Below are positions 1-64,000 of a stretch of 64,000 bases of DNA, one piece after another. Origin of the DNA: Callorhinchus milii (lineage: Eukaryota); assembly GCF_018977255.1 (NCBI RefSeq), contig NW_024704742.1, positions 52,206,001 through 52,270,000 on the forward strand, in the 5' to 3' direction. How positions within the stretch are numbered: position 1 is the first letter of the stretch; the number at the start of each line of letters is the position of its first letter. Both the position numbers and the translations under genes were made by a program. Below the pieces are notes generated by a model. It was not told the origin of the DNA and did not search any database. It was given only the letters and a program-made list of their open reading frames with translations.

Positions 1-3000
1 AGGTGCTTTTATGATGCCTTATTAGCCCTATCTATACAATATCGGTCAAAGATATATGACTTTCACGTCCTTTTAATTGACTTTAAACCGAATACAGTCG
101 GAAGCACAAATAGCATGTGTGTTTTCAGTAAAGGGGGGTCGACTTTCACAGGGGGGAAATATGAAACTATTAATTTGGAATCCATTTTTTATTTGAAAGT
201 GCTAAATACATCCAAACAACACCAACAACGACTCACAGGAACTTGAAAATAATGGGCATATAACAATTGCCATCTTTTGCAGATCATTCGTTTTTATCTT
301 GACTTTAAAAACATTGCTTTGCATTCCATCTTTGTAAACTGCACAAATATTGCTAACAAAATTAATGAATAGTAGCATCAATAAAACTGAAGAAACGTTA
401 ATGTCAGGTTTCGCAGATTCCTGACACATCATTCCGTGGCTTTTTTAAAAAAAACAAAGGTGAATATTTCACTAAAAATGTTTGATTTAAAAAAAGTTTT
501 TTTCATGCATCTGGTTATAACACTAACAAAATAATACAAGTTGTTGTGAGCTGAACAACTGGATACCGAAGTTATAAAAATGCCCGCTCACTATTCTTTT
601 CTTTCAGTATTTCTGAGTTTTAAAAAATATTTTATATTATAAAGCTGGAGTTACGCAAATGTACACGGCTGTTACCTAGAAGGTTAGCATTGTGGACAGT
701 TCCATCTAAACTGCCCAGTTTATTCACAGCTTCACTTCAATAAAAGATTTATATATTTTTTCTTTCTTTTTGGAACTTCTGCAAAAAAAACCCAGCAAAA
801 GTCTACGTTGGCCAAGGGAAAGCTTTGACAGGTATTCTGCTGCCAAAGCCTTGCATTGAGTGGGACCCCCTGACGGGTGCAACCCCGAAGCCTTTGAACA
901 CAGAGTTGAAGGGCTCCAATGTCGGCTTAGTGAACGATTTAGTCACTGTTTCATTAAGCACTATTTGAACCTTGCAACATGTGGTAATTTCTAGGGGCAA
1001 GTTAACCGTCGTGTAAAAGAAGGATTATGTGGTAGGGACACAAGAAAATTAGCTAACGGTTAATTTAACTCGTTTCTGGCAGAATTTTCGATACATTTCT
1101 AATTGACTGGGGAGGCAGGTGAAGCTGAAGCCTAGGCGCACACAGACTCCCATATAGAGTGAGAATAAATGGGACCCATTTAACTCACTATTGACAATCT
1201 ATCATCACAGAGACCCACGGAATAACCATTCGTTTATTTTTTCATTAATTAAATTAGATTCTGCCTTGCAGGTGGATAGATCAAAGCCATCCCGCCAACA
1301 AGTAAGTATATCCAAAAATTAGACCCTTTTTGCTGGTTGTGGGCTACAGGTTTTAAGACTTGAGACCAGCTGCTGGGTATTCGCCTGTCTTTGTAGCCAA
1401 CAAATGTAAACCACAGAGAATGATCAAAACTGTCAAAACAAGGGACAGAAGAGAAATTCAGCCCTTATTAGCATCAATCAACCAGCGCTCAGCAGCCGAG
1501 CCAGCAAGTGATTAATAGCAATTATTTGTACATTTCTCCCTATCCAAGACTCGTAATATAGATTGTGGTAAAGCTTTATAGGTTAGTGTCATAAACTGTC
1601 AGATTGTATACTTTATTGGTAGCCTCTCTCTGGATTGTTAACCAGCGAGAGCGTGTTTTTGGGGCTGCATCAAGGGAAACAAAAAAAATGATACTAATCC
1701 TCTAAGGCAGAGCAATGGTTCCTTTGAATTTCTACTTCTCCAAGCAGCCAAAGAGAGGGAGAGAGAGGGAGAGAGAGATGGAATGATGATAATGAAATTA
1801 CTTAAGAGCAGCTTGATCAGACGGCATCTTTTGTAATCTGGCGAGCGCACTGTTCAGTTCCAAGCACAAGGCGCAAAACGCACAGCGTCTCCATTCGCAC
1901 CGCCGCTCGCTTTTTTTTGAAAAAAAGTTGTTTTTCTTCAACAATATCCAGATTTCAAAACTTTCCCAAACTTGTGCAGGGTTTGAAAAGGCAGCTTGCA
2001 GTAAATCAGCCTCCTTTGGTTAATAAGGCCACGGAGCACACAATAGAGGCAGAACTTAGTACCTGGGTCTGGTAGGCGAGGTGGGATATGCAAATGACAG
2101 GATATTCGCAAGGAAAAATACTCGAATCCTCCAAATGGCTCTTTTGTGAGTTTCTTTAGAAATCAAGCAATTCTGCATGACAAAGAACAATTAATAAGCC
2201 GTCTTTTCACGAGCTAGCAGCTGGTAACCCGTGGGGAAAGTAGGGGAAAATCAGAGATGAATGCGCGCAAAAGTTTTATTTTGCGCACCGGCATCCGCTG
2301 TTTGGAACTGTGGCCACCTGAACAATGTCGATGCAAAGAAACACTTGTGAAGGATCAGGAGCTTTTAATAAGCATAAAACATCTCGAATCACTTATGCAG
2401 TGGCTTTAGAAAGGCTTTGGGCTGGAGATGGGGATGTTGGAGATAGTTGGACGCGTGGCGGATCAGTGTCTCTTTTTGGAGTGAATTACGCGGCGAGCGG
2501 CCGCTCAGCGCACAGTGTGCCTTTGCTCGCTTTGTCATTCCTTTCAAAGTACCTTTCTCTCCACCTCCCCCCTACCCCCCCCCCCCCCCCAAAAAAAAAA
2601 AGAAGTGTCAAGCAGGAGGTCGAAGAATGTCATCTTTGTTCTATCAGCGTGTGCCTCATATTGGTAACATAGCTAATTTTTTTTAAAAAGTTGCTTTTTG
2701 TGTCTGTGTATTAGTATTTGAAAGAGACTGAAAACCAGGCGTCCGAGGAGAGCGAGAGAGAGGGGGATAGAGCTGCTTAATGTGATTTATACTTCTTTTG
2801 TAACAAATTGAAGGGTTTTCCTCTTCTAATTTCAAGGCCCGGTGCCTGCACCAAGCAACTTAAGTACATTTTGGTTAATGCGTTAAGAAATGGTACATAA
2901 AGAGCTCTGTATAATACATTTTATATTCAAATGTGAATGCGAGCTCCATAATAAATTACATTTAGGAATTTTACAGATATAGCTTACGCAGGAGTTAGTT

Positions 3001-5099
3001 TCCACCTCTATGTATTTCTCAACACTACCATATATAATATATACGCAATGGGTTGGTGTAAAATGATAGTTTGGGATTGAAAAACAAACTTATATTGCTA
3101 AATAATCGCAATAGACTCAAATATAGTGTGTCGGTCTATTGAGAACGACAAGTAACGTTTGTCATTTGCTGTTTAGACATACAGTACAATAAAATAATAC
3201 CGCAGTCTGGACAACAGCGGAATTCCGTCTAATTCATTTAGTCACAATATTCTTTGCATATTTAAACTTCATCAAAGTTCAAAATGCATCTGTACACGGG
3301 TGCAGTAGGATCATCGATTTTCAGGTATTAATACTGATAAAGTGGAATATTATCTTTGCGCGTCCCCTTATTCTGAACTCCTAATTAACAGGTCGGTTTA
3401 TGTTATTGGGGTTATTAATCAATAGCACAAGATTAATATTTTTTGCAAGAATTTTCTGTGTAAGCACGTATAGCTATATTATAGCTCGGGATTTTCTCCC
3501 GACGTGAAAGGCACTATGAAAATGCAATTTTGTATTGTACATTTTAAAACGGATATTGGATTCGATTTGGGTTGATACCCAATGGTTTATACTGTTGCTT
3601 AACAAAGATACCCTTTGAGCAGGTATAAACCACATTCCACAAATATGACGAAGGTGTTGTTGCATTAATACTTGCCCCACCCTCTCCAATAAGCTTTCTA
3701 AAAGGGACCTTCAGTCACAGGAGATGTATTATTTCCTGCTGCCACTGTGGGGACTTTATTGACTTGAGAACAACACGGTACTTCAGGCACCGGAGAACCA
3801 CAATGCAGTTGGTTGGACGTATTAGATTAAATAACTTGTGGCAACACATTCCCGAAATAAAACTTTGCCGGCTCCCACCCTTATAGTCCATATCAATCAG
3901 CAAGTGATGGGAAACTGCTGCCAAAACAGGAATCATTTACATTGGAAAGTTCAACGTGTTGTAATTGCACAATAGCAATTCAGTATTATACAACAGGGTG
4001 GATATCCTATGTGTTTCAGATACAGATACAGATGGTCTCCGTGCTAATAAACACAATTCAGATGAGGAAAATGTATTTAATCCGAGATGGATAAAACAGA
4101 AATGCGCGGACAGTGAAATCAGACGCACGGAATTTCAAGCAATATCTTTATGGCAATGGGCGCTCAGTGAATGGGGTGGAATACGCTTGTGTTATGATGT
4201 TACGAGCCAGGTTAGCTTAGGCTGGATACATCTGTGCAGTCTATACTGCATCTGTAAATTACAGACGGCTTTAAAAGCACCTTGAATCACATGTTAGCTT
4301 CAGTGATACAGGGTGTGTGGCAGAGGCTGTCTGGATACAGGAGCTCCGTCCCTTTCTGTGGGATGGTGAAAGCACTCGGTCGGGGCGGCTACTCACTCAC
4401 ACGATGTACAGCACAGGGTATCAGCGTGCGGTTACCCTAAATTACGATCAGATCATCGCTGTAGTATGATATTGCATTTCACGGTTTGTAATGGTCAGTG
4501 CAAACCTGTGTCAATGAAGGTTTCTACGCGCGAATGGGGCACGTTTTGTGTCGATGGAATATGTGCGTACACATTGTTGTGTGATTTATTGTTATCTATT
4601 CTGTTGCAGCTGAAAGCATGCATATCGCGAACCGAATGATCTGCCATACCGGGATAACACCGGGATAATACTGGAGGTTGGGGGGTGTCACAGGGGACCC
4701 CTGGCGACCTGTATACATACCCCCAGAGTCTAAGAATGGACAGAAAGTGCCACAGGAAAGAATTGGAGAGGTAGGTTTACATCCGTGGTTTATCGACATT
4801 TAAATGTATTTTTCGCTTACGTATCCCATGTACCATGTTGATCTCTATCCGTAATTTTCTGTACAAGGGCATCGTTGTATACCCCCCCCTCACCCCCCCA
4901 TCCCGGGACAATCCTGTCTCGATATAGTACTGACTGTACGAAACATAATGGCTCACACTGGGGCTCACCACGATCACTACACGATTCACATATTATTTTG
5001 CTTCCTGTTTAAATTCAATATTCCCATTCTGCCTTTATAATATAATATGTATCTACTTTTGTTCATGTTCAGGGAAAAGCTGTGAATATTGTCCATATC

Positions 5100-5315
5100 C
5101 CACCGGGGTCAGGGATTCTTCTCACTCAGCTCCTGGTAGCCCTGCAAACCAAAGCCCTGGCGGATAGGGTGGTCCTGGCCGGACAGCAGCGGGAAAGCTT
5201 GTCAGACAGTGTTTTAAATAGGAAGCTATGCAATTTTAGCCGATTGGACTCCAGCAGGTCCCCAACACACACTCGCCGGTCCCCAGCCTTGGCTCTTGCC
5301 AACCTGCACCTAATA
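5100..5315 (+). repeat. Unclassified interspersed repeat; other copies at ~22180-22480 (-), ~30095-30240 (+) and ~58790-58990 (-)
   Basis: Shared core CTCAGCTCCTG(G/T)TA(G/A)CCCTGCAAA(C/T)CAAAGC(C/T)CT in both orientations. Confidence 0.65.
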
Positions 5316-5319
5316 ATGT

Positions 5320-5650
5320 GGAGTCCTGCAGCTCAGTGGTGAGAGCACTCTCCTCGCAATCGAGAAGCCTGGGTCTGTTCTCGGCAGAGCAAAGCCTTGG
5401 GTAAGTTTGCTTACTCCACACACCTGATAATAATCCCCCAAGAAAAAAATAAAATAAATTGGTCCTTTCAATCCACGACTGTTTGTGGGACACTGCTGTG
5501 CGCAATTGGCTGCCGGGTTTCGCCCACAAATATACAGTCTATTCCGTGAAGCGCTTTGAGACGTCTCAAAGATGTGAGAAACGCTCTATCAAATGCAAGG
5601 GTTATTTATTTACTTATTTATTTGTTTGTTTGTTTGTTTGTTTATTTGTT
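5320..5650 (+). mobile_element. tRNA-derived SINE (Deu-type core, L2-like tail)
   Basis: tRNA-like head with an A box (AGCTCAGTGG), core TGCTGTGCGCAATTGGCTGCC and tail GTGAAGCGCTTTGAGACGTC...ATCAAATGCAAGG plus a T-rich repeat. The family has more than 10 copies in the window. Confidence 0.85.
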
Positions 5651-6395
5651 CATAAAACTCTCCGAACTAGGTAAGCAGGATGTGTCCCTTCAGGGAGGGA
5701 GTGTACATTGCAATGCACAGCAATTTTCAATTGTAGGCAGGATGCATGGAACCTGTTTGGTTTGGGTATTCCTAAGGATGCTGACGGATTTCTGCGAATG
5801 TCAGACATCCAGCTGTCTACGTAAAAAAATCTTAAAAACCTTGAGTTGTGAAATATTAATATAATTTGACTAGTTCTGCTTCTGATGCATCCAACATTTT
5901 TTGTACCACACAGGAGCATGTCTCAAAGTGATTTAGAGTGGGACTGCATGCCATGCACAATTACACCTGATAAACGGAGACTCCAAAGAAAATATCCAAA
6001 ACAGGTTACTGGAACAATAGCTCTGTTGAAACAACAACAATAGCAACAAGATTACATTTGTATAGCGCCTTTCACGTCAGGAGGATGTCCCAAGGCGCTG
6101 GACAGAGTACAGCATTTCAGACCTGAGCTGGGGTCGAGGGAGGGGTGGGGGTGGGGAGGTGGGTGGGTGGGGGGGGGGGTTAAACAGAGAAGATATTGAG
6201 ATTTTTTTCAGGATAACTAGATCAGATCTCTTCTGATATTAAGGAAATAAATGATGGGTACCACGGTTGTTAATGCAAATTAAGTTGTTATTGTTGTAAC
6301 GTCAACCACTTAATGATTGAAACACTGCTGAATTATTTACTTAAGGATGTGAACAGGTATTTTTTTTGCAATTTATTCTGCTGCCTCCAATTTAG

Positions 6396-7202
6396 TCCTC
6401 ACTGATATCTCCTCTCTCCTCTCATCCCTATCCCTCTGCACTGAACACCTGCTCATAATGGGTGATTTCAACCTCCATCTTAACTCCCCTTGCACCATCT
6501 CCTCAGATTTCACCACCCTCCTCGCCTCCCCAAACCTCACTCTCCACATCAACTCACTGACCCAAAACCGTGTCCACCCTCTCGACTATGTCATCACACA
6601 TCGGCTTGACATTTCCAACCTGTCCATCATGGACAAGGCCATCTTGGACCACTTCCTCATCTTCCTCTCCTCCCACATCCCCTCCTCTCTTCCAAGCTCT
6701 CCACCATTTTTTTCTGCTATGGAAAAAGCTTCCCCCAAGTCCCTCACAAATGCCCTCTCTTCCTCGGACCTCCTCATCCTCAAGCTGCTGAATGATCATC
6801 TCTCCACTACATTTAATTCCCTGGCTCCCATAAAATCCAGGGCTGTTTCCAAATCCACCTGCTCCCCCTGGTACAACAGTCATCTCCACTCATTTAATAC
6901 CCAAACCCGGGCATTCAAGTGCAGATGGCAGAAGTCAAGCCTCATGATTCACCGCATCGATGGCTTAAGCACCTCCACACCTACCGCCTCTCCTTTTCGC
7001 AGGCCAAAACTGACTTTTACTCCAAAGTGATCCTGGAGGCCAAAAAGAAGCCAAAGATACTGTTTTCCACCATCCATCATCTCCTCTGTGCATCCCTTCT
7101 AGCTCCCCTTATCCTCACATCAAATGCCAAGTGCAAAGAGGTCCTAGTCTTCTTTGCCTCAAAGATTGAAAACATCCCCTTGGCTGCATTGTCCTCCCCC
7201 CC

Positions 7203-7244
<42 letters not shown>

Positions 7245-7740
7245 ACCCCCACATGTCCCCTTCTGCATACTTACCTGGACCAAACTCCATACCCCCATCT
7301 CTCCAGTTCTGGCCAGGCTCCACTGACTCCCCAACACCGAACGGATTGACTTCAAGATCCTCACACTTGTGTTCAAGCCCCTTCATTCCCTGGCACCTCC
7401 CTACCTCGCCAACCTTCTCAACTCCCCAATCCAACACCTGGCGCCTCCGCTTGACTGGCACCGGCCTCCTGCTTGTCCCTCGTGCCCTCTGCTCAACCAT
7501 TGGAGGTTGCGCTTTTATCCACTATGCCCGAAACTCTGCAATGCTTTCCCTCAATCCCTCCGCCTTGCTCCTCTCCCCCTTTTCAAGTCCCATTTGAAAA
7601 CTTTCCTTTTTGACTGTGCTTATGGTCAACTCCTACTCCCAGGCTTGGAGTTAGACTCCGCTACTGTTAAGTGCTCTGAGACTCTACTCTGCATGGAGGG
7701 CGCTATATATGTTCAAGTTGTTGTTGTTGTTGTTGTAGTA
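6396..7740 (+). mobile_element. L2-clade LINE, internally deleted (APE endonuclease fragment, poly-C, 3' end with TTG tail)
   Basis: Degenerate ORF2 peptides MGDFNLH, LDYVI, LDHFLI and SPWYN, then 3' motifs (IDFKIL, LAPPYL, LFKSHLKTFLF) and a (TTG)n tail. No RT core is present. Confidence 0.85.
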
Positions 7741-10700
7741 GTCTACAAAATCTGGTCGTTAAATATAAATGTTTCCTTTATCAAAAATAACAATGTTAAA
7801 TGAAAAGTAATACACACTCTCTGTAAAGATATGTATACTTTTGACACAGAAGTAAGTCGAAATACGATCTTCAGATAGATTTGCATCTTTGTATGACATT
7901 TCATTGTTTAAGGCAATACAAACACACTGTTACAAGCTAAAGCTCATTGTAAAATTGAAGTTCCTGAGTAAAATAGTTGTTCCACAGCTGCTGTTATAGG
8001 TCACTTCATTCTTCATTGGAACAGTAGTCATCATAACAGCATAATGACTTTCATATGTGACCCAACAGCACACGCGCTGGCTAAACCAACAATCAGCAAG
8101 ACTAAATGAACGGCAACCCCATTCATTTGTTGAATCCAGCAATGCAAATGGGATTCTGGTTAGAGTATAAGAGTTCAGAACCAATTTGTGTAGTTGAGGT
8201 TAAAATATTTCAACCAATTACATTTTCCCTGGGCTGTTTGATAGGTAGACAAACGATTGCAAGAAATGCGAGATTTCATAGAATGGAACCAGCAAATTTT
8301 GTGTTATACTTTCCTTAGATGTTCCATATGTGATTGTGACAATCATTATCATTTTCCTTTCCTCAACCTTCCTGAATACTTATGTTTTATCAGAAAGAGA
8401 GGATGAGAGAGTATGAAATAATCCAGCACAACATAAACGATCAATTGAGGAGAGATATAAATCCTCCATCAAACTTAATTAAAGCTTGTTCAATTTCAAC
8501 ACTACTCTGCTGGTTCAGATATTTTATAGTGAATGAGATTGTATAGAGTGAACAATGAGATGATTCACAGCAGTTTCTATTGCAAGGAATTTTATTATTA
8601 TTATTCAGCAGCACATTCAATAATTATCAAATCTGTTATAAAACATGGCATTTTCATAGTTAGCGTGCATTAACAAAATTGACTGCAATTGGGGAAGTGT
8701 GTTAACAAACAACTCTGAGCATTCAGATTCATTCATCATAGAATGTTACAGCACTGTAACAGGCCATTGGCCTAATTAGGTCTGTGCTGGTGTTATTCTG
8801 CACATGAACCACCTAGTCTAATCCTGTTCTTTGACTTGTTTCCAACACTAATATTCCTCTTTTCGCGGCACTGAACTCTGTTAACTGAAGTTTTCAGCAA
8901 ACACGAGCCTTGTTACATGTCCCCCACCCTACCCATCCCACTATCAACAGCCAGGCCATACACCAATCTGTCCCCATTCCCTACAACTCCAGCCAGGAGT
9001 TCTCTGCTCACTTGCTCCCTTCTTCACCTCTTTCAAGCTCTCTCTTGACATACTTCTTTGACAGCACCTTTGGTCATCTCTCCCCTTTCCTCCCCCTTCA
9101 GCTCCCACCCCCAACTCAGGTACCCAGTTAGCAGCATTAAGAGTATTGCAATGTCTTCCTGGCATGAAAGGCATTATATAAATATGCCTTTTATTGTATT
9201 CTGTAAATTATGGATTTGCCTCAATAACAGATAGCGCTAGATTTCTAAATTCCAACCACTCCGTCCAATTTAACCATTCCAATCAATTGGACAAAATAAT
9301 AATGAGTAACCAAGATTGAATAGTGCCATTTGTATTCTGAGTTGTTCATAAAGGTTGATGTGGTATGATACTCTGGGAATAAAATAAGGCTATGTTAAGA
9401 TCCCACAATATCCTAGTGAGTAAAGTTAACCTGTTGCACTAAACTATGTAGTGAACTGAATGTGAAAGTTTGAATCGGGGTCTGTGCTGGATAACTGATC
9501 TCAGCTAGGAGAGCAGTCGCAATTCAACAATTGTTCTCAAGAACCCAGAGTTGCAAACGGGAAATGTCAGCCAGTATTCCTGGTTTAGTTTTGTATCCAG
9601 CTGTTGAAAAGTGCACATCTGGGCATAGGTTGAGAACAAACCTGGCTGTGAAGCACCCATGATTGAAATCTGCTAGCACTCGGTCTAAGTTCCTATTTGA
9701 CAAATGTGCATCAGATATCAGGAGCACATTAATGAACCGGAACCCCTTGCAGTTCAGATACGTCATCTTGTTGGACTCCATTAAATTCCAAGAAACCTAG
9801 AAAGCCCCAGTGGCACAGATTTCTCTCTCTGTCTGACTGACTCTCTATTCTATTGAATTGCACTTCAGACTCTGTTGAAAAGGTTGAAATAGACATGGGA
9901 CAGTGTCTGAAAGCCAAAAGTAAAACGCCACAGGTTGAAAGGCCTCCAACACGAGGAAGAACAGGGATGCAGCAAGCTTCACGGCCATATGAAGAGTTGT
10001 CCTCAGGATATTGCCTTGGGCTTTGAGCACTATTTGGCACTGTTGATTGTCAGAAAGGGTGGCTGAGGTCAGGACACTGGATTAATTTTTTTTAAAAATA
10101 AGGTTAATGCTGTGGGGGAGAGTTTAAAGTGGTTATTTTGGAAGGATGAGATTAAATGAGCCGATGGGATTTTTGCATACAAACAAATCTTGTGAGTTCT
10201 TAAGACCTTTCTTTTTGACCAAACTTTCAGTCCCTTTTCCATCCACCTTCCTCAGCTTTTACATCCCCACATTGGCTCCTAGATAGCTCTGTGAAGCACT
10301 TTGAGATGATCTCCCAATGTGAAAGACATCTTATGCATGGTACCTACAAGGTTTGATCTTGTATAGATGGCCTCCCTGGTACCCCTTATCTTCTTTTCAT
10401 CCATTTAATCCTCAGATAACAGTGACAGAGTAAGCAAATGCTGTTTCAATAATCAGATCTTTGAATGCTCTGCCAAAACTTCACCACTCTGAGTACATGT
10501 TGGCCACTTACAGCCAAGTCAGACCATGGTTAAATGCTCCCATGTGTGCTGTGGCTCAGAGGTTGAGGAAAATTGAAAAATGCCTGGTTTAATTGGCTTC
10601 CAATACTAATTGAAAGCCTTAACTGCTGTTTTCAACACTGTTTTCACATGTTGTTTTGCCACTTGTGCCTAGAAGATAAAATTTATAGCTCCTATTTTTA

Positions 10701-10877
10701 ACCAACATAATTTCCATACCTCTGATTCTATGATAAACTTACTATTCATTCTCTGTCTTTCCTTGATAGTAGGGAATCATCTCCTACAATCTTTATATCA
10801 TTCGTATTATAATACTATATGATTTCTGGTGATCCCATGAATGGCTCAGTGGATAAAAGCCTATCTCTTTTAAAATT

Positions 10878-11212
10878 AGTCCTGCAGCTCAGTGGTTAGA
10901 GCACTCGCCTTGCAAGCGAGAGACCTGGGTTCGATTCCGGCAGGAATCCACAAGCCTCTGCTTAACTAGCAGGAAGTAGGAACCCGGCTGTTAGTTGATT
11001 GGCGGATCATTTTCCGGGGGTAATACTCCCTTCTCAAAAAAAAATAATAATTTGATCACTGTTTGTGGGACACTGCTGTGCACAATTCACTGCCACATTT
11101 TGCTCACAAAATATACAGTCGATTCTCTTTATAGTATATTCTGTGAAGCGCTTTGAAACATCTTGAAGATGTGAAAAGGAGCTATATCAAATGCATGGAT
11201 TATTATTATTAT
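10878..11212 (+). mobile_element. tRNA-derived SINE (same family)
   Basis: A box AGCTCAGTGG, B box GGTTCGATTCC, core and (ATT)n tail. Confidence 0.85.
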
Positions 11213-11789
11213 AAGAAAATCGAGAACATTTATTTCATAAAAAACTACACAATACACCGTCCCAGAAGATCACACATATAGAATTAATTGATGTGTCTAA
11301 GAAGGTCCTAAAGACATAAAGGCTTTAGAAATATTGTGCATTAGCAGAGAAATAGGAACAGGAAGTTAAAGAACTGTTATGAATTGAGAAAATGCAAGAG
11401 CAGGCTCAATGTGCCAAATAACCTGCTCTTGTTCTTATATCCTAATGATTTCTATGCTATTAGCTGATATCGAGCACCCAAAAAACAATATAATTAACCT
11501 CAGTGTTCCTTGATTGCAGAGGGAAAATAACCAAGTTTGTGTTTCTGATTCTCTCCAGTGTTTCTGCTGTAAAATTTGTTTGTGTGGGATTCCAAGTGAA
11601 GTCAGGATCAAGCATGCATTTGATGGTATCCCCTCCCTTTCCTCAGTCACATATCAACTGACACTCACTATCTAGACTTAGACTTTATGACTGGTTATTT
11701 GGGTGTGTTACAGTAGGCATTGAGCATCCATTTAACATTACCCAATATAAGTCAGCTCTTTTACAAACAGAGTAACAAAGATTGAAGAT

Positions 11790-12070
11790 ATTGGATCTGT
11801 TTTCTCCTAGTACAGAAAGGTTGAAAGGAGATCTGATAGAGATTATTTTTATATTTTGGAGAGTTTTGATCGTGTAAATAGGGAAACATTATTTCCACTA
11901 GTCAGTGAGACAGTAATTGGAGAGAGTAGATTTGTAAATTGGCAAAAGAATAAAGTGAGAGAGGTTAGGAGATTTTTGTTTACATAGAGGTTTATTAGGA
12001 TATGGAATGTCCTATCCAGAAAAATAATTAAAGTGAAATCCATGTGCCTTTTAAGAGTGAACTAAAATAA
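11790..12070 (+). mobile_element. CR1-clade LINE 3' fragment
   Basis: 'agaaaggttgaaaggagatctgatagag...gatcgtgtaaatagggaaacattatttccact' is typical of the CR1 ORF2 C-terminus (RLRGDLIE...LFP). Confidence 0.6.
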
Positions 12071-13194
12071 AGCTATTTAACAAATCACCTAAATCAGAAC
12101 TGATTTGTGATTGGTTTGTAAAATTATTTCCTATTGTGGTAAATGGCTAAATAGAAATTGTTTTACTTCAGAAACAATTCTAGCTATTTTATAATCTTGT
12201 GCACAAACTATGCCTTCTATGAAGGAGTCCTTTATCGAGCATTACATTGTAATGTGAACTTTGTTCAGGACCACCTTTCCATACTCTGGTCTCCAAGTAA
12301 ACCTGCAGGTTTGTCCTTGATTCCAGGTAAAAAGTTCATTCCTTTTTGCTGTGTACACAGACTACAGAACAAACAGAAGAAAGATCAATATTGTATTCTC
12401 ACTGGGTATGCAAAAATACCATAGATTCAGCTTTATTTTGACAACATTGATGTTCTTTAAGATGCTAGTGAATGGTACCAGCAGCAGTATTTATACCTGA
12501 CTGGTACAGTGCCGTTTTTGGTCTAAATTGACCCTATTAATCTAGCATTTCATCATCCAGAATTTGACAAATTGTGAACTCAGTCTTCGCTTTGAAACCA
12601 GTTTTCTGTAGTCTTGAAGAAAAATTTACAGAAAAACAGTTACAAAATTAAGGCTCCATTTAAGAAATGACCAAATTCTGTATGCTTTGAAATGTTATGT
12701 TAATAGATACAACAACAGCTTGTACTTATATAACTCCCTCCATGCAGGGTAGTGTCTCAAAGCATGTAATCTACGTTAAAATATTACATTTAGACCAAGG
12801 TGGAATTTTACCTCTACATTGGTTTAAATCTCAATCACTTAACTGGAGATAATTTTGCAAGGTGCACTCCAAATTGATTCAATGTCCGTTTCTTCATTTG
12901 AAAGCCAAATAGCTTTCATTCATTGTGAAACTGCAGCCAATTGACACAAACCATATTGTAGAAATTCGAAACATTTCGAATTATCTATCTAGCTGGTTGG
13001 GCATCATCAATCATTGAATTCAGTCTAAAATGGAATAAGATAACAACTCACAATAGTTTGCCTCCTGATAATTCTAACCCACCCTTTAAAACAACACAGT
13101 AAAAAGCATAAGTTGTTTAATTCAACTTCGTTTTTTACCTGTGGTCATGCTAAGGTTTGAATACTAATCTACAGATGTTGAGTTCTCTTTAAAC

Positions 13195-13865
13195 ATCCGT
13201 AACATCACCAGACTCCGCAACTACCTCACCCCTCAGGCCGCTGAAACTCTTGTTTGTGCCTTCATCACCTCCAGGCTCGACTATGCAAACACCTTGCTTG
13301 TTGGCCTTCCCAACTCCTCCCTCCACAGGCTGTAGATAATCCAGAACTCTGCAGCCCATGTCCTCTCCTGCACCAAACTCTGTGACCCCCATCTCCCCCA
13401 CTCTCGCCTGACTCCACTGGCTCCCTATCCTTCAGAGAATCCAGTTCAAGATCCTGGTCCTCACCTACAAAGCCCTCCATGGCCTCGCCCCACCCTACCT
13501 CTGCGACCTCCTAACTCCTAACTCCCTAACAACCCGCCCGCTCCCTCCACTCAGCCGGCTCTGGCCTGCTCCACGTCCCCCAACCCACCCACCCCACCAT
13601 TGGCGGGAGAGCCTTCAGCCACTCTGCCTCCAACCTCTAGAATTCCATCCCCCAATCACTCCTCCTCGCCCCCTCCTTAGCCTCCCTCAAGTCCCGCCTC
13701 AAGACCCTACTCTTCGACCATGCCTTCGGCCATCCCCCTTCCCCTCCCCTCCCTTCTATCCCCCTGATCCCAGCTCGGGTCTGAAATGCTGTACACTGTC
13801 CAGTGCCTTAGAACATCCTCCCGATGTGAAAGGCGCTATACAAATGTAATTTTTTTGTAGTTGTA
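13195..13865 (+). mobile_element. L2-clade LINE 3' fragment
   Basis: Degenerate AFITSRLDYAN / IQNSAA / LHWLP / IQFKILVLTYKALHGLAPPYL motifs, with tail GTGAAAGGCGCTATACAAATG. Confidence 0.85.
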
Positions 13866-13924
13866 ACCATATAGATCGCAGCATGTAGTTTTTTTTNCCA
13901 CCACAAGGGAAACAAGATTTCTAA

Positions 13925-14072
13925 AGGATAGCAGGATTAAGAGATATGGGGATAGGGCGGGTAAATGCAATTAGGTTAGAAGATCAGCCATGATCTTATT
14001 AAATGGTGGGGCAGGCTCGAGGGGCTGAATGGTCTACTCCTGCTCCTACGCCTTATGGTCTTATGGTCTTAA
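13925..14072 (+). mobile_element. CR1-type LINE/SINE 3' end
   Basis: GATCAGCCATGATCTTATTAAATGGTGGGGCAGGCTCGAGGGGCTGAATGGTCTACTCCTGCTCCT followed by a short tandem tail (TTATGGTC)2; related to the inverted copy at ~25408-25480. Confidence 0.6.
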
Positions 14073-14494
14073 GAATGAGGTGCAAGGTGATCCCTGATTA
14101 GAGAGTACAAAAAGCAAATGTAATTTGACTTTGTGACACAGAAAATTAATTGCACAATTTTTACTAAATGCAACTTCATCTATTGATGGATCAAAGATCT
14201 ATAACCAAAACTATTCAGAATAAAAATTACACAAATTTCCAATAAATAGGGTGAGAATGCACATTCCATTTCAGACACGGGAAATGTCCGTGGGTTGGTA
14301 GCATGTATATATGGAACTCACAGTCTGGTTTGATGTCAGACACTTGGCAGCCCCCCAAAAATAATGGAAATTCAGTGGAAGAAATCACTTGCTCTATGTT
14401 TGATGAATGCACCCTCACAATTTTCAATACTAAATATTTTTAGCAAAACATATTTCCTTGTGTTTGTGCGTTGGGTAATTTTGCAAAACAACAT

Positions 14495-15146
14495 GAACAA
14501 CAACTTGCACTTATATAGCGCCCTCCATGTAGGGTAGCAACTCACAGTGCTTAACAGTGGTGGAGCCTGACTCTGAAGATGGTTACTTAAGTAGGCCTCG
14601 AACCATGCGATTGTGGTCCCATTAAGGTGGATGATGGAGGAGAGGCAGTGGAGGAAGATGGCATGGTCGATGTGGAAGAGAGATCCAGGAGGACGAGGAG
14701 GCAGAGGGAGCCCTGGTCAGTGATAGAAAGGATATCATTTGTGACTTTGGCAAGCACTGTCTCTGTGCCGTGGGCAGGATGAAAACCAGGCTGCAGGGGC
14801 TCGAGGAGGGAGTGGAGGGAAAGGTGTGACTGAAGTTGACCTGCAACAATGTGTTCCAAGACTTTAGAAATGAAGGATAGGTTGGAAATGGGACTGTAGT
14901 GTCAGAGTTTAGAGGGATCGAAAGTGTTTTTTTTGAGAAGGGATGTGATAACAGTAGTTTTCAGGGGTTGTAGATCAGAGCCTGAAGAGAGAGACTGATT
15001 GACTGTGTCAGCCAGCAGAGGGGAGAGGAAGGGGAGTTGAGTGACCAGCAGCTGGGTGGGGAGAGGGTCGAGGCAGCAGGTGGTGAACTTCATGCGGGTG
15101 ATTGTGGTTTAGAGGGAGGAGGGAGAAATGGGGGCAAAGAAGGGGG
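14495..15146 (-). mobile_element. L2-clade LINE reverse-transcriptase fragment with 3' tail
   Basis: Frameshifted RT peptides CCLDPLPTQLL and LEPLQPGFHPAHGTETVLAKVTNDIL...LLVLLDLS, with tail ...GGAGGGCGCTATATAAGTGCAAGTTGTTG. Confidence 0.85.
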
Positions 15147-16594
15147 AACAACAACAACAAGATTCCATTTATAGAGTACCTTTCACGTCGGGAGGACATC
15201 CCAAAGCACTGGACAGTTGGGTCAGGACCCGAGCAGGGGGCAAATGGTCAGGGTGAGGGGAGGGAAGGGAGGGAGCGAGGAGGGGGTAGAGAGTTGAGAG
15301 GGGAGCTGAAGGCACGGTCAAAGAGAAAGGTCTTGAGACCGGCCTTGAAGGAGGAAAGGGAGGAGACAAGGCGAAGGCACTGGGGGATAGAGTTCCAGAG
15401 CCTCAGGGCTGAGAGGCTGAAGGCCTGGCCACCGATGGTAGGGTGGTTGGGGCGGGGGATCTGGAGCAGACTGGAGCCAGAGGAACGGAGGATACGGGCA
15501 GGTAAGTAGGGGGATAGTAGGTCAGAGAGGTAGGAGGGAGCAAGGCCGTGAATGGCCTTGTAAGTGAGGATGAGGATCTTGAATTCGATCCTCTGGGGGA
15601 TGGGAAGCCAGTGGAGGCAAGTGAGGGTGGGAGTGATGTGGTCACGAAGCCTGGTAGGAGCAGTGGCAGGAGCTGTGGTGGAGGGAGGGAGAAGGCAGCG
15701 TGGATGGTCTGGATGGGGTGGAAGGGGACATGGGGTGGCGGGGGGGGGGGGATGTTGATGAAGCAGCTAAGCAAAGGTTTTAATTTTTGAGGCGAAGAAG
15801 TCTAGGACCTCTTCACACTTGACATTTTATGTGAGGATAGAGGAGCTAGAGGGAATGCACGGAAGGGGTAATGGATGGTGGAGAACAGTGTCTGGGTTGC
15901 TTTTGGCTTCCAGGATGACTTTGGAGTAAAAATCAGTTTGGACCAGTGGAAGAGAGAGGCAGTGGGTGCGGAGGTGCTCGAGTCACAGATTGCAGTGAAT
16001 CGTGAGGCCGGATTTCTGTCATCTGCGCTCAAGCGCCCGGGCTTGGGTTTTAAGTAAGCAGAGATGATTGTAGTGCCAGAGGGAGCAGGTGGTTTTGGAA
16101 ACAGTCCTGGATTCCCCTCTAGCTCCTCTAGTGAATTAAAGGTTGTGGAAAGACAGTAATTCAGCAGCCTGGTGACTGCATCAGGATTGCTGTGGGTGGA
16201 GGGCCAGATGGAGAGGAAGTCCAAGAAAGAGAGGGTATTTGTGAGGGACTCGGGGGAAGCTTTTTCCAGGGGCAGAAAAGAATGGTGGAGGGCTTGGATG
16301 AGGGGAGGGGGATGCGGGTGGAGAGAGAGATGAGTAAATGGTCCAAGATGGCCTTGTCCATGATGGACCGGTCGGAATTGTCAAGGCCATGTGTGATGAC
16401 GAGGTCGAGGGAATGGCCACAGTTGTGGATCGGTGAGTTGATCTAGAGGGTGAGGTTTAGGGAGGAGAGGAGGGCAGTGAAATCTGAGGAGATGGTGCAA
16501 GAGGAGTTAAGATGGAGGTTGAAATCACCCATTATGAGCAGGTGTTCAGTGCAGAGGGATAGGGATGAGAGGAGAGAGAAGATATCAGTGAGGA
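15147..16594 (-). mobile_element. L2-clade LINE, internally deleted; inverted relative of 6396-7740
   Basis: The reverse complement is highly similar to 6396-7260 and shares the same 5' start (TCCTCACTGATATC). Poly-C junction near 15740, then an L2 3' end and (TTG)n tail. Confidence 0.85.
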
Positions 16595-17045
16595 TACATT
16601 AATGCAATAAAAACATTAGTGCACAATTTGTATAAATGGTGCAATTGCTTTCTCAGAAGCTCTCACTTATTTGCGCAGCAAAGTCTAATTGCATTTGCTT
16701 TATGCACTTTACAGCCCGTAATTGCCTTTTATTGATTTTTCGCTCTAAAATGTTGGACAACTGTAGAACTCCACAGACTGTGCATAAACTATTGAATTAC
16801 ACTCAGCAGCTTACAGGTTGCAGTTGTTCTTACAGATGTTTATGATCCAGTAGTAGACGAACCCAGCCTGTTTGCTCGGTGCCTGCCAATCCGATCAGGG
16901 GGTTGTGGTCAATCACATGTCAGCGACAGGCAGCGAGTGTTGGTTCAGTTGTGAGCGTTGATTCCGTGTGACTTCTGGGATCTCAGAGCTTGAAGAGAAG
17001 CTGTGGGGCTGTGGGACTGATGAGATGTCACTTGGCACTTTAGCT
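16595..17045 (+). promoter_or_regulatory. Candidate Pdx2 proximal promoter / 5'UTR
   Basis: Unique sequence between a LINE end (16594) and the ATG. Contains an Onecut/HNF6-type TATTGATT (16730-16737), a FoxA-type TGTTTGC (16869-16875), CCAAT (16886-16890) and the E-box CACATG (16914-16919). These are motif matches only. Confidence 0.45.
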
Positions 17046-17367
17046 ATGGATGGTGGCGTGGACTACTTCGACACTGCCTGTCAATACGAGAGTTCAGAGC
17101 TGGGCCTGGATCCACCTGCCTGTACCCAGGCCAGGGCGCAGCAGCCCCAGTTACTGATATCGTGTCTGGGTGATTTGGACCAGAATAACGTGGCGGGTGT
17201 CAACCTTTACGAGAGTCCCCCGGGTTCGGATCCCGGACACTTCTCCCAGTCTGATCACCTCACTTCAGGGTTTGGGGATGAGCTTCTGCTGCATCAGGGG
17301 CGCTATCCGTTCCCCTGGATGAAGAGCACGAAATCACACACCTACACGCTAAGGAGCCAGTGGACAG
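17046..17367 (+). CDS. pdx2: Pdx2 (Pdx/Xlox ParaHox homeobox gene) exon 1
   Basis: Reads MDGGVDYFDTACQY...DPPAC...LDQNNVAGVNLYESPP...YPFPWMKSTKSH...QWTG. It has the Pdx PPAC motif and the hexapeptide FPWMKSTK, and ends at a phase-1 donor ACAG|GTATGG. An alternative in-frame ATG lies at 17025. Confidence 0.92.
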
Positions 17368-20012
17368 GTATGGTTACAGGGTTACAGGGTTACAGGGTGA
17401 TCGATTATTAAGCTCAGCGCTTGGTTTGAGTCTAAAGCTACAGTGGGGGTGGAATGGACAAACCAGGTCATTATTGCCCACCATATATGTAAACCTTACA
17501 CACATATTGCACACCTGTAGGTGCATCGCACACTTAAGTTCTTTCTGCGTCAAGATTTGTTCTATTTCTGCTGTATTTTTGGAAGTCAGTGTTTAGGCGA
17601 CTTGTTTAGTTCGGTCTAAACTTCGAAGTTTCTTTTTAAAAAATTTTTTTTTATACAAATACCCCAGACCTCGCTGGAATTTCAATCTACAGGTGTATGC
17701 GTGCACTTAGGTTGATGCATATGTTGTGCAAATATGCAGTGCATAACAGAAAAAACAGTTCAAAAAGTATGGCAGCCAAATAAATAATACAACTAATTAA
17801 ACGCCCTGTTTAGTTGTTCACCCTGACGGCACCAAATAAAATAAAAGCACAACAGTACATAAGTTTCAATGGTATTTTACGAACACTGTTCATTCGAATC
17901 AAGTGAGTGCATTGAACATGTATGTTAAACCTGGCCATGTTGCATGCTGTTTTGGGAATGATGTCGCTGCTGGAATTCGGGAATTGTTACCTGCGGAAAG
18001 TAACCCCTCACAGCAAAATAATGTGGATTGTGATAAATTGTCTGAAGAGATCCAATAGGAATTTTACTTCCCTGAAAATGTCACCCCGGGAGACTGCGCT
18101 GGGTTCATAGTGACACTGATCCGATTGCAGTGTGTGTTGGATTTAAAGGCCCAGATCTCTTACAAACTATCTTGCACACAGTGGTTTGGCTGGTTTTGCG
18201 TGGATTGGATCAATCAGTATTTTTTTCTGATAAACGTGTTTCAACGCTGGATGCAGCAGCTCTTCAAACGCACATACCCGCGCTTTAAGAATAAAATGTA
18301 TTTTCAACTACATTATCCGAAATGCACAGTTGAATTCCTTTGAAATATTATTTTATCCTGTTTTGAACGGCGCTTGCATTCAGGGTAAATGTCTAAACAT
18401 ATTTACGCCTGCCAGACTTCAATGACAAGTTAACGTGGTAACTAATATAATTATAATTACGGTACTAACATAATTTTTAAATAAAGAGCGGGATGAGGTC
18501 TGAAGAGGGGTTTTAATTTAATTTAACACACGGTTGTCGTCGGGAATCATGCATACCTTTTCCTAGTTGCAATCTCTATGTGTGACAATGAAATACAAGA
18601 TCCAAGTTTCATATTTAATGTATAATAACGTGCTGCGAAATCGCATTGCACTTAATTCTGAGTGGGTCACTTGCTCAGTAATAATATCCCTGGAACTTCT
18701 AAAAGTTAGATATTTTGTGGTATACGTTTCGAAATGAGTGATGCAGGGATAATGACAAATGCAATGCGCCACATATTGATCCCCAAAGCAAATGATGAAG
18801 TATAGAATATTGATAGCACCAGAATGTACCCCCCCCCCCCCCCCACACACACACACTTTTAGGCAAAAATGACTCAAGACCAGAAAAGCTCTTCTTTAGG
18901 GGCAGAGAATAAGGACTTTTGGTTAATTTTTAAACACAAAATAAAAGAATTACATATAAAGCTAATAAAGCCATAGAGCGAATTAGGAGTGAATTAGGAA
19001 TGGAGCGAATTGGGTTCCAGATTCATTTAAAATACTGCAGTACAGTAAGTGTCACTTAAAATTTCCTTTAGCTCTAGAAATTCTTTACATCATAAATAAA
19101 ATTAAATACGTAGGATACCGAGGCTAGCAATAAAGATATACAAACTTATTTTGCAGTAAACTAGAGAATATATATAATAAAATACAATCAAAATACAATT
19201 GACCTTTGCAAGAAATCTATCTGCAGCGAATATAAAATAATGCCAAAGGTGAAGCTTAGCGTATTAAATGCTTCTGTTGGTGCTTCGGTTGTATTAACAA
19301 CAACAAAAACTTGCACTTATATAGCGTCCTCCACGCGGGGTAGCGTCTCAGAGCGCTTATTAAACAATACAGTTAATTATTTTGAAGAGCTGCAGATATT
19401 TGCAATCTTCAAGCACACTGTTAGTTTCAGAGAACACCTTTTGAGCACAGTAACCGCTCCAAGCGCAATTTTCTATAGAAACTGACTGCAGTGGAATGGA
19501 GAGCAATACTTCTATGGAGGCAATTTTATTTTGCTCTCGTTGAAAACGGCAATGCAGGTTTGAGAAATTGATGAGGGGGTAAGTCAGTTATCCGAGATGG
19601 GGGATCCATTCACTTTCTGTAAAAAATACAATATTCGTATTTTACACGTGCCTGTTTATCCCATCTTTCACACAGGTTGGTTAGGTCTTTCCAATCTGTA
19701 AGTAGACTACGTTTCCACAAGTCAAGCTGAACGCCAGAAACGCTATCCTTGCGAGAGGATATATATTATTGCGATAAATTGTGTTTTTTCTTTACAACGC
19801 AAAGTATTGCAGCTCAAGTCTTTCAAAAGTGCAATCCGTTTCCTGGCGTCAGGTTCAGGCGCTTCGCAGAACATACTGTAGAGTCAGTTGACTGTGTAGT
19901 TTCGTGGGCGAAACATGGGAGCCAATTGCGCACAGCAATGAATACATGGAGAATGATGCTGGGTGGTCAACAGCTAATGTAAAGGAGATCATTTACACTA
20001 GTTTTGTTGCAG

Positions 20013-20380
20013 GAAACGGTTTTGCAATGGAAGTGGATGAAAGCAAAAGGACGCGCACGGCTTATACCAGGGGACAGCTGTTGGAGCTGGAGAAGGAATT
20101 CCACTTTAACAAGTACATCTCCAGACCTCGACGCGTTGAACTGGCGATAATACTGAACCTCACAGAGAGGCACATCAAGATCTGGTTCCAAAACAGGAGG
20201 ATGAAGTGGAAGAAAGAAGAAGCGAAACGACAAACTCAAACGGTTTCAAACAAATCCAAAACTTCAGTGCAGGAAAAGTGTTCAGTGGAAGCGGAAGAGA
20301 GGAACACGACATCCACCAGAAAGCACAGTGATTTTGCTGTGCCTGGAATCAACAGCGATATTAGACAATTCATCTCATAA
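20013..20380 (+). CDS. pdx2: Pdx2 exon 2 (homeodomain, 20042-20221)
   Basis: Acceptor ttttgttgcag|GA matches the phase of exon 1. Encodes [60 protein letters not shown], with the Xlox/Pdx-diagnostic His44 and the YISRPRR motif; stop TAA ends at 20380. Spliced CDS is 690 nt (229 aa). Paralogue assignment rests on linkage to PDGFRA. Confidence 0.95.
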
Positions 20381-21074
20381 AATAAAAGTAAAAATAAGTG
20401 CTGTTAAAATAAACCAATTGATCGTTGCCTGTCGCCCAGTGCTGATGAATGTTGTAGCAAGGTTTAGAATTTATCAAACAAGATTGTAGCAGGTGCAATC
20501 ATTCACGTTTTGGGATATTTAACCTACTCTTGCGAAGCAAATGCAAAATATATTGACTATTTTATTAAACGTGTTTCATTGCATGGTATAAATTAGCCAA
20601 GTACGCAAGTCTCAGCGCTCCTCAGTCAGTGATGGGCATATCGATGTTTTTGATGTAATAATCCACCTGTTCAGACTCAAGAAACGAAACTTAATGTACA
20701 CATTGCTGTCAGCAATAAACGGACAATAGTCTCTGGATATTTAATTCTCTGTTCAGTTTACATTTCGCTAAAACATATAGAAAATGTGGATGTGAAACGT
20801 ACGTTTCTTTTGTAAAAAGATATATATATATATATTGCAGCTGAGATTCCTGTCAGTAGCCTGACAGGGGCAGGTAGATTTGTGGTTTAGCTGGACCGAC
20901 CTTTAACATTAAATATTTGCTTCAGAGCAAACCTCAGCCCTCAGGGATTACTCGACAACTGTAATGTTTGTCGCATCGACCAGATCGAATCTATAATGCA
21001 ATTGACACAGGGATCGAGTTTAGCTACAAAAGGCCCGTGTGTACTCTCTACTAGGTATGGTGATATATTACAAC

Positions 21075-21500
21075 ACCAACAACAAATTACATTTGTATAG
21101 CACCTTTCATGTTGGGAGGTTGTCCCAAGGCGCTGGACAGTCAGTGCTTGGGACCCGAACTGGGGGTGGGGATTGGGGCTGGTGGAGGGGACTGGGTGGG
21201 GGGGGGTTAGCAGGGAGATCAAAAGCACTGTCGAAGAGGAGGTCTTGAGATGGGTCTTGAAGGAGGCAAGGGAGGGGACGAATTCGAGGGATTGCAGGAT
21301 GACGTTCCAGAGGGCGGAGTGGCAGAAAGTCCACCTGCCAATAGGGGAGGGGCGGGCGAGGCGGGGGACGTGAAGCAGGCCGGAGCCTGCTGAGTGGAGG
21401 GAGCGGGTAAGTTGTTAGGGGGTTAGGGGGTCGCAGAGGTAGGGGGGAGCAAGGCCATGAGGGCTTTGAAGGTGAGGAGCAGGATCTTGAACTGTATCCT
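21075..21500 (-). mobile_element. L2-clade LINE 3' fragment
   Basis: Reverse complement of the same 3' end seen at 13430-13865. Confidence 0.8.
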
Positions 21501-21839
21501 CTGTGCGATGGGATGTATCCTCTCTGCAATGCACTTTATAAACCACAAGATACAACAACAAGATTTCATTTATAGAGCGCCTTTCACGTCGGGAGGATGT
21601 CCCAAGGCGCTGGACAGATAAAGACTGACTGGTGTCTGAAGGAAGAGTCAAAGAGATATATCTTTAGAGGGATTTTGACCACAGAGATAGAGGAGGCAAG
21701 AAGGATTTGGGTTGAAACCTTGCATATTGATAGGTCTAAAGAGTGGGGATATGTTTTTTTTTTGCAGCTGGGTGTCGGACACATGCGGAAACCCATAGGC
21801 CAAGTTTAAGAGTATCCAAACCAAACTAAGAATTCCATG

Positions 21840-22064
21840 TACAAAACATAAAATACTGCAGATGCTGGAATCTGAAACAAAAACAGAGAGAGCTGGGAAA
21901 ACTCAGCGGGTCAGGCAGCATCTATGGAGAAAGGAAAGTGAGTCAACATTTCGGGTCCATGCCCTTCATCTGATCTTTATCGTGGACCCGAAACATTGAC
22001 TCACTTTCCTTTCTCCACAGATGCTGCCTGACCTGTTGAGTTTTCCCAGCTCTCTGTTTTTGTT
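21840..22064. mobile_element. Fold-back (palindromic) Penelope-like non-autonomous element with 13-bp target-site duplication
   Basis: Inverted arms of ~85 bp (21875-21959 and 21983-22065), flanked by the direct repeat TAAGAATTCCATG at 21827-21839 and 22065-22077. The family assignment is inference. Confidence 0.75.
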
Positions 22065-24479
22065 TAAGAATTCCATGCATCTCACCTACACATGGCGATT
22101 CCAGAGATATTTGTTGGAATGCAGTGCACTCTCTCTCTCTCTCTCTCTCTCTAGTGGGAGGCATCCTGCTTACCTAATTCAAGAAAGTATTAGCTGCAGG
22201 TTGGCAGGAACCAAGGCTTGAGGACTAAAGACTTTTGGAGTCTAACCAGCTAAAACTGCATAGTTTGCCATTGAATGCACTTCCTGGCAAACTTTCCCAC
22301 TGCTTCTCCAGCTACAACCTCCCTACTCACGAGGGCTTTGGATTGCAGGGTTAACAGGAGCTGAGTGGGAAGACTTGTCCCAGTGACTGGTCTGCCCTTC
22401 CAAGTTCTCCAATGAGCCAGGCTGACTGTGCTATCATCAGCGGTGCCCTGGAATACTATGAACCCACCTGGCTTAGGGAACGCTACAGAGGGCCGGCTCA
22501 ATTCCAACATTCCATTGCTAGGCATAGGCAGATCACCTTGGAACCAGTTCAGCTACAAGGAGACTCCACTTATCCCCCACCAGCACTCACCACCCCCCCC
22601 CCCACCTCCCCCAGAGAGTCTGAGGGATATGCAGCAGGCTGGCACAGCAGAGGGAGTGGCTGTCGGAGTAGGACATTAGGAAATCACAGAAGTAGAGTGG
22701 GGAAAGGTCATGGAGGCATGTGGAGATGCAGACACAGATCTTAAACTCGATCCGGTGGGGATAAGGAGCAAATTAAGCCAAGAAAGGGTGGAGGTGATCA
22801 GTTCACAATCGAGACTGGGAGAGGATGAGGACTGTGGAGTTTGGGATAGCCTGGAGCTTGTGGAGGGTAGAGCAAGGAAAGCCTTGAACAAAACATTGGA
22901 AAAGTCCAGCCTGGACTTGATAAAGGTGCAGATGAGAGTTTGGGCTATTTGGGAATGTATAGTTTACAGGAATAGTATTCATGATTTCTACTCCAGTCCC
23001 AACATGTTTACTGTTGACAATAATAATAAATATTGCAATTCATTACGATTTTTGTGGCATATTATTTATTATGCACACATTAATATGTCATATCAAAAAA
23101 CAAAAAGCCATAAAAATGCTCACATTATCAAAATATATATTTAAAATGTGCTATATAATCTGTATTAAAAGGTGCAATGTGAGGTTTATGAATTACAAGA
23201 ATAATTCCTGCATTTGACATAAGGAGTCTTTAAAGTTGGGAGAATATCTCAAAGTGCTTCACAGAATTTACTGCATAGTGTAATGACTGTATATTTTGTA
23301 GGCGAAGTTTGCAGTCAATTTTATCTGGGGGATTTGTGGCAGTTGTGTTATGACTTGAGATTTCACGGGGGGGTGGGGGGGTGGAGCGTTCCAGGCTGAA
23401 TTCTATGGGTTCACTGTCTGTGGATATCTATAACTAATGGTACAACTGCATATTACATCATTCCCAATTGGAAACTTGTCTCACCAATGACCCAGCACCA
23501 CTGACCCAATAAAAGGAAATGGTGCATTTCCTTGTTGTTTGAGCCATTATAGAATGGAGACTTTACATAATCCGGGTTGTGTTTCCACAACGCAAACAGC
23601 AGGCAAAGAAACATTCTTTGTGTGCTGTTTACGAGGTCGAAACACAACCCGATTACTGTACAAACAAGTAAATGGATTTGTTCAAAATATACTCTGATAT
23701 TTATTACGTTATTAAAATCAATTCATGTTTCATGGAGCTTTGAGAAATATAGCTTATTGCTAATTTCAAAGGAATACAATGTGGCAGTAAGTTCACCATG
23801 GAAATTATTGTATTCAGCCTTCTATACCTGTTCAGTGTTAGTTTCATATCTAATGTGATAATATTGTAATATAATATGCACAATGTGAGTAAATATTCCT
23901 ATAAATCACAAGGATAATATGAACACTGAAGATCACATCTGGATTTTGTCAAGTTGAAATCGCTGTTATTAGGACAGATGTTGGGAAATGCCTGAATTTT
24001 AATTCTGGTGACCAGAGCATTTGACATCTCCAGTTGAGCAGGTTTGCTTAAAGGTTTGCTTGGAGGGTGAGAGAAACATTGCCTGAACCAATGAAGGATT
24101 GGTTCAGGCAACAGCATTATTAGCCAACTATACTCACCTAGACTACGATGATGAAGTTGCCCAAGTTCAAGGTTTATACAAATGACCAGTGGTCACATAC
24201 TCTAATATAACCAGTATTGAGCAGATGGTGCTTCAAAAAAAGTTAGAATTTTTTAAAATTTATGGCACATCACGTGTAAAATACAAAAGCAATTTATATT
24301 TCAATACTGACTTGTTCAGTAATGTTGCTGCCAAATAAACGTTGCAGAACAAGGCTGACTTTTGCCCTCGTATCTTGTGCAAACAGAAAACTGACACTGT
24401 ACAACTACAGATAGGCCTTAAGTGTTCTGTCTCACATGGCAACGCATAGCAACACACAACAACGCACCTGGGAAAAGGT

Positions 24480-26216
24480 GAACGTTTTGATTAGTTGCCA
24501 TATTCTGGGAGACTAAAGGTTCAAAGTGCACATATGAACTGGATTTGAGAACCCTGCAAGTTAGACATAAGGGAAGTTTCCTTATGTTTCAGGAACAAGT
24601 TCCTTGGATGAAGCAAGAACTACCCACCTTGTTGAATACACACTGACCAGGGTTTCTGCAGACAACATGCTGCTGTAGCACTATAAACAGGAGCAATGCA
24701 AAGAGAGTGAATTAAAGGTGATTTAAAATGTTATCGATCTGTGTGGGATAAAAACTGACTGACATACCAGTATCCTGCTTCAAAAACTGTGGTCATTGGT
24801 TTTCAAGGGCAAGACATGGATTCAGAAGTGGCTCAAGGGAAGGAAAAGAGGGTCTTTGTTAGGGGAGCAAGGTGAAAATGGGGAGAGATATTAAGCAGGG
24901 TGCATCAGGACTTTGTACTTGCACCCCTCCTGTTCCTCCTATGTACTAATCACCTGGATTTGCAGACCCAGTGTAAGATAATTACATTTGCAGTCTTCAC
25001 CAAGTTGCGGGAATCAGTGGAGGCAGCAAAGCTCCTACAAAGAGAGCTTCAAAAGGCTGATGACTGGTAAATTAAATTTAATACAGGTAATGGAAACTAC
25101 TACATATAGGATGCGAGAATAGGACACTCAAGTACTCCAGAGATGGCTCTGGTGGGGTTCAGCATAAATCCCGAGGCATCGAGGGCCCCCTGTCATCATG
25201 CAAACCCATTGACATCATCTCCCTTCCAACCTAACCTGCTGGAGGGGAGGGGACACCTCACCACACCACCCCTCCAGGCCCACACTGGCCGCCCTCCAGC
25301 CAGTATCCATGCTGCCAGGATGGGACATCTGCCCACTAGGTTTGGTAGAGGCCCCAGAATTGAGCTTAGCATGGGGCCCTCCTGGAGCAAATGCGGGGTT
25401 TGATGGATAGGAACATAGGAACAGGAGGAGGCCGTTTAGCCCTACAAACCTGTTCTGCCATTTAATTAGACCATGGCTGATCTGTACCTCAACTAATCCT
25501 TTCAATTCCAATTTTGCACTTTCTCCACGTATCCCTTAATATCCTGACCTACCAAAATCTACCAACTTCACTTTTGAAGGTGTGGATGGATCCAGCATCC
25601 ACAGCCTTTTGGGGGAGAGGATTCCAGATTTCTACTACCCTTTGAGTGAAAAATACTTCCTGATTTTACTCTTAAATGGCCTGATTCTAATTTTAAGACT
25701 GTGCCCCCTTGTTTTGGATTCCCCCACAAGAGGAAATAGCTTGTCTGTATCTACCCTTTCGAATCCCTTTATCATCTTAAACGGGACAACCCCTCATGGA
25801 TGGGGTAGAATTTGTAAAGGGAAAAACTGAAAGAGATCCAGAGATGTTAGTTGACTCTTTGTTCGCTGTATCAAAACAGTAGGCTACATTGTTTAGATCC
25901 TTAGATGTTATACTCAGACTGTATCATGCTCTGGTTCGACCACATCTGGAATATCACATCTAGTTCTGGTTATGGTGACACAAGGGAAGTTGCCTTATGT
26001 TTCATTATGTCCATCCTCTAGAAAGAGGCAGTGCAGAGAAGAGCAACAAGAATGATCCCCAGAATTGAGCAATGAGCTATGAGCAATGATTGGACAAACT
26101 AGGATTCAGAGAAGCACTAGCCCTGAAGACTCAGTCGTCAGAGAGGATAACTTTGAGGGGACCTCATAGAAGTGGATAACATTTTAAATGGGATTGAAAA
26201 AGTAAACCCAGAACAA
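24480..26216 (+). mobile_element. Highly decayed CR1-clade LINE RT/3' region, interrupted by younger insertions (including a minus-strand CR1-type 3' end at ~25408-25780)
   Basis: Nucleotide remnants of CR1 ORF2 motifs (GVxQG, 'ggttcgaccacatctggaata' = VRPHLEY, 'gtgcagagaagagcaacaagaatgatccc' = VQRRATRMIP). Boundaries are approximate. Confidence 0.6.
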
Positions 26217-26217
26217 T

Positions 26218-26720
26218 AGCCAGGCTCCACTGGCTCCCCATCACTGAATGGATTGACTTCAAAATCCTCACTCTTGTGTTCAAATCCCTTTCACTCCCTG
26301 GCACCTCCCTACCTCTCCGACCTCCTCACTCTCCAATCCACTACCCGGTGCCTCTGTTTGACTGGCACTGGCCTCCCGCTTGTCCCTCACACTCTCTGCC
26401 CCTCCATTGGAGGTTGTGCTTTCAGCCATTACGCCCTAAAACTCTGGAACACTCTCCCGCAATCTTTCCGCCTTGTTCTCTCTCTCTCCTTTTTCAAGTC
26501 CCACCTGAAAACCTTCTTCTTCGACCATGCTTACGGCCACCTCCCTCACCCCGTTCATCTTCAACTGAACCAATCCTGTGATGTTGTGATAAGATTCTCT
26601 GCTGTGAAATCAAAGGTTCAAGGTTAATCCACAAAATCTTTCAGTAGAAATCTATCACCTCTCCAGCGCCTTGGGATGTCCTCCTGACATGAAAGGCACT
26701 ATACAAATGTAATCTTGTAT
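26218..26720 (+). mobile_element. L2-clade LINE 3' fragment
   Basis: Peptides LHWLP / LAPPYLSDLL / AFSHYALKLWNTLP / FKSHLKTFFF; similar to 7312-7630. Confidence 0.8.
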
Positions 26721-28980
26721 TGTATCACATTTGCAGAAAATTACTGCAATTTTCCACAATTCTGCCCAATTTTAAAATTTAAGATAAAATTGCATTCATA
26801 ACTAAATACTAATATGGTCTCACAAGTCAAGATCTTTGAAATTGAGGGGCAAGACCAACTAAAACGTTCAGTCCTATGTGTGTAATAGTTGAGTTGGGAG
26901 GTTCAGGATGATGGAGTAGTATGTTAAATACTAAAGTGTAGTTGTTTTTACTACATGGAATGTGCCATTTGAACTTTCCCAGAAGATGAGTTTAAAGGGC
27001 AGAGAGCTAACTGCATTTGCCTCTTTCAGGTGAGCGAGATAGATTCCATGTCACTGTTCCAAAAAAGAAAGGACATTTTGTTGGTATCTTGGCCAACAAT
27101 CACCCAGATTAATTAGTCATTCACCACATGACCATTTGTGAGAGGTTTATGGGCCCAAATGGCTGCCATGTTTGCTTACAAAACTAATTACTAACATGGC
27201 ATTAACTAAAGTGAAGCACAAATAAATGCAAGCTACTACCTAAAGGAAGTAAGAATCCGAAATGCATACATTTACCCATACCTGTTAATCTACAAAGTAC
27301 ACAGTCACTACACTGTATAGTAGATCCTGTGAAGCGCTTTGAAAATCCAACTAATGTGAAAGGTAAATATGTTAAATGCAAAGATTATTATTTATTTACA
27401 CCTCGAACAAGATGAAGTTGTCCGAGGGAAGGGGAAAGCTGAAAGAGAGCTTGAGATCTCTTTGGTTGACTTGTCACTCACCATGTCAAAATAGTGCAAG
27501 GTAGCAATAAACAAGCCAAACAGAACGCTGGGCATCCCAAATCAGTTCATATCCCCAGAAGTCATACTCATACTCAAGATATACGCTGCTCTGACCAGGC
27601 CTCAAGTACACTCAAGTACACTCAAGTTGGCTGCTCAGGCAGTGTCAGAGCTGAGGAGAGCAATGAGGATAGTCCGCAGTGTTAGAGCAATGAACTATGA
27701 GCATCAAATGGACAAACTAGGGCTTTCAGTCTTCAAATTCAGTCTTTGATTTCAAGATCCTCACGCTCGCTTTCAAATCCCTTCATGCCCTGGCACTTCC
27801 CTACCTCTCCGACATGCTTTCCCCCCAACACACAACCCGCTGCCTCCGCTCGACTGGTTCTGGCCTTCTGCATGGCTCCCATGCCCTCCATTGCACCATT
27901 GGTGGCTACGCTTTCAACCACTATGCCCTGAAACTCTAGAACACTCTTTTTCTATACTAATTTTAAATGGGATTGAAAAGGTGAACCCTGAAGACCTTCC
28001 TATTCGACTGTGCCTACAGTCACCTCCCCCTCCCCCAGCTCAGAGTCGTGCTCTGTCACTGTCTAGAGCTCTGGGACCTACCTTGCATGAGCAGTGCTGT
28101 ATAAATGCAAGTTGTTGTTGAAAGAAGATGTTTCTGAGGGGACATTATAGAAGTATCTAGAATTTTAAATGGGATTGAAAAAGTGAACCCGGAACAAAAC
28201 TTTCGCATAAAATAAAGATAATTAAGAATATAAATTGCAAGTGTTTTGGTACTTTGAGTTGTTTTGTTTTTCCTTCTCATGTATTCAATTAGCAGCTGAA
28301 GTACAGAAATGTAAATATTTGTACAATGGGGCTACAACTGTAAACTGATCCTCCATTAATTTCAAAAGACAGTTTAATTATATAATTTGCTAAAATGCAA
28401 TTAACGGGAAGGTACTGTAATTTAATATCCCTAGTGACCGGCAGATTAATATTACAGATAAAGTGTCTGGCATACAGTTTAATGCCTCAGGCATAAGTTA
28501 CTTGATGTACTTTTCCGAGTTTACTGGAATCAGAGGAATGTAATTGAAAGGAAGGACTTTCGGTGACCGAGTTATTGATGGATAATGGGTACTTCATGAC
28601 GTCAACTTGTATTACTTCCTGTTGCAATTACTCCAGCTCAGACCTCAGGGCTCTGTACTGTAAAGGTCTGTTTTTATAAAATAATAATAATTATCCTTGC
28701 ATTTGATATAGCACCTTTCACATCAGGAGGACATCTCTAAGCACTTAACAGGATTTACTATGTATTTTGTAGGTGAATACAGCAGCCAATTTACGCTCAG
28801 CAGTGTCCCATTGACAGCCACAAAGTGAATAACCAATTTTGTCTGGGGCATTATTAACCAGGTCACTTGGAGAAACTTCCTTCTGTTTTTATATAGTGCC
28901 ATAGGATCTTTAATAGCTACCTGACTATGTGGATGAGCGCTTGGTTTAATGTCTCATACGAAAGTTAACAACTCTAACAT

Positions 28981-29336
28981 GGAGTCCTGTTGCGTATTGG
29001 TTACAGAACTTGCCTCCCAAGCGAGAGGACCTGGGTTTGATTCCGTACTCCACACGCCTGTTTACCTAGCAGTAAGTAGGAACCCAATTGTTTGTTGATT
29101 GGCGAATTGTTTTTCAGGGGGTAATAATTCATTCACAAAAAGAAATAATAATAATAATTTGGTCACTCAATCCACGGCTGTTTGTGGGATACTGCTGTGC
29201 ACAATTGGCTGCCACATTTTTCCCAGAAAATATACAGTCAATTCACTTTACAGTATATTCTGTGAAGAACTGTGAGGCGTCTTGAAGACACGATAAGGCA
29301 ACTATATCAAATGCAAGGATTATTACTGTTATTATT
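28981..29336 (+). mobile_element. tRNA-derived SINE (same family)
   Basis: Diverged head, core and (ATT)n tail that align by eye to the other copies. Confidence 0.8.
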
Positions 29337-30621
29337 AACATTGCATCACAGCCCCAGCACTGCAATGAAATATCAAGCCTAGACTTTGAGCTCCAAGAGA
29401 ATGCTACTAATTAAGTCATGATGACAAATAGTAGATAGTGACCAGCCCACAACTTGAGGTGGAAGGATTCCAAGGAAGGCCACTGCCCCTAAACAACGTT
29501 TTCAGGGCATGGTTTAGGAACCCAGACTCCTGTGGCAGTAGAGTTGTCGACTTATACCAGATATACATCAGAGACATGCTGTGGTTAAATTAACATTTAT
29601 AGTACTGTGATTCTTTTTGAGAACTGGATTAGAAGTAGTTCCTGAATCCTGATACCTACTAATCACGTTGTGAGGACTCAGACTTGTGCTTATCAGTTAA
29701 TTAATGACCAACTAGTGACTATTCTCTTTGAGTTGAAGTAAGCCTAAATTGGCTCCAAAGTGACATACCCGAAAAGCAAGATTCTAATTGAATTAATCTC
29801 TGTTGTGGTATTGGTCATCTGTTACTTAAGCCAAGCAGGTCCACAATACTTTAAGGCTTTGTTCATGATTGAGCAGTCAGCCTGACCCATTAATAATAAT
29901 AATAATAATCATCCTTGTATTTGATATAAGCGCCTTATCACGTCATTGAGGCGTCTCAAAACACTTTACAGAATATACTGCAAAGGTAATTGACTGTATT
30001 TTTGTGAGCGAAACACAGCAATATCCCACAAACAGTTGGATTGAGTGACCAAATTATTATTATTTGACCATTAGCAGGATTCAGAGGACATCAGTCCCTG
30101 GAGGCTGTAATTCATTCTACTCAGCTCCTGTTAACCCTGCAAATCAAAGCTCTAACCTTTGAGTGGTCCTCGTTGGATGAACAGTGAACACATTGCCAGT
30201 GTATTGTAGATCATGGTAAACTGCACAGTTTTAGTAGATTAAATTCTAGCACATCTACACTCCTCAATGTACATTCAAACAAAGAATTGAGTCTTGCCAT
30301 CCTGCACCCAAACACTTTGGGATTAGATAAGCAAGGGTGATCTGTCTTCTGGGGAGAGAGTGAATATACTTTATTTAGATATGTATCTTTACTACAATGA
30401 AAATCTTTAAACACAATAAAACATTGTCTAAACAAAAATATGAGTTTGTGTTATATTGCCGAAATGCAGCTGCTTGAGAAACATCTTTCCCTGTCCATAA
30501 CACAAAGTCGTCCTGTTAAAGGCATTGGAAAATTTATCAACAAAATGCTCTCCTTTAACCACAAAGCACACAGAGTCCACTATGGTACGTACACCATATG
30601 CACACTGTGGACAGTATGATT

Positions 30622-30800
30622 TATAATAATAATCCTTGCATTTGACATAGCGTTTTATCACATCATCGATACGTCTCAAAGTGCTTCACAGAATATAAAG
30701 TGAATTGACTGTATATTTTGTGGATGAAACGCGAAGCCAATTGCGCACAGCAATGTCCCACAAACAGTCGGGAATTGAGTGAGCAAATTATTATTATTTT
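30622..30800 (-). mobile_element. 5'-truncated SINE (same family); a further truncated copy lies at ~29890-30065
   Basis: Reverse complement of the core and tail. Confidence 0.8.
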
Positions 30801-31230
30801 AACAATGGTAACAATATAATGATAAATATACTTATGCAATTTAAACAGTGTTTGTACATTTAAACAGTTATTAGATACCAAGTAACTTATTTAACCTCTC
30901 CTTTACGAAGGCAAAATTCTGGAAGAAATATTAGACTTGATTGTTTTAATGTCAAATGTTAATCTTACTATGAACATGGTTATTACATGCCTCTAGAAAC
31001 AACAAAAAACTGGAACCATTTAGTGCTCAAACCGTATTCCAAGTAACAAGTCATTCACGTAAGTAAAACAAAAACTTCACTGTGTAAATCAAACATGAAT
31101 ATAATATAGACACTTGAAATGAGAATCACTGATATGGTGGTTCTGAGATATCAGCTCTAACGAAAGGTCATCGACCTGAAATGTTGACTCACTTTCCTCT
31201 CTCCATAGATGTTGCCTGACCTGCTGACTG

Positions 31231-31433
31231 TTATAACAATCCTTGCATTTGATATAGCGCTTTTCACGTCGGGAGGACGTCCCAAAGCGCTTCACAGAAC
31301 ACACTGTAAAGTGAATTGACTGTATATTTGTGGGCGAACGCGGCAGCCAATTGCGCACAGCAATGTCCCACAAACAGTCGTAGACTGAAAATGACCAATT
31401 TATTATTGTTTTGGTTTTGGAGGGATTATTATT
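31231..31433 (-). mobile_element. 5'-truncated SINE nested inside a Penelope-like repeat
   Basis: Reverse complement of the core and tail; the flanks continue the repeat family seen at 21840-22064. Confidence 0.8.
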
Positions 31434-31576
31434 AGTGTTTCCAGCGACTTGTGTTTTTAATCCAGATTGCCAGTATCTGCAGTGATTGGGTTTTTGTTTG
31501 GTTTGGTGATGTGGTGGTGTTGGGTTTGCTGCTGCCCAACTCTGAGCTGCTCTGCCTGGTTTCTCCGCCGGCCTGG

Positions 31577-31594
31577 AGCGCCCTCTGGTGGCTA
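31577..31594 (-). promoter_or_regulatory. CTCF-binding motif
   Basis: The minus strand reads TAGCCACCAGAGGGCGCT, matching the CTCF core consensus CCASYAGRKGGCRS. Confidence 0.65.
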
Positions 31595-34500
31595 CACGAT
31601 GCCAACATTGAGCAGTGTCAGGCTGTCACCCACCAGGGCATGTGTTTCCAGGTCTGAAGGTTGAAGCAGATGCTTATGGACTGTGAACTTTGCCTATTTG
31701 AAACGTGCACTTAGTCGATTCGAGGTCATCCATCACAAAACCTAACAACACGTAATATCAGTTGTGTTGACGTGTTATGGTTTCTTACAGCAGTGTAGTG
31801 TAATTGCAAATCTGCGAATAAAAGAGGATTTTTTTTGTACAGATCCACAACAAAGCAATCACTAAAGTGTGCGACTGAAGGAAAGTAGAAAATGAAGCAA
31901 CGAAAAGCACGAAATGCATACAAATTTACGATGCCCGTTTTGCCATTTGCAAGGTCATGTCTTTATATTCATCAGTCAGCTCAGCCTTGTGAATCCCACC
32001 GATGGAGAAGCAAAACAAGGCGGAGAGGGGTCGGAGATGCACATAACCGCGTCGCCTTCTATGTTTAAAAGTGCAGTGCTTTTAACGTGCAGCGACACTG
32101 CAAACAAATGACCGACGGACCAAATAGAAATGGACTTAAATTATCCTTCAATGTCATTAAATAAACGGAAGAGCCCGTTGCCTTCTCTGGAGGAGACGTG
32201 ACACATTGCAGATCAGACCAACAGAGGTGTTGTGTTCCTCGGGGATCATCGCAACCCGTCCGATTTCCCATCCGACTGTCGGATTTTCGCTTTGCAAAAA
32301 GTAGTAACGCAAACATATGACCATTGCTCGTCGTGTGAGGCAATCGGATCGCTGAGGGGGCGAAACCTCTTGTTAAAAAAAAAAACCCATTGCCAAAGTG
32401 TTGTGCAATTAGTTTGAAAGTCCCCTCGAGTCTGTGGCGAGTACTACGCAGGAGATTGTTGGTGAAACGATCAGCCACTCTCTGGGTCCTTTTTCATTGG
32501 AAGCAAAACAGAGTTTGTTTGTTTAAAAAAAGAATAAGATGAGGGTCACAATTACTCGGGAAACCCCCCCCCCCCCCCACGGGAAAGTTCGGGCAAATCT
32601 CATTGCTTGTTTGACGTTGTTGAGGACTCGTTCAGCAAAGCAAAAACTCATTCCTCAGGCAATGTTTATCTGTGCAAAGTAAGACAGCAGAGCGGGCAAA
32701 CCTCCTCCAACTGGTCTTCAAACTAATCAAAACAACGCGTTTCTTAGGCAAATCATCGATTGGAACGCCCCCCAGTGCCCACCGCTTACTGCAGTATATT
32801 AAATATATTAAAGTGACAATAAACCGATTATACTTGGCTTAACGGAGTCCCCACATCTGTCAGCAAGTTTAGCGAAGGGGAAAAGAGTTATTGGGTCTAT
32901 AAACGCTGAAATGGTCGATGCTTTCTCAAGATCACAACTGCAGAATGTGAACGGGATCTGTCTTATCCAAATTATCCATCCACCAACTCTACTTGTCAGT
33001 CGCTGCACAAGTAAATGTATACATTATGTTGTGTATGTATGTACTTGCCTACCTGTAGATACCCAACTCTCATGAGCATTTACTTTGCTATCTGTACTTA
33101 TCAACCTACTTATAATTATAACAATGAGCTCAAGCTTCATCTCAGAGGAACTTATGTCTTGACATTTTCTATTCAACTTTAACCCCTTTTCGGTCTACAA
33201 TGTGCCGCAGCTGGTCTGCACTGAATCACTCCATGGTATGGGGTCTCCTCTCCCCGTGGGTGTTTTCATGGCTGGGTCTACAGCTGTAGTCAGGGATAGG
33301 AAGTCGATCATCCGGTTCCATTTGTTTAACGTGTCTACAGTCAGCATCGCCTATATCTATATATATATATATATATACACCAGCAACTGGTGATTTGATG
33401 TGATATATTCAATGGATCGATTGGGAACTGGAACCACAATGACTTGGATAGTGATTCCTCATTCCAATATACACTGGTTGGTTTCTGGGTCCAAATACCC
33501 GAGCAGAGCTCCCCGATGGGTACTGAATACTGGTTAGCATGTTAGTCTTAAGAAATAGCTGGAAGAGCCACTGGTTAGTTAATTACCTTAACAAGTCTAA
33601 AAAACGTTTCAACGGGCTCTGTCTGGCCCTCTACTATTAATAATCCTTAGATTTGATAGTGTGTCTTATCATGTAGGTCTCAATATACTTCACAGGAGCA
33701 AATTTACTCTTCCCGCCCAGGTTTTGGAATTGTTGAATATCCAGATTGTCCGATTCCCAGCGCTTCTTTCCTTTAAACAATATTCAGCCAAGGAGGCGTG
33801 GGACTCGCCGTGGATTTGAGGATATTTTCAGAATCTCTTTTAGTCTGGATGCAAGAAAAGTCTACATGCGCCAGACATGATAAGGAAAGGCTTATTGGCA
33901 CATGAGCTCTGAATTGAATACAACTCAAGAATGGGACAAGACGAGTGGAGATGGCGAATGATAGACAGTTCTTTGTGTTGACATTGTAGTTATAGGCCAG
34001 ATTACAAATGGGATAAAGTGACCTTTTCCATGTTACTCAATTATGTGAATAAACCTTCCCACTGACACCAGATGTATTCCAATATTAAACCATTGTGGTG
34101 CTTTTTAATGGAGCTGTGTCTTTCGGGGCAGTGTCTTTGTGACTTAAAAGTATTGGCGGGAAATCAATGGTTATCTATTGTTAAATAATTATGACAGGCA
34201 CCAAATTTCGAAATCCGTGGAGAAATAATAATAATAATAATAAAAAGAATCCTTAAATTTGATGTAGTGCATTACATCGCATCGCCGAGACGTCTCAAAG
34301 TGCTTCACAGAATATGCTGTAAACTGAATTGAGTGTACATTTAGTGGGCCAAAAAGCAAGTTGGGTCTGACAGAAAGGACCAGGAGATAACCAAATAGAT
34401 GGGGGTGGTTCTGTGTGTATGTGTGTGTGAGGGGGTGGGGTTGGGTGAATAACTAACAGGGGACAAATGAATTGGTTGGATGCCATTGATCAAACCCTTT

Positions 34501-36963
34501 CTTGAGGCAATGAGCCCAGACTGGTACAGAACAATAGTGTCCAACGCTTAATTGCAAACAGATACCCGCCAGCTAACAAGTCTCTGCAAATCCACGGTTT
34601 ATGATCATAAAGCAAAGATCGCCCGGTGGAAACAATTGAGCAAGCGAGTTATTTGTTGTCAATTATAAGCCTGGGCGAACACGAACTCATAAACCGAGAG
34701 TTAAAGACGGGATCAAAAGCCCCTTCGATTCCCAGAGAAGAAACCACTGGTTTACAGTGCAATTCACAAACTGAAAAAAAACACACACACACATCACAGA
34801 CCCGGGGCTGTGTCCCGCCTTCATTCGGGGTCTGACTGCATAGCTGTAAACAAACCGAGCGGCTTTTAATGAAAATAAAAGTCACCCAAAGGTCATTATT
34901 TATATGGAGCAAATTGTCTGTCTGCAGAAAGACGGATAGCGCTCGCTGCATGGGGTGGTGGGCGGTCCACACAGCACCAAACTCAATCAAAGCAAAGCAT
35001 CACTTGTACTGGGGCTGGGACGTGGGTCAGAGCTTCCAGTTTGGGATGTGACTGCACACACACATACATCTGGAATGATTAGCAGTGGGGTTGGTTATCA
35101 ATGGCGTACCTTGAGTTTAACTCTGTCTGTCTGTCTGTCTGTCTGTCTGCAGTGTGTGTGTGTTTGGCATATCTCCTCTGTGTCACAGGAAGAGATGGCA
35201 TTGGGACCCCCACCCAGTAAGCTTTCCAGGGACACATATGGTGTGCGTTTTAACGCTTTCTATCAGACACATCCCCCAGATAAGAAAGAAAACAAACAAA
35301 CAAACAAACTGGCTTTTTTTTCAATTTGGAAAGGACATCTCTCTTACCTTATTTTCCCATTAGGACCACACAGCATTCCTGGGCATTTTTCAGGATTTTT
35401 ACCCCCCCACTCCTAGTTTTCAGGGCAGAAAGGTTCCCCAAGCAAGATTTATCCTCTCAACTTAACGGAACCTTTCTTTTCGGGAGGAACGAGCTCGTGA
35501 AAAAAAGGAAACGCGTTCAGCAAGTTTACAGAGTGTTTTAAAACCATGTCCACAGGTCACTTTAACAAGAAACTCAATGTCGGAACCAGAGAATTATTTG
35601 GGGAATTAGATTCTGTAAATTATGTCTCCAGATGTTGATGACGCGGGACCTATTTATTAATCTGCAGTATTGACTGTCTCACGCCGATGTTTGGCTAATA
35701 AACTGTTAGTGACAGAGAGAAAATTCAATTAAGTAGAATCAGCCGTAAAGTGAGAAGTAATGACATTTCACGCACAGCACTCACTTGGTTTCCACAAGCA
35801 ATGCCCTGCAAACCTTCAGACCAGAACCCTCAACTAACTAACTGGCCACACAAGGCAACGTTTTTTTCCTAAATGTTTGTTAACGACCTCAAGACGGGGA
35901 TTACTGGAGGGAGGCTGGTAATTACAGTTTGATCGGTGCAATGGGCCCGGGGCTCATTCCTCACTCTGCGAGTGACTGACAGCATCGGCCTGTCTCTCCC
36001 TCTCTCTCCCTCCCTCTCCCTCTCTCCCTCTCTCTCTGCTCTTTGGCTGCACTGCAACTGATAAACAGGATGGCTCTTTGATATCTGCTGCGCTGCTCTT
36101 GAGAGATAATTTTAGTTTTGCAGATGCACATCAAAGGATTTCATCCCCTATAAGGCGTTTGTCACTGCAATGGGCAAAATAATAGTTTGGGGGAAAAGTG
36201 TGTGTGTGGGGGGGGGGGGGGGGGGGAGTTCTTTCAGTTATGACATGAAATGCCAAATCGTGGAATTGTTGTGGACTGAAGGGAAATGTTTGCTCTCTGC
36301 AGACGTCGTGTATAAAAGGATCGATTGGGCTGATAAAGTGAAGAACACATGCGGCTGGGACAGAAATGAGCCTCCATTAGATGTGTATGCAGATGTGCTG
36401 ATTCAGCGCTTAATGTTTTTGAGAGTTAATTGCAGAAGGCAGTTTATGTAAAGGGATGTGTTACTGTACATCTGTTTCGTTTATCTCCACATCTCGAGTA
36501 GGGTCTGGAAAATAGCGAGTAGGATTTGAAAGCTCAGATCTCTTTGTCTTCAGATTTTTTTTCCCCTTTCCCATTTGGAACCGCTTTATCTTAATAGGGA
36601 AAATAGACCTCAGACTATATTTATACCGCTTGGATGCCAGGCCATCCACCAAATGTCTGCAGTCGCACAGAGTGATTCAAATGATTGTTACAACTCTACA
36701 TATTCTGTGAAGCGCTTCGAGACGTCTCGAAGACGCGATAGAGCTCTACATCAAATGCAAGAATTATTATTATAAAATCATTTCCCCAGTTATTCCTCGA
36801 TTAGAAGCTTAGTCTAATCAACTCAGAAAGATAGGGATAATGACTGACTGTTGACTTCTTAACTGTAAACATTCAGATTCTGACCAGGAGCGAGAACAAG
36901 AAACAGATAATTGTGAGTAAACAGAGACAATGAGGAGTGAGACTGGGAAAAAAAGACAGATAC

Positions 36964-37402
36964 AGAGAGAGGAGAGGAGAGAGAGAGAGGAGGGGGAGAG
37001 AGAGAGAGGAGGGGGAGAGAGAGAGGGGGGGAAGAGAGAGAGGAGGGGGAGAGAGAGAGAGAGAGAGGGGGGGGAGAGAGAGAGGAGGGGGGAGAGAGAG
37101 AGGAGGGGGAGAGAGAGAGAGAGGGAGGGGGGAGAGAGAGAGGGGGGGAAGAGAGAAAGGAGGGGGAGAGAGAGAGAAGGAGGGGGAGAGAGAGAGGAGG
37201 GGGAGAGAGAGAGAGAGAAGGAGGGGGAGAGAGAGAGAGAAGGGGAGAGAGAGAGGAGGGGAGAGAGAGAGGAGGGGGAGAGAGAGAGAGGGGGGGAAGA
37301 GAGAGAGAGGAGGGGGAGAGAGAGAGAGAGAGAGAGAGAAGGAGGGGGAGAGAGAGGGGGGGGCGGAAGAGAGAGAGGAGGGGGAGAGAGAGAGAGGAGG
37401 GG

Positions 37403-37433
<31 letters not shown>

Positions 37434-37596
37434 AAGAGAGAGAGGAGGGGGAGAGAGAGAGAGGAGGGGGAGAGAGAGAGGGGGGGGGAAGAGAGAGAGG
37501 AGGGGGAGAGAGAAAGGAGGGGGAGAGAGAGGAGGGGAGGGGGGGGGGAGAGAGAGAGAGAGAGAGAAAGAGGAAAAGACTTAGAGAGGAGGGGAG
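36964..37596. repeat. Polypurine (GA/GGA/G-run) low-complexity tract
   Basis: About 630 bp of almost pure A/G on the + strand, built from variants of GAGGAGGGGGAGAGAGA. Confidence 0.95.
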
Positions 37597-38055
37597 CAAC
37601 AGTCACAGGGAGACTAAAGAGAGCGAGTTTTACATTTTGCAATTCCTCGACCACCTCTTAATCCGTATAGTCCAGTTACTCAGTTACTCCTACTCTGCCT
37701 GTGGTGAGATTGTCCCGTTTAAACAAAAAACAACAACGTCTGTCGTCCTCGATAATGTCACCGGAGCACTCTTGCCCAGTTCTTTCGGGGTAATACGGTA
37801 TCCTGTTCGCATCCAGAACAAGAGGCTGTTCACATTGGCCTCGCCGTTGCCTCCAATAATTTCCTGGAGCACATGTGGAAGTAATAGTTGGCCTGTGCAT
37901 TCACAGCGCAGAAGATATATTACTACAGCGAGCGGCTGCAGGCAAGATGGGAAACAACCCAAAGGGAAGGAAGGAGAGAGCCATCAAACCTGCAGAATGC
38001 CCGACCAGGGATACACTTACACACTCATTTGCATCTAATCTCATCACGTTTCTCC

Positions 38056-38093
<38 letters not shown>

Positions 38094-38891
38094 CTCTCCC
38101 CACTATTTGATGCTCCATCGATAGTGAAGTAAGGCAATGGGTGAGATAGAGAGCATCTTCTTTAAAACAAACAAGCGCACACTCTCGGCGTCCCCCTCCT
38201 CTGAGATGGTTGTTAGGATTACCTCTAAACTGGACCCCCCCCCCCCCCACTCCACCCCATTGCCCTTTCCTCTACATAGCAAGGATTTCCCCCGCCTCCC
38301 CGTTAGGCTTTGCTGTACGTATACTCAAAAATGGTTATTTCACAACATATTTAAACAATCGTAGAACCGGTTCTTACTTTTCTATGCATTAATCTTTTTT
38401 TCAAAAGTATACATTTTATTCTGCAAAACGATTGTGTGCGCGGTTGCCAACTCGCACAAAACCCAAGGCAGCTTCCTCTACAGCTTGCAAAATAATAAAA
38501 AAACTTTTTTTGTTGTGTTCGCCCTCCATATAATGTGCATTTATTCGATGCACTACTGCACGTAGATTCCTCCAGTTGGCTCAAACTAATGCTACCCAAC
38601 AAGTTTGGGCTGTGCTGAGATGCAGGGAATGCAGTTTGACACCATTTCGACGCTGCTGAGGGTTAAATTCATTCATAAAAGAGAAATGGTCCTGACGGCG
38701 CATTCTCCGAGGGAGAAGAAAAGTATTTTACTCCATGTAAAACTTTCCCCCAAAAAAACACACATATGGCAATTTTCTGAGCGAGGGATCCCTGGATGCT
38801 CTGTGTGGATAAGAGCTGCATATAGCCTGGCAGTCAGTGGGACTCCAGGCAGTGATTGAGTGCTGGCGACTCTTATTGTGAAGCCAACGCA

Positions 38892-39088
38892 GGGGCTTCA
38901 TTTCCTGACAGTTATTTACTTAAAGCAGATGATTAGTTTTTTTGGAAAGGATGGACTGAAACGTTGAATCAATTACAAGACGCTGTTCTTTGCGCCCATT
39001 AGAGATCAGAGCGCAGCCCAAGCGCTGTAGGTGTAGGTGCCCACTTCTCCCCGTCACAGGAGTTTGCGGATTAACCACTTCGCACAAG
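38892..39088 (+). promoter_or_regulatory. pdgfra: PDGFRA core promoter and non-coding exon 1
   Basis: The block GGGGCTTCATTTCCTGACAGTTATTTACTTAAAGCAGATGATTAG...GGATGGACTGAAACGTTGAATCAATTACAAGACGC...GCCCATTA closely resembles the human PDGFRA promoter/5' end as I recall it (not aligned computationally). It is followed by a strong donor CAAG|GTAAGG at 39088/39089. Confidence 0.75.
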
Positions 39089-42000
39089 GTAAGGGAAACA
39101 GCCATCTGCATTTCAGGGAAACACTATTTTTTTCGGGTCAAGAAATATAACGGAATTCGCTTTTCTTTTTTTTAAAAAAAAGAGCAACTACGAAAGCTCC
39201 AGATTGCAACCAGACCATGTCGACTGCGTCGCCTTTATAATTCCTTTTGCACAAAAATACACCCCAGGACCACAGAACGGTTGGCTTTCCCCCCCAACTT
39301 TTCACTCAGCGTTAATTATTTTTTTTAAAAAAAAAGAACACGAGTTAGAAAATTGTTCGAGGGCTGTGATTGCTGCGTTTGTTTATTGTCTTATTTATTT
39401 AGTTCGTTGGTCATTTAGTTATTTATTTATTTACTTGTGTATGCGTTTTGTTTGTTTGCGGTTATCGTTTGGGAGAAATTTTTTTTTGCTATTGAATATC
39501 TGGACTGATGGCAACACGAGTGTCGGTGTCGCTGCTGGCAAATAAAAAAAAATAGTTTTCCTTTGGGGGGTGGGGGAAGAGGGGGTTGGGGGTGGGGAGT
39601 GGGTGGGGAGGGGTGGGGAGGGGGGGGAGAGAGGGGCGTGTGATGGCTATTTGCTTTAGTCCTGGACTGACTGCTGATGGCTTCATTGCGCAAATGCTGT
39701 AATGACAAACACATTGGCGGTGGACGTGGAGACGATCGGGTGCCCGCGTCGGGGATTTAAGGAATTTCGGACGGGATACAGGGCGTATTTTTTTTTTTTA
39801 CGCACTCCCTCTCCCTCTCCCTGGGAATTCTGCGCTGCCTGCCCTGGCCGGGAGGGATCGGAGAGGGGGGGGAGACACCGGGAGGCTGGGGCGCAGGCTC
39901 TGCCATGCGGATGAATCGCGTAACACACACCGAAGGACAAGGTAGAAGTTTGCAGAAGTGAAGGCAGAAATATTGGGACAAGCGCTGAGCTGAGCGGATT
40001 TCGGGAAACTTTCTCTGGGGACGGAACACAAAGAGCCAGGGAGGTTGTTGTTGGGGTAAGACACTTTGAGATGCAACGTGTTTTTTTTATTTCCTTATCA
40101 CCATTTGCTTCCCCCCCCCTTTTTTTTTTACCCTCCCCCCCTTTTCCCCACTCTGCCGCCCTCATCCCTCTGGTTTACCCATCTTTGCTGATCTCTCCCC
40201 CTCTATCCCCTCCTGAAACCTTTCCCATTCTGAAATTCGTCCTGATTCCAGAAAGTTTTCGCTCTCCCACTCTTTTTGTTCCACTCTCCATGGGAGGGGG
40301 CATTCCCCCCCGCCAGACTCCCCCCCCCCCAACCCCACTCCGTGATAGATGTCCAGTCTATTTATTGCACTCTCCTCTCTTTACCAGTGTTTTGTTTTAA
40401 CTTCGCATTTTGTGAAGTGAATTGGTTTCTCAGTTCTCATTCCCTCTCTCTGCACTCTCTCCTTCGTCTATTTCTTTTCAGTGCAAATCTCTCTTATTTC
40501 CTGTCACCCCCGCAACAACCCCCCCCCCCCCCACCTCCCTCCCACCCCCTCCGCCAATCTACAAGAAAAAAAACACACTGTCCCCACATGCTGCCGGATT
40601 TTCACGTAGGGGGTTGAAAAGCAACACACTGGCAGCCCATTTGGCTGGAAACTGTCACCGCTCTTTAGCCCAGTGCCAAACTCAGCGGGGGTTGGGGGGT
40701 GGGGGGGGGGGGAGAGGTGCAGCCTGAAGGGGTTAAGTCGAGCCAATCCTGTCCAGAGAAACCCCACATGAAACAGGAGGGGGAGAGCTCTCCCCTGTCG
40801 ATTGCCTGCAATTTAAGGAGCAATGCCTCGCTGTTCCGTTTAGTTATGCAAAGGCTTAAACAATAGAGCTCTTATAAGACTTGCAAAATAAAACAATTTT
40901 TCCCCCCCTGCTCTCCCCAGGCAAATCTCTTCTGTTTGCCTCACTTAATCCCTTTCTCTCCACAGTCTAAAACCGGTGGTCTCAAACTGTTATAAATCCG
41001 TCCCTTTTATTTTGGGCAGAGAGGTCTGCAGTAATGCACCTCTATTCTGAAGGATTTAACCAATTATTAATTAATTAATGCTGCATTTATTCCGAATCCT
41101 TGTTCATACTGACTGACTGCTTACTACGTGATTTTTTTCCAATCCATGCAAAAATGTGCAGTTGAGGAACTGGCCAACAGTAACACCATCAGCAATCCAG
41201 TGAGACACAGAAATCGCAATTTTAAGGGTTTGAGCCGCTAAATCTTGTGGATGTGGCGAAATTGCCAATTCAGATTGGCGCCCAAAGCGATGCTTTATTT
41301 GCAGTCCCAGAGGTGTGGTGTGTGGGATTGGAGCGCCCCTTTCAGGTTTGGAGGGGGTTTAGATTGATGTAAGAAATCTGACATTGCAGTGTGTGTGCGG
41401 GTCGCAGGTCGTGGCTGTGCTGAGAGGCTCTGTCCTTGTCAGACTGGCGTCTGCTCCCACTTTGTGATGGACTCCAGGAGTTGAACATTAAAGGCGGGTT
41501 CTGGGTAGAGTCTGATAAAAACAGACTCAGCCGACATGGTGCCTGCTTTTTTTCCCTAAAAAAATTGTAAAGCTGCAACAGGCACCGTTGTTTTGTACAG
41601 CCCCCACCCCCACCCCCTCCCAAACACTACACAGAACATTTACTGCTGTACTTTCCTGCTTTTTTGTCGCTGTGTACATTTGGGGTGACTTGGTAAAGCC
41701 CTCGATTAGATTTCTCGCTCTCACTGTCTCCCTTGCCTCGGGGGGGGGGGGGGGGGGGGGGGGGGTGCAGAAGGCAAAGGAGATAGACAGTGAGAGAGAG
41801 ATTAATTCGTGCAGCACTGCAAACCATTAGCAATTCAGTGTGACCCATATGTCTCAATTTTAAAGGTTTGAGCCGCTAAGTGCAATAATTTGCATTAACC
41901 TGGCAGAGTTCCTCTTTGTTTTGATCGTTTTATTTATTTATAGAATAGGCAAGTTGAACTGTGCACAAAGTTATTTTAGTTCCAGTATCTCAAAAAAAAC

Positions 42001-45000
42001 ACCAATCGTCTTCTGAAATTAAGGATTCTGGACAAATACTCCATATTCATTGCAGTCACAACATGTCCCCCTTTCTGTTTGGTGTCCTGGGGCGAACAAG
42101 GAAAGTGATCAACACTACTGTATTTAACAAAGCTGACTCCTTGGAGATCAATGTTCACATCAACAGGTTAATTTCCCCTTTTCTGTTGCCACCGTTTGGA
42201 GAGCGGTTATCTTCCCTTTAGTCACACAAGGTAAATTACCAGCATGTCGATCTACTATTTGCACTCTTAGTGCATTTGTAGATATTTGAACAGATGATCC
42301 TAACTTTGCATTGATACAATAGAAATGTGCCCATGATAATTGCTGGCTACGTTCGCAGAGTTGTAGTTTCCAGTGTGTTTGGAAGCTCTGTGAGTGTTAT
42401 GTTGCAATGCTCCCAATATCCTACACCTCTCCTTTATAAACACAGCCTTTCCAGGTTTTAGTCTAAGTACAAACCGGGATCACGAGTTTAGTCTGGAATC
42501 ACACAGGCAAAGGAGTTGAGCCTCTGTCATTGTCTAAGTCGCTCTGCTCTCTGACTGAAGAGGAAGACCGAGTGACATTAAAAGGGATAACAGAAGTCCT
42601 GGTGATGTCAGGACCACTTATTTTTTGCTGTGCGATGATATCAGAAAGATGCTGTTTCTTTGCCGAGGAAACCACTTGGTGACCCGAGAGTATCTGTGAG
42701 TCACAACCGTCCACCCGGACAAGTACAGCAAAACACACGCCGACTGCAGTGTTGTGACAATAAGTGACACAATATTGACCACCGGGTTGTAGGCTTGACC
42801 TCCCCTGTGCAGTAACACCCTCTTGTCTGAGTATCCCATGTGGATGAGTTTACTTCACACAGACATTTGAAATATGGAGAAACACAAAGGACGTTATAAC
42901 TGTGAAGTAGATTTAATGGAAACTCTCTAAGGAAACGGGGATGCTGAGCGGACTTCGGATTACTCTGGAGAGCATATATTCTTAGCTGCCAATCTTGGTT
43001 TGGCAGAGTTATACCGTCTAAAGTAATACATTGGCACCATAATCTCCCCAAAGGGCTCAGTGTCTGCAGACAGACCCGGTATAGCTGCTTACAGTTTTAG
43101 TTCAATACTCGCCAAATTATAATCTAGAATTACTTCAATGCAGCAAACATGTTATCTCTTCTAAATAAGATGCACGGTGCACATCCTGTTGGAATCTGTA
43201 TTTTAGAATATGTACAAAAAAACAAGCTCCTATTTATCCCAAACTAAATTGCAGGACTGAAATCCTGGGAAAGTTTATAAACCAGCGCCTGGGTTAAATT
43301 TAGCCCTGAGGTCTGACCTCTCGATTTGCTATAAGTGGGATTGTTCGGCTTCTCACAAACACGTTATAGTTTCCTTTCACGGTATCATTGTAGGCAAATT
43401 ATTAGGAAACCCCCCCTTTTATATAGAATTTGACGCCTCAACGAAGTTGTGTATGTCTATCTGTGAATATAAAGTGCTCCCCCTGCCAAAAAACCTCCTT
43501 TGGGTAACAAGATTCATTACATGTTTAGTTTTGTAAATGTATCTGCGTTTGTTGCTAAAAATGTAAAAAAAAATACACTTATCAACCAAAGAATCAGTTT
43601 TTAAAAAACTAATAGAATATTTTCCCATTTAAACTGAAACACCTTATGTCATAGTTTTCTTCCTCCGTATATTAGTTTTAACATATTAGTATCAACATTT
43701 CTGAAGTTTTGTTTGGGATATTTGATTTTAAATCTTCATGGACAGAAGGTTTTTGTGGCTCGTTGGATGGACCATCGATGAAGTGCTTTTACTGCTGTAG
43801 TAAATGCACTATGGAGAACTTCGATAAAAGATGACTGTAAACAAACACAACAGTTTCCCCGAACCTAGAAGTACACATTTGTAAAATTACAGTGTTGAAG
43901 GTAAATGTATGCTTCAAACTATAAAGTTAGAGCTCGACTTTGTGTCTGTGCACTGGAGCCTGTGTGGTTGTAATTCTAGTCTGAATGTTGGGTGGGGGTG
44001 GGTTTGTGTACACAAGTGCTTCAAACACTGCACTGTAGTGGAGTCACAGCTACACCTTGTGGACAATTGCTCTGGTGCAACATGTTTTAACCCTTTATTG
44101 CACCGGCTGTTCCCTTAAAATGGGCTGCTTGTGGGGTTTTTTGTCAGACGGCAGACGTGCAAGGTAATCCTTATTAGATTTACACTTTTTTGCAGACATC
44201 AACGACGTAGACAGAACGAAAGTGGTACTGGTAGCAAAACGAGCTGACTGTGTTAACAGACTTATCAATTCTTTAATTAAAAATACTGTGATTTGATTAA
44301 AAACACTATATCCTGAAACGTTGAGTAATCAATATATATATAGACCCAATCATTATTTTTCTGTTGTTTGGGCGCAGACATAACAGCACGTTTACCGACA
44401 TGGCACAATAATTATCACAGGTGATAAGTATCACAGATATTAATTCTACCCTTCTATCTCCTTCATGGTCACAATCTGGTTATACATTTAGTTATACATT
44501 TTGAAAATGTACTCTTCCAGTTATACATTTTAGATGTTTATGTTAAGATCACAGCAGTCACATTTAGTCCAAGATTTTTGCAAAACATCTTGCATGCTAT
44601 CTGTTTTTTATATGTTGCAAATAAAGCAGTATGTTTTCAGATATTGAAATGATTTGGGAAATTCAGTCCTAAATTCAATCCATGAATGCTAACTCACAAT
44701 TGCCTATTTTGTCTGGTGGGATATAAAAAATTACCTTCTATATTTACTTTATTTTTCTATTATTTGTTCCATGGTGGTTTGAAAAACGGTGTATCCTGCT
44801 GATAAATTGTGATTGAGATGAGCAAGTGCAAACGTGGAAACTTGGAATTCCCCAGGGGATCAATACATATACTTCATAGGGTAAAAGTGAGTCAGACAGA
44901 TCACGACTGGGATTCATTGTCTGATCTGTACCACATTAGGCAAACAGGTTCTTTATATCTCAGTTATATTTCCTTCTCAATGTTCTGGTCCAATAATCTG

Positions 45001-46263
45001 TACAGGAAATCAAACAAAAGCTCCAAACTATTCATGTGTTTTCCACCACACAACCTTGGCCTCCTTCCCTCCACAGACAACATCTCCTCTTCTAGCCTGG
45101 CACAGATGTCGTTGAGTCAACACAGTATTTGTTTATCTGGGGCTTTGCCTTTCTTACAGTCTGAATACTGTTCTCAAGCAGGTACTGTACTTTTCTAGAT
45201 GTTTTTTGAAGGAGTTAATGAATACAGCATTAATTACTTTTGCTGGAAGTGTGTTCCACAAAACCATACTCCATGGGAAATTGTAATTGTTTGCTTCACT
45301 TGAGGTTTGTTAATTCTCTTGCCCTCTTGTTCTGTGTTCATAATGTAAGTTAAATTGCCCACTTACATCTACATTATCTATGTTCTTCAGCATTCTCAAG
45401 GCTTGGATCATGTCCTCCTCAATCTTTTTTTCTGGTGCAATCAGTCTCTTGACTCTTTCCTCAAATTTGAGCTTATATCTGAGTGTAGTGACTGTGTATT
45501 TTGCTGGTGAATGCAGCAGCCAGTTTTCACACAGCAATGATTGACCATCAGCCAATGATTGAGTAGTCAATTTCATTTGAGAGATTGTTGGTTAGGACTG
45601 AGAGCAAATTCCTTTTTTTGGAATGATGCCATGAGATCTTTAACATGTACCTGAACATTAATAGGGCTGGTGATGTCAGAACGACTCCATATTCTGGAAA
45701 GATGAGATCAAATAGGACAAAGGGACTTCTTGATCCCCACCTTTCTGGAGCTGGTGGGCTGTAGAGTGGGGAGACTGGTGGGCGAGCAGCAAGTTGGAGA
45801 GTCTAGAAGTGACAATGGCAGGGATGAGGATTTTGTGGGTGGTGACTGTTTATCTTGGTTTGCCATTAGATCGTAGTCAGATGCCTGGGGATTAACTCAG
45901 AGCTGTGATAGATGGGCACTTTGGCTCTAGTTTCAGTAGCTGTGCATTAATGCTTTACCTGTGGTCTCATAGCCTCAGACTGCTGTTTAGTGTCTGGGTT
46001 CCTCAGACAGCTGGAGCAAGTTTCCACTTAACAAAGAGTTTATTTCCAGTCATGGCCTGGTAAGGCAGACTGTGTAACCATCTGAGAAACAGACTAGCTT
46101 CTGAAATATTGATGTAGCTTTATTTAGAAACTATCTGTAAAATTATTGTGCGTAGTACTAATCCTAAATGAGTCAAAAAGAACTGAAATTGTGCAGGATT
46201 AAACAGTATTTTGCTTCTGTTTTAAGACTATGAATAGTCGTAAGGGGAAATAGTCCTCATGTG

Positions 46264-46505
46264 TCTAGATTTACTCCATTTATGTAGAACTTCAGAGTAT
46301 CTAGAATTTGGCAAATTCGTAAATACAGCATTAATTTGAAGCCGATTGTCTATTCTTTCCAATTTCTATTGAGTAGAACAAAAGTTGGGACCAGTAGAGC
46401 AAGAGGTTGTTTAAGAACTGCAGAAAACCAGCGTCAAAGTTAGACTGAATTCAGCAATTTGCCAAATTCTGAATACTCTGAAATACTGCATTAAGTAAAT
46501 CTAGA
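46264..46505. repeat. MITE-like imperfect inverted repeat
   Basis: Left arm TCTAGATTTACT...CAGAGTATCTAGAATTTGGCAAATT pairs with right arm AATTTGCCAAATTCTGAATACTCTG...AGTAAATCTAGA. Confidence 0.65.
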
Positions 46506-48958
46506 CCCAGCTGAAATTTCTCCCCATCTATGTGGATTATGGGCTTCCACATATGGGTTCAAAGTTATAACTCAATTCAACAATCTGCCAAATTCTATAA
46601 AGCTGGAATTCAACATTAAGAAAGTAAATCTAGTGAAATTATAGAATATTCCACAGATAATGGAGAAAAAAACGAGATTAAAACAATGATACGACTTGTC
46701 CATCTCAATATCTACTTCTTTGACCACGCTTTCGGTCATCTTTTCCCTCTACCCCTTGGCTTCCACCCCCAAGCACAGGTGCCCAGAAAGTACTATCAAG
46801 TGCTTTGGGACATCCTCCAATTGTGAAAGGTGCTATATAAATGTACATTTGTATTGCATTGCATTTGATTCCGCGCTTTATTGTGTTAAAATTTCTGAAT
46901 GTGCTTCATACTGAGTTGCTTTGTGAGTGGAGAGAAGTAATCTGTTGTTTTGCAGACAGATCCATCAGCTAATCTGCACCAGATATATCCACCAATGCAG
47001 CAGAATGACCAATTCACATGTGTTTTGAGGAAGGGATATTTCAATGGTGTGTATGTGTGTGTGGAATATACTGATACAGGTTACCGGATCTCTCTGTTTT
47101 GTAAAACAATGACATAGATGATTAACATATACTAGAGAGGAATGGATTAATATCTAATCCTATAAATTATACCTCCAACAATATCTAATTATTTAATTGT
47201 TAACCTATTTATAATTTTAAAACCTAACCTTCTGACCCAGAGCCTAGAGTGCTACCAACTGTGCCAAAATGTTACGTGGCTGAAATCCTAATTGAACATA
47301 TATTCTCTGATAGGAGAACTCTATTGGATGCTAATTATTATTTTTTCTAATGCTACCAAATATTCTATCACTTCCGCTCTCCCGTATTATATTATAAATT
47401 AACTGGTATCATATAGAAAAGTTGATCGTCTTCTTAAAGTGATCTAAAATAATTAGAAAGTTCCTTTTGTAAATTATTCTCTTGTTTCTTGCCCTTTTTG
47501 TCCTAAAATATGTTTGAGCTAGGCTTCTCTGACAGAGGTCTGGTGGGAGACTTGCTGAAAGGCATCTAAGCGTTCTGCTTGCTACTTGTAGGCTAGCAGT
47601 AACCCTATGAGGTAGCAATTCACAGAAACATGGTTGACATCAGAATTTCACAAAGTTTATGTGGAAGGCCAGGTCCCAAGGCCTCAGACACACGTCCCAT
47701 GACTGTACTCAGTGGCACATATGTATTTTGGTACAAACATATTCAGGACATGTCCAATGTTTCTCCTCCTCTCACAGACAACTTGCTGAGTCTCCTGAAC
47801 ATCTCCCTCTAGTGGAAACCCTGCGTAAAATGGTCAAATGCTGCTTTCATTGTTTTCTGCTGTATTCGCCCTGAAATTCTCAAGATTTTAACCTTAAATC
47901 TATTGTGTTAAAATTTAAGATTATGCAGAGTTTTTAAGAGCAGCAGAGAACTGACTGCAATGTTAAGGCTATATTTAAGAATTTTCCAAAGTTCTGGTCA
48001 AGTTAAACTTTTATTGCAATGGATTTACAGCTAAGACCATGAGCAATTTAAAACCTCAGAACTGGTCTGTGATGTCTCATAATTGAGATTAGTGAAAATG
48101 GATGGATTTTCATAATATCTTGTGATGCATGAATTTTGGGAGATGAGAATAAGTGGATATTGGAGAGGCGATTAAGTGGAGTGGAAGCTTATGTGGAGTA
48201 TTAAAGCCAGCACGGACTGATTGGGCTGAATAGCCTGTTTCTGTGTTGTAACTTTCTATGTAATTCTATTAAATAAGAGTATTGCTTTAGTGTGACAGGC
48301 TACAGCTATAACAACAGCACAAATATGAAGCTTACCCCATGACACTTAATATATTAATGTTGAAATATGAGCTTCTAGTGATCCTAGTAATTACATCACT
48401 GAGTAAATTGCGTGGAAGAAATGTATCATAAACTCTGAAGCTGAACTGATTGATTCCCTGCTTGTCAGCAGATATACTGAACAGAGTGGTGGTTGTCTGG
48501 ATTTATCATGGGAAAATCCTATTGAAGGCTGCATAGCATTGGTCACTACATTTACTGATCAGTGGGGAATCTCCCTCTAATGTCTTCAGAACACCGTGCC
48601 AAGTCATTATCAATGCAATAAAATGAAGTACTTGTTAAACCCTCTTACTTGTTTAAAGAGTGGAAATAATTCACCGCTTCCTATCTCCTCCCTCCTTATC
48701 AAGCTTGATTCCTTCTTACAGACCTCATTTCCCCTTCACACTAAAAGATTATTGCATGGATGTGACTAACTATAAGAACACGACCATATCCTGCCGTTCA
48801 TCGAAGGCAGCAATGAGCAGCAGTGATGCCTTTAGGAATTGCGTATGGTTACAAAAAAGATTATTATCAAGTTATGAGAATTTGGCTTGATTTCTCTGGA
48901 ATAAAGAGAAGACTTTAAGGTGACCCAATAGAAGTGTTTAATATTATGCAGAGAATCA

Positions 48959-49290
48959 ATAATAATAATCCTTGCATTTGATACAGCGCCTTATCATGTC
49001 TTTGAGACATCTCAAAGCGCTTCACAGAATATATTGTAAAGTGAATTGACTGTATATTTTGTGGGCGAAACATGGCAACCAATTGCACATAACAGTGTCC
49101 AAACAAACAGTGGTGGATTGAGTGACCAAATTCCTCTTTTTCTTGGAAGGGATTATTACTCCTGGGAAAGCAATCCACCAATCGACTAACAAACAGAGGC
49201 ATGTGGAGTAAGGAAACTTGCCTAAGGTTTCACCCTGCCTGGGGAATCAAAACCAGGTCCTCTCGCTTGTGAGTGAGTGCTGTAACCAAT
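48959..49290 (-). mobile_element. tRNA-derived SINE (same family), PDGFRA intron 1
   Basis: Reverse complement of the head, core and tail. Confidence 0.8.
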
Positions 49291-50266
49291 ACACAATTGT
49301 TCTGGGCATATTATTCAATATGATGAAGGTTGTGAGCAGGGAGCAACTAATTCCATAATTATCGATATCTGAATCCAAATCTTGACCGTATGATAATTAT
49401 CACTGCTTATTACTTCTCACAGTTTCACCCTCGTACTGGGCTGTGGGAGGGACTGAGGTGAAAATATTGCCAAAGTTCTCTTTGATGCTTCTCCTTCACA
49501 CCAACCTCAAAGATTCTGTTTCCAAGGGATGGGAGTGGTTGGTTCCGTCCAATTTTCAATGCCCCCCTTCCTCAAATGGGCAGCCACATTCATCTCTCAA
49601 GTCAAAAAAGTTAGAAGACAAATTGGCTCATTGAGTGGTTGAGTTTACTCTCACCCAGCACACTTCACTAACCTCAGCAGAATTGGTTTGTTTAAATAAC
49701 AATTTCTCAAGAAAGAAAATGAAACCCAGATGTTTTCATACTATCAATAAGTCAATCATTTAAATTCCTTTCTTTGTAGCTTTCAAAATATCCATGTCTT
49801 TTCTATCCCAGAGCAGAATGTTCCCCAGTTTGCTGATGCTGAATATTCTCAATGCCAGTCTTTATTTCCTGAAGGAGCAGATAAAGTCCATAAGCATGCA
49901 TATTTTCATTTTGTATTAATGGGGTCTATTCACAAAATTACATAATCTGTTTCCTTAATAAGACGCTCTTTGCTTTCTGGTCTTTTATTGCAACTTTTCC
50001 CAGCTGGGAAAAGAGTCGAAAAGCAAAAGTCCAGGCATTTATGTGGCCTTTGCCATCTTTTGGGATCTGAATATTAACTTTATTTTTTTCAATTTCAAAA
50101 TTGTGAATCACAATCCGGAATTTGTAATCAACACAGCAGACTTGCTTTGCAGATATTGCAAGTGAAACCTTGTTGTCTGTTCTGAGACTGAATAATATGC
50201 AGAACACTTTGGAGACTAAGTTGAGGAAAGGTAATATGGAGATAAACAGCTATCTCCTGGATGAGT

Positions 50267-50583
50267 GGAGACCTGTAGCTCAGTGGTTAGAGCACTTGCC
50301 TTGCAAGCGAGAGACCTGAGTTCAATTCCAGACAGGGCGAAACCTTGGGCAAGTTTCCTTACTCCATACGCCTAATAATAATCCCTCTAAAACAAAAACA
50401 ATAATAAATTGGTCATTTTCAATCCACGACTGTTTGTGGGACACTGCTGTGCGCAATTAGCTGCCGCATTTCGCCCACAAGTATATGGTCAATTCACTTT
50501 ACAGCATATTCTGTGAAGTGCTTTGAGACATCGAGAAGATGTGAAAAGCGCTATATCAAATGCAAGGATTATTATTATTATTA
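50267..50583 (+). mobile_element. tRNA-derived SINE (same family), PDGFRA intron 1
   Basis: Head GGAGACCTGTAGCTCAGTGGTTAGAGCACTTGCCTTGCAAGCGAG (tRNA-Ala-like), core and (ATT)n tail. Confidence 0.88.
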
Positions 50584-51981
50584 TAAGAGTGGGAGGACAG
50601 ATTGCAACTTGAAAAAAAAGTGTCGTCTCTGTTTTCCCAAATACTACACTTTGTGATCATTTTTTCCAGCTTTTTCAATGATCAGGGATGAGATGATTTT
50701 TTTTTAACAGAGATCAGCAATACTGGTACTAAACCTTTAAGTCGTAGGAGCCAATATGCAGAACTCTTAGGGCAGAGCATAACATGAGTGTTAAAGAGAA
50801 AGAGAAAATGGAGAAAAGAAGCTCAGAGAGAGTGAATTAAGAAAGGAGACTTGTGTAGTATGGCAAGTGTTTTCTCAATGGAATACATTGGACAAGCTTG
50901 CCATATAACTCTTGATACAGTAAAAGCATTGGGTGGTCCTAGCAGAGGTTGGATATGGGAACAAGTGTGAGAATCAATGGGCAGATTTAAGTTAGTTTAT
51001 TTAATTTCATAACTGTGGCTAGATGAGGTATACATCCTTTGACGGTTGGAATGTCCTTTGCAGGTTTCAAAATCCAGGCAGCATAACCTCCTCCCCTCCC
51101 CCTCCCCATTCTCTGAGCTACTTAAAGTGACAGATTGACTTTTCTTGGCTGCGATCAGCGCTGTTGGTACCAAGAACATGCTCATCTCTGCCAGCTTTGA
51201 TCAGATTGTTCATTTCTTTGTGCGCGGGTGAGTCCCATGTGAAGACCAACCATAAGCATGGTGAGACCAGCATGGAGCAGTTCAATTAGTTCTCATTGTA
51301 GGGAGGACAAGCCAAGCAACAAAAGATACAGCTCAATGCCTCAGACAACCAAGCGATATCCAGCCACCTCTTCCATCTCCAATGGCAGGAAATGAAGCTG
51401 TATGAGAGTATTTGTCTTGAGTTGCCTATATAACACTAGTCCCTGTGTTTCAAAAAAAGTAACTGTTTTGGATTGATCTTATGATGATTAAAAAAAATGA
51501 CTTTTTATTTTTTTATTAGGTCTGTATAATGGGATTTCTTAGCAAGAAAATAGAAAGTGTTACTTATCAGTGTAATGTAGATTCCCATTGCATGATGTAC
51601 ATTGAAACATTTCAACATGTTAAGATGCAGACCTTTATTGAAGGTAGCCTGTTCATTCGGATCAGGCCTTTATCAAATTAGCTTAGTCTGATTTTACATT
51701 TCTTTGAATGTCACACACATTTATCTGCAGTCATTCAAGGCAACTAAGCCAAAATAGACTGAAAAAAGTGAGGCCCTTTATAGTGCTAGCTCCATTTATG
51801 GATTACCTCTAGTCAATGGGCATGTGACTCTTGCTCTACTGATCCAGACTCTTATTTAGCTCAGTAGGACAGGGAAAGAAAATTTCTTGTATGTATCACA
51901 CTTGTTTATGTCCCACCAGGGTCTCTGGACTGCTGTACTAACTGCCTCCTTCCTGTTTCTCCACAGTTGTTTTCCGCAAAC

Positions 51982-52042
51982 ATGAACATCTTCTTGAAGA
52001 TACTTTTGATCTTGGATTGTGTCTTTCTAGGGGTTTTCAAAG
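51982..52042 (+). CDS. pdgfra: PDGFRA exon 2 (start codon, signal peptide)
   Basis: Acceptor ctccacag| at 51966/51967 and ATG at 51982. Encodes hydrophobic MNIFLKILLILDCVFLGVFK and ends at a phase-1 donor AAAG|GTAAGC. Confidence 0.85.
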
Positions 52043-52528
52043 GTAAGCACTTTACTGTTTTTGAGCACCTCATTCAGAAGCAATGCAAACATCTGTCAGT
52101 GCAATCCATGTGACATTGTGTCAGTGCAAACTAAGAATCCCCCAAATAAAATTGGTCATTAATTTTTTTGGCTGTTTGCGGGACGTTGCTCATTCGCCTA
52201 CAAAATGCAGTCATTCACTTTACAGTTTATCTTATGCAGCACTTTGAGACGTCCTCCCAATATGAAAAGGGTAATACCAAATGTTAGGATTATTATTATT
52301 TTTTTGAAAGCTCCAGCAATTACATTGCATTTCATTTAGCATGTGGTGATATTGAAATGATCGGTTAATGGGATGACTGAAGGATGGGTGTTCTGGAAGG
52401 ATGAGATCTGATAGGCTGAAGGGGATTCTTTATCCAATCCAATTTTGTGATCTTGTGATAGTTACAGAGATAATAAGAGCAGAGAAGCATATTCTTTTAG
52501 ATCTAAATCTACTTCTGTCTATTTTCAG

Positions 52529-52843
52529 GACCCCAGGTTGCTACCTGCCAGAGTTTTCCAGATATTTATCCCAACAAGGCAGAAATAATCGTCAAGCTTC
52601 ATACGTCATTCAGCTTGAAGTGTTCAGGAGACAATGAAGTGGACTGGGAGCTGCCATTCCCCACTGATTTTGTTACAGATGTCAAGAAAAAGAGTGAAGA
52701 GAATAACAGTGGGCAGTTTGTGAAATCACTTGACATCGAGAATGCAATGGGCACATTTACTGGGAGGTACATTTGCTATTATACTGGAAAACAAGATGAC
52801 TACGACGATATTCTGGGCCGGGACATCTATGTTTTCATTCCAG
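52529..52843 (+). CDS. pdgfra: PDGFRA exon 3 (Ig domain 1)
   Basis: ttttcag|GA ... CCAG|gtatgt. Encodes PQVATCQSFPDIYPNKAEIIVKLHTSFSLKCSGDNEVDW...TGRYICYY...DIYVFIP; 315 nt, phase 1-1. Confidence 0.93.
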
Positions 52844-54617
52844 GTATGTGCGTTTGTGTGTGTGTGTGTAATTGGACAGTTCAAAGGTGTAGATATAGTA
52901 GAGCTCCATTCAAATGCAATAGTTGTGTTTCCAATAAATTCCAACCGGCTTTATAATGGAGCTCAATCTCTGGTTAGTGTTTCTGCAACATGACTTCACA
53001 TGACTGGTGAAATCACTACATGTCCATGCAGAAAAACAGCCAGCGTCCTGTGCTATAAAATACCTGAATTCCAGGACATATCCATTGCTGCCAACATTAC
53101 TGCAGTCCACATCTTAGTAGTGAACCCGTGTCATATTGGGGACCATTATATTGTACCAGCAGTCTGGAACTCCATTGTGGCACCATTAGTAGTAACTGCC
53201 AGTAGATTCATTGTGTTGTTTACCCTGATTATGCTCTGTTGGATATGTTAGTGCAGGACTGGCTCTTCTGCATATCCTGGGTCCAGCACTGTTCTATTGT
53301 ATATGCTGTGTACAGGAACAGTGTCCTGGATACACTATGTGCTGGAGTACATTCCTGGGTATCCTGGGACTCCTAATCAGCCAAATTGGCTTTCTATAGG
53401 TTAATAGAGTTGCACTGGCTACCGTACAATATTTACATACTTTAAATGTTTGTGCACCATATTCCATAAGGCATGAACATTATTGCATGGTGTGTTCTGA
53501 TGCATGTAATTTAGCCAGATGCTGGCCAAAGCAGGCAGAGACCAACATTCTGTCTTGGCTAGCAGCTGTTACACTGTGGATGCTGTGGCAAGTTTCATTC
53601 ATTGCTGAACCTCAGTGAGCTAAAATCTTGCCACAGCGTCCACCATGGTTTATGCACTTTACAGCTCATTGCTGAACTGATCAAACCCAAATACGAGGGG
53701 AAAAAAATGTTTCCCTCCATTCAGTCAGAATATTTATTACTTATTCTACTGGGGGTGTTAATCAATTTCATTGTGTGATCTGAAGTTACTCCCTGCACTA
53801 ATTTTGGTCTCAAACACTGACTCCAATACTCCAGGAAAAGCTTTGAGCAATGTTTCTGTTTTTATTTACATCTTTTGATTTTTTTTGTTTTAACAATGAT
53901 ATGGATTTTGTCATTTTAAGAGAGTAAGTATAGTGCTATGAAATGCAGGAGGCAGTTCAAGAATCCAGTTCCGCAGTTAGAGATTTATCCTTTTTTATTC
54001 CAAGGTTTATTCTTAAATACAGAATCTTCTGATCAGTGTTGAATTCTCCTCTGCTGGTTCACCCAGTACCATATGTGACCCTTCCATGTGGAAGGAGAGA
54101 ACAGTTTGAGCCGGATACCTCTCTCCACGATCTTCTGTGCTTTGTTGCCAATACGAGTGGGCGAGTTGGATGATGTTGTTTTTTCCTTCACCACAAGCTG
54201 GAATACCTCCCTCCAGCAAGCTGCCTGAGAGCAGCTGACACCCATCCAAACCAGAAGTCTTGATGGAGTGACTGGCGGCCTATGATTCTAGCTGTGTGTC
54301 TAACACTCAACTGCTTGGATTAGGTCACCTGTAAAGCAACATTGGGGAGCTAGCTGTATTGATCAAGAATGTATTGATCTGGAGAGAGGTTAGAAATAAT
54401 TTTCTCACTCAGAAGGTTGATACGGTTCAAAATGGAACTGGATAAACACCTGAGAAGTAAAAAAAAGCAGTGATATGAGCAGGCTAGAGAGTGGGATTAA
54501 TAATTGAAAAAGGAGAAAAACAGAAAGAATACATATTCTCAGTTGTTTAGTTTGGAGACTCGCAAGCACGGTAATGGGTTTCCGTGTATGTCAGGAACCC
54601 GGCTGACCTGGCTGTGT

Positions 54618-54928
54618 GAAGTCCTGTAGTTAGAACACTCGCCTCGCAAGTGCGAGACCTGGGTTCGATTCCCAGCAAGACGAAACCGTGGGCAAGTTTT
54701 CTTACTCCACAGGACTGATAATAATCCCTCAAGAAAAAAAACAATAAGAAATTGGTCACTTCAATCCACGATTGCTTATGGGACACTGCTGTGAGCAATT
54801 GGCTGCCGCGTTTCGCCCACAAATGTACAATCAATTCATTTTATAATATATTCTGTGAAATGCTTTGAGACGTCTAGAAGACGTGAAAAGCTTTATATCA
54901 AATGCAAGGATTATTATTTATTATTATT
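54618..54928 (+). mobile_element. tRNA-derived SINE (same family), PDGFRA intron 3
   Basis: B box GGTTCGATTCC, core and tail. Confidence 0.85.
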
Positions 54929-55236
54929 GTAAACAAAACAATGGCATAAATATAATGGCCAAATGACTTCTTCTTGTGCTGAAAATGTCTGTTTCTATTC
55001 TATAAGGTTTTACTTTGCAACATTCAAATGACATATGGTAGCATGACCTTATAAAGGGATATCTCACCGTAATCTTACAAGCATTGAATAACATGCACTC
55101 ACACCCTTCAGGACTTTCAAGCACATGTTGTACTTTGAAACTTATATTTCACTGATTGAAACTTATATTTCACTGATTGAAACATGTAATGGCTGTTTGT
55201 AGCCAATATTAATTATTAAATGTTATCTTTTCCTAG

Positions 55237-55502
55237 ATCCAGAACATCCGTTTGTCCCACAACAATGTTTGAACATGTAGTGATGGCTGCATTTGGTGAC
55301 GTTGTGCTTATTCCATGTCGTGCATCTGATCCAGAGATCCAGGCCACCCTGTTTAACATAGAGAATAACAGCACAGTCTTTGGCATTTACGACCATAAGC
55401 AAGGATTCTCCGGTCATTTCCAAGAGGGAACCTATACCTGCACCACAACAGTTAATGGAGTGAAGTATGAATCACAAGAATATATTCTTCATACATTTAG
55501 AG
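55237..55502 (+). CDS. pdgfra: PDGFRA exon 4 (Ig domain 2), with apparent 1-bp deletion near 55256-55258
   Basis: ttttcctag|AT ... AGAG|gtgcgg. DPEHPFVP is in one frame and TTMFEHVVMAAFGDVVLIPCRASDPE...YDHKQGFSG...GTYTC is in the adjacent frame. The length of 266 nt is not compatible with phase 1-1. Confidence 0.9.
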
Positions 55503-55924
55503 GTGCGGCCCCTCTTTACAGTTCTTTCATTTCATTATATCAATGCTGATTGTCTGCAGCAACATTGTTTGCTGGGATCAAGCTTATCTGAGACTAACAC
55601 AACATAAAGCTGTGGTCAATGTTGAAGTGGCCTATATCCTGTATTGTAGAAGCAAAGTGTTCACGATTAGGCAGTACAGTTCAATAATGGCTTGTGGAAA
55701 CTTATTGATAGCAAATGCTTCTAAGAACAAAGTAGATAGGTATTTTTGTAAACTTGTGCCTTTTTTTTTCTTTCTAAATTTATATTTTGGAGGCTCATCA
55801 AGATACGGAATTAATGCCTAGCAATGGAAGCACAGTATTGAGCACTGCTAGATCAGACACTATATGGTGTCAAAAGTATTTCCAGTATTTAAATAACTCC
55901 CAATTGTCCTTTAAACCTCACATC

Positions 55925-56620
55925 CATGCTGTGACCCCTTAGCTTTTCTCACCTCCATCCACAACATTGCCCACCTCCACCACTATCTCTCCCCTCGGGC
56001 AACTACATATTCATAATGTCCAGGCTTGACTATGCCAACGCTCTACTTGCCGGCGATCCAATTTTTCCCTTCAAAAGCTACAGATTATCCAGAACTCTGC
56101 AGTTCATGTCCCTCACTAGGCTTCACTAGCCTATCACCCTCATCCTCACCTGGACCAATGGCTCCAAATCCCCAGTGGATCCAGTTCAAGATCCTTGTCC
56201 TAACCTTCAAATCTTTCTATGGTCTTGTCCCCCTATCTCTGCGACCTTCTCAAATCCTACAAATCCGGCCACTCCCTTTGCTCTGCAGGTACCAGCGGGC
56301 ACCAGCCTGCTTCGCGTCGCCCATCCTACCCACCTCACCATTGATGGTCAGGCTTTCAGCCTATCTGTTGGAAATCCATCCCAGAGTTCCATTGGCTCAA
56401 CCCTTCTCTTACCTTATTTAAAGTCCATCTGAATATCTTCCTCATTGAACCATGCTTTTGGTAATCTTTCCCTCCCCATCCTCCTCACCTCCCACCCCAC
56501 TTCAGCTCCCACCCCCAGCTCGAGCGTAAACCCTGTACTGTCCTGCGCCTCGGTATGTCTGCCCGACATGAAAGATGCTATATAAATAAATCTCTACAAC
56601 ATAAATAAAATGTTGTTGTT
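55925..56620 (+). mobile_element. L2-clade LINE 3' fragment in PDGFRA intron 4
   Basis: Degenerate SRLDYAN / IQNSA / IQFKILVLTFKS motifs and the family 3' tail. Confidence 0.75.
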
Positions 56621-56772
56621 GATATTAAAAAGAATGTATTTTCCTATTTGAATAAGAAATTGCAATTAATAACCTAAAAGTGTTATTTATGTTTCACTGC
56701 AGAGATGGATTTCAACACAATATCTTTATTAGAAGGATTTCAACACAACATCTCTGTACTTTCTATTTTTAG

Positions 56773-56903
56773 TGGCTGAGACCCTTGAGGTTGAAATAGA
56801 AGCTCCTAAAACAGTAGTGAAAGTGGGTGAACCTATTTCTGTGACCTGCATGGTAATGGATAATGAAGTGGTGGATATAGAATGGAATTATCCAGGAAAA
56901 GAT
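56773..56903 (+). CDS. pdgfra: PDGFRA exon 5
   Basis: tattttttag|TG ... GAT|gtgagt. Encodes VAETLEVEIEAPKTVVKVGEPISVTCMVMDNEVVDIEWNYPGKD; 131 nt, phase 1-0. Confidence 0.93.
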
Positions 56904-57348
56904 GTGAGTAAAATAAATCTTTTCCATTCCTATGTTTGTGACATTTTCATACTGCCTTCCATTCAGAATGAGTATTAGTGAACACCTTAAATTTAGATCC
57001 ATTCCTTTGCTTATTGTTGATCAGTAAATTTTCTCCCAATGTTCACATTTTCTTTCATTAACAAAAATGGGTGGCATCATCCTTGTGTTTTGGATGCCTA
57101 TTGCAATTTTATTTTAGGTTCTGGAGGCAGGATTTGAGTACTACTCCCCAGGATATTGTCGGAATTAAGACAGCGGCTTATTTAGCTTGACCAAACACTG
57201 ATCTCCATAATTGGGACAACTTTAGACATGGAGAAATCCTCAGGCACATCCCTTGTGCTGAAACCACTTGGGAAGATACTCATTCATTCTGAAATACCCC
57301 ACTGGAAGAGATTGTGGTCATTCCAATTGGTTTCTTGTCTCATTACAG

Positions 57349-57523
57349 AAGAGGACTATTGCCATTCAAACACTTCGTGAAACAAGAATACCAAACTTAA
57401 AAATTATGAAGACCCTGCTCATTGAGAATGCCAGTCTGGAAGATTCTGGAGTTTATGAATGTTCTGTGGAACATGCAACCCAATTTACCAATCAATTGAG
57501 GAAAGTTCGCATCTCTGTCAATG
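57349..57523 (+). CDS. pdgfra: PDGFRA exon 6
   Basis: cattacag|AAG ... AATG|gtatgt. Encodes KRTIAIQTLRETRIPNLKIMKTLLIENASLEDSGVYECSVEHAT..., including the Ig DSGxYxC motif; 175 nt, phase 0-1. Confidence 0.92.
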
Positions 57524-57955
57524 GTATGTATTGGTTATATCCCACGTCTGTCATATTCAGATCATTCTGGAGTCCCAAGACTTGGCTCATACCAACCTGC
57601 ATCTTTCCGAGTTTAGATCCTCTGGGAGAGAGAGTGTGAATCCCATTCCAGACCAAGGAACATTTCCATGCTTCTGGAATGGGCTTTGTGGGTGTTTGGC
57701 TTTACAATATTTTCTGTGAAGCGCTTTGAGATATCTCAATCTTTCTGCTGCCCCCCCCCACACTAAAACAGTCATCTTTTAGTTGCTTCTTTTTAATGGG
57801 ATTTCTCAGTACAAATACTAAATGAAAAGACTAATGAGCGGTGAAAGACAGATTTCTCTTGACCGTTTTTCTTTCCCTTTATTATAATGCAAGTATTCTA
57901 AGAAGCCTGTTGCTTTATTGCAATTCAGTTGACATTCTTTCAATTTCGTTCACAG

Positions 57956-58145
57956 ATAAAGGTTTCATCCACTTGAATCCTCACTTCGGAACACAAGAGT
58001 TTGCAAATCTGCATGAAGTTAAGCAGTTTGTGGTGGACATTGAAGCTTACCCAAAACCTACTGTACGGTGGTTAAAAAACAATGTCACACTGCATGAAGA
58101 GAACAATGAGGTGATAACCAACTTGGCGGATGTGCAGGAAACCAA
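57956..58145 (+). CDS. pdgfra: PDGFRA exon 7
   Basis: ttcacag|AT ... ACCAA|gtaaga. Encodes DKGFIHLNPHFGTQEFANLHEVKQFVVDIEAYPKPTVRWLKNNVTL; 190 nt, phase 1-2. Confidence 0.94.
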
Positions 58146-59308
58146 GTAAGACTGCAACCTGTACAGGCTGTAAAACAAATCCACATAATAAAGCATCTTC
58201 GACACGATTGATGAGATAATGCTCAGGTAGAAAGAGTAATGAGAATAACACAGTTATTTATAATAACTTTTGCTTTATTATAATTAGAATTATGTTATCC
58301 TGCAGTATTTAACTTGGTATAATTTTTTTACATATATAAAGTGTGCCGAAGTAAATCCTATCTATCTCTCTACATAAAAGCTTTTCAGCGTGGTGTCACT
58401 GACGGCTCACTTGGGAAAGGCACTTTCCAATGTGGAACTGAACCACACGAATAAGACCCTGAGTTCAATGCTCAGTGTGTGCTGAATGTGTGCTGGATGG
58501 CTGATCTACCTTTCATGTGTGACAAATTAGGAAACTCATCACAATGCTTAATCGTATCCAAAACAGTCTTAGAGTTCCGCACATGCATGCCACCTACACA
58601 TGGCAATGTCCCTGTGTCTGGAATGGAATCTGTTTTCTCCCTGGAGTGATGTGCCCTGCTTACCTATTCCAGAAAGTATTAGTTATAGGATGGCGAGACT
58701 CCGGTGTGTGTATTGGGACCCTGGAGTTTAACCACACCCTTCCCGATGTGAAAGGCACTATATAAATGTACATGTGTAGTTGTCAACTAGCTAACATTGC
58801 ATAGCTTGTCAATGTGTCGTAGCATTGTCTGGCAAACTTTCTGCTTGCTTGGGAAGCAACTCTTGTCCAGCTAGCAGCACTCTACTCTTCAGGGCTTTTG
58901 CTTGCAGGGTTAAATGGAGCCGTGTGGGAAGAATTCCTGCTCCCAGTAGGCTCCTCCAAATGCTGTCAATGAGCTCGGCTGGCTGGTTATTAGCAGTGTG
59001 AATCTGCCTGGATCAGGAACTGGATACTGAGACCGCACAGATCTAATTTGGGTGGTGACAGGATTTTGACATTTGGGCTCAATGGTTTTAGGAAAGTTGC
59101 ATGGGTTCTCAATCCCAATAGGTATCCAGTGAGCTTAGGTTTGAAATGTGGACGTGTGTGGAAGTAACGTAAGGCAAATATTTGGCTTGGCTGTGAAATC
59201 ACTTCCACATTCACAGAACTTGCTGACACTCACTCATACCGAAACAAATTGAAATGTGTGATTGCACTTCTGTTAAATGAGAATCTGTTTACTGTTGATT
59301 TTCTGCAG

Positions 59309-59424
59309 GTATCAAAGCAATCTGACTCTGATCCGTGCAAAAGAACAAGATAGTGGAGCTTACACCATTGTAGTTGACAATATCGATAACATGACCACTT
59401 ATACCTTTGATTTACAGGTTAAAG
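59309..59424 (+). CDS. pdgfra: PDGFRA exon 8
   Basis: ttttctgcag|G ... AAAG|gtgagt. Encodes YQSNLTLIRAKEQDSGAYTIVVDN...; 116 nt, phase 2-1. Confidence 0.94.
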
Positions 59425-60047
59425 GTGAGTCCATGGTTTTTAAAAAAAATGTCTGTGATTTGTATAGGTGATTCCCTGGAGAAGACAGTGTTTGCATCCT
59501 GAAGGCTTTTGTATGCAGCAGTTAGACTGCTAGAATGCTGTTTAGACATCAGTAAGCTCGAAAAGCATTCTCACATTAGCATATGACACCTTGTTGTCAT
59601 TAAGGTTAATTTAAGATAATGCAAAATTATGGAAATTCTTAAATTTGCTCCCTGTTCAGAACCAAGTTTTCTCTAGTTTTTAAAAAAGAACCAACTTCCA
59701 AATTAAGAATGTTTTAAAGAAGTGTCTGCAATTTCCTTTGCGTCAAAATGATCTTTCCAGTGGAATGTCAGGCCCAAAGTCTTAGATGCTGTAAAAAGGA
59801 TGCTGTATTGTTATTCTGGTAGCTGTGACACTCTGGATTATTTTGTCTTTGTATGAGAAGCTTGATCTTCCAGTTTGCTGTAGAGATCAATCACACTGTT
59901 GAACAGAAATGCAAATAACTGGACAATTACTTGTGCCATAAACAACTTTAACAGCACTCACATTGATCGCTCTGCAATCAGCACTTGTTTTTGTCAGGCA
60001 ACTGCAGATCAACTTTCTTGTGATACTCTTCTATTGCCTTCTTTCAG

Positions 60048-60174
60048 TGCCAGCTAAGATCATTGACCTTCGCGATGTCCACCACGGCTCTGCCAATGGC
60101 CAGATAGTTTCCTGCTTTGTTGATGGGACACCAAGTCCAGAGGTCGAATGGCTCATTTGCACGGATTTAAAAAA
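60048..60174 (+). CDS. pdgfra: PDGFRA exon 9
   Basis: ctttcag|TG ... AAAAA|gtgagg. Encodes VPAKIIDLRDVHHGSANGQIVSCFVDGTPSPEVEWLICTDLK; 127 nt, phase 1-2. The D.HHGS..GQ motif is alpha-receptor-like. Confidence 0.94.
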
Positions 60175-60428
60175 GTGAGGACTTAATCATTCAATCATGC
60201 AGCATATTTACGTGAGGAAACTACTTGCTTTGAAATTATATTTCTGATCTTGATATTTACTGCCTCTGATTCAAATAAAATTCTGCAGTTGAATAAAATA
60301 CTTCACTAATATGACCTCCAAATGCCTGGAAAATGTGAATATGTATATTTATATTGTTGAGGTAATAAAGTGCTGCATGAGTATTGAGATGGTAAAGGAG
60401 GCTTAATGTGCTTTGTGCCTTCCCTTAG

Positions 60429-60625
60429 GTGTGCAAATGATAGCATGCTCTGGAACGTGCTGCTCAATAACTCTAGCGACATCAGCATCGAGACATTTGA
60501 GACGAAAGAGCACCATGTGGAGAGCAAGTTGACCTTTCAGAAAATCGATAACACAGTGGCCGTGCGTTGCGTTGCCAAGAATGAGCTTGCAGCCGTCGCG
60601 CGTGAAGTCAAACTGGTCTCTCATA
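60429..60625 (+). CDS. pdgfra: PDGFRA exon 10
   Basis: cccttag|G ... CATA|gtaagt. Encodes CANDSMLWNVLLNNSSDI...VESKLTFQKIDNTVAVRCVAKNELAAVAREVKLVSH; 197 nt, phase 2-1. Confidence 0.93.
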
Positions 60626-60725
60626 GTAAGTGACAATGAGAGGTTGCCACTCCTCTAGCTCTGACTGAAGAGATGTCTGATTAACAGCCCAGGAGGCCTG
60701 AAATCCACCAGGTCGCAGACTGTAA

Positions 60726-60900
60726 GACCATTTTGTCTTAAATTTCTAAATTTGCACAGAATTGTGGAAAATTCTTAAATTCTGTCTTAACTTTTAAACT
60801 TTTTTTAGCAGGTCTTAAAAACAATTAACTTCCACATTTGGACTGAATTTGAGAATGCTTCACAATTGTGAACAATCTTAACTTTTAAGACAAAATAGTC
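60726..60900. repeat. MITE-like imperfect inverted repeat; related arms at ~26730-26790 and ~59605-59730
   Basis: GACCATTTTGTCTTAAA...TTCTTAAATTCTGTC pairs with GACTGAATTTGAGAA...TTTAAGACAAAATAGTC. Confidence 0.6.
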
Positions 60901-61046
60901 CTTTAGGCCAAGAGTAAACTAACTTCCTGTTCGGCCTTGTCTATGGTCACCTTCCCCCTCTCCCTGGCTCGGCTTCAAGCTCCAACGTTGATAAGTGGTC
61001 AGAGATGCTATCTCAGCTGGAGGGCGCTATATAAATACAAGTTGTT

Positions 61047-61232
61047 ATGATAATAATAATCCTTGCATTTTGATATTGAGCTTTTCACGTCTTCTCGACG
61101 TCTCAAAGCGCTTCACAGAATAGACTGTAAAGTGAATTGACTGTATATTTGTGAGCAAAACGTGGCAGCCAATTACACAGCAGTGTCCCACAAACAGTCA
61201 CGGATTGAAAATGACCAGTTTATTATTTTTTG
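61047..61232 (-). mobile_element. 5'-truncated SINE (same family); another + strand copy lies at ~62625-62812
   Basis: Core and tail match the other copies. Confidence 0.8.
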
Positions 61233-63723
61233 GTTGTTGTAAGTAACGTGCCGAGGCAGCAATTGACTGGTGATGTAATAAACCTATGGAATATCCCAAT
61301 GGTTTACCCACAAATACTATTCTGGATTTTATATCAATGATTGGATTTGCTCAGCTTCATTTACTGTTTTTTGAACCAGTATCACCAGTTGGTGTTTCAG
61401 GATGGCCTCTTGACAACTATACAACGAGACACACATCCGGAATCTTACTGTACAAAACACTGCCTGCACATAAGAATTTTAATTGTACCATCTACTGATC
61501 CAGAGGCTTTTGCATAACACTAAACTAACTCATCACAAGTTTATGAAATGGAATCCTTTGTGACCGATATAGACCAGAGCATTTTCCAAAGGTGCTTGAA
61601 CCTGATTTCCAGAATTTTGGGATCCAACAATGTTGCAGAATTCTCTGTCACTTGAAGTTATTATTCTTTCAAAAGAAATGAACATAGTACGAGAATGTAC
61701 CGGGAGTGCCTCAATCGTCTTCTGAATGCAGTCGGATCTAATGCTCTGAAAATGCTAGGGAAGTGCATCTCCGCCAGCGGCTAGGATGGACTGTGTGGCA
61801 AACTATTTCAATACATTTGGATTGGCAGTGTCTATATGTGATGCAAACGACTGACAGATCTGAACCTTCACATAAATTGCTTTTTAGAATGTTCACAGCA
61901 ATTTGATCTGTTTAATCAAATAAATCCTTCCACAGGGATATCTACTTTATCTGAATTGTCTCCTCTGGTTATGGGACGCGTTGTGCCTCAGAGAAAAAAA
62001 TTGTTGTTATTCTAGTCAGTGAAATATTATGAGTGCAAGAACAAAAGGGTAGAGATTCCCTATGCTTTTTAATCTTCACCTGAGTTGATACAAATTGTCC
62101 AGGATGGTTGAAGCTACATTGCTACCTTTGCATCACAAAAGACTTGTATGTTTGTGGAATGGAATGCCTTACGGTTGACGCAGACTGGAGGATTTTCCGA
62201 AGGTGCTTCTACTCAATGTGATTGTAGTCACCCGACATTATTGGTAATCCTACAAATTTGCAGAACTCTTGCTCAGCTGAATTTTTTTTGAGAAATGGTC
62301 AATCACTTCCTCAATACAGTTGGAGCGAATGAATATGATGACCTGAAATTGATTGGATTCTCCTTTGGATCGGACCGAGGTCGCATTTACCTTTTCTGTT
62401 GGATGTTAAAGGTCCCATGGCACTATCCATAATGAGAAGGGAGTTCTCGCCAACAATCCCCAGATAAAGTTGATCATTGGCTTCATGGCTGTGTGTGGTA
62501 CCTTCTTGTGAGCAAATTGGATGCCATGTTTGTTTACAAAATATTACAAAACAAAATAGGGATTAGAATGGATGACTTCTTGGAGGAGTAACAACAACAA
62601 CAACAATTCCGGGGCTAACGATCCCTTAAAATAATAATAATTTGGTCACTGAATCTACGACTGTTTGTGGGACACTGCTGTGCGCAATTGGCTGCCGCGT
62701 TTCGCCCACAAAATATGCAGTCAATTCACTTTGCATTGTATCCTGTGAAACGCTTTGATGTATCCCGAAGACGTGATAAGGCGCTATGTCAAATGCAAGG
62801 AATATTATTATATAACTACAATTTGCATTTATATAGCCCCCTTCACGCCGAATGGTGTCTCAGAGTGTCTTCAAGTAAAAACTGACACAAAAAATGTGCT
62901 GTACTGTTGTACATTTCTATGATTCTATGGTTATTAAATAATTGTAATAATAGTAATCTTTGCATTTGATATAGTGCCTTATCGTGTCTTCTAGACCAAA
63001 TGGCCAAAGTGCTTTAATACAAAGTCTTTACACCAATCGTCCCATGGTGCTAACTTTTACAGTTTTTGTGATGTGCAAATGAATCATCAATTGAACGTCT
63101 TCTCTTTAGAACTTGGAGATGATGCCTTCATTTAAGAAGAATCAAAGTCACTTCACTAACATCAAAAGGATTCTCATAGAATATGATCAGTAGCCAACAA
63201 CAACAATTTGCATATATAACACTTTCACGTTAGGAGGATATCTCACAGCATTTCACAAGCTGACTGGGAGCCAGCATTGATGACTGTGTCATTTGTCCTT
63301 TCACTGACCAAAATGTGCCACTTTTTTTTATTTACATGCAGTCCATGCTGAGTTTTGTTGTCTTCATCGAAAATCTCAGGGTAGATTCCGTTCAGAAAGA
63401 GATGACAGCTGGGCCTGAAGAGTTGATAAATTGTGGCACTGGATGGATCCAATAACAGTTATGGATGCGGTCCATGAGGAACCCCCTTGTTATTATTGAG
63501 CACATTTACTTTGATTTCCCTTGGATGATTGCCATGTCCCAAGGTCCACAGAGCAGCCTTTCACCTTTCAATTCTAAATAAAGCAGACTATCAATGACTA
63601 ACACTGTGATATGCACCAGAGGGAAAATATTCACATTGATTGACTTCTCCTACAGTTACTGCTTCCTTTTAATTATATTTCAAAATCTGCCGTTAGACAC
63701 ATATATGTTGTTGTTGCAAGTGA

Positions 63724-63891
<168 letters not shown>

Positions 63892-64000
63892 TAACATTTC
63901 CAACTGAAAGCAATGGACTATCTGCTTTGCATATCTTTGTCAGAAAATGTCACCAATTTTTAAAATGAGCTCTATGGTTTCATAGAGGTGTGAAGAGATT

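Follow-up and report, generated by a model that had tools for sequence, protein, structure and literature searches.

Does the elephant shark, Callorhinchus milii, carry an intact second Pdx gene beside PDGFRA, and is that gene a true sister of Pdx1 that is still in use? Pdx1 itself plays a central role in the development of the pancreas and in regulating insulin. The window analyzed here is a stretch of 64,000 nucleotides from contig NW_024704742.1 (forward strand, positions 52,206,001 to 52,270,000), hereafter C1; coordinates given without a contig name are those of the window. The evidence makes us highly confident that the locus holds an intact two-exon Pdx2, predicted to encode a PBX-pairing, TAAT-binding factor that likely acts in the endoderm of the pancreas and gut.

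Exon 1 (322 nt) ends at the donor CAG/GTATGG and exon 2 (368 nt) follows the acceptor TTGTTGCAG/G, as read from the sequence and by script. Joined at these GT/AG sites, they form a 690-nt frame encoding 229 residues and a TAA stop, and a scripted check of both exons found no stop or frameshift in the coding frame. The features of the locus are as follows.

16348 to 16431, plus strand: extra 5' coding exon of the NCBI 277-residue model (protein P0001 mapped onto the window)
17025 to 17045, plus strand: possible seven-codon N-terminal extension, MSLGTLA, from an in-frame upstream ATG
17046 to 17367, plus strand: Pdx2 coding exon 1, 107 codons plus one base
17368 to 20012, plus strand: single Pdx2 intron, phase 1, 2645 bp, GT...AG (sequence and script)
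20013 to 20380, plus strand: Pdx2 coding exon 2, with homeodomain, C-terminal tail and stop TAA at 20378-20380
20381 to 20386, plus strand: AATAAA immediately 3' of the Pdx2 stop (pattern scan)

Exon 1 contains the N-terminal MDGGVDYF...PPAC region and the PBX-type hexapeptide FPWMKSTK (17310-17333), and aligns with Pdx2 of sharks, rays and coelacanth. The 60-residue homeodomain occupies 20042-20221 of exon 2, with His44 at 20171-20173, and is followed by a C-terminal tail motif at 20330-20362 that is common to 7 of the 12 elasmobranch models. The preliminary description of a clean two-exon Pdx gene with FPWMKSTK and His44 is thereby borne out. A poly-C/CA tract lies near 18830-18860 in the intron, which also carries two high-copy repeats, one at about 19297-19453 and the other at about 19768-19990; over these repeats the read depth in run X1 peaks at 9084 and 2221-3409 versus about 10. 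Coverage of the Pdx2 intron at a depth of about 10 marks run X1 as DNA. Pattern scanning placed more AATAAA/ATTAAA signals, candidate poly-A sites, at 20408, 20564, 20714 and 20908.

The exact N-terminus may differ from this model. The ATG at 17025 lies 21 nt upstream of 17046 and would yield 236 rather than 229 residues; in the alignment, 11 of 12 elasmobranch Pdx2 models begin exactly seven codons ahead of the MD/ME start, which suggests that 17025 may be the start codon instead of 17046. The NCBI Callorhinchus milii protein P0001, listed as ‘pancreas/duodenum homeobox protein 1-like’, is 100% identical over exon 1 and extends it with a 28-residue exon spliced to 16986. That extra exon (16348-16431) is probably not the true Pdx2 start: it sits within a high-copy repeat (depth 1761-2791 versus about 10 in DNA run X1), and a comparison of N-termini found no counterpart in the models of other species. 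The model presented here covers the full coding sequence of a gene that appears at NCBI under the label ‘PDX1-like’, lengthened there by a 5' exon derived from a repeat.

The protein belongs to the Pdx/Xlox family of the ANTP class. It matches the Pfam Homeodomain (PF00046) at E 5.1e-23, and its best solved-structure match is the PDX1 homeodomain 2h1k (E 1.4e-32, 55 of 60 residues identical), followed in the PDB by Scr at E 5.1e-25. The PDX1-like 60-residue homeodomain includes His44, which we take to be a marker of the Pdx/Xlox family. The FPWMK hexapeptide in exon 1 is separated by the intron from the homeodomain in exon 2, and in alignment A2 it lines up with the hexapeptide of each of the 21 other Pdx proteins. 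Only two Pdx-type homeoboxes are present in the genome, one on C1 (100%) and one on C4 (89%); the next matches are Hox homeoboxes at 75% or less.

Which of the two vertebrate Pdx genes this is cannot be read from the homeodomain, because its identity to C. milii Pdx1 (55/60) falls within the range of its identity to elasmobranch Pdx2 (53-56/60); it is synteny, together with the flanking regions, that carries the assignment to Pdx2. The top 13 database matches after the protein itself are the ‘PDX1-like’ proteins of 12 sharks and rays and of the coelacanth (52-65% identity), and among the 120 matches listed these 13 outrank every protein named PDX1. For phylogenetic analysis, rows were hand-picked from two listings of 120 matches each, leaving out Hox-named, unnamed or redundant matches, and the trees were rooted on invertebrate Xlox. 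In a 39-row tree the Callorhinchus milii gene falls inside a Pdx2 clade with support of 99/98. The 58-row maximum-likelihood tree recovers a Pdx2-type clade including it (96/99) and a Pdx1 clade of 20 rows (100/99), and joins the gene to eight elasmobranchs with support of 98/93. Forcing it into Pdx1 is rejected by the AU test (delta lnL 32.2, p-AU 2.3e-5). The window gene is Pdx2, the sister gene of Pdx1, as had been proposed.

The equal nearness of the homeodomain to Pdx1 and to other Pdx2, together with the NCBI name ‘PDX1-like’, would also suit a duplicate of Pdx1 made within the cartilaginous fishes rather than an old sister from the early vertebrate duplications. Such an origin is very improbable. 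It is already contradicted by the tree, where the gene clusters with ‘PDX1-like’ proteins of coelacanth and ray-finned fishes and all 20 Pdx1 rows stand apart, by the AU test, and by the locus itself, a Gsx2-PDGFRA-KIT-KDR region paralogous to the Gsx1-Cdx-FLT3 region that houses Pdx1. The positions of homeoboxes and marker exons on the two contigs are listed below.

C1 52203067, plus strand: Gsx2 homeobox
C1 52226042, plus strand: Pdx2 homeobox
C1 52271198, plus strand: PDGFRA juxtamembrane exon
C1 52334663, plus strand: KIT-type exon
C1 52468265, minus strand: KDR exon
C4 69404102, plus strand: Gsx (Gsx1)
C4 69429887, plus strand: Pdx1
C4 69455073, minus strand: Caudal_act (Cdx)
C4 69497381, minus strand: FLT3 exon (E 2.1e-15 to FLT3 versus 4e-9 to PDGFRA)

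The order on C1 is thus Gsx2(+), Pdx2(+), PDGFRA(+), KIT(+), KDR(-), which presumably matches human 4q12 in both order and strands. Gsx2, expected just left of the window, is present 19.7 kb left of the Pdx start, and its identity comes from sequence, exon 1 being 71% identical to the cluster ‘GS homeobox 2’ versus 38% to ‘GS homeobox 1’. KIT and KDR, predicted to lie on the right, are both on C1 beyond PDGFRA, although the KIT call, made on one 46-residue exon, is narrow (69.9 bits versus 66.1 bits for CSF1R) and leans on position. Within the KIT/KDR paralogous region, Pdx2 therefore has Gsx2 on one side and Pdgfra on the other. The Gsx1/Cdx2/FLT3 flanks that would have spoken for Pdx1 are found elsewhere in the same genome: Gsx1(+), Pdx1(+), Cdx(-) and FLT3(-) lie together on C4, around a separate Pdx1.

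Downstream of Pdx2 on the same strand, the window holds the following parts of PDGFRA.

51982 to 52030, plus strand: candidate PDGFRA first coding exon, inferred by eye, with ATG, a hydrophobic signal-peptide start and then GT (script scan)
52507 to 58146, plus strand: PDGFRA extracellular Ig-domain exons (ORFs 52507-52953, 55220-55546, 57262-57636 and 57838-58146)

The extracellular exons give Ig-type Pfam matches, and the ORFs at 52507-52953 and 57838-58146 match human PDGFRA in the PDB at E 3.6e-27 and 7.4e-17 (PDGFRB, 3.3e-4), in agreement with the neighbor named earlier. PDGFRA extends past the right end of the window, and its juxtamembrane and kinase exons lie in the next 10 kb. From the Pdx2 stop to the start of the first confirmed PDGFRA exon is about 32 kb. 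The distance of ~18.5 kb previously given would require a non-coding first exon near 38.9 kb; neither the by-eye candidate at 51982 nor a CpG scan of 30-43 kb fixed the PDGFRA start.

A join made in assembly could in principle mimic this linkage of Pdx2 to Gsx2 and PDGFRA, and the contigs of DNA run X1 do break at repeats. We regard an artefact as scarcely credible. From Gsx2 to the PDGFRA kinase exons there is no run of N, the window and its 10-kb neighbors on each side contain one single N only (at 13897), and the Gsx2-Pdx2-PDGFRA-KIT-KDR order and strands match those of skate and coelacanth BACs in the 2010 paper (PMC2944030). The same reported arrangement, with Gsx2-Pdx2-Pdgfra on a skate BAC, further counts against a late duplicate of Pdx1 and agrees with the earlier placement of Pdx2 at a PDGFRA-linked position in cartilaginous fishes and coelacanth.

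Having set both alternatives aside, we return to Pdx2 as an old sister of Pdx1. Caudal_act matches occur three times in the genome, on C4, C13 and C15, and none is on C1: in the elephant shark, the Cdx member of this region has been lost. On C13, Cdx is accompanied by PDGFRB-like and CSF1R-like exons, and on C15 it stands alone. There are four paralogous regions, and every one of them carries a class III receptor kinase, a Cdx gene or both, which points to an origin of Pdx2 in the two early vertebrate genome duplications.

Elephant shark Pdx2 is an already known gene, as had been stated beforehand. It was named in 2010 from an elephant shark homeobox fragment in that paper (PMC2944030), which could show the Gsx2-Pdx2-Pdgfra-Kit-Kdr arrangement only from skate and coelacanth BACs; the coding sequence and surroundings of the holocephalan copy were not assemblable at that time. 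Both are now visible, the full coding sequence along with its chromosome-scale surroundings, and the arrangement is confirmed at chromosome scale in a holocephalan. Its closest known relatives are the Pdx2 genes of lesser spotted dogfish, little skate and coelacanth (PMC2944030, by Mulley & Holland; for the coelacanth clusters, PMC4471637), which fall in the same orthology group in the trees, occupy the same place between Gsx2 and Pdgfra, and have in common two exons, the hexapeptide, the homeodomain and a short C-terminal tail. The C-terminal motif DF[AS]V..IN.D[IV] is absent from coelacanth and bony-fish proteins.

Pdx1 (IPF1/XlHbox8), the pancreas and duodenum homeobox gene present in all jawed vertebrates, has 55 of 60 homeodomain residues in common with Pdx2, His44 included, as well as the FPWMKSTKSH hexapeptide region and the intron separating hexapeptide from homeodomain; it differs in its locus on C4. 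Relative to Pdx1, Pdx2 has His in place of Leu21, EEAKRQ rather than EEDKKRGR after the homeodomain, a shorter N-terminus and no counterpart of the long C-terminal tail, and the transactivation and PCIF1-interaction domains of Pdx1 are reported not to be conserved (PMC4362833). Invertebrate Xlox (amphioxus, echinoderms, molluscs, brachiopod) resembles Pdx2 in homeodomain type and hexapeptide. Unlike Pdx1 and Pdx2 it is the single-copy, pre-duplication gene, outgroup to both in the trees and the middle member of the Gsx-Xlox-Cdx cluster (PMC2944030).

An intact frame might nevertheless be that of an unused relic, silent in the elephant shark or decaying there. Pdx2 protein has indeed evolved faster than Pdx1, with about 0.60 changes per column between C. 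milii and the nearest elasmobranch versus about 0.16 for Pdx1 (branch lengths summed from the newick of the 58-row tree), and elephant shark Pdx2 has PPACTQ in place of PPAC[LIV]Y, a stretch that is conserved elsewhere. Against this stand the canonical splice sites and unbroken frame, and the hexapeptide, homeodomain and C-terminal motif kept in common with elasmobranch Pdx2 across a holocephalan-elasmobranch split about 420 My old (PMC6238376). Moreover, another DNA run differs from the window at 14 intron positions and at none of the 690 coding bases; about 3.7 coding differences would be expected, giving P of about 0.03 by our own arithmetic from this one run. The catshark orthologue is transcribed in pancreas, the only positive tissue among pancreas, liver and brain (PMC4362833), and dogfish RT-PCR detected Pdx2 expression in pancreas, duodenum and spiral valve (PMC2944030). 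We therefore think a silent gene very unlikely.

Searching exon 2 against sequencing runs listed no RNA run with that exon. Over 16000-20700 the presumed RNA runs X5, X8 and X11 gave repeats and a 32-nt homeobox piece only, and are uninformative on expression. That piece (20180-20211) was rejected as Pdx2 RNA; its flanks are unlike the window, pointing to another homeobox gene.

For a Pdx2 in use, the 55 residues in common with the solved PDX1 homeodomain and the conserved hexapeptide predict a transcription factor whose homeodomain would bind TAAT sites and which would pair with PBX cofactors through the FPWMK motif. Pdx1 and Pdx2 probably have the DNA core site and the PBX pairing in common. 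Pancreas and gut endoderm are its likely tissues of action, judging from the literature on catshark RT-PCR and transcriptomes rather than from the elephant shark. The faster divergence outside the homeodomain and the lack of the long Pdx1 C-terminal tail suggest that Pdx2 probably regulates through partners unlike those of Pdx1. Its role is still termed enigmatic (PMC4362833).

The 58-row tree also contained an observation beyond the cartilaginous fishes. Its Pdx2 clade includes proteins annotated ‘PDX1-like’ from bichir, sturgeon, gar and bowfin, from many teleosts and from two amphibians. The teleosts concerned are non-spiny-rayed (eels, bonytongue, herrings, catfishes, a loach, knifefish, pike and salmonids), and the amphibians are a salamander (Pleurodeles) and a spadefoot toad (Pelobates). 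The AU test against placing the ray-finned proteins with Pdx1 is only marginal (p 0.037), for a group defined after seeing the tree. The amphibian proteins are not claimed as Pdx2, since they sit on very long branches (1.62 and 2.11) and their placement with Pdx1 is not rejected (p 0.119).

The published account up to 2025 has Pdx2 lost early and independently in ray-finned fishes and tetrapods, and our searches of openly accessible article texts found none that reports Pdx2 from a ray-finned fish or an amphibian; one of the listings consisted largely of sturgeon papers in which the word Pdx2 does not occur. The preliminary description, in which Gsx2 alone is retained at this position in teleosts and tetrapods, agrees with those papers, but the database ‘PDX1-like’ proteins raise doubt about it. 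On balance we lean towards a Pdx2 that is not a relic of cartilaginous fishes and coelacanths but includes the ray-finned ‘PDX1-like’ genes and maybe those of the salamander and the spadefoot toad, with elephant shark Pdx2 as the reference point anchoring the orthology group. If this is true, the account of early, independent losses would need revision. A 2025 axolotl study assumed that tetrapods have no paralogue able to compensate the loss of Pdx1 (PMC11825805), an assumption that would deserve re-examination in other amphibians should their Pdx2-type genes be true orthologues. The function of Pdx2 would likewise become open to study by knock-out in fishes amenable to breeding and gene editing.

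Reading of window positions 16800-20600 followed by script splicing defined the two-exon homeobox gene listed below.

Features of C. milii Pdx2
17046-17367, + strand: exon 1, 322 nt, 3' border CAG/GTATGG (sequence read and script splicing)
17310-17333, + strand: FPWMKSTK motif, in exon 1
20013-20380, + strand: exon 2, 368 nt, preceded by TTGTTGCAG (sequence read and script splicing)
20042-20221, + strand: 60-residue homeodomain, in exon 2, with His at position 44 (20171-20173)

The exons are separated by a phase 1 intron of 2645 bp and spliced into a 690-nt frame of 229 codons plus TAA. Coordinates, splice borders, frame, FPWMKSTK and His44 all reproduce the two-exon Pdx gene of the preliminary description, confirming that observation. 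The homeodomain was recognized in Pfam (E 5.1e-23); among solved structures, that of PDX1 (2h1k; E 1.4e-32, 55/60 identical) ranks first, followed by Sex combs reduced (5.1e-25). An in-frame ATG lies at 17025, 7 codons 5' of the start previously chosen, and 11 of the 12 Pdx2 models from elasmobranchs start with M-x6-M(D/E), which has matching spacing. Given this conserved spacing, the protein has 229 or 236 residues, and the longer form, extended by 17025-17045, may be the correct one. An out-of-frame ATG at 17020 begins an 8-codon ORF near the Pdx2 start.

The window corresponds to C1:52206001-52270000 of the 991.5-Mb assembly G000. When exon 1 was queried against longer proteins, 46 candidates were scored and one passed, a 100% identical 277-aa model (P0001) named 'pancreas/duodenum homeobox protein 1-like [Callorhinchus milii]'. 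Its first 28 residues come from an extra 5' exon at 16348-16431, with the frame rejoined at 16986. This exon sits inside a high-copy repeat (~16314-16627; DNA run depth 1761-2791 versus ~10 for unique sequence), and a counterpart of the extension is absent from the models of the other species compared. We regard the extension as either an artefact of annotation or a leader specific to this lineage. Other repeats occur nearby. LINE-like minus-strand ORFs with a GDFN endonuclease-type motif occupy 15.1-16.6 kb, with a related ORF at 6353-7027 (+), and a high-copy SINE-like repeat at 19768-19990 (depth 2221-3409 versus ~10) stops ~25 bp 5' of the exon 2 acceptor; ORF fragments resembling it are found at 5239-5538 (-) and 54550-54840 (-).

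The preliminary description had interpreted the gene as Pdx2 rather than its sister gene Pdx1. A search with P0001 gave 7723 of 8000 scored candidates under 1e-10, and the best 120 of these were considered. Leaving P0001 aside, the top 13 are all 'PDX1-like' proteins, from Latimeria chalumnae and 12 sharks and rays (52-65% identity); they outrank all proteins named PDX1, including C. milii Pdx1 (P0025). Two maximum-likelihood trees were built from rows hand-picked from two search listings, leaving out Hox-named, unnamed and redundant matches. The 39-row tree, rooted on eight invertebrate Xlox rows, placed the window gene in a 15-row clade (99/98) separate from the Pdx1 clade (100/99). In the more careful 58-row tree all 31 Pdx2-type rows fell on one side of a branch supported at 96/99, the 20 Pdx1 rows formed their own group (100/99), and the window gene grouped with eight elasmobranch rows (98/93). 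Constraining it to join Pdx1 cost 32.2 log-likelihood units and was rejected (p-AU 2.3e-5). Homeodomain identity by itself would not decide between the two genes: the window gene shares 55/60 residues with C. milii Pdx1 and 53-56/60 with Pdx2 of elasmobranchs. In the alignments the distinguishing signal falls in four places: the N-terminal region, homeodomain position 21 (His in C. milii Pdx2, Leu in Pdx1), the stretch C-terminal to the homeodomain (EEAKRQ in Pdx2, EEDKKRGR in Pdx1) and the C-terminal tail, which is short and unrelated in Pdx2. These results support the Pdx2 interpretation.

Pdx2 is known biology, as had been stated at the outset: Mulley and Holland gave the gene its name in 2010, using cDNA from dogfish, BACs of skate and coelacanth and a homeobox fragment of the partial elephant shark genome, whose sequences were then too poorly assembled to show its neighbours (PMC2944030). 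Literature searches returned no paper on C. milii Pdx2 linkage; it may well be described in the supplementary files of the elephant shark genome paper. The window adds the neighbours and the complete coding sequence of C. milii Pdx2, an increment and not a discovery.

Genome searches identified only two Pdx-type homeoboxes, Pdx2 on C1 and one at C4:69429884 (89%, protein level); the remaining matches are Hox-cluster genes at <=75%. To the left of the window lies a two-exon Gsx gene on the same strand as Pdx2, its stop 19.7 kb 5' of the Pdx start. Relatives of its exon 1 (124 aa) fall in two tiers. Ten clusters were queried, of which four were named and two of these names were uninformative; the sole informatively named top-tier cluster is 'GS homeobox 2' (E 2.5e-34, 71%) and the sole named lower-tier cluster 'GS homeobox 1' (E 4.2e-8, 38%). 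To the right, Ig-domain exons match human PDGFRA (E 3.6e-27 and 7.4e-17) versus 3.3e-4 for PDGFRB, and the 10 kb beyond the window's right end hold the juxtamembrane and kinase exons of PDGFRA. The juxtamembrane exon had five genome matches, itself included.

Receptor kinase and ParaHox matches in the C. milii genome
C1:52334663: KIT-type exon, 57% to the PDGFRA juxtamembrane exon; best PDB match KIT (69.9 bits), CSF1R close (66.1 bits)
C1:52468265, - strand: VEGFR N-terminal Ig exon (KDR), VEGFR2 5e-18 versus VEGFR3 9e-7
C4:69404102: second Gsx homeobox, 98% in the homeodomain
C4:69455073, - strand: Caudal activation domain
C4:69497381: FLT3 exon, 50% to the PDGFRA juxtamembrane exon; FLT3 2.1e-15 versus PDGFRA 4e-9
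C4:69727368: VEGFR N-terminal Ig exon, weak match
C13:19095989, - strand: Caudal activation domain
C13:19119148: PDGFRA juxtamembrane exon match, 82%
C13:19355365: PDGFRA juxtamembrane exon match, 58%
C15:15552930, + strand: Caudal activation domain

The gene order is thus Gsx2(+)-Pdx2(+)-PDGFRA(+)-KIT(+)-KDR(-) on C1, with Gsx2 and KIT/KDR on the sides where the preliminary description had suggested looking for them, and Gsx1(+)-Pdx1(+)-Cdx(-)-FLT3(-)-VEGFR-like(-) on C4. C13 reads Cdx-PDGFRB-like-CSF1R-like and C15 carries Cdx; the genome search for the Caudal activation domain gave three matches, none on C1, whose ParaHox region has no Cdx. Four ParaHox paralogous regions (C1:52.20-52.47, C4:69.40-69.73, C13:19.10-19.36 and C15:15.55 Mb) hold seven ParaHox genes (two Gsx, two Pdx and three Cdx), and all except C15 contain class III/V receptor kinase exons. 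Both totals match those published for coelacanths (PMC4471637). No run of N occurs in the window or 10 kb on either side, so the Gsx2-Pdx2-PDGFRA linkage is independent of any scaffold gap; the window's sole ambiguous base is a single N at 13897.

Likeness to PDX1 predicts nuclear entry of the Pdx2 protein. Because 55/60 homeodomain residues and the hexapeptide are conserved, helix 3 would bind TAAT-core sites and FPWMK would bind PBX. Pdx2 is reported to have kept its nuclear localisation signal, PBX motif and DNA-binding domain but not the transactivation and PCIF1-interaction domains of Pdx1 (PMC4362833); Pdx2 probably has co-regulators different from those of Pdx1. Transcripts of dogfish Pdx2 occur in pancreas, duodenum and spiral valve, in the last at a higher level than those of Pdx1 (PMC2944030), and transcripts of catshark Pdx2 in pancreas only, among pancreas, liver and brain (PMC4362833). 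From this transcription we infer a role for elephant shark Pdx2 in gut and pancreas endoderm.

Compared with the window, contigs from the DNA sequencing run X1, whose records 3 and 8 cover the exons, show 15 listed differences: one in the upstream repeat, 14 in the intron and none in the 690 coding bases. The intron differences (17505-19750) are 14 single-base changes, with two one-base insertions besides. The intron rate would predict about 3.7 coding differences (P ~0.03 by our own arithmetic on one run), which hints weakly at purifying selection. C. milii and elasmobranch Pdx2 have the hexapeptide, the homeodomain and a C-terminal motif in common. The motif, 11 residues at 20330-20362, has the elasmobranch form DF[AS]V..IN.[DE][IV] in 7 of 12 models; neither the coelacanth protein nor the bony-fish proteins compared have it. 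Branch lengths in the 58-row tree, summed along the path from C. milii to the nearest elasmobranch, give a distance of ~0.60 changes per column for Pdx2 versus ~0.16 for Pdx1, indicating that Pdx2 is the faster-evolving protein.

A side lead concerns bony vertebrates. A sturgeon protein (P0020) from the Pdx2 clade of the 39-row tree was used as query, and the matches listed include proteins of 190-240 aa, mostly 'PDX1-like', some unnamed or named PDX1. The ray-finned sources are Polypterus, Lepisosteus, Amia and elopomorph, osteoglossomorph, clupeiform, cypriniform, siluriform, gymnotiform, esociform and salmonid teleosts; the amphibian sources are the salamander Pleurodeles waltl and the toad Pelobates fuscus (P0142, P0181).

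Candidate Pdx2-type proteins of ray-finned fishes
P0020, P0121-P0130, P0133-P0137, P0139-P0141, P0145-P0148, P0153, P0168, P0174, P0177

By P0020 search scores these short proteins match Pdx2 better than Pdx1, and all 21 placed in the 58-row tree fall in the Pdx2-type clade (96/99), whose branching order is broadly that of the species tree. They share a short N-terminus, ELAA/ELAT in place of ELAV, and a short tail. Constraining the 19 ray-finned rows to Pdx1, a group defined after the tree was viewed, cost 25.6 lnL (p-AU 0.037); for the two amphibian rows, which have very long branches, the cost was 16.7 lnL and the constraint was not rejected (p-AU 0.119). On this sequence evidence, the fish proteins may be of Pdx2 type, and perhaps the amphibian ones as well. 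Passages in PMC2944030, PMC4362833 and PMC4471637 state that ray-finned fishes and tetrapods lost Pdx2, as does a 2025 axolotl paper, which gives Pdx2 as absent in axolotl (PMC11825805). Two further papers name Pdx2 only where their reference lists cite the 2010 study, and full-text literature searches returned nothing published on Pdx2 in amphibians or ray-finned fishes.

The preliminary description placed PDGFRA ~18.5 kb from Pdx2, on its 3' side. The most 5' PDGFRA exon verified starts near 52528, ~32 kb past the Pdx2 stop. A plausible candidate exon with an ATG and signal peptide is found at 51982. A good acceptor precedes it, which would imply a non-coding first exon further upstream; this putative exon may well lie near 38.9 kb. 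Between Pdx2 and PDGFRA, a long purine/pyrimidine-rich simple repeat (36821-38035) is open for 216-365 aa in several frames of either strand, with ERERGG- and SLSLSP-like sequences, and adjoins a GC- and CpG-rich 500-bp bin at 37001 (GC 0.63, CpG o/e 1.59).
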